DNA of 64,000 bases from Yuukianura sp. NJ FZ-2021 (GCA_046563655.1 CM102286.1:12772001-12836000); one strand, 5' to 3'; positions 1 to 64,000 are shown, numbered from the stretch's first letter. Numbers and translations: made by a program. The notes: generated from the letters alone by a model not told the origin.

Positions 1-1908
1 ACAAGACTGGGAATTGAACTCAAAACTCTCAAATAACTGCTTTCACCTGACGCCTCCCTTTTAAGTATTATAACTCATTCGGTCTGGAGGGTTTCTATGC
101 CCACCTTCCGAACGACTCCACTCGTCCATTTATGTAATTCTAATCATTATTTCAGCAGCAAGGGGTTGGAATGGCAAGCTCAGAATTCAAAAGTTCCGCT
201 AATACCCGCCAAAACTCTTTGATCTTCCAGTTCACGTTTGGAGAAAACTGAAACCCCTTTGGCTTGAGAGCTCTTAAGAGTTGAAGGACACTGGAAAGGC
301 AAGGTGTAAATTACGATAGTGTCCGAGAAATGACCAGATACAGATCAAGTTTAGCGGGTTTTTCGGATTTGGAATACAAAGAGTTTCAAATCCTGGCGGT
401 TTTACGACTTAACCTAAATAGTCGTATCGTCACATACTCCCCCCACGCAAAAGAGCTCTTTTGATCTTGGGCGGGAATGAAAGAATTAATTTGAATCTGA
501 GTTTAGCTGGATTGAAATTTGAAGCGGATACAGTACGAGTGCTTGCTGCTTCACCCCGGGAGACTTTTTTTTTGTATTTCATGACTGTAATAATGGTTTT
601 TGGCGGGAGGAGGGTAAGGTTAGGTTGAAAAGAGAGTTAGGTTAGCGTTAGGTTACGCATTATAGGCTGGTTTAGGTTTTTCGTGGGGATACTCTCAGAG
701 AGAAACAGTAAGTTGTTATGTGGTCTGAGATTTTGATTCGGTTAAGTGACCATAAGTAGATTTTCATGCCGTCCAAGCCTGAGCGAACTTTCTCTTGCTA
801 GCAGTAGCCGTTCCATATGTAACAAATTCTCTGCAGCACACCAACCCCCTTGCCACGGTGGTTTGGTTATGTGGGGCTACTTTATATTTTGAGTCGTCGT
901 TGGTCGTTTGAGCAGAAGCATTATTGAGCTCCTCGATCAATAGAAAGTGATTCTTCCACTTTCCCCTACGGTCGAGAGAGCCCACTTCTTACGTTAGTTG
1001 TAGTCATTGTGTGTAGTGTTATGGCGGCTACTTTCCCCTCTTTTCGAATATCATAAAAAGTGGTTTCTCCCCCTTACCCCCCACTTAAACCTCCGCCCCA
1101 CCCCTGGTTTATGACACATGGACGCAGGCAATCAAGGCGTTAATTTACTTTTTCCATCCCCCATCTGTTCTTGTTCTTTGTCTGACCGTGCGTAGAGGTA
1201 ATGAAATGATTAACAAGACAATTTCATTGTTCTTCCGCAACATAAACATTTTACCAAAATTTTATTTTCTCCTGGAAATTTTGTTTTCTCCTCCAATTTT
1301 GTTTTCGTGAATTACGCTTTTAGCGTGGTAGGATTCTATACGATGGTTGATGCTTCACGGTTCTCATATTTATTGCCGACTGAAGGTACTTGGAAGTAGT
1401 TTAATGGATGCTGGAACCTTACTTATTCATGTTCAAATGGAGGAGGTCTCAAATCCTGTTCTATTTTTTGTCGTGCTGTAAGATCACTTTTAACTTTTCA
1501 GTATCTAAAAGTCTATGGGTTTTCTATTCCTAAGGACGTTAAGGCTAGAAGTTAGGCTTTTGGAGAAAAGAATAGGCGAGGGGGAGAAAGTTGAAGGTGA
1601 TGGTGGATTGAGCTCGTAAAGCTTTCTCTCCTACGGTTCTTTTCTGTTGTTTAATGACTCTCAGAGGTGTGTGTCTTGAGACATGGTAGTAGCTTGCTTT
1701 TCGAACAAAAAATTTACTTTCGTTTCAAATAATGTTTCTCCTACGAACAGAAACACGCCAAAGTACCGGAGAAATGGCTTTGGCCAGGCACAGAGGTTGA
1801 CTGAATTTTGAAACGAGGTGGATGCCATTGAAGTAATGGACAAGGACTTGACTCTGGCCACTAGTCACTTGACATGGGAACTAAAGCAAGTAGCATGCTT
1901 TTCTACCG

Positions 1909-1975
1909 TAGCCTGGTGCTGGACTGACTTTAATATGGTTTTTGGCCATGGGTTCGAGTCCAGCCCGGGTTTCCA
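1909..1975 (+). other. Degenerate tRNA-like Pol III A-box/B-box pair (tRNA pseudogene or tRNA-derived SINE head)
   Basis: TAGCCTGGTG (1909-1918, A-box-like) and GGTTCGAGTCC (1951-1961, B-box consensus) are 42 nt apart, close to tRNA spacing. No complete cloverleaf could be folded, and a T5 run lies between the boxes. Confidence 0.3.
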
Positions 1976-2676
1976 ATTTATCCACCAAAGTGACAAACTC
2001 CCGTGACTCGTAGGGGGGTTTGAAATAAATGAGTATTTCTTCTTAAACAAGTCCCTTGGACTTAAGTAACGGGAGCGTTAGCACTTCAACTACTCCGTTT
2101 CCAAATGGATATTGATAGTTTGAACTACTACTGAATTTCATGAGCTCCCCAAAGACGGGGAGTCAATGGATCCTAATTTTCCATAAGGCAATTTTCTCCT
2201 CAGAATTTTAATTTCCTTTTCCTTCAAAAGTTGATGAGAAGTCCACTTGAAAGTTTTGAGTTTCAAAGTTCTTTAGTTTTTAACTGATTTCATTCTTCTC
2301 CATTCGCAAAAAGGAGAGTGAAACTCTGTTTAATTGAATTTTCTCATTTGGATCTCCTTTCTCTTTTCAGATTTTGGAAAATTTTGAATCTTTCGAAAGA
2401 GCGGAAGGAAGAGGCACACAATTCGGTCGGTTACTAAAACTGAGAGAAATGAACAGCATTAGGAGCATCAAAGGAAGAAGTATAGCAAGAAACCCATTCG
2501 TTAGCTAAAGCCTAACTAAAGTAAAAACTAAGGGAAAACGGCGAAGCGTAGAGACGAAAGGCGGGAATTGTTGAAAGTTTTGTGTTTGGACTGTTTCGTT
2601 ATCGTTATGGTGCTGCTGGTGCCGTTGAGACAAAGACTTAAAGAACAACTTTTTGGCTTTGTTCTCGTTGGCCGCC

Positions 2677-5600
2677 ATGAGTAGTAGCTTGGTTCGCTCT
2701 TTGACCAACAATAACACGAGTACTGATGATGAAGAGACTCGAATCAACCTGCTCTTTCCAAAATGTAAAGTTCGAGGACCTCCAGAACCAACGTCACCCA
2801 AAAATAACATTTCCGTTTGTAGTGAAAGTGAGACAAAGTGTGGACTCGACGCCAACTTTCCCAATTTGGCGTTGGTAGCAGAGCGTGCTCGGACGAGTGA
2901 CAGTAATGCAAATAGGGAGAAACTTTTTAGTAGCAAAAATACTACAGGAAAGAAAGAAAGTGAGAAGGAAGTTGTTGGCGGAAGTTTGTACATTGACAAT
3001 AGGCAATCAGGGCAACCAGGACTTGTTCGTGAAAGTGTCGTCGCTGGGTCAAATTTAGGCGGCGGAGTTGGTCAGGCGTCGTTCCCCGGGAGAGCTCAGA
3101 AGATCGGTGAAAACGTGAGCAGAGTTAACAAGAGGAAGGAGGGATATCATTACAACATTTCCAATCAACGTCCTCCCACCCATAATCATAACTCATGCAG
3201 GCCTCCGTGTGGAATTGATCTGCGCCGTCAACTAAACTTAACCAAGTCAAGTCAGTTCCAGAAAGAGAAAACGGAGACTTCGGAGGACGTCATTTCAAGT
3301 TTTAATAACGTTGGTAGTTGGACCGCCGACCGTGGCGGTTTGGACAAAAAGTTGGATAAAGCCACCACCACCCCACCTCTACTTCTGTCCACAACGTGTC
3401 CTTTGACTGCTGGAGACAAAATGGATCTGGACAACTCTGTAGTTGGGGACGAGGACTCTGGTCATTTTGACAATGGGACTGGAAGTGGCAGTAATGGAAG
3501 CACATTTTCAGAAAGCAATACTCCGCTGAGTGGGGGAAGTGGAAGCGGTGGTTCAGTGGCTGGAACAGGACGACCACTTCCAGCTCCCCTGGAAATTGCA
3601 GGAGGTCGTGAAATATTTTCACAAAATAAAACGAGAGCTGGACGGAGAGGGAGAGTTGTTGGATCATCAACTTTGGACTTTGAGCCACATTTCCTTGAGG
3701 CTCAGCAGCCTTCAGCCGGTAGTTCAGCGAATAAGACTGGAGGAGGTAGGAGCAGGAAGGTCATTCCGCCTGGAATGACCGTGAGTCCAAGGTATGCCAC
3801 TAAAAAATCTCCGCTTGGTCGCGGAGAGACTGCTACGCAAGGTTCTGCCTCGTCTTCTGTTTGGGAACTTCAGGTTTCAAAGGAAGAAAATAAGCAATTT
3901 GGTGGTCCTAGGATTCGAAGCGCATACAGACATTACGGTGGGTCATACAAGCAGAAACATAAATCTGGAAATAGTTATGGTAGCCAACTAAGGCAGAGGC
4001 CCCATCATCACCAATCCTTTCCCGTCTACAACTACTATTCTCCACCAAATCCACGGTCAGCCTCCCATCATAATTTTACGAGAGATCCAATAAGTTTACG
4101 TCGTTTGAGTTCCAGTCCACCTTTTCCAGTGACGCAGCGAATCACTACTGGAACCATTAAGGAAACAATGTTTGGAACGGAAATCACTTCAGTTGAAAAG
4201 TCCCTCATTTATGATGAAATGGGGCGACTCGTGAGTTGTGACCAACGACTTCGAACTCTTGACCCTACGCCTACGTCAACCTCCGCTGGAAAGAAATCAG
4301 GCGTAGTTTATGACGTAGGTTATGCTGCGGGAGGGTCTGAGGCAGGAGACATAGTATTTGACGATATCGAGGACTGGAGTGAAAGTGGAGGCGGGAAAGC
4401 CGGCGGAGAAAGTCCTGGAGAAATGAATTCTGCTGGAGAAATGAAGTTTTGTTCCAGTGCCAATTCGTCTTCTGGAGGAGTGTGCTGGGCTGGAGATAAT
4501 GATGAAAAAGGAAAGTTGAGTTATAGTCAGATCATGGAGTCGAGTTCATCTCTCTGTCCATCAATTCAAGTCGAAGGAAATACGAGTCCCAGTGGATATG
4601 AAAGTGACGAAATTTCGGCCTCAGCTCTACCTCATCCAAATTTCCTTAATGAAAATAAACGACTTATTGGGAACGTTCCAATTGCAGAGTATGAAGGATC
4701 ACCGTGGCACAGACCGCGACGCCACGGTGCTCACCGTCACCAACAACCTCCAGCAGCCTCTCTGCCAAATGATTTAGATTTAGTAGACCTTTGCTCTTCG
4801 GGAGTTCACGTATCCTACCATAATACTTCAGCTCCCTCCGCTTTTGAGGGCACAACTTCCGGGAATAAAAGTCCGCCTGACAACCAACATTCTCCTACTA
4901 CTAATTCAAATTTGGCGCAAAATCCTCCAACTACAAAACTACCAGCACAGCAGCAGTCTCAGTCACCAAACAATGGAGCTCGACTGCCCGGCTTTCCACA
5001 ACGGATTCACACAAATCTACATCAGCAACACTCTACACAAAAGTCAAACGCGATAGAATCTTCAGCTACTTTGGCACAAGCTGGAAATACTAGCTGCGGG
5101 GAAGTGATGGATTTTAGTCAAATCGATACAATTGAAAATTCAAACCGATTTCCAAGTGCTCACTCGAAGGACGAAGAATTTGTGAAAGGAACGCCATCAT
5201 CTCAAGAACCCTCTTTGGTTGTTAGTAGTCATGGAGCGTCCCCGGGTTCCAGTGGTAACACAAGCACAAGTCTCCACGCCTTCCAGCCCAATGGGACTAG
5301 TCCAGGAATTTCAGGAACGACAAGCAGTAGCACTGGAGCTGGAAAAGACTTGAATGAATTTAGCTCTCTGACTCTGTCTCGTGAGCAATGTGATTATTTA
5401 TACGAGTTTTCTGAGACGCGCAAAGTTTTAGAAGAGTTTTTTCAGTCTGGAGAAGGAAATGGGAGCGGACGGTTGGTCGGAGGTCGTGGAGGCATTTCTC
5501 CATGTGACTTTGACGAACTTGAGTATACTCTACGGAGACAAAATGGAAACTCGTATGTGGGTCAAAGATTAGCTGGAGATGTTGCCCAAGGATGTGGAGG

Positions 5601-8600
5601 GGCATCGGGCGTAGAAGAATCTCCGAAAATGCCACCACGGCGCGGAGGGCGGGAAGTTGTGATGAGTTTAGGAATTCCGCTTGAAGTAGAAGATGGATCC
5701 GATTTTGGAAGTTCGTCAAGAGTTATTACGCTTCATGACGTTCATGACGTTTCCTCTCGTCTCTCTCCGACGTCAAAAAATTCAGGTCCAGACGACCCTG
5801 GAAACCGGGACGTGAATGATAATGACCTCGACGTGGAAACGGCCTCTACAAACACTGAAACGGATTTAGGAGAAACCGAAATTGGTCATCAAGTGAGCCA
5901 TAATGACTTTTTGTGACTCTGTGTGTGTCTCTCTGTTTGCATTGCTTTAATTAGTTCAGTTTGGTTTCTCACGTCCTTTCATTTTCATTTGCGTTTGGAA
6001 TCCTCCATGGAGGCAGACACTCTGCTCCAGCAACTCAAATTAGGCTTAACACTAGAAAGCGCATGTTTTTGCATTGTGTCCAAGACCGCTGGGAAATAAC
6101 CCTTGACATTCTGTTTTTCTCCTCGTTTCAGGTACGACATCATCCCAGGAACTTCGCCTTGTCTCCAGAAACTACAGACTGCGACTCGAACGAACTGGAA
6201 AGTGAAATGTCGCTGGACTATGAAGTTTCAGTTCATTCGTCAAGTCGTGTTGGGACGACCATGCCGGTACTGGAAGACGGTCTCTCATCTGCCAATGTTT
6301 CAGACAATGACGAAGATGTCCAGGACGAGGAGAATGTAGGAAGTGGGCGCGGAGGTCATGACTCCATGTCAACCGGCGGAGTCAATCCTACTCTACTGCT
6401 AATGAAGAAGCAAATCACTGAGATAGAAAAAGAAATTCAGATGAGAGCGACAATTTCGGGAGGCGGGGGAAACGGGACATTGACAAATTCAGAGGTCGGA
6501 GCGCCTGAAAATCAAGGATTGTCGCTGACGACGCTGGAAGGAGGGAGTTGTGCTGCTGGTTTTGAAGGCCCGGGAACTTCGAAGAAGGCTGAATTTGAGC
6601 TGAGTGCTAATGCAAATATCAAAGTTCATCATGAAGTGCCCGGGAGTTGTGATCGAAGGAGCAACTCTTCATCACTCTTCGATTGTAATGATCCTGAACT
6701 GGAGGCACTGGATCCTATGAGTAAGCCTACTTTTAAAAAAACTAACGCTACTATGTAGTACTACCACCTCATTTTCCAGGTCGAAGCACCCGTCTCTCAC
6801 TTTTTCACTGCGCTCTAATACTCCTCTACACTTTTTTAAAAAACGAAAATAATGAATAGAAAATGCAGTCGACGGAGCTTAAATAACCGATCTGTCATTT
6901 CCTTTTTTTTCTTTTTCTTTCTTGGAAAAGAGCCACTTTTATCCAATTTTTCATCCTGCTTTCTTTTCTTCCTCCCTCACTGTGTACCCTTATGCCTCTC
7001 AACTTTCTCCATTGTTGGAACAGTAGAGAGAGTGGAGTTGAAAGCCAAAAAAGTTGAATCCGCTTAATAGGTTTTCTTATTTCAACCAACCTGGAGAGAC
7101 TTCTGCTTTTATTTCTTTGGAGATTTAATTAATTTTTACAAAGTTTCTTACTTTTTTGCGTATCTCTTCTTTCCATAGCAGAAAAAAGTAACTTTCAGAT
7201 TTTTTTTTCTTCGAAAATGTCAAAACCCAAAGCGCCAAGAACCGGCAACTTTTGCTAAAACTTGTCGGCAAATCAATGAGAGTCAGAAGTTGTTGGGTTT
7301 TTTTTACTGCCGAGATAGTATGTGCTGACTACAATGCACAAATGTGACGAAAAAGTTTTAAAAATGCTATAAAATTGTAATAAACCAAAAACAAATAAAA
7401 GTGTTACAACAATCTCGGTGCAATACAGGAACAGGTTTGTGTTTTCGTTAACTTTGGGAAAAAAACGCGTAACCTGTAGTACCTAACTTTTTAACAAGTG
7501 CTGAAAAGTCCATAGACTGGAAGCGTCCAGGGAATTTGACGAAACTAATTTGTTGTTGACTTTCCGTTTGAATCCAGGGCCAACACCTCCACCTTCTCCA
7601 GCGCCTGCCTCAGCAGCGTCCCACCAAAGTCGTTCCCACAATTTGTCTTCCTCAACGACTCCACTGCGACCAGTGACTTCTTCAATAACTCAGGCAATTA
7701 GTTCTCCCAAAGTTTCGTCTCTAGTGGGAACAACGTCAACGACTACGACGACGACATTGTCGACGGCTAATGGAATCCATTTGTCAACTCCAGGAACAGC
7801 CCAGAGTCTCCCGTCTTCTGAATCTAAAGAGTCAATCTCAACCCACCACCACAACCACCACCACAGTTCCTCTTCGTCATCGTCAACGGAACCTCTCAAA
7901 CTGATTTCATCTATTATGACTCCACCGGACTCCACCAAAGACCCACTTCAGCCCCACCATCGCTCCACCACCAAACAGTATCAATTGCCAAAGTTTGACC
8001 CGTCGTCGTTCACGTCTCTTCTGCCCAAACCTAGCAGTTTGACCATGACGACTGGTCCGGTATGTCCACCACCTCAAGATGACAGTCCGCAGTCCGAACT
8101 TCATGAATCTTCATCAGAAGAGAGACTAGGACCGCATGGGAACAGCATGTCACCCGTCTGGGTTCCCAGGTAATTCCGAACTTCTGTTGTTTTGTTTTAG
8201 AAAAGTTTGAACGCTTGATGTCTTTCTGCGTTTCGACAGCGATTCGGCCGTAAACGCACAAACTAAAGCAGAACTGGTTTTGTTTTGTTAGCAATTTGAC
8301 CAAAGTTGAGTTTTTTTATGGTTTTAGGAGGTCAATACTGAGGGGAGAGAGGAATCATCATGGCGGAGGATTTGGCCTCCGAGAGCCGTTTCTGCGCAGA
8401 CGCTACGAAGAAATTCCAGATGACGGTGAGCGCCTCAAATTTCTTTTTTCTTTCAAATTATACGTACGACGCCGCTGAATTCAATTTGTAACTAACGTCA
8501 ACATTTCCATTATGAAGTCTGACACCTTCCAAAGTAACGAGGCGACAAAATGACAATTGTAATTTGGCAACGCAGAAAAGAAAAAAGAAGCGGAATCGTA

Positions 8601-11600
8601 TTTCGCGCGCTTTTTTAACGAATTGGAAAACGTATTTGGTTGGAAAGAGGAGAAAAGGAAGATGGATTCCTTTTTTTACTCGGAATTCCGTTAGTTTATT
8701 TGGACCTACTTTCTCTTTTTTTCTATGTTGGAAGTACTAGTTGTAAATCTAATAGCATATGTAGCTTTCCAAAGTGTATTACAATTCAGACAAAGTTCAG
8801 TCGAAGTGTGGGGGAATATGTCTTTCAAAGTCCAAACTGAATTTAATGTTGTTCAATGGCGGGAAATAGATATTTCCAAAGTGAAAGTGAATATGAGGAT
8901 CCTCACACATCAGTTTCCCGCCTTGTAGCGGGGAGCTCTATAAAATGCCTTCCAGTTATAAATTGAAAAGGAAAGTCGGCCTGACACTTGCCATTACTTT
9001 CTCCTTCGTCTTTTTCTCCGCAGGGGTACAACGACTTATAGTCCAAAACATCCTGGTTTATGTATACGCTGATTGTATAGTCTATAAAGTACAATAGACT
9101 ATAGAATAGGCGGCGTCTATAAAATATAGTCTATAAAATAAGACTATGGTAGACTATACGAAATTGTGGTGGGTAGTTGATGAAAGTGAAAGTGAAGGAA
9201 AGGAAATGGCAATGGAGGGAGTAGCTATCAGGTCGTTTTCAAAGGCATTCCCACACGTTCCACAACATTTTCTTGCTGTAGGAAGTATATTTTGTGGAAT
9301 CCAGAACTCCAGTTATTTTGTGGATCCAGGAAGTATTGCTGGAACGAGAAGTACTGCAAGTACCACTGGAACCCATTCTACCAGTTATATGCTCTGATAA
9401 AAGTTCCAATGGAAAGAAGCAGAGTTCACTTGACTGATGGGATGCAACAGATAGAATTCGGTTTTCTACCACTTCCATTTCTCCTAGCGTATTTTCACTT
9501 GTAACTTGTACTTACTGGTGCCAAAGCCTCTTTTTAGATGAAGTTAGGGCGACAGAATGGAACTTAACTTTTGTATGGATGTTCTTGTGATCAATTCCTG
9601 TGATAGATGTGTCATGTGAAAGTCACAGAAATTCTTGTCCAGAGTTTCCTTTTTTGGCGGGGGAGTTCAGTTTTTCCTTCGATAGGGTCCAGATAAGTTG
9701 TCATGTTGAAGAGAAAGTCGCTCGGTATTTCTAGTACATCAGTTTGTCGTTTGGTCCGTGGCCGGAAGTCTTGTTTCCCACTAAACTCAATTCGGTCACT
9801 TGTCTTTTCCACTTCCTTTCCGGATGGATGGCTGCTAAGGGTTGGTGTGTCCTGTTCAAGATGACAGGCGGAAGTGAGATATAAAGTCTAATCACTACTT
9901 GTGTGTCCAACTAACCGGGATATATTGTCACGCTTTCACTGCTTTCACTCTATGGTGGAGTATTTACTTCCTTTTGGTTCTAATTTCTGTGCTAAACCTG
10001 GGAGTTTGGAAAATGACATTTATTGAAAACAAAATTTTGAAAAAAGAAGCTTTTTGTTTTGGGAAAAAAAATTGTAAAAAGAAAATTTGTTTATGGCTAT
10101 AAGAGAGTAAGTTTTTAAAAAGTGCGATAAATTTTAACGGATTGATTGAATTTTTTTAAAACTTATTTAACTAATTTTTAATTTTAGTTTAATTTGATTA
10201 AGCGTAATCGATTTTGGTTGTTTTAGATGCGGATACAGATCAAGAGACAGATCGCCTCCTAGGCCAGCATCGGACGGAAGACGATTATGGTTTCTACAAT
10301 GAAAAGGTAATGCACATTTTGTCATTTTATTTACACTTGTAGTTAATGTCTCTATTTTTGTTGGGATAGGTTACGTTTAAATTTTAGTGTCAAGGTAGGT
10401 TTTGTTTATGTTTATGTTTTGGGATAAGATGACTTTATTAATTTCATTGGAGTGTGTGTAAGCTTACAAGTTAAGTCTCAAAAAGTAATTAAGTGCAAAG
10501 GAACTTTGATGTGAAAGCACTTAAGTTTGATGACTTTTAAACTTCCCAGTCCCAATACACCACGACACTAGTAAATAGAAAGTGTCAAGTTTCCAAGATG
10601 TGAAAAAGACATGAATCGCATCTGGAGGTGTCACGTTCTCATTCCCAGGTTCCCAGTAATTAATGATGGAGGTGCATAGAAGCGAAGAGGCTTTCTCTGG
10701 AAGGTGAATTACAATGTAGAGCTCAGGTGGAACTTATGGAAAATGGAAGTAGAAAATGAACGGTTTTTAGAAGGATTAATCCCGAAATTTCTGGAAATGG
10801 CAGGAGAGAGGGTATTTCGTATTTAATAATTATTATGAACATAAGGACGGGAGAAAAGCTAAAGGCACCGCAGGGTTTATGTCCCTGTACACCATTAAAT
10901 AATTCATGGACAAACGCACCAGACGGGAAAACAAGCCAGTGGATTCCAGAGGTAGGAAATAACAAAGGATTTTAAATTGCAAAACTGTTCCAGATTATTT
11001 TGGAACAATTAAAAACGGAATGGACGGAAATTCAAAGGCTCGTTCGTTTGCTTTTGTGTTAAAGTCCGTTCTATTGTTGTTTCCCCCGTGACAAACGATT
11101 AAGTGCTGAAACGTGTTCAAATATTGGTAGCTAAATTGTCAAATTATGCTTTGACACTGTTTCAAATTACACAGTCATTTTCATACTTTTGAGTCAAAAC
11201 CAAACCCATAATTTTCCAAACATGTCAAAAAATTGGACTGCGAAGTTAGGTGTTGGAGTTTGTTTGGTCGAAACAAGGGCGCTAACTTTTGAAAAGTCAT
11301 TGCCCCCGCACATTTCAAAGTTTTGTAGAACATGAACCAGAATAGTGTTTACTATTATTAAATTAAATGGGTGCTTTCTCTTTCTCTCTCTCTGACTTTC
11401 ATATTTATATTATTTCGTAAATGGGCGGGAGAAAGCGGGAGGAAGCATAATATCATTAGCATTGAGATTGAGACCGTCTGGGACCTCTTTTAATCAAATG
11501 GCATTCCGGTTTCAAGCCGTTCCCGGGTATTTCTGTGTAAGCGCTAAAGTCGCAGGTTCTCCAGAATTCCTCCTTCGGTGAAAAAGAGCAAGGCCATTTA

Positions 11601-14600
11601 TATTCTGAGGAATTCTGGAAGCAATCATTAGGCCTAAGTGTGTCTTTTTGCCCCTGCCGTTGTTCTTCCTACCTATTAGTGTTATAAGACGCGCTTTCTC
11701 TTCCCGTTGGCCCTCCTTTCCCACTTTTTTTTTGAAAAACTTTGAAACAACTCGCTCGTCATTTCGAAAAAAGAACATTACGGGTAGTAGTGTTAAATGA
11801 GTAATGGCTTCAGATCCCACCGTAACATGGGAACTCACTCAACTGTGGCAGATGGGAAAGAAGCACGCTACAAAAGAATCCTCAAGACTTACGTCTTTAT
11901 ACTTTCTTTGAACATTTTTGGAGTTGCTGTAGTACAAATTTTGAAAAAGAAGATTTTTTTGCTTTTGTTTTGGGAAAAACGAGCGTGTTGTTCGTTACAA
12001 GATTTCTATTTTGAAAATAGAAAGTTGAAACGAAAAAAGTTCTCCTTTTTTTAAAAAGAGGTTATGGGTGGGAGATGGGCAATGTGTTGTGTAATAGTTG
12101 AGCAATTTGGAGATTGTGTAAACTAGAGTTTAGAACGATGTTGGATTATGTATGAGCATATGTTGGAGGAAATTAGGAAGAGAGAGCTCGGAAGTGAAAG
12201 TGTTTTTGGGAAAACGTGATATAACTACATACATGCCTGTTCCATAGGTAGGTTTTGAATTTGGACGTTAGGTTAGGTGGTTATGTTAGGCTCCCAGGAA
12301 GGTAGCATTCGTGCCAGAATCAGATTCCATTTTCCTAGCTCATTATTTCCTTTAAACTTTCTCCAGGCCTGTTCATTTGAAATGCATAATGCGTTCCGTT
12401 TGGATCAAATGAATATACAAACTGAGCGACATAACCTGAATCACTAATCAACTCCAACTTCTCTCTCTCCTTCTCTTTGTAGTGTAGTTGAGCATAACAT
12501 TTCTCTACAATAACTGTGTGTAACTACCATTTTTAATAGAGGAAAAGCACTTCCGACCGCCATGAACTTTGAATTCCAAAGCCCATTTCCTTCTTCAATC
12601 CAAAAATCCGAATTTTAAATAACACGATTTATACTGACGTGCACGTAGGGCTTCTGGTGGAGCATTTCGACATTTCTTTTCAAATCCTGGCAACAGTCCA
12701 CTTTCCATTTTTTGAGCAAAAGTTCGAATTTTTTTTTGCAAAAAAAAAATCAAACTTTTTTTCATGAGAATTTTTATTTTTATTTGAATGTGAAAGTTTG
12801 GGCTTTTCACAAACGAGTTTCGATCCGAGTGAAAGTCAAAGGTGGTGAAGTGAATTGTTTTGTTGTATAGTTTTGCTTTGAAATTTGAAAATTGAATTTT
12901 TTTTCGTACTTCCGAGCGATCTTTTGAAGCTGTCAACTGAAAGGATATTTTGTATGTTGTTTGGGTTATGCGGATAAAAGAGAAAATTGTTCTCTCTGGT
13001 GGCCATTGTTTTGAAAAACGAGCGAAACCTTGCTGAGTAGCAATTTGGAGCAAGATGTTATCGGTTCGCTGAGAGCGTAATGGTTCTCTAATATGCAAAT
13101 ACAAAGTCATCTTCCCCGGCTAAAACCGTCGTCACACCCTGAGAGTTCCTAGGCGACCACTGCTTCCAGCCCAGTTTCTCTGGAATGGGAAGTGAAAAGG
13201 GCGCGCGCTCTCTCAAATGCTATGATTATGAAACTTTCTCCGGTGGAGGTTCACAGTAACTAGCAAGCAGAGATTGTTTCTTCCAAGTCCATTCCTATCA
13301 TCATAATGGTCTTTCCGTCATTTTCTCCAGTCCTCACGCTTTCTACTTCTTCCAGTCCCTGGAACTCTGTTCTAGCCTCCTAACGACCGAAACCTTGAGC
13401 TCTCTGACTCTACTGCTCCGCACTAGCAACACTTGGAACAAGAAAGCAATATTTCCTTGTCGTACATCATGAAGACCCTCAGATCCTAACTATAATTCCC
13501 ATGACGAGTAAACAAAGGACCAAAGTCTCTTTTCTCCAGCCTACCCTAACATTTTCAGGCCTAACCTAACTTAAGACTGAAGCAGACTCAATCCACTTCT
13601 AGTCCCTTCACGCCTTCCCTCATTTTCTTCCCAAAATCCTTCAATCTAATTCCATCCCTTTGCATTTTTGTTTCCTGCTTGGAACGACTATGTCGAACTG
13701 AACTTTTTGCTCATTCCGAGGAATGGGAAAGCTCCGTTTCCGTAGCTTCGAGCGAATTCGTCGCTTCGCTGGAACAGCCCTGGAGGCTACGGAAAAGAGA
13801 AAGGTGGTGCGAAGAGAGAATCGGCGGAGATGATTCTATTTTCAAGTCTAGGTGAAATTAGATTTCAAGTGTCGGAAATTCATGTTCACCTTCTGGCACA
13901 AATGGGCACATTCAATGTCATCATAGAGAGACCACTAATGGCATGTTACAGGGAAACTTCAAAAGTTACTAAATGTCGCGTCCTATTTCCCGCCTCTTCC
14001 CTTTTACTGTAGACTTTCACTATTTCCCGTGCTAAATTGAACAAGGCACTATAATTTTATGATCTAACTATAATTTATTTTTAGTTGTTAGTTATAGTCC
14101 AGTTTGTTTCAAGAGTTAATAATTTAGTGAAAACAATTTCCCGCTTTATTTAAACTGTTTTGCCCACTTATTTCAATGACTTTTCTCTTCATTGTAAAAA
14201 AAACGAGCATTTATGAGTGTCTATCTCTGCTGGAAATCCTGAGGGAGCAGACTTTTATTTAGAAATGGGCATTTTACATGCGACTGATTTTGGTGATGAG
14301 AATTGGATTGAAGACTAAGTCCCAAAAGAGCTTGGAGTAGCAAGCAAGCTTTTTCCCGCGCTTTCACCAAAATTTGAATTAATGAATTGCAATTAGTGAA
14401 AGTGAAGAGGAAAGTGGCTCTGTGCTTGAAATCTTTTTATGATTTTGGGCTGTTTTCCAGAGTCAGAGAAAAATATTTTTGAGAAGTCAGAAATCGTTTC
14501 ACTAATTTTTTCAAGCTTTCAGGATTTTTACTAACAGATTTTTATTTTTTGCGTTATGGACTAAATGTGAAGTGAGGGGGAACGTTTTCACATGCCTTAC

Positions 14601-17600
14601 ATAAAGTAAGAGAGTTTAGGCCTAGAATTTTAGAGAGAAAGAGAAAGCACAGTGGAGGTTTTAGGGAGTCTACTAATATATTTTATGGTAAGCTGGTTTC
14701 TGTGTGGACTAATGAAAATGGCTTTCCCGCACTTTCATAAAAATCAATGCTCGTTAGTTTCCTAGAGTTTTAATTAGCCTTTTCCCTTTTAATAACGTGT
14801 TTCTGTTGTTTTCCAGCAGCCAGCTAACCTAACCTAACTTTTCTTTACTTTCTTCTCTGTGTTTTTCTCTTCCTGTTTTTATTCCAACTAGGCCAACAAC
14901 AGCCCTAACCTAACATATTCGACTAAAAAGTTTTTGGTTCTAGCGTTAGGTTTTTTGTGCTATTTTGGAGCCTGGGAAATGTCAAGTTGGTATTCAGAGA
15001 TCCGGGAGAGCGGAATAGAAGTTAGAAACTGTTTTAGTTTTAGAAAATGGTTCTATCCTTTCTCATCCTCCATCGATCGGAGACTTGGTTTCTCCTGGGC
15101 CAGAATCAGCAGGAGTGAAAGTGGTGTGTTTTGGTCGAAGCGTTTAGAATTCCAGAATTTCATTAGGTCGTCGTAGGAGCACAAGAGGCCTGGAAACCTA
15201 AACAGTCCAGAGAAAAGGATAAAATGACGACGGGAAGCCACCCCCACTTTCCAAATGAAACTCTGGGAATTAATGGCTGTTTGGGAAAAGAAAGCGGAGA
15301 AACGCTCTGGGTTGACGTTTCTACTAAAACATTTACAAATCACATGATGGGAGGATTGCTGTCTACTGTTGGGTTGTCGCTTGTAGACGTCAGTTGAAGC
15401 GGTAATTTTAAAGCGTAAGCGTAAAGTAATTCTAAACTGTGAAAGTGAAAGTTGTCTTTTGGAATGCAAAATTGAAAGTCCAGTTTACTTTGGAAAATAA
15501 ATGAAATTGGGCCTAGAGTCAACAGTGGAATTAAATAATCAGGAAGGTTTAAAGATTTGTGAAGCGCGGTGGAGTGCGGTGGGGCTTGGTGAAAGGTGTG
15601 CGGAGAAAGCCAATTACCTTCAGCAGGCTACTAAAGTCAACAATGTAAGTTTATACGGACCCATTGTCAGTGACATGGTAGCGTGTCCATGACGCCATCC
15701 GGAGTTGACATCCTAACTTTGAGTGCATAACGTAACTTGAACTAAAGCCTAACAACCTAACCTAAGTCTTTGGTAGTACAAAACTTCTGAATTGAGAAGA
15801 TGTAAGATCTTTTGGGGAGCAGGTTACTCTAACAACCTAACGTAAAAGTGACAATGAATTTTTGGACTCGTGACAATATGGTTATGGAACCTTGCGTTTT
15901 TTTACAACTCTAACTTACTTGTAAAAGTTGTGAAACTTTATTATAACTTTATAACTATGGTATGGTAACCTTTTACACAATGCCCAACCTCTTTGTTCTT
16001 TTAGTAGTGTTTGGGAAGTCTCTTTAACTTGAACCTAACCTAACTTATATGTATGTCCTTTGTCTCTTTTCTCTGTCTCTGCTGCCTCTTTCTGCCACTT
16101 TCATCCAGGACTGGAAGAAAACAAAGTTACGTGGGATTCTGGGCTCCTCTGCCAAGCCTACGCCTTCATCGCCACCTCCAATGGCCCAGCAGTCGTCATC
16201 GACGTCGACTAAAGGACTCCTGGCCTCTTCATCTTCCTTTCTTAAAGGAAGTTCCTCACTCGTTCCAGGCCTTCTGCCTCCGCTCCAGTCAGCTCCTGCT
16301 AAGAACCATTCCTCGAACGCCTCTTCGTCTTTAGTACAACCAAATACTTGTCACCAACCGCCACCCAAAACTATCCAGCAGCATCATCTCAGTCTCAATT
16401 CACCTACGGCCGAGTCCAACTTCCCTGAATTACCTCTAAGTCTTCCACCGTCGAAACCTCAGAAGGTTCTTTCACTTTCTTCTTACTCGTATAATATTGT
16501 ATCCTCTTTGCTCTTTTCTTCTTTTTTTGCTTTGCTTCAGAGACAGATTCTTCCATTCCTTGCGTCTTCATCATCCCATTGTTCTCGTTTCTTTTGTGAG
16601 TTGAGCTGCTTCATCTCTCTGGGTAGCTCGGCTTCCAGAAAAGCCCTCTGGAGAAGCTTAAATGCCCATAATGCTCTGGCATGACACTGCTTCATCGTCA
16701 AGACAGCAACAACTTCTGCCTGCCAGCACTAGCTCTGATACTAAATTTTTTTCTTAGCTAAGAGAAACTAGATTTTGTTGCAGTAACTTTTAGCTACCAG
16801 CAGTATTTTGTAAAGCTACTGAAGCTATTCACAACTCATACAGTCTTTCTAGAATTCTTAGAAGTGGATCAAAGTTACGGATGCTAAGGGCTTCAGCTTT
16901 TTTCTGAATCAAAGAGCGTTCTTGACCATAATTGGAGATTTTGTAACAACATATAAGCCTTTCTTTCACAAATCCCTCATGACATGAGAAAAAAAACTTT
17001 GACCTAAATTCTACGGAACAAAGATCTTGTTAAACAAAACGAAAGTGTCAGTGTGTCCACGCTGCTGCTGCATTTTGAGGACGTAATCCGCTGTTAATTG
17101 TTTGTTTGCCACCGTCTTTTACGTTTTAGTACGAGGATGCATGTTGCAAGGAGAGAAAACAACATTTAAAAAAAGTAAAGGCACAGTGAAAGAACTACGG
17201 CACGTCCTTAAGATTTAGAGATCTTGTGAACTTTTCAACAGGTTCAAAAAGAAAGAAAAAGGAATGTCAGAACTAATCTATTGTCTCTTTTTTGCTTTTG
17301 TTTGTCTTTTGTAGGAGAAAGAAGGTGTGAAAAAGAAGAGGAACAAAGAAGGTAAGGAAACAATTAACTTGGTTCAAATCAGTCTTCCTTTTGCCACTTT
17401 CTCTTTGACTATTTCTCCACAAAGTGTAGCGTTGTAAGCAAAAGCTGTCAGGAAAGACTTATACCACAAAAACACGCGAAATTTAATAATAAGTGTTTCT
17501 GCTGCAAAAGTTTGGTTTCATTGGTTGCATCAAGTTAGTTTGCCAAATTACGAAGGAAAAATATGAATTAAATTTACGCGGAGGTGGGACTAATTTGTCA

Positions 17601-20600
17601 CTCGTCTCGAAAAAAAAACTAATTGAAACTGCACCTCTATCAATTATTTTTTTTGTGAGCAAATGAATTTCGAAACAAAACAAAAGTTAGTGAGAATGAG
17701 AAAGTTTTCAATTTTTTTAAATAAACGAATATTTTCTTGAAAATTTTAAATCTATTTTGTTCCTTTTTTTTTGTTTAAAATCAATTTCTCCCGATTTGAG
17801 TGTCCAGTTAGGTTTAAAATGTTGAGAATTTTTAGAATTTTAAAGATTTTTTGTGAAAATATGCGGAATGAACTTATAGCAGAATTTTATACAGTCGGCG
17901 TCGCATATGTTGCCAATTTTGTTGCAACGATAAAGGAGTAAGGGTCTCGTACGGAAGATTACACAAGATTTGTGTTTCTTCATTTTGAATTTTCTGTTTT
18001 TGCATTTTCGTTATTTTTTTTCAAAAACTGAGCGCCCTACTTCTGTCTACCAAGTTTGAGACAGCTCCGCTTGCAGGTTTCAAAGTTAAGATAGCTTTCT
18101 CTTTCTGTGTGGACGACCTAAAGAATTCCGTAAATAAATTCTACAGAGTGGAATGGTTCTTTGATGAATTTTTTCCTTGTATTTTCTCTTTTCTCCGTCG
18201 GTTTTTCCTTGTGGTGGTTCTCGTACTCTACTCTTCGCGTGGCTCTTTCTGTTCCTTTTCATCTTGAAATTTCAATCTTCCGCTGGGCTGTTCTTCTTCC
18301 CTATTCTTCTACCACTGGCGAACCAAAACACACACACTCGCCTGCGTCTCACTCTTCGGTAAGTTCAATTTAAGGCCAAATCTTACCTTTTCCTGGCTCT
18401 GCCAGTACTACGTAATGTACCAAGGAAGATGCTGCTCAGCATCCCGCGCAGTTAATTTGTTTTCTATTTTGAGAATTGGAGAAGAGCATCTTCCCCTAAT
18501 TCTCTTTCTCCGCCTTTTCTTTTTTCAAATCCTCTTGAAATTGAATTGAGACCAACAGGAGAGCATGGGTGAAGAAAAAGAAGAGAAACATGTCATTAGA
18601 GTCCTAAAACTTTTGAACCTAACAAATAAGAAGATTCTTAGTAAAACCTGGAGAAAGCAACTTTCTCTGCTTTTAGACAAGTAAAGATGTTCACTAACAC
18701 TGGTTTTCTTTTGTAACTTGGTTTAGATTTGGCCAAAAATCCTTCAGTGCTAATTGAAGGGGTTTTATTCCGAGCACGTTACCTTGGTTCGACTCAACTA
18801 ATTTCCGAAGGTCAGCCAACAAAGGCTACGCGGATGCTCCAGGCGGAAGAGGCTGTTTCCCGAATTAAGGTACGAATTTTATGGTGTAAAAGTTAATTTT
18901 TACTTTTCTTTTAACAAAGTTAGTTTTATTTTGAGCTTCGAGAAGACTCGTACACCGTCCCTTGATTTAACCATATTTTTTTTTCAAAAACTTTTATGTT
19001 TGATTTTATTTTTTATGAATACACTGATTCCGCTAGTTCATTTCATGATTACTTGCTTCTTATGACTTGCTTTTTTGCTTCAGTATCTTATAGGCTGTAT
19101 GTCAGCAGTTTCTGTTAAGTAAAGGACAATTGACCTTCCCTTTAGCCCCGAAGCTAATCGCTGCTGCATTTTGCTGACGCAGTTGAGCTCGTGCTACTAA
19201 AGCGAGTGAAAGTCGGAAGCTAAAACCTTAGCTTTTTGTAGTTTACTCAACTATGACCCATCCTTCGCAAGTGCAAGTTTCATTTGGTTTTTTTAACTGT
19301 ACTGGAGCAAGGAAAACTGTACCTTAGAACAAGAACAACACATTTGAACTTTTTTAATTCAATTTCATTTAGTTTTCTTGTGGTTGACGGTTAGGTTGTC
19401 CAATTTGGGAAAGTGGTCCAAAGTACTTGTCCGTTCTTGAGAATCTAATCGCATCTCCCTAGTTACGCGTTTAGACATTCCACTTGAACTGGCTTTCACC
19501 TCACTACTTGCATGGTTTCAAGTGCTAGGTAAACTTAGAAAGTTAAGGGCAGGTTACCTCAACCTAACTGTGTATCATTCTCCTGACTCAATTATGGGAA
19601 GAGATGTCTTCTGTATTCTGTAACATGAAATTGAAATGAAATTGAGTACAGTAGAGATAGTGAAATTTCATGGCAGATTAGAGAGGAGAAAGGTCAAAGG
19701 TTACATGAGCCACTTGACTTAATGTCAATAACCTAACGTGTATTCAAAAAAACTTTCTGTGTGCTTCTAAGGAAATTTTATTTGTTTATTAGGGAGATAG
19801 TAAAAGTGAGGCCCACGCTTAAGCATCAAATTTTGGATTGTTTGGTTAGGTTTTCAGGTAGGATTTGAAATGGCACGTGTCAAGAGTAGGTTTACGTTAG
19901 GTTACGTTAGCTTTCGGGAGAGATTTGGAAACTAAAGATGAGGATTGGATGTTATGTACGTAGGTAGGTTACGTTTTGTTAGTTTCCATCTCATAAACTG
20001 GCATAAATCTGATGAAATTTTGATGTAGTGATCTCTTAAATCCTTCATGTCATTTTGATAAATTAGGGTGAAAGTTTTTTTTAAGGGGAAAATGATGATA
20101 CTTGAGCCAGAGTTGGATAAATTGAAAAATTTAATTTTGAATTCAAATGTGAAAAAAAAATTATGGAGCCCATTTCCAGCCAGTTTTTTCTTTGTTCTGT
20201 TTTTCTTGTTGAGCCATTCGCTTTCATTGTTATTATAATTCCTTCTCCTTAGTGTTTCCATTTTCGATTCCATGAAATGTTCCATTTGGTTTTCTCAACT
20301 ATACTATTCTATGCTTTCGTTTTACTTTTTGCTTCTTATTTATTTGTAAGCAGCCTTTCCTCTGTTCTCCTTCCACTTTCTCTATTTTCTTCTGATTTAT
20401 TGATTTTCCTTCATTGAGTTAAAGGGATTCGAGGAAAAAGCTGCTCAATATTTTGGTTGTTGGTGGAGTTGGAGCGGTGAAAGGGAAAAGGAGAAAGAAT
20501 TAGTTTTTATCTTTCCTATGCAGGCCCAGGCCACTCAAAATGCTACTACCTCTGGTCTATCTGACTCCACTGTCTCCCTCCTTTCATCATCTAGTTCCAG

Positions 20601-23600
20601 TATTACCCTCCCACTAGTCTTATCAACCAGTACAACCACTGATGACGAACCCACCACGTCCCCACTACTCAGCCCCACCAGACCCACCGACGACGGCGGT
20701 TGCCTCCCCTGGAGCGGCGGAGAAAGTCAACGACCCCACCTCCTCCCCGGCCCCACTTTACAAACCCACCACGTTGACAATTGTGTCACGAGTCGGACAG
20801 GCAGTGCTACTTCGGGTGGCTGCGGTGGTGAGCTGCTTCAGATGTCAGACAAAAGCTCTCAGCGGGTGCTTTCAACAACGTTGACAGGGACAGAAGACAC
20901 CTCTCGGTTTATTGTTGACAATGACGATGCCTTTGAATTTGACTCAGGCCTAATCCTTTTGCGTCAAAGTCCAGACTCTTGTAAGTCTCAAAATAATTCG
21001 TCTTCTACGAGTTCTGACGGAAGTGGGTCAGGAGGCCTGAGAAGAAATCATCATCGGCTGAGGATACAACAGGTTCCGCCGAGTCTCCGCCATCCACCAA
21101 ATTGTTCCTACTCATCAGAATTCCACTACTGTCCACCTCCTTGTGGAGGTGGGGGCGGTGGTGGGTCAGGCGTGACTGGTACAATGTTTCATCTTCGATT
21201 TGTTGGTTCTCTGGAGGTGGAAGAAGAGGTTGGAAGTGGCAGGAATCGACGCAAGAGGCCGAAGAACGTCATGGTGGAGGAGGCCGTGATGGAACTGAAG
21301 GTGGATTTTAATCATTTCCTTGTCTCCACCCTTCCGCACACTTTTGCTCCTTTAAGTCTTAGCAAAGCCACACCCTAAACATATTGCTGTGCTTGCTGCA
21401 TTCACTTTTTTACTTTCACAATTTGTTTCCATTTCAAAAAAAAACACTTTTCAGTTGCATGTTTTTGAAACTTTTTATAATTTTTTGGAACAAAAGTTAA
21501 CAAAACGTTATTCCAGAATATAGAGGTGCAAGCTGTTCGATTTTTCCGACCGGAAGGTTGTATAAAAGTGTATATTTTACGAGCCAAAACGTTAATCTAA
21601 ACACGAAAAAAAGTTAAAGAAAGTTTCTTTGCCAAAAACTTATGAGCAGATTGCAGAAAATGCTTTTGATTACTTTTCGTGCTAGATTTTTTTTCTCCTA
21701 AACTATAAACACTATTTTGCTCGTGTGGAGTGAAAATGCTTTTTTCCTTACTTTCTCTTAAACATTTTTATGGCAAAGAAAAAGTTGTTTGAATTGATAA
21801 TATCTGGATTCCTTTTTGTGTATTTTTCTGTAAAAATTTTAATTGCTGCCTCCATTGTGATGCTCCTGTTGTCTAAAAAAACACAGTCAATGGTAAGGAA
21901 CTATAAGAAAAACAATAGAACAACATTAGGGTTTTACGGATGTTCAGTTCACTGCGTGAAAGCAAACGGAAAGATTAATTCTTCAGACAGATCCCATCAA
22001 CTTTCTCTTTTAGTTTCCCCCTTCACCGTTTTCGTTTCTCTTTTTCTTGTTTTACCTTTGTAGTTTGAACTTAGCAGAGCCTAACATGCAGTTTAACCTA
22101 ACCTTTAAAAAAGACTAAGTTTGAAGTTGATGTTTTGATAAAGTTAAATCCGCTTTATTTTTACTTTGCAATCTCTCGCGTAGTAACTGTAGTAGTCTTT
22201 TAGTCAGTAGTTGTCAGAAAATAGTAGCTAAAGCAAGAAAGCACAAAACCTTTCAGTTCCATTTTCTCAGCGACTAGCGTCGAAACCTCCAGGGCCGATG
22301 CTCTTTTTGAGCTTCAAACTTTTGTTTTCGTTTTTTTCTTTTTTGAAATGTCTTACTCTTTTAGTGTTTAAGAAAAAAGGAAGCTTACATTTTTTTCAAA
22401 CTTTTTTCGACTCGAAAATAGGAAATGGATGGACGGTGTTTAGTTAAACCACGCACACGAAGCTACTGGCTGTAAGTTCCAAGCTCCAAGCTACTGGCAG
22501 GAACAAGGGAAAAGTTTTCACCGCTGAAAAAAACTTTCAACTTTTCTAGATTTCCAATTACTTAACAGGAGATTTAGGCAGGAAATTTAAGCTGTGAGCA
22601 GCTCCATGAGGGTTTCCTTTTGTTCCTTCTGCTTTCTGCTGGAACTTTCAGCTGGTTGTGTGCTAATGGTTGACTGATGATCGATTTCCATTTCTTTTTC
22701 CTTAACTTAAAGTCCGTGCACATATTACTTTCTCCTGTCTTGCCATTTATGAAAAGACTTCATTACGCGTCCAAAAGTAGGCTTTTCAAAAGTTGAGCCT
22801 TGTGTCTATAGTTTCAGAAGGCAAAGTTGGAAGAACAAAGGAAACTAAATATGCCATTTTCAATTTTGTGTCTTTCTACGACGTAGGCACCCGAAGGAGA
22901 GACACAACCAAGCACGGAAGTGGATCTGTTCATTTCAACCGAGAAAATTATGGTGCTCAACACGGATTTAAAGGTAGGGGATTTTGTGGAGCAGTAATGG
23001 AAACCGTCATTGTTTAGTACTAGGAGGATTTGGATTTTGGATGACAATGGTGATGATGATGGATTAAGGTCATAGAGAGAAACTCATAAGTCTGAGTGTT
23101 GTGTATTACAGTGGAAGTACTGGAGATTTTGTAAATATATTTTCCGCTTATGTGTTTTTGCAGGAGATCATGATGGACCATGCCTTAAGAACGATATCGT
23201 ACATTGCGGACATTGGTGACTTGGTGGTGCTGATGGCACGGAGACGACCTGTTCCTACGGATACGCCGGAGGAGCTCTCTAAAATCCATCGTCCTCCTAA
23301 AATGATCTGTCACGTCTTTGAGAGTGATGAGGCTCAGTACATAGCTCAGTCCATTGGTCAAGCCTTCCAAGTGGCCTACATGGAGTTCCTCAAAGCTAAT
23401 GGAATTGAAGATCACAGTTTCGTCAGAGAGATGGATTACCAAGAAGTTCTCAATTCTCAGGAAATATTTGGAGACGAATTGCAAATGTTTGCGAAGAAGG
23501 AGCTGCAGAAAGACGTAAGCTTCCAGGGTGGAGGATTTAAGCTAAGACTAGAAATGGCGGCCATTTTAAACGTGTTTATTTGGTTCCGTAGGTGGTCGTT

Positions 23601-24483
23601 CCGAAAGCAAAGGGCGAAATCCTTGGAGTCGTGATTGTGGAGTCAGGGTGGGGCAGCATGTTGCCCACAGTGGTGATTGCTAACCTGGCTCCTGCTGGAG
23701 CAGCAGCCCGCTGTGGACAACTAAATATAGGGGATCAAATCATAGCTATTAATGGTGTTAGCCTTGTTGGACTTCCACTGTCGACGTGCCAAACTTATAT
23801 TAAGGTAGGGCTCTCAAAGGCTTACTTTCAGCTGGAGTTTGTTGAAGACATTTCTTAATAGAAATTCTCTCGATTCATTAACTCTGCCATTTTCCTTTTC
23901 TTCACTTGGCCTATGATTAATGGGGGACTGGGTTGGTTTCTGGAATCAATTTAATGCAAAGACGCCATTTCTGTTTTCTCTCCAGAATTCAAAGACGCAG
24001 ACTGTGGTCAAATTAACTGTAGTGCCATGTCCACCCGTTGTGGAAGTCAAAATAAAAAGACCGGATACCAAGTACCAACTTGGGTTTAGTGTTCAAAATG
24101 GAGTGGTAAGTTATTCCCGCCTCTCAAAATTTAAAATTACAACATCAGCAATTTCAAAATTTGAAGAACTTTTTTGTCTTAGATTTGCAGCCTTTTGCGT
24201 GGTGGAATCGCTGAACGTGGAGGAGTTCGTGTGGGTCACCGCATTATTGAAATCAACAATCAGTCTGTAGTGGCAGTTCCTCACGAAAAAATTGTTAACT
24301 TATTGGCAACGTCCGTTGGAGAGGTGTGTATTGTGAACACAGAGTGTTGGAATTTAATTTTTGTTTAATATAATTTATAAATATATTATGTAAATTGAAC
24401 CTATTTTTTAGATTAACATGAAGACAATGCCAACGTCAATGTTCCGGCTATTAACAGGTCAAGAAACGCCGCTTTACATTTGA
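2677..24483 (+). CDS. X11L: X11/Mint/LIN-10 family (APBA) adaptor: long disordered N-terminus, PTB domain, two PDZ domains; ~2031 aa (~2290 aa with the cassette exon)
   Basis: ATG in GCCGCCATG context at 2677. Phase-consistent GT-AG exons: 2677-5892, 6132-6720, 7578-8169, 8328-8425, 10227-10306, 16109-16465, 17315-17351, 18727-18869, [20524-21300 optional], 22887-22973, 23164-23514, 23592-23804, 23986-24105, 24183-24323, 24412-24483. [21 protein letters not shown]...[25 protein letters not shown]...[16 protein letters not shown]...[19 protein letters not shown]1: [24 protein letters not shown]2: [26 protein letters not shown]-terminus [14 protein letters not shown] is typical of Mint proteins. 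Linkage of the far N-terminal exons rests on phase only. Confidence 0.93.
9075..9158. repeat. Cluster of TATAGTCTAT / ATAGACTATA inverted repeats
   Basis: TATAGTCTAT at 9076 and 9125, its reverse complement at 9094, and partial copies at 9141 and 9150. Confidence 0.6.
20524..21300 (+). CDS. Candidate 259-codon phase-0 cassette exon of the X11 gene, inserted inside the PTB domain
   Basis: Acceptor cctatgcag|GCC at 20523/20524. The frame is open for 777 nt and ends [41 protein letters not shown], followed by a weak AAG|GTGGAT donor. The phase matches both flanking PTB exons (ending 18869, starting 22887). Confidence 0.65.
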
Positions 24484-25771
24484 TTTCTCTCCCGCCTGTT
24501 TCAACTACTGCTCTCTGCCTGGAAGGCGCAAAGTTTTGAATCTCCATTTTCTCATCCTCCATTTCTTGCCATTTTGTTCTCTTGAAGCCATTTTGTGACC
24601 AAAATATACAAAATACATCACGGATCTCTCTTCACTTCAAACGCAACGTTGAAAACCGAAACTCAAACGCTAACAATGCTTCACTTCAGGTTAACCTTAT
24701 CTTAACTTGTTTGAAGTTTTACTTTTTAACAACCTTAATTTATAAATGTGTGATTATTAATAACGATATTATAACTAAAAAGCTAAAAATTAACAATTAT
24801 TGTAATTTATAATGAGTGCCTTCTGGCAGCAAAATTTCATATGTGTTATGGCCGGACATATCCTCTAATGGATCATTGTAAAAAAAATCTTCTATCAAAG
24901 ACACAAAGCGTCTTCTTTACAGTTGCTGCGATTCCTGCTCCTTCGTACATTTACTTTAAATATTGTTATATTTCACCAAAAAAAAAGTGTTTGAAAAACT
25001 AAAAAGAATTTTATGCTCAAAGAGAGAAGGGAGTTGAAGGAAAACAGCAGCTTTAGGGTTAGTGAATCTCGTGAATTAGCTTTAACCTGTAAACTCTGCC
25101 GTTTCAAATGTAATTTATGAATTATATATTAATAACTCAAATTAATTCAAACTTGCAAAGAAAAGCAACAGGAAATCTCTCTATTAACAGTTTTCTCATC
25201 GCCATACTTTTTGCTAAAGAGCAATTTTTTTTGTGTCGGTCGTGTTTCCAGACTTTTTTGTTACAATTTCTGTACACTTTAGAAAAATTTAAGTTTTTGA
25301 ATTTAACAGCATCCAGTAGCTTCTTGAATTTTTTAGAAAACTTTTTATGCAGGGCTAAATTTTTAAGATATTAAAAAAGTTAACAAAAAATTGAAAAATA
25401 TTTACGTAAACTATATCTAAGTAATGTAATTTTAAGATATTTGATGCAAAATTGCATGTAATAAGCGGCAAAATAAAACTAACGGCGGATGCTCTTCTAC
25501 ATTTCTGGAAGTTTGTTAAAAAAAAAATTATTGTAAAGGTAAAACTTAGCCATTCAAATTTTATTTCCATGACAACCAGTTTGAGGTGAAATTGTTATTC
25601 CAAACTGGAATGTCTAGAAACAAGAAGGAAGGCAGGCTTTCTGTGTCCAGCGGTTTTTGTGATTTCTGTCGAACGGACGGACGACGTTGAACTTTCTTCT
25701 TGAGTTACTTCATTGACTTCTTCGGCTTGTCCAAAATTTTTGAAAACTTTTTTTTTCAAATTTGTGCTAAG

Positions 25772-27269
25772 ATGAAGTTCAAAAAGTTATACAAGAGACT
25801 GAAGGCTGGGTTGAAAATCTCTAATATTCCTCATCTGCCCCTCAAGGGGAATGATTTGTTTCAAAATCTGATGGAGTCTGTGGATCCAAATACTCAATTG
25901 AGCAACTGCGAATCCTCGGAATCTTCCTCTGTCACATCTTCTACTGGAGAAACCGAAGACGAGTGTAACGTGTTGAGTGTAAGAATCAAATTTGAAAAGC
26001 GAAAAAAAATTGAAATTCGCGGATATTAAATTTAACACAAAATTGTTTTTTAGGAATTCAAAAGAAATGGGAGAGCTTTGGCATTCGGACGGGGACATTT
26101 GGCACGTCCCAGTCAATCTGGTCAACATCACTCCGAAGAGTTCGTCAACGTTGAAAAGAATGGCGTCACTGCCTTCGGGAAGATAGCGCGAAGCTTCAAA
26201 ATTGAAGTGACAGAAGATAAATTTCGAAAGGCGTCGTCCTTTGTTGCAAAACAAAGCCAGGAAATGTACTGGGCCAACTTACAGCCATCGCTACTGGAGT
26301 GCTGGGAAGCAAAAATGGAGGCCATTCTTAACTCAAGTGAGAACTCCAAAGATTCTTGTTAATCTGAAGTATAAATTCAAAGAAATTAATATTTTAATAT
26401 AAAATTAAGGAACGCCAACTGCTCCTACGCGAGAAGAGCATTCCACTACACAATTTCCAAACACTGTGACTTCCAGCGCTAACCTAATTGATCTGGACGA
26501 AGAAGTGCTTAACTGCCAAACGGAACAGCAAAATTCCGATTGCAGCGTTACCGGACTCTACGATGGAAACAAAACTCAGGAAAAAGTCGTGAAAGATCAA
26601 ATTGCAAATTTGTCCAAACAAATTCACAGTTTGAATCTAAAAATTGACCAGCTTGCAAAGAACTTGAACCAAATGGACAAATTTTTGAGATGGGAATTTG
26701 GGACAGAGTAATCGACATTTAAAAACATAGTATCATTCTGTGACTACTACTGTAAAAATATATTTTGTTATAGACACGTGACACAATTCAATGACGCAGA
26801 TGAAGTATCGAATGAACAGGAACGATTCAACAGCACCTCGCCGTTGTTTGAAGAGTGGGATACAGACCAATTTATTGCACACTGCAGTTTTCCAACCTAC
26901 GTAATGGGCGGGTCCGATTCCGATTCGGCTTGGGTTACACTCGGATCCCTTGAAAACGTCAGCAGTATCACAAATTTCGATACTTTTGAAGACGGTTTTA
27001 CAGATTCATTTGACACATTTCAAACATCTGAAGATGAAACTTTCTTCTCGTGTCTCCAGGACACGCCTAACACGACACAAAGTGATCTCCTCGGTGGTGA
27101 CACATTTTCCAGTTTTGACAGTTTTGAGCTGCAAGATCCGATGGGAGACGGTACTAAAATTGTACTAAAATTTAAATTTAAAAATAAGTTATTTTCTGTT
27201 ACAACATTGATGAAAGGTATTTACTTTGCTTTCTCAGTTTTCTCCACGTCCTGGTGTACCTACAAATAA
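25772..27269 (+). CDS. Uncharacterised 5-exon protein (~398 aa) with a central coiled coil and an acidic Ser/Thr/Phe-rich C-terminus
   Basis: Exons 25772-25978, 26054-26336, 26410-26707, 26774-27150, 27238-27269, joined by 66-87 nt GT-AG introns with consistent phases (1197 nt total). Heptad-like segment VKDQIANLSKQIHSLNLKIDQLAKNLNQMDK. No family recognised. Confidence 0.65.
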
Positions 27270-28193
27270 CTTCTAATACAAACAACAAAGCGCTCCTACA
27301 CAAGCAAACAGAAACTCAACAAGATTATCAGTTTACTGTAAGTATTTAAAAAAAACTTATAAAGGTGTACACTAAAAGTTGAAATAGTAATAGAAAACAT
27401 AGTTAAAAAATCATAAAAACTTGAATAAATAGTAGCAAGAAAAAACTTTTCGAGTTTATTTTTTTCAAATATCTTTGGAAAGAGAAAAACAGAGTTGATA
27501 AGTTTATTGACATTTGAAAATTTGTTAACTTTTGTGTTCAGCAATACGAAATTCACTTTCTAGTTCGGTTTTACTGTAGACTATTTCAAATTAAAATATG
27601 CCAAAGAGAAATTAATTGGAAATTGTTCCTGCCTTCAGCAAATTTTGCATGCGAGTGTCAATTGGTCGTGATGAAAAATTGAACAATAGAGAACATGAAA
27701 TTAAGCGTTTTGAATGAAAACTAAAGCCTTGCGGATAGCGTTTCTATGATTATTCATTAGTTTAGCAGTTGGACTTCAGACAGAAATCGCGTGCTCTCGA
27801 AAGGACAATAATCAAACGGGGAATTACCAACTTCTAGCCAATTTCTATTTCACTCGACACTTTCTCCTGCCAGGTTGCGAGAACTTTCCCTTTGCATGTA
27901 CTTGACCTTGAGTCTCTCGGTCTGTTCCTGCCAAAGCAGCAGCAGCGGAAGTTATGTTTCCGATTCCCGAAATAAAACGCACACGCAAATGAACAATGAA
28001 GAAAGCCCTTCAGTTCACCTTTCGAGTGGTGACTGATACTACGACATTGCAGTTTTTGTCACGATGAGTGAGAGTCAACTTACTTAAGTCTGAAGAATTC
28101 CTGATCAAATCAGAAAGTACTGGCCATATAGACCAGCATCCCGAAAGTACTCGTCGAGTACACCAGCATAAGAAAGTACTGGCTGCGAACACT

Positions 28194-28786
28194 ATGGCGG
28201 ACGTGATCATTACAATAAGCGATTCTGACACTGGTGCTTGTACAGTGTTTGAAACGCTTCAGCTTAACGGTGAAGAACAACAGCCAAGGAAAGTTAGAAG
28301 CCGTCCGCAGCATCGTGATCGTTCAATCCATTCAAACTCGCCGCCCGATTTGTCAGCATCGCGAACAGCATTTCTGTTTGAAGAGGAGCTGAAACCATGC
28401 TCGTACTACAGAGCCAAGTACTGTTGTACCGGCCACCATGAACTACCGCAAGATCTGAATTCCTGGATAAACTACATGACGCTCAAAAAAACTGCTGCAG
28501 AAAGAGTGAGTCACTAAAAGCTACAAGTAATAAATTAACAATTCCTAAGTAAGTTCAAAGTAAACCAAAGTTTTGTGTTAACTCGAACAAAAACTTTAAG
28601 GTTGTTAAGAAAATGGCGTCGCAACAACAGCAACTGACAGTAGACGCCAAGGATCAAAAACGAAATCACGTGCTTCTCCAGCCCAACGAATCACAAGACA
28701 AATCCAAACTGTCACTTGTACCTCCAAAAAAGAAACCTCTGAAATTGCAACCTCTCCAGTTCAAACCGGCAACAATTGTCAAGTAG
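28194..28786 (+). CDS. Small uncharacterised 2-exon protein (~165 aa)
   Basis: ACTATGG start at 28194. Exon 28194-28505 ends at a strong AGA|GTGAGT donor; acceptor ctttaag| at 28600; exon 28601-28786 is open to TAG. Cys/His cluster PCSYYRAKYCCTGHHE and basic PPKKKPLK tail. An upstream exon cannot be excluded. Confidence 0.45.
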
Positions 28787-28991
28787 TTTGAGCTTAGAAG
28801 AATTGCAAACTTCCAGAAATTCCAATCCGAAAAGCATGAGATTTAGTGAAACCATTGAAGTTTGTAGGGTTCCTACATAATTTAAATCTTATTTCGCTGT
28901 TAAATTATTTCTTATTTCATAACAAGTAAGCAAATAAGTTACTGGAAATAGAATGTAGTTTAGAGATAACTTGTGAAACACAATTTGTTAG

Positions 28992-31900
28992 TTACTCTTC
29001 ATCGTCATCCTCAATGTCGTCATCAGTAGCATATTCAGACTCCTCCGACTCCTTGGCTTTCTCTTCCTCGTCTTCTGATATGTCCCATTGGGGATGTTCC
29101 TCGATTTCTTTGGCTTCCTGGACGTCCAACTAATCATTGAAGAAAGTAAGTAATTGTTTTAGCAAGTTTAAATCAGAACATTTAAGTTTGAAGAGAGACA
29201 GAAAAAAGTGTACCTTAATTTCTCGTTGTTGGTCGAAGCCTAGGTATGAATCGGATCGAAGGCATACCGTGAATGTGTAATGACCTGTTTTTCTAGGAGC
29301 TGTAAACTGTAATTCACATTCTTGAACATCTATTAAATCAGTGACCAAGTAGGGGGCAGTGAGCAACTGTTTGTTTTTACGGTCACAAACATACGTCCAC
29401 CAGTACTCCTGCTTGACCTGAAAGTGAGTTGGAAGGTATAAAGTGTATTAATGTTTAAGACATTGAAGAAACAGTTAAATTAAAGGTGGTAGGATTGTAC
29501 TTACGTCTGGAAAGTATGGACAATGTACTGGGTGAGAAATTTTGCTTTTGCCTTCAAGCGCCCGTTCTTTGTTTTTGGCCAGAGTCGTCTGACATTTCTC
29601 CCATTCCTTATCGTCATCTACGGCGTCGGCTGGTTTCTCCTGGAAAGTAAAAGATCGTCTCACATTCGCTCCGACATTGTTGAGTGACGTTATTCTAAAA
29701 GATTATTAGAAAATACCTTCTCTTGAGAGTCACTGAATTCGGAATCAGTTGGGGTTTCCTCACTGCCTTCTTTCTCTTCGTCACTTTCTTCAGCATCAAC
29801 TGAAGCTTCCTTGGATTCTTTGATTCGTGGTGGTGCCTCTAAAGCTTCCTTGTTCTCTCCGGAAGGCGTTCGTTGTTTCACAGCCTGTTGTGCTGGTGCC
29901 GCCTGTTTCTTCTGTTGGGGCTTGTTTTTATTTGCGGGTTTCTTCCCACCTCCTTTTTTATTTCGCTGCCAAACGGGCTTCTTCTAAAAACACGAAACAA
30001 AATTGCTCAGCACTGAATTCACACAACAATCCTGTATCTGAAGTAACTTCCGACCAATTTCTCCGGACGATCTTACCGGAGCAGGTTGTGCTTGAGAATC
30101 AGAAGCCTCAGCCTTGTTCTCATCTTCAACTTGGTCATCAACCTCAACGGATTCAGATGCCGTTTTATTTATTGCAACATCCCCAGCAAGCAAGCTGCTC
30201 ATTGTATCTCGTGTTAATGTTACTGTTACAGTAACAATTGCTCCAGCAGTCACCACGGCTGACTGTTCGTCGTCGAGAACTAAGAAACAAAATGTAATAT
30301 TGTACACATTAGCATAACAAAAACCTAACTTAACATTAAATCGCTCCTCTTACCTTCACATTGTACTTTGAAGTTGATCAAAGGCATAGAGGAACAGACT
30401 TTGATTACGTCTTGATACTGATCTTCTGTAAGAATCTTCAGGAGAGCTCTGCGGTCATCTTCTTTCATTTGGCAAAACTGCTGAATCGTGCGAACCTGAC
30501 GTTTCTTTGAAAGAAAATACTTCTGCATGTCTTCCGTAATGTGAGGCAATTGGAGAAGGGGGCTACGAGTTTCCCAGAGGGCTTGTACGATCATGGGGCA
30601 CATTTTCATCACCGAATCGATTGTTTCCAAAGTGGGAAGCCTGCCGACTGAACACACAGCACATTGTTAAACTAGAGCTAAATTCTATAAGATCATATCA
30701 ACTGAACTCTAATGTTTCCAAATTCAGAACGCTTACTTCTGCCAGCATGTGCCAACATAATCAGCTGTGAAACGCAAGTAACCATTTCTTGAATAAGGTA
30801 AGGACTTTTCTTTACAACGAATTGACGATCGAGTTCCAGCGTGAACGGACTGAGTTGCAATCGTGATAAATGAGCATGAAGAAGCGCCCGGGCTTTCAAT
30901 GAATACGGGTAACACAAAGGCCGCTCTCTATTCTTTTCATTCAGATTCGGTAGCTGCTTGATTAGCTGTAAGTATAAGAGTGTCAGTTCAGTTATGACAT
31001 GAAAAAAATCAGAAAGTGAACGAAGGCTTGACGTCTACAGGTACCTTACCTGTGGAACTTCTATATTGTCACTTAAGCGCTCCTGAACTTCTGCTGGATT
31101 ATGAGCTTTGTCGAATTCAGCTGACGAAGCCAATATCATGAGTGCACGTTTCAGTACCATTTGTGGTGTTTTGTGAAAAAAATAGTAGTACAGCTGGGTC
31201 GTCGCTAAAAGAACCTGAAAACAAGAATGTATTAAACGTAGTAGTACCCAAAACTATCTTCCAAGCTATTTACAAAGAATAGTAATAGTAAAGAGGATAA
31301 CATCAGGAAGCTCTTACCTTATCACTTGAATATTGGATTGATTTATACCACCATGTACCCACAGTTACTGGCAGTAGAATCATGAAAACTAGAGCATAAG
31401 CCCCCAGCACCCAAATAGAATTCTCTTTGTCAACAATCCACGACGGCAGAGCAATACCAAAGCTCATTGCGCCTGGACCATCGGGATTTCCATATCGCTC
31501 CCAGTTTCTTCGTGCTGTTTCATCCGTGAGTGCTTGGTAAGCTAAATAAAAATATCGGTATAAGTTACACAGCGACCCAATTCAGGACATTTGTAGATTG
31601 GAATCTAGAGTTCAAGACTTTAATTATTGGTTACCTTTAGTTAGTTTCATAAACAGTTTCTCATCTCCAGTTTCCTTGTCAGGATGGTAAATCAGTGATA
31701 GCTTCCTGTAAGCCTTTTTGATAGCACCTTGAGATGCACTCTGAATTAAAAGAAAGTAACAAACTTATGAGCTGATGACAAAACTTATGTTAGGTTTAAC
31801 ATGCTGTCTTACTGTTTCGACGCCAAGAATTTCGTATGGGTCAAAGTTGGCATACTCGTATTCGGCTTGTGTTACTTTATACAGTACAAATGCAAAAAAT

Positions 31901-32227
31901 ATCCAGCCCAAAACTATACCCAAACGAATTAGGAATCGTTTGATCTTGCGCTTAGGTTCTTTCTTCTTCAGAATAGCATCTTTGACTAAACAAGCTTCGC
32001 AGTTACATCTCACTTCATCGTGTTTCTTTGATTCTGAAATATATCACAAATAAATACATGAATACAAGGATCTTTTACATTCTAGAGACAAAGCTTGGCT
32101 TACTTGGATCTTTTGGATTTGGCCAAAAGTAGTATGTACTTGGGATTAGTATCAGTGCCAAAAACGATAGTACAAAATACAAGAATGTGCTTCCACTTTC
32201 ATCGTACTGGAACTTCTGACCTGCCAT
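28992..32227 (-). CDS. SEC63: Translocation protein SEC63 homologue (J domain plus Sec63/Brl domain), ~769 aa
   Basis: N-terminus MAGQKFQYDESGSTFLYF; J-domain FDPYEILG...LSLIYHPDKETGDEKLFMKLTKAYQAL; GNPDGPGAMSFGIALPSWIV; CYPYSLKARALLHAHLSR; LRSDSYLGFD; acidic tail. Twelve coding exons: 32227-32104, 32033-31813, 31740-31635, 31541-31318, 31214-31050, 30965-30737, 30647-30354, 30279-30077, 29983-29717, 29639-29505, 29417-29214, 29129-28992 (2310 nt, phases consistent). A probable 5' UTR intron has its donor near 32473. Confidence 0.97.
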
Positions 32228-32473
32228 CACGGTTTATTGCAAGCTCCGTTTTCCGGTGGGTCTTCCCTTGATGAGCTTTCCTTCTGCAGACACTGCAATG
32301 TAGAAAAAAGAAACAGAAAAATGTTAGGAATTGCTCCAACGCTTTGATCTTTCAGTACCGACCGATTGTTGATCAAGTCAAACCTTTTAACATGTAACTG
32401 CGAAAGAAAAATGTGTCATGAAATGCCTATAGTATGGCTTATGATTATGAATGGAACCTGCGGAGATTCTTAC

Positions 32474-33371
32474 CTTTTCCTTTGCTTCCCTTCCGCCCGT
32501 AATGTTCCACGGTGACACCGTGAAAGTACCGTTATTGTTACGTGTCCACTTAAGCTATGGTCGGTAAGTTTATCTCTCTTGTCAGTCACCCTCTACAGCC
32601 GTTTTCCCTGCTAAACTTTTATGATTTTTGGCAAAACTTCCGTTTGTCTTCCGTGCTAAAAATTGATCATATGAAAGGATTGACAATTGATTTGAACTTC
32701 GCGGCATGAACACGTCGACCCTACGGAGATACAACTCATAACTCTGCTTTAAAAATAAATTTCATGTTTTGTCTTTTTAGATGGCCCACATTAATCAAAC
32801 AGTAACATCAATCAATTAGCAAGCCGGCGATGCATCGAACTAATTTCGTAATGAAACGATTTTCGTGGAAAAATTGGCAATGATTTGCGGGAATTATAAA
32901 TTTGAAAATAAATTCGGTTAGTGTGTGGGTTCGTCAACACACCACCCCAATGCTCGTATTCCGAGCTGGGCATGAGTATAGCATCTAAAGTTTAAGTTTT
33001 TAGTTAATTATTGTTGAAACATTAATTTCAATTGATAGTTTAGTCGCAGTTGATTTACATAATTACTATAATTGAAATTAATTTTTTTTTACTAAGTTTT
33101 GGTGATTATTACAAATAATAAAATGGTAGGATATTTTTTTTCAATGAAGCATTTTTTTGCTATGGCGATTTCAAAAAATTAGCTGAGGTCATTGACCTTA
33201 CAACAAAGAATCAGCTGTGCCTCGCCAATCCATCGCTCGCCCCTCTCTTCAGTCGTTGTTTGGACTTCGTAGAGGACAGATCGATACTTTATACCAAGAA
33301 TTTATTTGCTCAATTTGCAACAATCGTCAGCGATCGGAATCGGAGACGATCTATCCAGGAACTGTAACAAG
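32474..33371. promoter_or_regulatory. Probable shared divergent promoter/5' UTR region between SEC63 and the M16C-like gene
   Basis: The two start codons face away from each other about 1.1 kb apart (32227 on -, 33372 on +), with the putative SEC63 5' UTR exon ending at 32474. No specific core promoter element was confirmed. Confidence 0.4.
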
Positions 33372-36300
33372 ATGGCGGCCTTTGATCTCGCAGCAGAGTT
33401 CATGGCCAATGGCAACATTCCCATCAAGAAGTACGTCTCAACCCGAGATGGCAGTGGCTTGAATGCCTACTTCGTCGACATGGACTGTCAAGTCATCAAT
33501 GGCTACTTTTGTTTTGGTAAGTTTTCAATTCTGCACTGCACGGTGTCAGCGAAATGGTCTCTCAATCCGTGTTTCGTATAATTTCAGGCATTGATCATCC
33601 GGAAGCCAACGGGATCGAATCGCTTATGCTTCATTTCGATTCATCCATGGGAACTGTTCCGAAGGCGCTGAGGGGAGAAACGCTGAAACCAGCTTGGCAG
33701 TTCCACGGTGCCGAGAATTCCTTGAGCGACAGAGATCAGTCTTGCTACATCTGCACTGCACTGGGGGAGAAGTCATTCGAAGACGTCTTTGTTTCTGGAA
33801 TTCTGACGCTGCAAAACATGGAGGCATGGCCTTTAAATTTTAAAAATTAATTGTATTAATTCATGATGATTATACGTTTACTCTTTTCTTCTTTCAGCAC
33901 GTTTTCTCAGCGCATTCGCTGAAAGCGGCCCAAGACAAGGCTACGGATGGTGAGTCGCTAATTCAAATACAGTGAAAAAGAATCAAGCATTTTGCATTAA
34001 ATTCCTAGTTCAATTACTTAGGTGCTGAAATTCCACCGAATGCGGACATCGGACGCGGAGATGAATCGGAGTCTGATCCTGAGCTGAAGATTACGCCTGA
34101 CGAAGTCTACTGTCTAAGTGAATCTGGAGAAGGCGCCATGGCTTGGGAAGGAACAATTCAACTCATGTTTCCAGGTAATTATTTTTAATATTTAATTTAA
34201 AATTTAAGTAATTTAGTTAAAATTTTCAATACTTACAGGAGTGAAGTCCTTTGGAAATCGCCTCTTGTCGTCCGGAGACGCAGCTCTACTGTCCCAGAAG
34301 GTTATTGACCTTGCTTAAATTTTGTATTCCAAATGTTTTTTTTTAACTCAATTTTTGTGAATTTCAGACCGTGGATTGTTTCTTCAACTTTTATCGCCCG
34401 GATAACCTAAGTGTCATCATCGCAGGCAAAATTGAGGATAAGGCAAAGATTCTGGAAATGCTGGGTGGATATGAGGAAGACTATTACGCTACCGTAAGCT
34501 TGACAAGTTGTTTTAAGGTTTGAGTTATTGTTGAAATTATTTGAATTAATTTTTGAAACATGTTTAGCATGACGCTACTCCGTTCATCCGTCCATGGACC
34601 TACGACATTCCAAATAATGTTTATGCCAAGGAAAACGCAACGTCCATTGCCAGATTTTTTCCAAGAAATCCAAACAGAGAGCCAACAGCAACCGTCTGCG
34701 TTGGCTGGCGGGGCTGCAATTCACTGGATATTGAAACGTAAGAAAAATAATTTTGAACTATTTGGAAGTACAATTTCTTAAAATTACGGTTTTTTTTTCA
34801 GTGCGTTGGGCATCAAGGTCCTCACTGCTCACCTCGCAGTTGGGCCACTTTGGACTCAATTTGTGGTTTCTGGAGATGTTCAACGCATTTCTTGGTGTCA
34901 GTTGGAATACGTTGACTGCTGCTCTTTGATCACGATGCATGGAATTACCAGTGACGAAATTTGCGAGAAAATTTGTCGTGAAACGGATGACATTTTGGAT
35001 GATTTGGGTGATGTGCAGAAGAACTTGTTGAATTTGGACGAAGTTAGACAAATGGCGGATCGCGTTGGGTGGCATTATGTTCGTGAACTGGAGGCGGATC
35101 CATACTTGATTTTGGCTTCAGCAATTTCCAAAGCAGAGAGATACGGAATGGGACAAAAGGAGCAATTGGAGAAGCGTCTAAACCCGCTTCAAGTTTTCAT
35201 GGCACTGAAAAACAAACCGCTGGACTATTGGCAAGGTTTGATTCGAACGTACTTCATTGGTGGTGGAACGTTTGCAACAAGAGTGCTTCCTGGAGTAAGA
35301 AATGCTTTAAATAAGCCGTTTTGTTTTAAATATTTGGAAATTCTAATACATTTCAAAATTTTCAGGCGTACGATAAAATGGAATTGCCTACTGCTCCTGA
35401 AGTTGCACCAGTGGAAGCCGCAGAACCTCAGCAGTTTACTTCATCTTCACGACGGGCATCTTCCCGACCACGTCGTCGAGCAAGCGCAGTCGGCGAAGAG
35501 AGCAATGCTGCGGTCACTGGAACTGACAATGCTCCGACAACCGACGTTCCATCTCCTCGACCAACAGTAAAAGAAGTCAAGGCTGGATATCTGGAGAGCA
35601 TGATGACACAAAACGCTTTTCCATTCGGTGATCGTGTAAGACATTTTTTTATTTCGAATTTTTTAAACGGTTTACCCGAGACATTGACGAAGATTAAGAT
35701 TGAATTTATTATTTTAGACTGAAGAATTAAATGATTTCAAGAGTCGACTCCAAGACTATGTTCGAAGTATCAGCGAAGTTGCTGAAGAAAAGAATCGTTT
35801 CTTTCCAATTACGAGCTACCGCAGCGACGGTCCTAAACAGCATCAATCGTTTCCAGTTGATGACATGCCGTTTTTCACATTTGTGGAGGATGTCCAGACA
35901 TCGTTTGTTTATGTAAGTGTCAATATTTATCAATTTACTGTAGTTTGAAACAAAGAATTTAATGTAATCTCTGTTTCTAGGCAACTGTTGTCGTCGACAC
36001 AACTAACTTGGACGCTGAAATGCGCAAGTGCATTGCTCCAATCACTGCTGCTTTAGGAGCCATTATTTGTCCACGACCACCAGGTGTGACAGACTCACTA
36101 TGGACAATAATTCCTGATTATCAATTTCTAAATTTAAAATTTTGAAAGTCTAAATTCGAAATTTTGAATTTCAGGTTTGGATACTGACAACGAAATTTTG
36201 GAACCGAATGAATTCAACCCTCCGCGCCGAATCGTCGATTCACAAGTTTCACTCGGAGTCAATGGAGAAATGATGCAGCACATCTTCATGATGTTGATCG

Positions 36301-37791
36301 TTTTGCCGGAAAACTACGAATGGGCCGTCGGAATGTTCCAAAATCTTCTGTACAAACCGGACTTTAGCCTGAATTTTCTCAAATTCATCTCAAGTGAAGC
36401 CATTAAGGGTCTTGCTGCTAACTACAGAATGCAAACTGCCGAAGTACCAAATTACGACTGTTTTGATTCGGCAGAAATCAACCTCCATTCGCTTGTTGAA
36501 ATGATCTACAAACCTGGTAAGTACAAATTTCAAAATTCAGAAAACCGTTACAACTGAATTTTATTAGTTTCAGTTTTTATAATTTTTTTTCTCGTTTAGA
36601 TTCAAATGCTCGCTTATTCGTCGGTCGTCGGCGTCTGGATGCCATGAACGAGTTCATGGTTGATCTCGAGCGAGATCCCGAAGGAACCCGAGCTCTTCTC
36701 ATCGCCACTTGGAAGAAAATTGTTGACGAACAAAGTTTTGTTGTTCAGTTGGGCATGGACGTTCAAAAGGTTTCGGATGGTGGAAAAGTTGACTTGGTGG
36801 CTCCGTGGAAGAAATACTTTCAAGGAATTGGGAAGCCTTGGAAAATTCCGTACGTCGAATCTATGCAAATAACTAAGAACAGAAAGAACTAAATATACAC
36901 AATTCTCTAATTCAAAATTAATTTGGTTTGCAGAAATGGAAAACTTCGGCTTGAATCAGAACTGATGATGACTCCCAAGGATACTGGAACTGCCGTGACT
37001 GTCAAACATTCTCGACCACCTTGCCTCACCACCGCAATTCCAATTAGTCCCAGCGGCAAGGACTTTCCAGCGTTGTGTATTGCTGCTCAACTGTTTTCGA
37101 TGGCGCAGAAGTGGATTTTTGCTTGCTTTGGTGAAGAGGACTCTGGAATGCCGGTTTTGCGCATGCCTTGTTCATACTCTCATCTTCTGACGCTCAACCT
37201 CGAATCGAGTGATGTAGTTGGCTTTATGAAAATCATGAAACAAATTATGACTGTAAGTTGGGAAACATTTGTTCCAACTTTTTTTTTGCTGGAATGTGGT
37301 TTTCAAAAACAGAGTATCAAATTATTTTTTGAATTTTTGCTAAAAGATGTTTTCTTGATTGATTTACAGGAAGATTGGAACTGGCTGGAGCCTCTGATTG
37401 TAACGACCAAACAAATGGTGATCAATGATCCAGCAATTATGGACAACGGACCACAGGGAACAATCATGATGGCAGGACTGGCTCATATGTCAGGCATTTC
37501 AGTTGCTGAGCGCCGGTAAGTTAGCGAAGCGTACTACAACTCTATAAACGTTAGACTTTTAATTATTTTTTGGAATTTTGCAGTGGACTTTTGGCTGAGT
37601 GTTTGAAGGTGACGAAAGAAGACTTGCAGCATGTGATCCGAACTTACTTGGTCAAGTTGTTCGACCCCAAGCAGTGTTGGTATGCTCTAATGAGCGAAAG
37701 CTCTGATCAGCCACGCCTGATCGAATGTCTCCGAGACTTTGGATTTACTTTCACCAAGAAAGATCTTCATGAACTTTGCACCGAATTGTAA
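33372..37791 (+). CDS. Divergent M16C (insulinase/presequence-protease clan, C05D11.1-like) metallopeptidase homologue, ~1078 aa, predicted catalytically inactive
   Basis: Sixteen phase-consistent exons: 33372-33516, 33588-33790, 33898-33949, 34022-34174, 34239-34300, 34368-34493, 34568-34737, 34802-35294, 35366-35635, 35718-35912, 35981-36083, 36175-36516, 36600-36849, 36934-37252, 37370-37515, 37584-37791 (3237 nt, no internal stop). Family-like motifs: IPIKKYVS...VINGYFCF, FYRPDNLSVIIAG, FIRPW, VGWRG, YWQGLIRTYF, DVQTSFVY, KVTKEDLQHVIRTYLVKLFDP. The donor at 33791 (GTTTCT) is weak. Confidence 0.82.
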
Positions 37792-38695
37792 ATTAACTCA
37801 ACTTACTCAAAAAAATCAACGACGAACCAATGTACAAATCAAAAGCAGTTCAAATCCAAAAAAGTACAAGATATTTTTAGGGTAGTCTTATTATATCTAT
37901 TATCAATCAATGAAAAAATATTGTGATAAAAGTCAATCATGAACAAACGTTTCTTAGTAATTTGTGATTTTGAAAAATGTTAAGTTTTATTTTTGTACTA
38001 CCCGGATCGATTTACAGAAAATCGAAAGTTGTTTTGTCACAGTTTGATAGATTGTCATTTCGTGGCCGCATGTTTAGGTCAGGAACTACCATGAGTGATG
38101 TCAAAAGTTAATTAAATTATAAGAAGAAGTAGAATTTTTTTTTGCTATTGTGCTACAACATTACGATTTTTTCAAACACTTGGAAGAATTATATGTATTA
38201 TTTTTAAGCATTTTATTTGAATAGTAGTAAGGAAGAGTAAGGACGAAACTAAAAAATACAAACCATGTTAGTTAATGAAATTGCATTTCAAAAAAATTAA
38301 CGGGCGTTTAGTTTACAAACTGCGATTTTACAACTCGATTCCAGTTTTCTTTCCGACGCGTCTCACTCCAGACATGGAAGATGAGCGTAATTTCTGTTTC
38401 AGCACGCAAGGATCAAATCACTCTCCAGAGAATCCGAGTGAATTGGCGTGGGCAATTCTGGAAATACTTCCTACACTGATTTATTGGATTCTAATTGCGA
38501 AATTCTTGGCAAGTGACGTCAGGGGTTGGGAACATGAAAAGACAAAATGTGTAAAATTGCGCAATTGTTGGAATTTGACGGGCTTGACAAAACCAGGAGT
38601 CATGGACTAGAACTTTGTCAGTTTCAATTTGGGAAGAATTCGGAAAACATTTTTAGTATTTACAAAAATTTGAAATATTTTCCGAATTTTCCAAA

Positions 38696-41600
38696 ATGAA
38701 CAACAGCAGCACATGTGTATCACACCTACTGATTCCGGATTCTGACCAGGTTTCATATTCCAGAATTTCTATAGCTTTTTACTGCCTTGAAATTTCTCCA
38801 AAATATTTTAATTTGTAGGTGCAAATTGTTGTGAGCCGATCATCATCAGGAAGAAGTGGCGGAACTGGAACGGACATTCGCGTAACAGCTTTGAATCGCA
38901 AGTCAACTCGAGGTGAACTAAATCGGAGCCAAACTTCGCCATTAGTTTTTACAGGTAAAATTTTCAAATTTCGAAACATAAATTTCTAAAGTGTACTTTT
39001 CAAAATTTTCCAGAAATTCCACCAAGAATTCGCGGACGAAGTCCAACTAAAATTCCAGCAATACGACGTTCTTCTGGTAGTAGCGGCATCAGCTCCTCTC
39101 CAAACGGCACCTCCAACCTTAATGGTAAGAACTTAATTTTCAACGAAATGCTTATTTAAAAATTTGTCGGAATTTTTTTAATTTCATAAAATCTATTGAG
39201 ATCCAGTTTATGAAACGGAAGAGTCAGAAAGATTTGAGGACTTTCTAAGAAGCAATTCCTCAGTCGTCGAAGACTGCATTTCAAGATGTGTCGACAAAGG
39301 ACTTCTGGAAAAAATCGTCGTCAACAATCTTCAGACAGATCAAGAAAAAGAAGCATTTTTGACACGTTGGAAGTTGTGTCCACCACCATCCCAAATTCGA
39401 TCGACCGCAAAAGGCTTAACGGTGTCAATCGGAACCAAGTTGGTAGAAGGAACAGTACGATGGCAATTGGCACAATTCATTTCAACACTCGTTTATGCAG
39501 ACTGTTTCACATTGTACCTGGCAGACAAGCTGCAAACCAATCTCCGCAGATTTTCAGCAAAATCGATGTAAAACATACAAAAGAAAAAACTCAGCATTTT
39601 TTGAATAACTTTGCAAATCTTTGAACAAATTTTTAGGAAACCCGAGACGTCTACTATTTCAATCACAGAAGCAGCTACGCTGGCTGCTTTTGTGGCCAAA
39701 AGACGTCAAGCTCTGCGGATTGAGCGGACTGAGGCTGAACAAAGATTTATGGAAGGAGTTGGAGACGCTGACCAATCAACTGAGCACAGCGTCTTCATTC
39801 TTTGTTTGCCAATTTTAAGTGCCCATGGGGAAATTGCTGGGGTCATTGAACTCCATCGACTGCAAATCAGTGGATCGTTTACACTGGAAGAAGAAGAAGT
39901 TGCAAATAGTTACTTGATTTGGGGTGGGATTGCCTTTTACTATGCAGACATGAACGTTGTTCTCAGCAAGCAGAAGAAACTGAACGATTTTCTGCTCAAT
40001 GTTGTCAAGTAACAGTGTTAAACTTTTTGGAATTTAATTTTGGCGAGAAATAATGTAATGGTGAAAGGTTTATTGCAAAAGCTCAATTTGGCGTTGTGTA
40101 CTGCTTTTCAGATCCATCTTCCAGGACATGGTGTCAATGGACTCCGTTATAAAGAAAGTGATGAAGTTTGCCCAAAAGTTGGTTGACGCTGATCGAGCAT
40201 CGCTTTTTCTTCTGGACAACAAAACTAAGGAATTGTATGCACGAATTTTCGATTTGGAATGGAGCAATGAAGTGGCACAAAACGGAGAACAAGAAACTAC
40301 GTCAGCCAATGAAATTCGGTAAAATTACTAAAAAATTAATTTCAAAAGTTGAAAAAATTGATAATTTCATACTCTTAAAAGGAAATTCTTTTTAAATTTA
40401 TAATTCTTACGTTTTAGGTTTCCACTTGGACAAGGCATTGCAGGTCAAGTTGCTTCTACGGGAAATCCACTTCGTGTGGCAGACGCTTACGAAGACGAGC
40501 GATTCAACTGTGAAGGTGATGAAATTCTTAAAAAAAAATTGACAGCAAAATTCTCGAAGGTTTCTTTTGTTCCTAAAAAATAGTTTCAAAATGTTTATTC
40601 CAGTTGACAAAAAAACTGGCTACAGAACAAAATCCATCCTGTGCATGCCAGTTTTCATAAAATCAACGGTGATTGGCGTTGTTCAAATGGTGAACAAGAA
40701 AAGCGGTGGTGAATTTACGCAGGAGGATGAAGAAGCTTTTGAAACTTTTGCCGTTTACTGCGGCTTGGCTCTCCACCATGCCAAATTGTACGACAAAATC
40801 CGACGATCTGAACAAAAATCAAAAGTCGCCGTGGAAATTTTGTCGTATCACAATACCTGTTCTGGATCCGAATTTGACTTGCTGAAGAAAAGCGGACTCC
40901 CAAAAACAGTTTTGGGATTGGATGAGTTAGTTTTCCAACAAAATTTCAAACATACTATTTTTCTAATTTTTTAACGTTTTAGTTACTACTTTCCACCAAC
41001 TTCAGTCGATGACATGACCAAAGTCCACTATTCCGTGTACATGTTCTTTGACCTCTTCGGGTCACAGCGTTTCGACGAAGACACACTCTACCGCTTTTGC
41101 TTAACGGTGAAGAAAAACTACCGCCGTGTCCCATACCACAACTGGAACCATGGGTGGACCGTGGCGGTGAGCCAAAATAAATCCTTCGTCACTGTCACAG
41201 CGTTGGCCATTTTTTTCCTAAGAAAATGGTTTCAGAAAAAAAGTTACAACAAATTTTTTTCTTTTTCAGAATTCCATGTACTGTATCCTAAAAGCCAGCA
41301 ACATCTTCAGACCACTTGAGGCAATTTTCTCTTGTTCATCACTTTCATTTTCCGTGACAGTCGAATGTCCAGCTTTCCCTTGTCTTTTTTTCTCTTGCAG
41401 TGTTTGGCTCTCTACGTTGCATGTCTTTGTCATGACTTGGATCACAGGGGAAAGAACAATAAGTTTTTGGCAGATACAGCCAATCCCCTGGCTTCAATTT
41501 ACACCACATCCACCATGGAGCACCACCATTTCAATCAGACAGTTACGATTCTGCAGCAGGTAATGGTCAACCACAACTCTTTTTAACGAAAATGAACTTC

Positions 41601-42717
41601 CAAAGGCCAATGACCTTGAGGTCAACGCGTCCCTTGGAAATCTAATCTAAACTAACTCAATTTCCTTAGGAAGGACACAATATCTTTTGTCAGTTGAGTT
41701 CAGATGAATACAAGCAAGTACTGGGAAATATCAAGCACTGCATACTGGCTACAGATTTGGCTCTTTTCTTTCCATACAAAGCTCGTCTCCAAGAATTGAT
41801 TAGCAAAGAGACCTACTCTTGGGGCCTACCTGATCACAGGTCAACAATAGACAAGGAAAACCTAGTTTCTGGAAGAAATAAGTCTTCCAGGAAGCAAGGT
41901 TATTTGACAACAAAAAGTTAATTCTTATTAACAGGTTGAGTTCTACCTAGCTTGTTGATAAAAAATGAACAGAACAAAAATTGGTACCAATTTTGGTTCT
42001 GTAATCCAAAAAATTGGCCAATTCGGCTGTATTGTTATGACACGATACTCTGAAATGAAAGACACTCGTTTTTGCAAATCTGTGGTATTACTCAACCTGC
42101 TAAAGAAAATCAAAGTCAAAAAACCTTGTTCAGGAAGAGTCCTTGGAAGGAACATCATTCAATTGAGATCATGCTGATGATTACTTTTGGGATTTGGTTT
42201 TTTATGGCTCTTGTAGGATGCTTACACAGGCAATAGCTATGACTGCAGCAGATTTGTGTGCCAGTGCCAAACCCTGGGAACTTCAAAAGGAAACTGTAAA
42301 AGTAATTTTTGCAGAATTCTACGAGCAAGGAGACTACGAGAAATCGATGGGCAGAACTCCCATACCCATGATGGATCGAAATCAGTCAGATCAACAACCA
42401 GCCTGTCAGGTAACTCAAACACAGCATAACCTTAGCTTATAAGCGACTTGAGTTGGAGGGAACGTTTGAAATAGAAATGGCTTCCGATGTCATCACCACA
42501 CCCTGTGCTTAAAAAAAGTTTCACATACCCCCATGTTTACTTTTCTTCTCGTTTATAGGTTGGCTTTCTCAATGGAATTTGCATTCCTTGCTACGACACG
42601 CTCTTCAAACTTATACCTGAAACGTATCCACTTCTGGAAGGATGTCAGAAGAATTTGAAAGAGTGGCAGGAACAGGCTGACAAGAAAAAGAAAGAAGCCG
42701 AAAAAGAAGAAGCGTAG
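38696..42717 (+). CDS. PDE10A: GAF-GAF cyclic nucleotide phosphodiesterase, PDE10A-like (C. elegans pde-5-type), ~860 aa
   Basis: Fourteen exons: 38696-38749, 38819-38954, 39014-39124, 39201-39567, 39637-40008, 40112-40318, 40418-40515, 40604-40925, 40983-41166, 41270-41320, 41401-41559, 41670-41839, 42217-42409, 42559-42717. [14 protein letters not shown]...[10 protein letters not shown]...[12 protein letters not shown]...[13 protein letters not shown]. Catalytic: [69 protein letters not shown]. The first three exons are less certain. Confidence 0.92.
41895..42128 (+). mobile_element. Non-autonomous TIR element (MITE), copy 1, in PDE intron 12
   Basis: Ends CAAGGTT...AACCTTG, internal inverted segments ttaacaggttgagt / actcaacctgctaa, flanked by tccaggaag / ttcaggaag. 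Aligns end to end with the reverse complement of 62496-62776. Confidence 0.75.
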
Positions 42718-43081
42718 ACGCTTGCGCATTGCGAAATTAGTGAAACTAATGAAAGAAAGTCCTGTTTTTGATTTTGCTTCTAGGAAATCGATTTATTGTA
42801 ACTCTAAACTTTGCTAAGGAGAGCAATTAGAAAAAAACTTTCATTTTGAACTTTTAGAACGAAAGCGGATTTGAAACAGAAAATAATTAGAAAAAATTGG
42901 TTCGACTACGAGAATAATAAATTAGAACTACGACAAAAAAAGAACCTCGCAAATAAGTTTGCAAATTTGAATATAACAAAGAAGCTGTTACAAAATAAAT
43001 CGTAATTAAGAAAAGTGCTATAACAAGATAACGAATCTGGAAAATATCTAATTACCAAAATAGATTTTGTTTTTGAATATT

Positions 43082-44911
43082 TCACACAAAACGGAAAACA
43101 TCCTCATGATAATACTGCATTTCGATTCCATCGTCTTCTGACGTTTGTCTACCATTAAGGCGATGCGCAGTCGCAAGAGCAACTTTATGATCGTAGTCGA
43201 TGTCAAAAATGGTCAAGAACTTGTCAGGATAAAGATGATCGTAAAGTGACAAGCCAAAGCCATAGATACACGCCCAGAATCCTACGATGAGACACGTCCA
43301 GAAACAAGCACCATACCTGTACAAAAACGTCAAAATATTTTCAAAAAATATGGGAAACGTTTTTTTTTTTTCAAAATTGATCAGAATCAGAATCTTACTT
43401 CAATTTTATAAATTCACCAGCAATGTAAATTGGCGGGAAATGTTGATCGGCCCGAACCCAGTGATAGTACATGATCGAATTGATTATCATCAGCACTCCA
43501 GCAACAATGAACGTGTAGCTACTGTACCTTGGAATTGCCGCCACAAAAAGTATGGCCAGAAACCACACTCCGAGGGCAAAGGTCAACGTACAGTAACAAT
43601 GATATCCAGCCTCCATGATGTCATGTGACCATCCGAATCCCTCTTGCGCCGAAGTCAGAAAGTGAACAACCGACAGTAGTGGAATCGGCATTCCATGTTG
43701 AATGGCTTTCTCCATGCTGGGCTCCAGTAGTTCCGGTTTGAAGAGTCGGATTCGTTCGTTGTAGAAAAAGACTTCGTCTGAGTCCTTGGGAACAATCGTG
43801 ATGTTTCTGTGTCTCATGTAGATTGGCCTAAAGGGATTGTGAAGCGTAACATTAATTGACGCCAAACCAACATGAAGACGCATTTCCATCCAGTAGACCT
43901 GCTAAAAACAACAAAAGTGATGATGAAATGTACTTGGCAGAAGTCTAACCTAACCAAAGTGTCTGGCACTTTCGGCTCTTTTAGGCAATTAGTTCAAAAC
44001 TAAACAAATGGAGAAAGTGACTTTCTAACCTAACAAACTGAGGTGGAAAATCAAGTTTCAGCAGTCTACCCATCAGATACAAAACGGCAGTCAGACACTG
44101 TTGGACGGCAACTTATGAACCACCAGTTCTGAACAAGTTTTTGCTTAAGGTTAGCGTCCGTTAAAGTCGCATTTGATAAGTGTCTAGTGAAGATTGAGTG
44201 CCCAGGGGTGCATAAGTGGCCGTCCAGAAGTGTCGGAGAATTAGTCGGAACGCACTGACAGTGAGGAAAAGCTAATTTCTTGCGAGATTTTGTAGAAGAG
44301 CAAGAGGGAGCACGAATAAAGTGGAAAGTGTTTTGAGTTTGCATTTTGGCGGGTTAGAAAGTAAATGCAAATGAAAATACCTTGGGCGAATAATAACTCA
44401 TCGGAGATTGAATTACGGCGTAACCCGTGAGCCATTCCGGACTAATGAGACATAACGAGATTGCTACGCCAATGCCAATGGAGTTCACCGCCTACAAAGT
44501 TCAAAAATATTTTGGAGAGAGAATTATTAATTTCCTGTTCCGGCGGGAGCCTTATGCAAACACGTCGACATCAGTTCACAAGCGGTTGCAAAATTCAAAA
44601 CATACGCGCTTTCTCTCTCACTTAGTTTTTGCAAAACTAAGCACTAGTAAATTCTAATTTTATGGGAGATGTTATTTGCTTCCAGAATTTAAATGTTAGC
44701 TTACCGCAATCACTGAATGCATCTTCTGGCGAATGATTGGTAGAATCAGGGCCAACACGGTAAGAAATGTAACAGCAATTCCGATAATGGCCATCACTGA
44801 TCGTTGCAAATAGGCATCAGCGACCATCCGAACTACTTCGTCATAGTAAGTCGGTCCACCAGGGTTGTAGCGTCCGAGAGAGAAAAACCACCAAGGATAG
44901 TCCCAGGTCAT
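43082..44911 (-). CDS. Dual oxidase maturation factor-like (DUOXA/NIP/moladietz family), ~350 aa, divergent
   Basis: Exons 44911-44705, 44491-44381, 43898 (or 43901)-43399, 43316-43082, phases consistent. Motifs GGPTYY, LILPIIR, LHVGLASINVTL, FYNER, AIQHGMPIPLLSVVHFL, EGFGW...AGYH, KYGACFW, DKFLTIF; about five hydrophobic helices. Confidence 0.85.
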
Positions 44912-47900
44912 CGTGTGACCTTTGACCTATGACCTGAAACTGAACACCTAAAAGAGACTTTTCTGTACTTCCCTATGTTTTTCGCAGTGTGTTTAGGCTA
45001 ACAGAAAAATTGGTCAAAAAACACCAAACTTTTTTTCGTGTTGTAAAATTTTGTGTCCGAAAAAATTGTGATGCTTGTTCCGTCGTTGTCAACTGTCTGA
45101 CGTGACCTGACATGAACTTCAAATTTGTCCGTTGTGTGTGACTCGTGTAGAATAATAAAGGTCGTTTATCACTTCCAACTGACTTTTCCATTAAAGTTGG
45201 TGCATTGGGCTTGAATTCTGGAAGAAATAAGGGTAGAAACTAAAAAGTTTCTAAACCTTCCAATTTTCTTACTTTTGAAGTTAAGTTTTTAGTTGAAGTT
45301 GCTTTTTGTTTGTGAGTGGTTTTGGTACGAGTGGTAAAGTGGTTAGTGGTAAAAGAAGTTTGCTACTATACTTTAAGGGGGACTTTGAGTAGATATAAAA
45401 GTTGAGATAAGATGAAAACTTTTTTATGTTGAGTCTTCTTGTTTTAATTGTTAGATTTTTAGATTCTTTTTTTTTTTCAAAATCTTAAAGTTACTGAAGA
45501 TAACCTTTAAATTTGATGACAAAACTATTTTATTTTGAGTAGTATCTATTTACAACTTAACATTACAATCATTTCTAACAAACTTAAACCTAATCGCGCT
45601 AAAATTTCCAAAATTACTAAATTTTTTAACAGAACGTAAATAGTAAGTTAAAGCCAAGGGAACTTTATGCTGGTGCCAAAAGGACTTTGGTATGTCGTTA
45701 ATTTCCCAGGCCAATTCTGAACCGTTAAACTTTTCACATCTTGCCACAAAACCGGAAAAGTGTAGCCCCCTCTGCTGCTTCCAAAACTTTTGTTCCCTAT
45801 TGTGAATTAAGTTAAAAGTTCCTTTTGATTCGTAATATTATAAATTACCCGCAGAATGAGTGTTGCGGAGAAAAGCACAAAGTTTTCTTGGCCCAGAGAA
45901 ATAAGGAAAATGACACAAGGAAACTTTCTTCTCCGTCTGTGACCTCCGTGAATATGGTGGGACGAGGGCTATAGGGTGGGTCAAAGTGGCTCTGAAGATT
46001 CTGATCAACGCGTATGGCTCCACTCTTTGCCTAGAATAGTGTGGTTTTAAGGAGTTGAGGGAAACCCGAAGTGGGTGTTCCTAACTTTTCAAAAGTGGGA
46101 CACAGAGAAAGGAGGCTGTAAATGGACCAAACCATGCAACTTTGAAGAGCGACATTTTGCACGCCCCGTCTCTATCTGTATAGATTTCTGGAAGATGGGG
46201 CCAACGGAAAGCGATAATCATAATCATAATGCTCCTCATCGTCATCATCATCATTACCCAACGTCTTCCAGAAAAACGAAACTTTTGTCAACTTTCTCCA
46301 AGGAATTCAACTTTTTCTGCTGTTTCTTGCATCTACGCCTCCCAATCTGCTTTGTTTTCAAAACAAGCATCATTTCGTTTTTTTTTCACAATTTATGGAA
46401 ACGAACTTCAGATGATGTCGCTGCGAACGCAAATAACTTCAATTTTTACACGAAAACTGAAACCAGAATGAAAGTAAGGCTCTACGAACTAAACAATTTT
46501 TTAAGGTCTACGATTGCGCAGAAAGTAATCGCGCAATGTTTTGAGTTGTGTTGCTTTCATGTTGTTATATGAAGAAACGTTTACTTTACCTACCCTACGT
46601 TAAGCTAAGGTGAAGCAAATGCTGAAACCACCTTGCAAAGCTTCGTTTCCTCTTCTTCAGTTCAACTCGCCATGACTTTGAAATGAGAGAAAGTCTCTCC
46701 AGGGGAAAGTAAACTCTTTCCCTCTCTTAACAATGAAAGTTCTACAGAAGATTGTGGTTTATTCGGAAGAGTTGAGACTCAAATGAGATCCTTCCCCACA
46801 CTTCCTTCCAACAATAAATTCCTACACAACACTCTAACTTTTGAAAACACTCTGCACATACCCACCCTTATGTGTTTTCAACTCTGATTACAACCTAAAA
46901 AGTCAGGGGAAAAGAGAAAGAAGAATTCTAATTTTAAAACTGTGGCAGACATAACTTTAAAAGTGTTAAGGTCGTCAATCTCATTATTACTTTCTTCGTC
47001 TTCCAAAGTTTTCTTGTGGTTTCCTCTGAGAAAATGATGTTTGAGCCTTTCTGTGCACTTTTCTACTTACAAACTTTGTTTCTTACTATCCTTCTTTTTC
47101 TAAAACTTACGCTAGTCTTGAATTGTTTATTGCGTAAGGAAGTGGAGATGCTCCCAGTACGAGCAAATCTGATCTCTCATCAAATTACGCCACTTTCACC
47201 CGCTCAACTTTTACTCTCAGCCTCACGCAACCACTTTTCACTGTCATCTCTATTTCACTTTTAACCTTCCAACGCAACGCAACAAGGCATCAAATTCGGT
47301 TTCTCAAAGTTCAACTGAGGTCATGTTTGGAGTTAGCCTTTTCTATTTCTAAAAGTTCTTGTACACTATGTTATGTTGTAGGCTGCTTTCTCCAAATTAT
47401 AGATAAGGTTTTGTCAAGTTCTGTTTAAATGGGAGCTGGCATTGTTAAGTTTTTCATGATTATACGCTAGATTAAGTTGGAATTTGGGTTGATTATGTAG
47501 AAAATGTTAGTGAATTTGTAGATTCGAGTTGACTAATTCTCTGAATAATAGTTTTTGTTCCGTTTCCGGCAGAAGGCTGCTTGAACGTGGTTCTCCAAGT
47601 ACTAAGTACCTCCTTTGTTTCTGCATTCAAATCCGACTGAATGACTAACTTGCCCTTCCGGCTGGATTTAGGAAGTGAAGGGCACTAACCTTCCCTGATG
47701 CGTCTTTTTTGTTCTAATGTGGGTTCAGTAGGTTCAGGCACAGACAGACAAATAATGGCAGTCTCTACTACGAAATAATCTCTAGCTCTTGCACCGTATT
47801 AATCATGAAAATAAGCGGCCCTAGTCTTTACTACGTTCCTACTAGTGGCTGACATGAATTTGACATGAACGATTGGGAACCAGTGACATGATCCTCCTCC

Positions 47901-50900
47901 ATTTATTATAGGCCTTACGATAGGGGCGGCAGTAAAGTGACATTCGATTTTGTTTTACATTTTCCTGCTACCATAGTAGCATAGGTGTTATGGGAGCCAA
48001 CTGCCAGAAACAAGTTTACCGTCGCTTTGAATTTGGCTTCAATGCAACCTATACACTAATGTTGATGTTCGACACATCCACCCATGACACAAAGAAATCT
48101 AAAGTGCAGGTTGTTCACTTCAGGACTCAAAAGCGGCTTTGTCAATTTGCAAAAGCCTTGTGCTAAATTTTTTCAAAGCACTTTTCACCAAAAGGAAAAA
48201 ACTTTTTTTCGACGAAAGTTTGAAGTATTTTTATTTTTTTCTGACTAGTGATCGACAGTTGATGAATCACTTGGACTTTTCGTTGGTTTAGATTTCAACG
48301 CAACATTTTACTTTAGGTTTAAGTTGGGTTATAGTCGGGATGTGCTTGTACTTATGACTTTAGCCGTTAGCTACGACTATACTTCCAACCAATATTAGGT
48401 TTACGTTTCAGTAACATTTTGGGTTTTGCCATTAGAAAAATAGAAGGATTCAATTTGAGCAGCCTATTTGCTATTACCTCCCTCCTGTATCATAAAAATT
48501 CAATCGGACTTTCTCTAACTGCAAATGGCTCGAGTGTGTTTGGAATTCTAACAATTACTTTCTCCCTAGCTTGTCTCAATCCTATTTTTCTGTTCTCACA
48601 AACACAAACCAAATCCGAAACATACCACAGTCGATAACATATTCATGGATATCGCAACTGAGTCCTCTCACCACTGGATTTATTCAACTGCATATGACGG
48701 TCATGGATGACTTAACTGCACCTTTAGCACAGCAAGGGAGAACAGACACATCTTCCTTATTGACATGTCAAATCCACCTTGTCACTACAAACCTTACAGG
48801 AAACTTCGCTCAAAACCCCCCTTCACTTTCTCCTTCATCTGGATAAACCTGGTCCTCAATATGTTTAGAGAAAGGTGTCTCTCAACTTTCGAATTTCAAA
48901 AAAAAAACTTTGAATGGTGAAAGCTGCATTTGGCATTGAAGAACTTTCAAAATTTGTTTGGAAATCTGACAATCTTTTAAGACTTTTTTGACTTTTTCCG
49001 AACTCTAAACATTATGCACTCCGTATTATGCATTTTCTGTTAAAATGTTTCCGTTTGGAAGAGACATGTTTTAAAAGTGAAAGTGAAAAAAAAAATTAAG
49101 TCTAGAAAATCCGAGTACTTAAAACTTTACCTTTGAAAGCCGCTTTTAGTTTTGCTTTTTTAAAATTGGAAATGGAAAAAAGCTACTTTTTAAACTTCAA
49201 GGACTAGACAAAGGAAAGAAACTTTTTAATTTTAATGACTCCAACTCAATTCCAGCTTGGTTTCACTGTAGTGCTAATCCTTGGCTATGCTTTTCCTTTG
49301 CTCTTAAGCTTCCGTTCGACGTGAACGTATAACCTAAACACCTCTTTTGTTTTTTAGGATTGAAAGGAAAACAAAGAATTGGATTAAAGGACACAAAATG
49401 TTAGTTCTGCTCCACTTTCAAACGGAAAAGGACTTAAGAAGATGAATGTTTTGGCAAAAGAACAGCAGCAAGAGGCTTAACAAACACGATTTAAAAGTTT
49501 CTTATAAGAAAACAGAAATGTATTCCAGCGGCGCATTGAGGTTTTGAATTCGACGCGCGGTTGAGGCAAGGTTTAAACAAAACCGTTCGATTGCAAAGTT
49601 GAATGTGGCTGTCTAGTTGAAGGATTGCAGGTCTTGACTATGGAGGTAGTTTTAGTGTTTTAGCTTCATCCTCTTCCTACAGAATTTGCATGAGAAGTGA
49701 AAGACAGCTTCTGCTTTCAGCGCTTTTCTCCGTGCCAAACTCTTACCACGACGGTGGCTTTTGGCTCGGCAGGAAATTTCTCCAGATTTGGTCTTATTGA
49801 TTACTTTACCTTTTGCATAAGTCATAAGTTTTCTAACTCGGGAACCTCATTTCTCTACTTTGTAAACTGAATTTATTAGTATGCAGAAGGTAAAGTTTGG
49901 AAATTACAATGAAAAGTAGTGGAATATACAATAAACCTAACCTTTCCTAACTATATTCACGAATAAGTTTCTTGAAAACTTTCGATTTCTGTGCTCAAGC
50001 ATGAAATATTAACGGAATTGGCAGAATTTTGGAAATGTTCTGTAATTGAAATTTTTGGTTAGCCTTATAAGTAAAGCTAAACTTCCCGCCGTTGAGAAAA
50101 GAGAAAGCACCGCGGGTTACCTTTTGAAAGTTGAGGCGTGAGTGGAAAAGAGCGGGAAAACTGTCAAATTCAAAGTCAAATTGGAGAAAGTTCTGGGCTT
50201 TTTGTGATGACGCATTGGAGAGAGTTGGAAACGGAGAAAGTCTAATTAACTAAAAAAAATTCTCGGTTCAGGAAAATTTTTAGTGAGAAAGAACCCCTAC
50301 GCTCATGTTCTCATTAGTTGAAGAAGGCTAACGGGCGGAAAAGGCTTTTGCGTGAGAAAACCTGCTGGGTTTTGGTTATAGTTTTCTAGAAAAAAAAGTT
50401 GAGCGAAATTTTTGCTCCGGCGTCACGGTTCTAAAAAATAATCGTAATCATTATAATGAAGACAGGTTGACGGATATTGATAGACTTGTGAGATTTGTGA
50501 AAGTCTGGAAAAAGGAAGACTTTTTCCAGATTTTCCTTTCCATGGTTAGACATTTAACATTCATCATGCGGAACCTAACGTACTTCTCTCAAGTTAACGT
50601 AGTAACCTAACCCTAATGTAGAAAAGACGTAAGATAAGGCAAACCGAGACAGAGAAAGGAAGTTATCTTACTTTCACTTTGGACTAGAACAAATTTTTCG
50701 TGAAATGAGACGAATGCGACGAATTTTCAAATTGCCAGCTAGTTAAGCCTAACTTTTTAGTTAACACAATAAAAAAAATAACCAATTGAGTCTATATTAT
50801 TCCAAAAATCACACAAGCACATAGTAAATTTTTCGCGAAGTTCTAGGTTATAATACGCCTCACTCGTGTGCTGGCCACCTTCAGCTTTTTTTCTCAAAAA

Positions 50901-51384
50901 TTGTGGAAAACTTTGTCTTTTTTTTTGTATTTTGAAAAGTGTCCCGGAGCGTCTCCATACTTTTTGTGTTCGCATTGAACTTTCTTTTGAAAGAAGTGGA
51001 AGTTCTTAAAAATCCTACCTCTTTTGCCAGAACTGAAGCAAAGAAGGGCAGAACTTAAGAAGAGCACACAGAAAATCTTGATTTAATTTGGCTCAAGAAC
51101 AGGATATAAATTTTCTCTAAATTTCAGTCCCGTCTTCTACACTTTGTATATAAATTTGTCTGAGCTTTCTCTGTTTTTGTCTCCTTTGAATTTCGTTTCA
51201 TTAAATTTTCTCCGTCTCGTATGCTGTGCGTTCCTATTTCGCCGCAGGAGAAATTCACTTGTGCTAGCTATAGAATGTGGAGTTCAAAAACGTAAGAAAA
51301 AGACGCTTTTGTCCAATTGCTTCTTTGCCAAAAGACTTAACTGCTCGCACTTAATCTGAACAAAAATGCGTTCAAGATTTCAGC

Positions 51385-51420
51385 GAAAGCTATTCTTCAT
51401 CTGAAAGCTATTCTTCATCA
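51385..51420. repeat. 18-bp direct tandem duplication
   Basis: gaaagctattcttcatct followed directly by gaaagctattcttcatca. Confidence 0.7.
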
Positions 51421-53041
51421 CATTCTTCTTGAAATCTGATTTAGGCGGGTACGCATGCTTCGAATTTGTTTCTAAGAGAAAGTACACATTTGAAACTGGC
51501 TTGTCATCCTGCGTATGCTGTATTTTGTGGTATGGAAACAAGAATTGATGCTAGTTCTAGATAACCAAAAAAATTAGTTTTTGCGCAGAGAAAGCATTAG
51601 AATTGTGAAGAACTTTTTAAAACTTTCGCCATAAGTCGTTCAACGAAAGGAAAACTTAAGCAAATTAGAAAGCGGAGAAAAGATTAGCCTTTGCATATAA
51701 CTTTTTAGCAATTTGTTAACTTCTAGACCTTTGTGTATAAAAGTACGCACTCCTTTATAAAAAGTGCATATGCTGGTAGAAAGTTTAGCCGGAAAAGTAA
51801 AGAACTTTGGAAATCCTGGAATTATAAAAGCGCCAAAGAACTTTGGAATATTACGCGCATCGTTTCACATTCTTCTATGAAAATTTTTGAAACGTTTTCG
51901 TCTGCAGTTTCAAAAAAGTAGAAGTTTTTCCTATAGTTTAAAAACAAGGTTTGGCGGTGAGACTTTTGAACTTTCCCGCACTTTTCACTGCTTTCCTCCA
52001 TCTTTTCACGGTTTCTCTCCCCAACTGAGAATGGTGAGATTGCATTCCCCTCCTTGTGCCATTTTATTATATTCAAGTGTCAGCCGAATTTGACATGTCT
52101 TCAATCATTTCCACTTTTAATAATTTCTTATACATTTCTTTTTACACTTTCACTTTTTTTGATTCACTGCAACTTTGTTCCTTTTCAAAACTTTTGAATT
52201 TCCAGTACTTCAATTTCCATGCTGCACCTTCCTGTCAAAAGAATTTTGGAAAAAAGTCAATGAAAGAAAAATCTTTTTTCAATTCAATTCAAAATCGTAA
52301 CGGAGGGTACAGAAGCAGATGGATTTTCACGCACTTTCTCTCGCTTTCACTTCTACGCCCCGCTATAATTCAAGTTGTCTCTTGTTTCGGAAATTTCAAA
52401 TTTGAATTTGAAAAAGGGCGCTACTGCCACTTTAGCATTTGAACAAATTCTGAAAGAAACTTTTTTTTAAGGTTCAAGGGAAGACACACGCTTTCGCTTT
52501 TGAATACCCCGCGATTGCATTGTACTGAAACTTTAGAGGGAGAGAACGTTGATGCGAATAATTGGAAGAGGTTTCATTTTACGATTTTGTCTTCATTAAG
52601 GAATAAGGAGATGCCGCCTCGTTGTCTTGTTTTTCAAAAGAGAAAGTCCAATTTATTTTAAATAAATGGCGAAAGGGGGAAGCGCGCTTTTTTGTTCTCA
52701 AAAAGTTCTAAGGAGAAAAGAATAAGGAGGAGGATGAAAGAAAATGAAATGTGAGAAAGTAGCAATTATTTGCTAGATAATAATGAAAGTTAAGAAAAAA
52801 TGAAGAAAGTCAGTCATTGTTATGTTCTTTTTTTAAATTAGTAATTAGATATGCTCCGGGAACAGGAACAAAAAAAGTTAGTTCCAATTTGGTTCTTTTT
52901 GAAACTTCAAAAACTTGTTTTTAGAAAACCTTGAACACCTAAATTGGCTTTTCCTTATTGTTTGAAAAATAAATTATAGTTGGTTCATTTGAATTTTCTT
53001 CAAAATTGTGAAATATAATTACATCATGTATAGTATGCAAG

Positions 53042-53160
53042 CAGTGTTCCGAGGTGCTTTAAAGCAGATGCTTTTTTTGCTTGCTTTTTTTTGCTTTAAA
53101 AGCAAAAGCAGCAAGCAGCGATTTTCACACTTGCTTTTTTTAAACTTGCTGTTTTTGAAA
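53042..53160 (+). mobile_element. Possible orphan end of a DNA transposon with TGCTTT/AAAGCA subterminal repeats
   Basis: Starts CAGTGTTCCG (hAT-like terminus), followed by the palindromes TGCTTTAAAGCA and TTGCTTTAAAAGCAA and several TTGCTTT repeats. No matching opposite end was found in the window. Confidence 0.3.
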
Positions 53161-54116
53161 GACCAATTAATTAACTTTTTTTAAGACAAATTCTTCGTTT
53201 TCTAAGGTAAAACGGTCATAAACTAACTTTAGTTACGTTATATAACAAGAATAAGGTGATTTTGACGTATAATACGTTAGTTTCACGTTAGTCGATTTTG
53301 CAATATACAGTAGTATTTGAGCAAAAATTTGTGCAGTTGTGCAAAAAAATAATGACATATGACATTGGCCGTAAAGTAGTTGATTCATCAATATCAATTG
53401 AATTAATCATGTTAAGAGTCGGCTGTGGCATAGCGTGCTCAAACTCAATTTTTCAATTTCATTTTAAACTCGAGTTGTTCAATTTGTGTTAAATTTTTTA
53501 TTAATACAAGTTTCAATATAGTCACATCGATTTTTTAAAGAAAAAATGTCAACCTAATTTTTCAACTGTAGATTATAACGCTAAAACCTGTTTATGTTTT
53601 TAGCAACTAGCTAAAAATTACAATCCGGATTTTTAGGAAGAACTGTTTTAGTTTTACATTATGACAGTAATTACACTTTAAATGTTTGAAAAATTACAAC
53701 TTACTAAAATTTGGAATCTATATTAACTTTATGCCTAAATTTAACTTGTTAGCTTATGATTAGGTTTACAATAAGTTATAGTAGACAAAGCCAAACACAA
53801 CAGGTACACTTTCACAAAACTCTTGCGATTCATAGACGGGGTCATAGGTCATTACGCTCACTTTGGTATACACGAAAATATAGTTTAGGAGTAGAATTCA
53901 CAGGAGGAATTGGCGGGAAAATTCAAAACTTGTTTTTTGAAATGACTTTGTGGGTAAATTCTTCTGAAAGGGCAAAGGTCAAGTAGAGATTTTTGGTGGA
54001 ACGAGCGCCGCTGTTGGAACTTTTACACAAAATGTGTAATTTTAGCTTTGTATAAACTTCAAGTCTATGATGTAATGTTAGCTCTAAACTTAACTTTCAC
54101 CAAAGCCCGGGGCAAT

Positions 54117-57100
54117 TCATCTTTCGATCAACGGTGGACTGAAACCTTTCGAAGGAGGATATTTGGTAGGGCTAGAAAAGGATTCAGCGGAGCTTGAGAA
54201 ATTCAAGATTTCTATTCGACTTTGCAGTTCAATTGCCGTTTCGGCATCCAGTGTTGAAATTTGGAACACTTTTGGGATTGGTGGATTTGGCCGTTTTTGG
54301 TGTTGGGAAAGTTTGGATGTGGCTGAAGATCCAAATTTGGCTGAATTGAAATTCTGTGCGTTGACCAGTCGTCGCTGATTGGTGGAGTAGGTGGCGGGAA
54401 ATAAGCTGATGGAGAGGACTGTCGAGGTTAAAAGGAGGACGAAAATCCATGAAGATCCCATCAGCTTAGTGGAATGACTTTGACTACCATGCTGCATCGC
54501 AGCGGGCTTCTCACCTGAAGTTCAAAAAAAGTGTTTTTAGTTTCTTTCAAAGTCAAAAAAAATTCTACAACGCCTACACGAGAATAGAGCAAAGATGAAA
54601 AAATTGAGAAAGATTTCCAAAGACTCTTTTTCCTTTGAAAATAAGTTACTCAGATTTTTTTTTGAAGATTTGACATTTGAACCTCCGCACCAGCGATTTC
54701 CATTTCAAATGTAAGAATATATTTCTGCGTAAGACTTGATCATAACAAATAGACGTTAATTTTGAATGCATCATGCCCGCCGTGTATAACTTCCAAAAAA
54801 ATTTTTTTCGTGTGGCGTGAAAAATCTAGAAATAGATTTATTTTCAAACTACTTTTCTTAGAAATAACCTCTAAACTTTTTACAAGGTAGAGGCTCAGGG
54901 GACTTTGCATTTTTTTTTATTTGAAAGAAAAGCTGAGGTTCAAACTCCAAACTTTTCTTCCACCTTTGTGCCCAAAACCTTAACTTTCTCCTTGGAAATA
55001 GAGAGGGGCGTTTCAATAGGAAACTCGGCAGCATCGTATTCATTCATAATTGAATTTACAGAAAGTGTTTGGAATAAAAACATAAAATATATGGGAAAGT
55101 TTCACTTTTCAGAAGAAAAAAGTTTCAAATTTAGCTCCTCCATTTTACTTCACTGCACTTCCAAAACCTCGAAAATTTGAACTTATTCGATTTTAGTGAA
55201 TAAGGATTTTGGTTTTTAGAACAACCAATGAGAAACATCAACATTGCGAGTAGCAACATTTGCTCCAACGCCATTCTAGTTTGTTCTTAGGGTCATAAAC
55301 CTTCGAAAAAGTTGACCTTTGACCTTACCGTTGAGTATATGTACAGAGATGCTCGTCGGACGTGCATTTGATGGTGTACAAGTGTAGTTTCCGCTATCAT
55401 TTTTCTGTGCATCTTCTATGATGAGGACACTCTTTTCTGCGTCATTGTTTACGACAACTCCGCGCACACTGTCGTAGTTGATCATTCGATCATTGTGGTA
55501 CCAAAACACGAAAGTTGGTGGTTCCGTACTTTCACGTAGAACACAAACGAGTTCAAACGTACTTCCGCTTCGTACGTGCTTATCCGGTTCACCCAAAATT
55601 TCTGCTCTGGCTTCTAAAAAATTTGAAAAGAAAACAATTCAAATTCTATTTCCAATTTCCAGTTCTTTTTGTTCAGAATGAGAAATGAACTTAATTTGGT
55701 TTATGTTTGTGTGCAAAAACTTTCTCTCTCGACAAAACCTTCACTTTTTTAGAACATTACAAAGTTGGAACTTGAAGAAAGTTCATTAGTTTTAGTAACT
55801 CATAAAAGGAAATTTATTTTTGTAGGAACTCATATGTACTAACGCTAAAAAAGAAAGTGTAAGTTGGTTTCCCCTTGGACACGCTTCCATGGTAGTCTAG
55901 AGCCCTAAATCATCCCAACAATTTCAATTGGCCTCCAAACCCAAAATGCCAAGTAAATGTAGCAGAAGGGCATTTTAGTCACCCTCGATCCAGACTTCCC
56001 CTTCTCTCCGAAGTTAGGTTAACGTTAGGCTATTAGGTTAGGTTTTGGCTGTTCTGTTGACATTGTAGCCTGACCCAACGCTTTAAGCTCTGTCATCACA
56101 AGCGACATGGCGTGAAGGACATGATTAGAGTTCCAAGGGGATCCGATTCATCTTAACTAAATTAGATGACGTGTAAAAGTTGGTTCCTGGAAGCAATCGA
56201 GCAGTGTAACACGAGACGCTTCTACTTAATCTTCTCTCTGCCAACGTTATTTTGTCAATTGACGATAAGATGAAACGCTCCCGCTTTTTTTTGAAATTTG
56301 AGATGCACGGTTGACTCTTAGACAAAACCTAAGCATAGCGCCTATTTTCTCCCAATTTGAATTTCGCCAGTTTTGAACAAAGTTGGAATTGGAAATGATT
56401 GTAACTTTCCAAAAAGTTTCTATTCATAACTTTTGTTCAATTTTACAATAGTTCGATTTAGCAAAGGAAACAGAGAGCTTGAGGCTTTTGTGTGTGACTA
56501 GAGAAATGGTTGTGAATCAATACAACTGTGGTGGCTTTGAGTTCTTGAGGATAATGCTTAAGCCCCATTTACGACCTACTAATGGCCTGTTAGGCATTGA
56601 ATAATTTATCGAACCTAAAGGAGAAAGTCCTAACTGTGGAGCCCCTATGCTGTTAAGGTTAACCTATAACTTTGGGATAGCCTATTCTGTACCCCGGTAG
56701 TGAAAGTTCCATTGTGAGAGAGATCCACCCTAACTTCCGGAAGCCCTTTGAGAAATTAGATTCCTTATCTGGGCTCATAATGCCCATTATAACTTGCTGT
56801 AAGAAGCTCATCCAGTTAAGGTTAGGCTAGTATAACATAACCTAACTTAACCTAGGTCCCTACACGAAGAGGGAAGAAACTACCCTAATAATTTCGTGGT
56901 ACAGATTTTATGGGAAAGTTGGAGAAAGCCCAAAGCCTCGTAGACATCTACTCATCTTTTCTTTTGCTTCTTTTTCTAGTCAGCTCAAAGCGATAAACCC
57001 TATTTTTACAGACTGCATTTTTAGTTTATGGGGGGAGAACTATTTCCACATACGGAGGTATAAGTGCTGACGACCACAAAAAGTAGGTTAACGTAGCCTA

Positions 57101-57588
57101 ACTTAAAGTAATTAAATGGAAGCTCGGAGAGAAACTGTGTAAAAACGTCGGAAATGCCACTTTCTCTTTTTTTGCGATACGCTAAATTTTCTGGTGCCTT
57201 TGATGACAGGTTTCGAACTAATGATTTTGGGTTTCCAATTTAAATTTTCAAAATCGATAGTTTAGAATAGTAGCAAAATATTTTAATGAACCTTACCTAC
57301 TACGCGTAGTGTAATGTAAATACTGGTAGGCGGATGAGTAGATATTTGGCATTCGTAGGTTCCTTCATCAGTTGCTTTTACATACTTAATGTGTAGCTCC
57401 CAATTCTAAAATTCAATAAGATGAAAAGTAAAATTCAGGTATTTTAATAAGTTAGAAATAGATTTTTTTGTTGAAATTTTATTTACTTGTGTTGTGCGGC
57501 TATGTGAAACATAAAATCTGTCATCATGTGTGATTGTGCCCATTCCAACTGTGAGAAGACTGTAGTCCCGCCTCCTCATCCAGGATGC
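54117..57588 (-). CDS. Dpr/ZIG-8-type two-Ig cell-surface protein, 5'-partial
   Basis: Exons 57588-57487 (ASWMRRRDYSLLTVG...DDRF), 57405-57297 (NWELHIKYVKATDEGTYECQISTHPP), 55613-55329 (ILGEPDKHVRSGSTFELVC...FVFWYHNDRMINYD...DSGNYTCTPSNARP), 54514-54117 (GEKPAAMQH, hydrophobic segment, tail). Phases consistent. The signal peptide and first Ig strand were not found in 57.6-64 kb, so they probably lie beyond the window. Confidence 0.88.
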
Positions 57589-60500
57589 CTGAAAACAAAA
57601 TTTTTAAATTGAAGTTTTTTGTTTAAGTCGTCGTTCCTTGTCCGAAAACTTTTTAGCGGCAAATATTATTTTAAAATGCACTTTTCTTTTATATTTTCAA
57701 CGTTGGAGGGTGCGAAGTGCAGCAATCCAAAAATACCTCCCGACCTCCTTTTCGAAAAACAAGCTCATCAAAATTTCATAAAAGAAAGTTACAGATAAAG
57801 AAAGAAAAGCGTTGGAGACGCTGTCGTCATTCCCTTTTCATTTTTGAAGAAGACGAATTTAAAAAAAAAGTTAAGGACTTCATAATTTGAAGCGCTCACA
57901 GTCCCATACTGTAGCCTTTCACATGAATCGTGGAGAAACGGAAAGAAGCCTCCCGCGGGACTTCAAACTTTGTAATTTCAAAAGTTAACTCCCCGCCTAC
58001 CCACATGTCAAGGTAAAGTTAATTTTTAGAGCGGACCAACCACTGCTGACTAACTTGAAAGTCTCCGTGTGCCAACAGAATCTTTTTAGGATTGTAGTAA
58101 AAGTTTTCCAAAAGTCCTAAAAGTAGCAGGGGATCTAATTCATCTCTACACGACTCTCGGGAGAAAAGCTTTCCTCGGAACGACTTATAATGAATTTGTT
58201 CATAAAAATTATGCATAGCTACAATCTAATATTGAAAACTTTTTGATAGAATGAGGAAATTACTCTAGAAAAAGTTGGGGTTCTGGGAAAGCCTAATGCC
58301 AACAGAAAGAACAAAAGAAGTCAGAGATTTCTACTTTCTTCAAATTATAAATTCGTTCCGGATGCTCTGAGAAAAAAGAAGATGAAGACAGAAGGGAACA
58401 TCATCAAGAAAGTCTATCGTTAATTTCCATCAAAAGCGCGCAGAGTGTGAAAGTCAGTGAAAAGACAAAAGTTGCAAATTTTTTGCAAATCTAGGTCACT
58501 CCCTAGATTCTTCCTGGAGCGAAAAAAAAGAGCGAAGGATAGCTTCTTTTTTCCTGAACGAAAGCAAGTTTGCAAAAGTTTTTCTCGTTGCGAAATTTTT
58601 CAATAAACTTTTTTCCCCCTTTATTCTCTACTTCATTTAGCAATTTTCTTTCTTCTTGCAAAAACGCCAAAGGCTAATAACGCTCGTCTTACTTTTTTCT
58701 CCAACTTTAATTTTTACAAACTGAATTAATTTTTTTTTCGTTACTAATTTCAATTTTTCTTCTGTCGTATAATTTGTGCTCCTTCAATCGTAATTACGAA
58801 TTAGGTGGGAGAATTTGAAAAATGTCACAAGAAAAAATCGGTAACTAAATTTATAGCTAGCAAAATTGTGTGGTTAAAACTTGGATACTAATTTTATTGA
58901 AATTTTTGAAAAAAAAAGTTCCTTTTTGTTGGTGTTTTAAACAGAAAAGCCGATTTTAATTGAATGGCGAAAAAAGGTAATTTCGAATCTAAAGAGAAAA
59001 GTATTTTTAGAAAAAGTAAAACTTGAATGCTGGGTTTGAATTGAAAACGTGTGGACTTCAAAGAAATTATTTTCGAAATTGGGTCAGAGAATCCATGAGG
59101 GAGAAAAAGTGAAGTTTTTAAAATTTCCTTTGGAATAAGAAAATAAGTGTTGAAGCCAAAACCACAGAAGTGGATGTAGGGCACAACGGGAGAAAGTACT
59201 TGGGCAACATTCCACTCTCAGTTTGTATTTTGAAATGGCGGGAATTACGTTTCAAATCACGAACTCATTCACAAAGCAGCTTATCTTGCCGCTTCATGCT
59301 CCAATCCCACATTCCCACTCCCCGAATCTATTCTCTTCTTCTTTTCACGAGACATTTAACTTTAACGCTACACTGTTTACCTCATCTAAATGATCAACTG
59401 TTATGGAAATTGCATTTTCAAACCAAATATGCTTTCCCTCCATTCATTCCTTTGACTGGTAAAAAGTTCAGCCAAGTTCTTTATTCAACACGAACCCTCG
59501 CATTACCTAACCTCCACATAGTTTAGCGTTTTTGGCGGAGAAAGTGCCAGAGACAAAATCTAATGGAATTTTGCACACCTAAATGAAACATAAAGAGGTA
59601 AATTTAGAATATATGGATTTATAGTATGCATTTTGCACAAAGGTCATTGACCTTGTAATGGCCCGCTCTTATTCGGTCGGCTTCACTTTTGCGTCTCGGT
59701 TCTTAAAGGTCCACAGTGCACTAGCAAATTCCAAAATTTTTCGAAAATTTCAAAAATTTTGTGTACACCGAGGTTTATTTTACGGAGTTACGTGTATAAG
59801 TTTTATTTTAAGAATTTAAAACTAACATAACACAGCAAAGCTATATCGATTTCCAAAAAAAAATAGGAAAAACTCCATAGCTAGTTCAAGGAGCTCAGCT
59901 TTTTTCAAAACTTGCATTTTTCTCAAAAAAGAGTTTTGCAATTCCAACCAAAGGCGATTTGTCGCAGAGTTTCTCGAAAACGATCTTGCAGAATATGCTT
60001 ATTTGTAAATCTTTTATGCTATTGCAAAGTGTATGGAGTAACTTGATCGAATCATCTTAGAGTGCCTACCATTTCAAACTCACTTCAATAGAAATAGAAA
60101 GTACGCTTAAGGTTAGATTTTGTTAGAGTGAACGAAGAAACGACGACCTTGTTACCCGAATTCACAACCAAAATCTTGATGTCTGTATCATTTGAGTTTC
60201 TCCATTCTAGCAAAGAAATCTCTTCCCCCGCTTTCCACGACAAACCGAGACAGAAAATGCCGATAAATCACGGCTCACTGTACGGTTTGAAGGCAAGTAA
60301 CGGCTGGAAAATTTGCGAGGCAGAAGCTCCTTTAATAATGTTGGGTTTATTCAGCTTTAGTTGAAAGCGGACCCTGTATGTGTCCCTCCGTCTTCTATGA
60401 ATATTTCTCTTATCCTAGTAATACAGATCGGTATCTGTAGAAGTGAAAGTCCTAGTGAAAGTGTCTAGCGCACTATCTAGAATTTTGAAGTTTGAGGATT

Positions 60501-62495
60501 TTGGTTGATCGTGCTCAAGCAAAACAGTCCAAGTTCTTTCTAAATTCTGGAAATGAAATGGAGGCTACTTCGTCTCTGGTTGACTAAACTGCGAAGGCCC
60601 TTGAGGAATCTGATATGTTGTTCAATGGAAATGACATGTGTGACCTCAAAAACCGAATTGCATCTCTGCATAACACAGGCGAGTAATAAAGTGAAAGCTG
60701 GAGTGGAACTGATGAGCACGCATGAGAATTTGAAATTTGAAGTTGTTGTGAAAGTACAAATAAACATCTAGTTATCGGCACAAACGCTAAGCTTCTAAGC
60801 AGTATTATCGCTGTTCTAAAATTCTGTTCTAAAATTATGGATAACAATTTTCAACAGCCGAAAAAGCTGCTGAGGCGGCTTTTGCAGAAAATTTGTGCGT
60901 CGGTTTTTCACGGCGCGGCAGTTTCTGGCTCTCCAAAGAGTCCATTACGGTAGACTTTATTAGATCCTTGAGTGAAAATAGGATGGAGAAAGTGACAATA
61001 ATAAAATAAACTCGGCAAGTACTTTTCGAAACTGGTGCATTTTCTGGGAGGCTTAGTCTTGCTTAGGAAACAAGGTCCGGGTATACAGTCGACGAGGGAG
61101 TGTTTGAAAAACGAAACTCGTATTTTTGTTGCCCATCTGAAAAGTACTCCTCCAAGGCTGGTTTCCATAAATGAATTTTTAGAGCCGGATTTAGAATTTG
61201 AAAGAGGAAGGAACTGGGAAGCTAATTCACACTTCTACCTTTCCTTATAACTCTACACTTGTTTTCTCTTTTAAGTTTGGTTTGGAACGAGGGTGAGCGT
61301 GACTAGGAAATTCAAAAAGTGGCGGGGGAAGGACTTTGGGAAGAAACATGGAAACATTAGCGGTTTAGGAAATTCATAAACATAAGAATTTATTACCCAA
61401 CTCTAATGGTTTTGGCGTGAAGAGACATGATTCATAGCTTTTAGAAAATAGGGAAGCAAAACGGTTTAGTCTAAGAAAAGTTTTAGAAATTGGGAGGGTA
61501 GCCAGATTTACTTGAAATTTTGGCCATGATTCATGATTCATGAACGCTCGAGTCAACCGAAATTATTTGAAAATAGTAACACTTTTTGATGAAAAAAAAT
61601 AAATGAAAAATTTACGTCCAAATGCAGTAACAAATGATAACGCTGTTCCGTATTTTTTTTAATTGATACGTTTATAAAGTAGCAATTTCAAATTCCAAAA
61701 CGGCTTTTCAAAAATTGCGGACGTTTTCACTAAATTTTTGACTTGACAATGGCAAGAAACTTTTAGCACAAAATTCTGCATTCTATCAATACGTGGAAAT
61801 GAAAAGAGCATGTTGAAATATGTCTGACGCAAATAACTATCTCATCGTCAGTTATTTAAAAATTCCAAATTGGCGAACTTGAACATGCAAAAGAAATGTC
61901 ATTTTCGAAAATTATCGTTATTATAATTTTCCATGTTCACGAAATTTTTCTTTTCTTTTTATGTTTCGTAATTTTCTATGTTTAGTTTAGCTTATTTGGC
62001 TTGAATACACGTGTGTGTATTGATCTAATGCTCATTGACCTATTAACTTTGTCAACTCTATAATTACGCTAACATGGATGATGTTCAAAGGCTGTTCGAA
62101 GTTTACTTTCCAAATGCGCGCCAAAGTCCAATAATTGGACAAAGCTTAGAGAAATTTCCCAATGAACTTTCGATCTCTGTGGTAACTATGCTCCATAGAT
62201 TTGCTGCAGTGGTTGAAATTAGGCCGAAGTTGTTTTGTAATCTAGAGAGTAAGTTTTGGCGGGAAACCTTGAGTGACAGGGAATCCTCTTACGTGGTTCC
62301 CATTTGAAGTGGTTTCGTCCTAATCTGAAATGACATTCCCCGTCCCGCAGAAGTTCAACTTTCCAAACTTTCTTCTTCGACTCCTACATTTCCTGTCGTT
62401 TCAAGCACAAAGTTATTGTTTCCTTTTGTCTTTTGACAGGAACTGACGGCAAAGGCGGAGGTCACAGGTGCATTAGGCCATTTCTTGCTTAAGAC

Positions 62496-62776
62496 CAAGG
62501 TTTGATGACTTTGATTTTCTTTAACAGGCTGGGTAGTATCTCATGTTTTTTTTTTGATTTTGCAAAAAAAAAAGTAACTTTTCTTTTCAGGGCATTGTAG
62601 TGATAACAATACAACCGAACTTTTTAAATTTTGCGTACGAATTGGTACCATTTTTTGGATTGGTACTAGAATTGGTACTGAATTTTGGATTTTTTTTTTG
62701 TTTTTTTTTTTTGTCAACAAACGAGGCAGTACCCAACCTGTTAAAGAAAATTCGCTTTTCGTTATAAGCAACCTTG
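62496..62776 (-). mobile_element. Non-autonomous TIR element (MITE), copy 2, probably in a large Dpr intron
   Basis: Ends CAAGGTT (62496) and AACCTTG (62776), internal inverted repeat ttttctttaacaggctgggta / tacccaacctgttaaagaaaa, flanked by cttaagac / cttaagtc (8-bp TSD, one mismatch). Homologous to 41895-42128 in the opposite orientation. Confidence 0.8.
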
Positions 62777-64000
62777 CTTAAGTCACTGTCTCGAATCTAA
62801 CCTTCTACAGTCCTAGATCCCGAAATGACTAACTAACCTTCCCTAGATCAACAATAGAGACGCCTCTTCTCCTGTATCTCTTCTAACAAAGTGAAACTCT
62901 TAAAACAACACAAAAGACTAAAACTGAAGTAAAAAGTAACAAGGAACGTCTCTGCTAAAGTTGCTCCAAAACCTTCCATAGTTTTCTTTTTCTTTCTTCA
63001 AAGGAAAAAAGCAACAAAAGTTTCTCTCTTGCCTTGTACCAAGTCTCTAACTAGGAATGTTCCTTCGTTAGTCTAGGTTGGGCTTCCTAAAACATTATTC
63101 TCTCCTCGTCAATAGGTCTTTTACAGAAGAAACAAGTACAAAGACGTAAACCTAAGGCTGAGAGATTTGTTCCAAGAAAAGAGGAGCACTTTTCGTCAGA
63201 GTAGGGGAAAAGAAAAACGTTCGTGAAAAGAATGGTTGATGAGAAAAAGTCGAGGAATGAAAGGAATCAAGACTTTTAATCCAAGAAAGAAAGCAGAGTT
63301 GGGCATTTGGCTTCTTCCGAAATGATGAAATGCCTCCTGCATTATTACTTGTACAGCAGTGGTATGTTGTGAGGGAGGGTGAAAGTACAGAGTTGGGCAG
63401 CAGGGTGGGATATGGTGTGAATGTAATCTGTAGCCATAAAGCCAAAGTCTTTTCAAAGAAAAAGAAACGGCACAAAAAATTGGAATGACGAAAGGTGAAA
63501 GTCTTTTTCAGTTTTCGTCATATCGTCTCTTTTTTTGGCGGGAGAAAGTAAAACATAACTTGTCTCTATCCTGCCGCTTAGAAAGGAAGTGTCTTAATGG
63601 ACAAGTTGTGTTTTTGTGGGCGGTAAGGTTGGGTGTGTTTTCTCTTACTTTTGTTAAGGTTGGGTTTTCTTGTTAGGCTAAAAGAAGGATTTTTTGTGAT
63701 GTAAGGTTAACTTTAGGTTAGGTTCTAAAAAGTGGTGGAGCGTAAAGAACGTAATCTTGGCAATCTTGGAGAATGAGTTATTAGCTCTTCCTGCTCGACA
63801 GGTCGGAAGACTTTGAGAGTGAAAGTAAGACAGAGATCCCCACCTACTACGGCAAAATTAATGCGGAGAAAGTGAAAGCATAGTTTATTCCCATAAATAA
63901 AAAGCAGAAGCAAACAACCTACACAAACTCTTCATCTTTTTGTTTAAAAATGACGACCAGAGTTTAGTTCGACTAATCTTTTTTCAGTTTCTGCTAATTT

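Follow-up and report, generated by a model that had tools for sequence, protein, structure and literature searches.

A probable pseudopeptidase built as a complete M16C-type clamshell, encoded in Yuukianura sp. NJ FZ-2021

Introduction

Active M16 peptidases carry an inverted zinc motif, HxxEH, and a distal Glu that serves as a zinc ligand. What, then, is the nature of a gene that encodes a full-length homologue of these enzymes in which both sites are degenerate? Is it decaying, does it encode a hydrolase of an unorthodox kind or a helper of an active enzyme, or has the protein been put to another use? Such a gene lies in a 64,000-nucleotide stretch of DNA from Yuukianura sp. NJ FZ-2021 (GCA_046563655.1 CM102286.1:12772001-12836000), the whole of which we refer to as the window, and an original prediction made from the sequence alone named it a candidate pseudopeptidase. 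We consider it probable that the gene encodes a full-length, single-chain pseudopeptidase, an M16C-type clamshell that comes from a hexapod C05D11.1-like (YOL098C-like) peptidase gene. Positions are counted from the first letter of the window, and features lie on the plus strand unless marked otherwise.

An intact gene under constraint

The coding region runs from 33372 to 37791. Rebuilt from its coordinates, the splice model has 16 exons, 15 introns of 64–117 nt and a 3270-nt CDS, which translates into 1089 amino acids followed by TAA with zero internal stops; the predicted in-frame splice thus stands, and the earlier length of ~1078 amino acids is corrected. The full-length alignment to P0001, a protein of the springtail Orchesella dallaii, is identical in 531 of 1083 columns (49%). 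Fourteen of the 15 introns are GT-AG, and the remaining one, intron 2 (33824–33897), is GC-AG with its GC donor at 33824; this junction is supported by the alignment to P0001 and by a GT donor at the same codon in L003, one of four relatives found in metagenomes (L001–L004).

The exons of this model can be read from the N-terminus onward. Exon 1 (33372–33516, aa 1–48) starts at the first ATG past an in-frame TAG at 33270 and is matched by canonical relatives (E 3.9e-6), and exon 2 (33588–33823, aa 49–127), placed by alignments as well, holds the degenerate HxxEH place. Exons 3 (33898–33949, aa 128–144), 4 (34022–34174, aa 145–195) and 5 (34239–34300, aa 196–216) lead to exon 6 (34368–34493, aa 217–258), which carries the scaffold motif FYRPDNL and a weak Pfam M16_C match, and exon 7 (34568–34737, aa 259–314), in which the alignments place FIRPW and VGWRG. 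Exon 8 (34802–35294, aa 315–479), in the second domain, finds P0001 by itself at E 6.7e-44, and the homology is therefore far above chance. Exon 9 (35366–35635, aa 480–569) covers the hinge region and, like exon 12 (36175–36516, aa 669–782), is backed by the alignment to P0001. Between these lie exon 10 (35718–35912, aa 570–634) and exon 11 (35981–36083, aa 635–668); the latter contains AALGAIICPRPP, the most conserved segment among the protein's closest relatives (hereafter the clade), and clade conservation likewise marks NARLFVGRRRLD (36605–36640) in exon 13 (36600–36849, aa 783–865). Exon 14 (36934–37252, aa 866–972), exon 15 (37370–37515, aa 973–1020) and exon 16 (37584–37791, aa 1021–1089 plus TAA), which ends the protein with KVTKEDL in its translation, complete the model; all four scaffold motifs that had been named as kept are present.

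Could the open frame be accidental, the locus being a pseudogene or an artefact of the gene model? The need for a GC donor at one intron speaks for this reading, which we nevertheless find barely credible, as 3270 nt stay open over 16 exons, full-length orthologues exist at 49% identity, and the variants carried in public reads tell against it. Among the 40 best-supported of 403 variants, 18 are intronic, 21 are synonymous and one is nonsynonymous, such that 21 of 22 exonic changes are silent in a CDS with 724 synonymous and 2543 nonsynonymous sites; the 12 indels listed, from a total of 93, are all intronic, as are both joints. Compared with L001–L004 over 495–997 codon pairs, pN is 0.20–0.34 and pS 0.78–0.82, the latter saturated, for which reason between-species dN/dS is given only qualitatively. 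Additionally, the HSP ends in these four metagenome loci fit the exon ends of the window, and in genomic fragments from relatives the sequence continues past the end of exon 14 into an intron; in other words, intron positions look conserved. An uninterrupted clade ORF of 370 amino acids on a 1349-nt contig crosses the places of three introns in the window and thereby points to a spliced transcript in a relative. The variant pattern and the contrast of pN with pS led us to reject the pseudogene reading, in agreement with the original prediction; the gene is under strong purifying selection.

Loss of the zinc and catalytic residues

If the gene is intact, what has become of its active site? We aligned the protein with 15 active relatives using MAFFT; all of these have G[LIC]PH[TCV]LEH[LM], and most have GVVYCEMQ. 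The segment GIESLMLHF (aa 57–65, 33611–33637, exon 2) falls opposite the former, with the first His replaced by Ser, the catalytic Glu replaced by Leu and the second His still His. Further along, DEVYCLS (aa 171–177, 34099–34119) opens the segment DEVYCLSESGEGAMAWE (34099–34149), and EVYCLSE stands opposite GVVYCEM, with Leu in place of the distal zinc-ligand Glu; this register rests on the conserved Y-C/S pair because MAFFT places the adjoining insert variably. An ungapped BLASTP stretch (E 2e-17) pairs GIEQLLHQL of P0001 with GLPHTLEHL of Limulus, and HMMER local matches span the HxxEH-equivalent region (P0045, P0144). Coordinates, MAFFT, BLASTP register and HMMER matches agree on the positions originally given for the two segments and on their equivalence to the active motifs.

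The original prediction had itself raised, as a counter-argument, an intact HxxEH elsewhere in the gene. Scanned in six frames, the 64-kb window has none anywhere within the gene, and we have discarded the idea of a missed HxxEH-bearing exon; an alternative exon is ruled out because the introns are too short. The two occurrences in the window, at 29315 on the plus strand and 2899 on the minus strand, are both outside the gene and adjoin stops, and we estimate that two is about what chance would give.

The alignments show substitutions at three places, namely the catalytic Glu and two zinc ligands, the first His and the distal Glu. The losses are common to every clade relative that covers these residues: besides the distal Glu, two or more of the three residues of HxxEH are replaced in each. 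HxxEH is kept in none of the five distinct clade sequences (GIESLMLHF, GIEQLLHQL, GIEQLINHL, SVETLLYHL and GIEQLIHHL), and Leu occupies the distal-Glu place in 12 of 12 sequences covering the second site. For comparison, HxxEH is present in 60 of 70 full-length relatives, the other ten being seven N-truncated and three degenerate insect proteins. The R/Y pair of domain 4 presents a mixed picture. Canonical IRGxGLAY aligns with LRMPCSY, within PVLRMPCSYSHL (37151–37186), where the 12 clade sequences covering the site all retain the Arg, the Tyr is one residue closer (Phe in one sequence) and a 9-residue insert directly precedes. Canonical zinc holding and water activation are, to judge from these residues, most likely no longer possible for the window protein.

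Might the protein still be a hydrolase that uses a non-canonical metal or catalytic site assembled from the retained second His, a CxxC and the acidic LSExGE block? In favour of this, His, Cys and Glu abound in the rebuilt segments, which are among the most conserved of the clade, and bovine core I, an M16 protein with the altered motif YFVEH, is described as retaining low activity (PMC12731061). The retained His is not universal, however: four of the five clade variants have it, and Orchesella has Gln. The position of the general-base Glu is taken by Leu, His, Asn or Tyr across the clade, and the PF00675 profile is undetected in P0001. No M16 enzyme is known to us to function in the absence of HxxEH, and we regard continued hydrolysis as very unlikely.

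New conserved sequence at the former catalytic places

Near-invariant clade sequences now occupy the ex-catalytic segments: PAWQFHGAEN..DRDxSC[YF][IV]C, LSE[AS]GEGAMAWE and RMPCSY. The most conserved clade 12-mers include the distal-Glu place (0.94), the segment past the HxxEH helix (0.92), the hinge motif (0.83–0.88) and the R/Y region (0.76). At the distal-Glu place the pattern LSE[AS]GE[GR]AMAWE is near-invariant in 12 of 12 sequences. The segment past the helix corresponds to RGETLKPAWQFHGAENSLSDRDQSCYIC (33671–33754), a clade-specific stretch (conservation 0.81–0.92 at a depth of 7–10) with a CxxC that is absent from canonical proteins. Conserved Glu, His and Cys residues in this neighbourhood (GIE, WQFH, CxxC and LSExGE) could form an unorthodox metal site, which would count against a pseudopeptidase.

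Two inserts are the clade's own. The first, acidic and poorly conserved, covers aa ~135–170 (33919–34098, spanning intron 3) and is absent from canonical relatives. The second lies in the hinge, whose clade sequence is unlike the canonical hinge, and holds the clade-specific motif SSSRRASSRPRRRASAVGEESNAAVTGTD (35441–35527), basic and Ser-rich and then acidic, found in 7 of 7 sequences and predicted to be disordered in the orthologue. This insert carries R-A-x-[ST]-[KR]-P-R-R-[KR], a basic Ser/Thr motif conserved in the clade.

Fold

Does the protein keep the architecture of its family? Pfam was run on the translations of 14 exons, all but 3 and 5, which are too short, and gave at best M16_C at E 0.017 (exon 6), below the cut-off, with the remainder at chance level. 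The orthologue P0001 matches PF05193 at 5.5e-15, with PF00675 and PF08367 undetected, whereas in canonical relatives PF00675 and PF05193 are both present, often together with PF08367. The expected M16 profile hit is thus found in the orthologue, without PF00675, and is sub-threshold in the window's own exon pieces.

No PDB chain matches P0001 by sequence at E values up to 1. An AlphaFold2 model of P0001, the orthologue having been folded rather than the window's own protein, has a pLDDT of 75.2 and a pTM of 0.79, and its best Foldseek match is AtPreP (2fge_A; E 1.4e-27, TM 0.60/0.69, ~1200 columns). Human PreP and falcilysin follow (4nge, 6xov and falcilysin entries), with IDE behind at ~1e-19. 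The model drops below a pLDDT of 50 at residues 82–114, directly past the HxxEH-equivalent segment, such that confidence around the predicted pocket is low; it does so again in part matching the acidic domain 1 insert, and in a stretch (540–608) that follows helices 521–547 and 556–569 and holds the clade-specific hinge insert. As modelled on P0001, which is 49% identical and colinear, the single-chain, four-domain M16C clamshell fold class is kept.

Origin of the lineage

The named springtail members of the clade are P0001 of O. dallaii, P0160 of O. cincta and P0002 of Allacma fusca, the last a partial protein with the catalytic motifs outside its coverage; clade fragments also make up 59 of 69 short matches. 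Synonymous sites are already saturated across the split of the window's lineage from Orchesella. The nearest full-length active relatives are arthropod proteins named C05D11.1 or C05D11.1-like, and canonical relatives are only 17–30% identical to P0001. A site-heterogeneous LG+C20 tree places the clade inside the hexapod group (SH-aLRT 89), on a stem of 6.36 substitutions per site versus 0.86 and 0.52 for within-clade branches. This tree has 30 rows. Unnamed and N-truncated rows, 44 of them, were omitted, and just five such rows were retained as outgroup. It replaces a 74-row LG+G4 tree whose placement we discarded as unreliable, it having been flagged for long-branch attraction. Names and tree bear out the original assignment to the C05D11.1-like branch of M16, and the distribution of the losses dates them, as read from the sequences, before the split of the window's lineage from Orchesella.

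How does the clade compare with known systems? Canonical C05D11.1-like/YOL098C-like proteins, uncharacterised in animals and fungi, resemble it in size (~1000 amino acids), whole-length colinearity, Peptidase_M16_C and the scaffold motifs YRPxNL, RPW and WRG, and the clade groups with their hexapod members; it differs from them in the absence of HxxEH and the distal Glu, the missing PF00675/PF08367 match of P0001, the very long stem and the two inserts, the acidic one of domain 1 and the basic, Ser-rich one of the hinge. PreP and falcilysin, M16C proteins of solved structure, share the four-domain clamshell fold class of the P0001 model but are active organellar peptidases, 11–13% identical to P0001, that hold HILEH and the distal Glu (PMC12731061). 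MPP alpha and the cytochrome bc1 core proteins, inactive members of M16B, are described as having, like the clade, no working zinc motif and as being kept for a non-catalytic role (PMC11266112, PMC12731061). Each of these is a subunit of ~50 kDa and two domains that pairs with another subunit and has a glycine-rich loop and no R/Y pair, whereas in the window protein the four domains lie together on one ~120-kDa chain, whose own catalytic half is dead.

The comparison with MPP suggests a rival reading, in which the protein works only with an active M16 enzyme, such as a canonical C05D11.1-like copy, presenting substrate or regulating it as MPP-alpha does for MPP-beta. Inactive M16 homologues essential to their active partners provide a precedent (PMC11266112, PMC12731061), and the grouping of the clade with hexapod canonical genes is compatible with a lineage-specific duplicate. 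M16A and M16C enzymes, by contrast, are described as ~100-kDa monomers with an inactive half of their own (PMC12731061), and no canonical copy lies within the 64-kb window. A weaker point is that no springtail-named canonical protein is among the best 120 of 546 matches to the canonical query P0008, whose closest named matches are mites. We consider a partner subunit unlikely.

Degenerate C05D11.1-like proteins are present in databases from insects as well: those of Culicoides brevitarsis, Cimex lectularius and Lycorma delicatula have AVAFTLEEL, GLPYIVKHI and GIPNAIKYF at the HxxEH place. They belong to the same parent family and all sit on long branches, but lack the clade's new motifs and inserts; the losses may have been independent, on a tree that carries a warning of long-branch attraction. 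The earlier remark that no inactive member of this subfamily has been characterised holds to the extent that neither an inactive M16C member nor the window's protein is the subject of any paper found in literature searches (subscription journals and supplements lay outside their scope); uncharacterised degenerate proteins, from Orchesella and these three insects, were already on deposit.

A binding chamber?

To return to the pseudopeptidase reading, the protein is, judged by its sequence, a conserved pseudoenzyme, with catalytic residues lost, purifying selection across species and named members in two genera of springtails. Binding, not cutting, is most likely its mode of action. A burst of change on the stem would have rebuilt the ex-catalytic segments into new sequences that are now near-invariant, and on account of this rebuilding the interior of the clamshell is most likely still in use, where it may bind a peptide, a protein segment or another ligand without cleavage. 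The motif in the disordered hinge insert resembles a basophilic kinase, 14-3-3 or nuclear import site, and the insert is a candidate switch that might open and close the chamber or dock a partner. We take SDD3 to be YOL098C; on the gene name, Candida albicans Sdd3 would belong to the C05D11.1/YOL098C family, a precedent to be treated as a lead only. Called a putative metalloprotease, Sdd3 is reported to act by binding the Rho1 GAP Bem2 (PMC11796410).

A bolder reading, which we offer tentatively and think doubtful as a whole, is that in springtails an ancient M16C lineage turned into a non-cutting binding or sensing chamber with a site for a new ligand and a phospho-gated hinge, perhaps replacing the canonical enzyme. 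If so, the former zinc site would be a new invariant site (the His, the CxxC and the acidic LSEAGEGAMAWE block), maybe for another ligand or metal; the chamber would be gated by the hinge insert and its phosphorylatable motif; springtails may have given up the canonical C05D11.1-type enzyme in favour of this protein; and single-chain M16 proteins would here have their first example of a molecule that is non-catalytic throughout.

Outlook

Pseudopeptidases are a recognised and thinly sampled class, described within M16 from MPP-alpha and the bc1 core proteins, partner subunits of two domains each. The present protein, an M16C clamshell complete in one chain, appears to have lost its catalytic half and remains strongly constrained, with new invariant sequence exactly at the ex-catalytic places, and the combination offers a natural experiment on what an M16 chamber does without cutting. 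Its importance is limited by a parent family that is uncharacterised, by the non-model organisms involved and by a function read from sequence. That same family is widespread, and we are hopeful that a member that probably no longer cuts could help to reveal the role of the C05D11.1/YOL098C proteins.

Gene model and genomic setting

The gene lies on the + strand from 33372 to 37791 in 16 exons, whose ends we set by coordinates after reading 33000-38200; the 3270-nt CDS encodes 1089 residues without an internal stop, starting at the first ATG downstream of an in-frame TAG at 33270. The 15 introns are each 64-117 nt long and 14 are GT-AG, while intron 2 (33824-33897, +) is modelled as GC-AG, requiring a GC donor at 33824. 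This junction, which falls between LQNME and HVF in the protein, is supported because it aligns without a gap to P0001, the orthologue from Orchesella dallaii, and because in a metagenome relative, L003, the intron at this codon begins with a standard GT (L003:550). Within intron 11, many contigs that are unrelated elsewhere match the short stretch 36126-36182 and run loose at either end, at a summed depth of ~1100-1300 versus ~150-500 in the surroundings; the stretch resembles a small repeat, dispersed or of low complexity.

Nearby exons that match PTB/PID (23068-23634, +; Pfam 1.2e-17), Sec63 Brl (30693-31034, -; 1.3e-4, below cut-off), GAF (40543-40974, +; 2.2e-7) and DuoxA, a dual oxidase maturation factor (43395-43901, -; 4.7e-25), form an ordinary animal gene neighbourhood without an M16 relative. 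A single open frame of 1095 codons (2629-5916, +), Ser-rich (155) and Gly-rich (117) with no Pfam match, looks like a large disordered-protein exon.

Relatives and fold

With 14 of the 16 exon translations submitted, Pfam gave nothing significant (best M16_C, E 0.017, exon 6). Exon 8 retrieved one longer protein, the springtail P0001 (1142 aa, E 6.7e-44), in which Pfam finds Peptidase_M16_C (5.5e-15) and no Peptidase_M16; the spliced model aligns with it end to end, identical at 531 of 1083 columns. O. cincta has a copy 88% identical to P0001, and Allacma fusca a partial protein of the same springtail-type clade. A full HMMER scan across 1.84 billion representatives returned 192 matches, many of them exon-sized fragments at 40-98% identity, with full-length proteins at 21-30% only; the named full-length matches are 'uncharacterized protein C05D11.1(-like)' from wasps, phylloxera, spiders, mosquitoes, ticks and moths. 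Clade members account for 59 of the 69 short matches. In four exon-sized proteins (P0003, P0010, P0279 and P0024; alignment A3) the reading continues beyond the end of the exon-14 equivalent, in P0003 in frame right through to the next exon, which points to a conserved intron position there; these four were called as genes on contigs of unspliced genomic DNA, which accounts for the clade being seen mostly as fragments. The orthologues already have database entries, either unnamed or labelled hypothetical.

Canonical relatives carry PF00675 and PF05193, often with PF08367, and are highly conserved: P0008, an unnamed canonical query whose closest named matches are mites, is ~45% identical to echinoderm proteins. 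No springtail name was among the matches listed for P0008 (120 of 546).

The AlphaFold2 model of P0001, built from an alignment of 78 rows, has a pLDDT of 75.2 and a pTM of 0.79, with low confidence at 82-114 (directly after the HxxEH-equivalent segment), 150-218 (an acidic insert) and 540-608 (the hinge insert). Foldseek placed Arabidopsis PreP first (2fge_A, E 1.4e-27, TM 0.60/0.69), then human PreP and falcilysin, and insulin-degrading enzyme only at ~1e-19, so the M16C clamshell is retained in the structure predicted for this orthologue.

Loss of the catalytic site

HxxEH occurs in 60 of 70 full-length relatives, mostly as HTLEH and near residues 50-100; the other ten are seven N-terminally truncated proteins and three degenerate insect proteins, with AVAFTLEEL in Culicoides, GLPYIVKHI in Cimex and GIPNAIKYF in Lycorma. 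The original prediction of a pseudo-peptidase had placed its two degenerate motifs correctly, GIESLMLHF at 33611-33637 and DEVYCLS at 34099-34119. In the alignment, GIESLMLHF faces G[LIC]PH[TCV]LEH[LM], with the first His replaced by Ser, the catalytic Glu by Leu and the second His retained, and EVYCLSE faces GVVYCEM, with Leu for the distal Glu. When P0001 is compared by BLASTP with a family member from Limulus, GIEQLLHQL falls on GLPHTLEHL, ungapped (E 2e-17). Across the clade, HxxEH is found in none of the five distinct sequences covering the first motif, and Leu stands at the distal-Glu place in all 12 covering the second. Nor is there a hidden HxxEH exon: a six-frame scan of the window found two HxxEH strings, both outside the gene and adjoining stops. 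Of the R/Y pair described for M16 proteins (PMC12731061), the domain 4 region keeps the Arg, whereas the Tyr is closer by one residue and an insert of 9 residues precedes it. Residual, non-canonical hydrolysis we regard as improbable.

What replaced the site is itself conserved, as scored per 12-residue segment over the clade. The top segment is AALGAIICPRPP (0.95), followed by LSESGEGAMAWE, the former distal-Glu place, and VDSQVSLGVNGE (both 0.94), and by NARLFVGRRRLD and AENSLSDRDQSC (both 0.92), the last lying directly after the former HxxEH helix and preceding a clade-specific CxxC. Next come GEESNAAVTGTD of the hinge block (0.88), SSRRASSRPRRR (0.83) and the R/Y region (0.76). In the hinge, 7/7 clade sequences share the motif S[SK]RA[AS][ST][KR]PRR[KR], then N[AP][VM][GA][EQ]E[SA]N[VA]A[VI], which canonical relatives lack; we take the first part of this motif to be a putative basophilic-kinase, 14-3-3 or nuclear-import type motif.

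Selection and history

Is the gene merely a pseudogene or an artefact? DNA runs holding the locus contain many variant contigs, and across 33200-37900 the public read runs X1, X2 and X5 (contigs at least 80% alike) gave 403 variant positions and 93 indels; more than one haplotype of the organism in the window, or near relatives of it, are present in these samples. Among 40 listed of the 403 variants, 18 are intronic and 22 exonic, and 21 of the latter are synonymous, the lone exception being A528T; over 724 synonymous and 2543 nonsynonymous CDS sites, this gives a ratio of ~0.014 for those 40. All 12 listed of the 93 indels are intronic, as are both joints. A scan of JGI metagenome contigs yielded four genomic loci of clade relatives whose HSP ends match the window's exon ends, with pS saturated (0.78-0.82) and pN 0.20-0.34 over 495-997 codon pairs. 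Finally, P0278, a clade protein of 370 aa on a 1349-nt contig, is uninterrupted over three of the window's intron positions and would thus derive from spliced RNA of a relative. Together, these observations lead us to reject the pseudogene reading, to which we give almost no credence.

A first tree (74 rows, LG+G4) put the clade among other long branches with a warning flagged, and was replaced by an LG+C20 tree of 30 mostly named rows. There the clade falls inside the hexapod group (SH-aLRT 89) on a stem of 6.36 substitutions per site, with within-clade branches of 0.86 and 0.52 that resemble canonical insect branches. Such a burst followed by conservation is the pattern that a change of function would predict. 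Very long branches also lead to the C05D11.1-like proteins without HxxEH from Culicoides brevitarsis (P0027), Cimex lectularius (P0286/P0101) and Lycorma delicatula (P0148).

Functional implications

The M16 pseudopeptidases known to date are partner subunits of two domains (PMC11266112, PMC12731061), and the protein might likewise be a partner subunit of an active M16 enzyme; within the 64-kb window, eight canonical queries gave 19 HSPs (E <= 0.007), all inside the gene, so no other M16 locus lies there, and we hold a partner role to be unlikely. A different precedent is C. albicans Sdd3, which is reported to act by binding the Rho1 GAP Bem2 (PMC11796410). Sdd3 is probably a family member, judging from its name, and its study is the only functional one of probable members that we found in the literature. 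On the springtail orthologues, or on the degenerate C05D11.1-like proteins known from three insects as well, a search of open-access main texts found no paper.

We favor, with reasonable confidence, a non-cutting clamshell whose rebuilt chamber interior would still be used: it would hold a ligand or protein segment without cleavage, and the hinge insert would be a candidate regulatory switch. More broadly, catalysis may have been lost repeatedly in the C05D11.1-like family.
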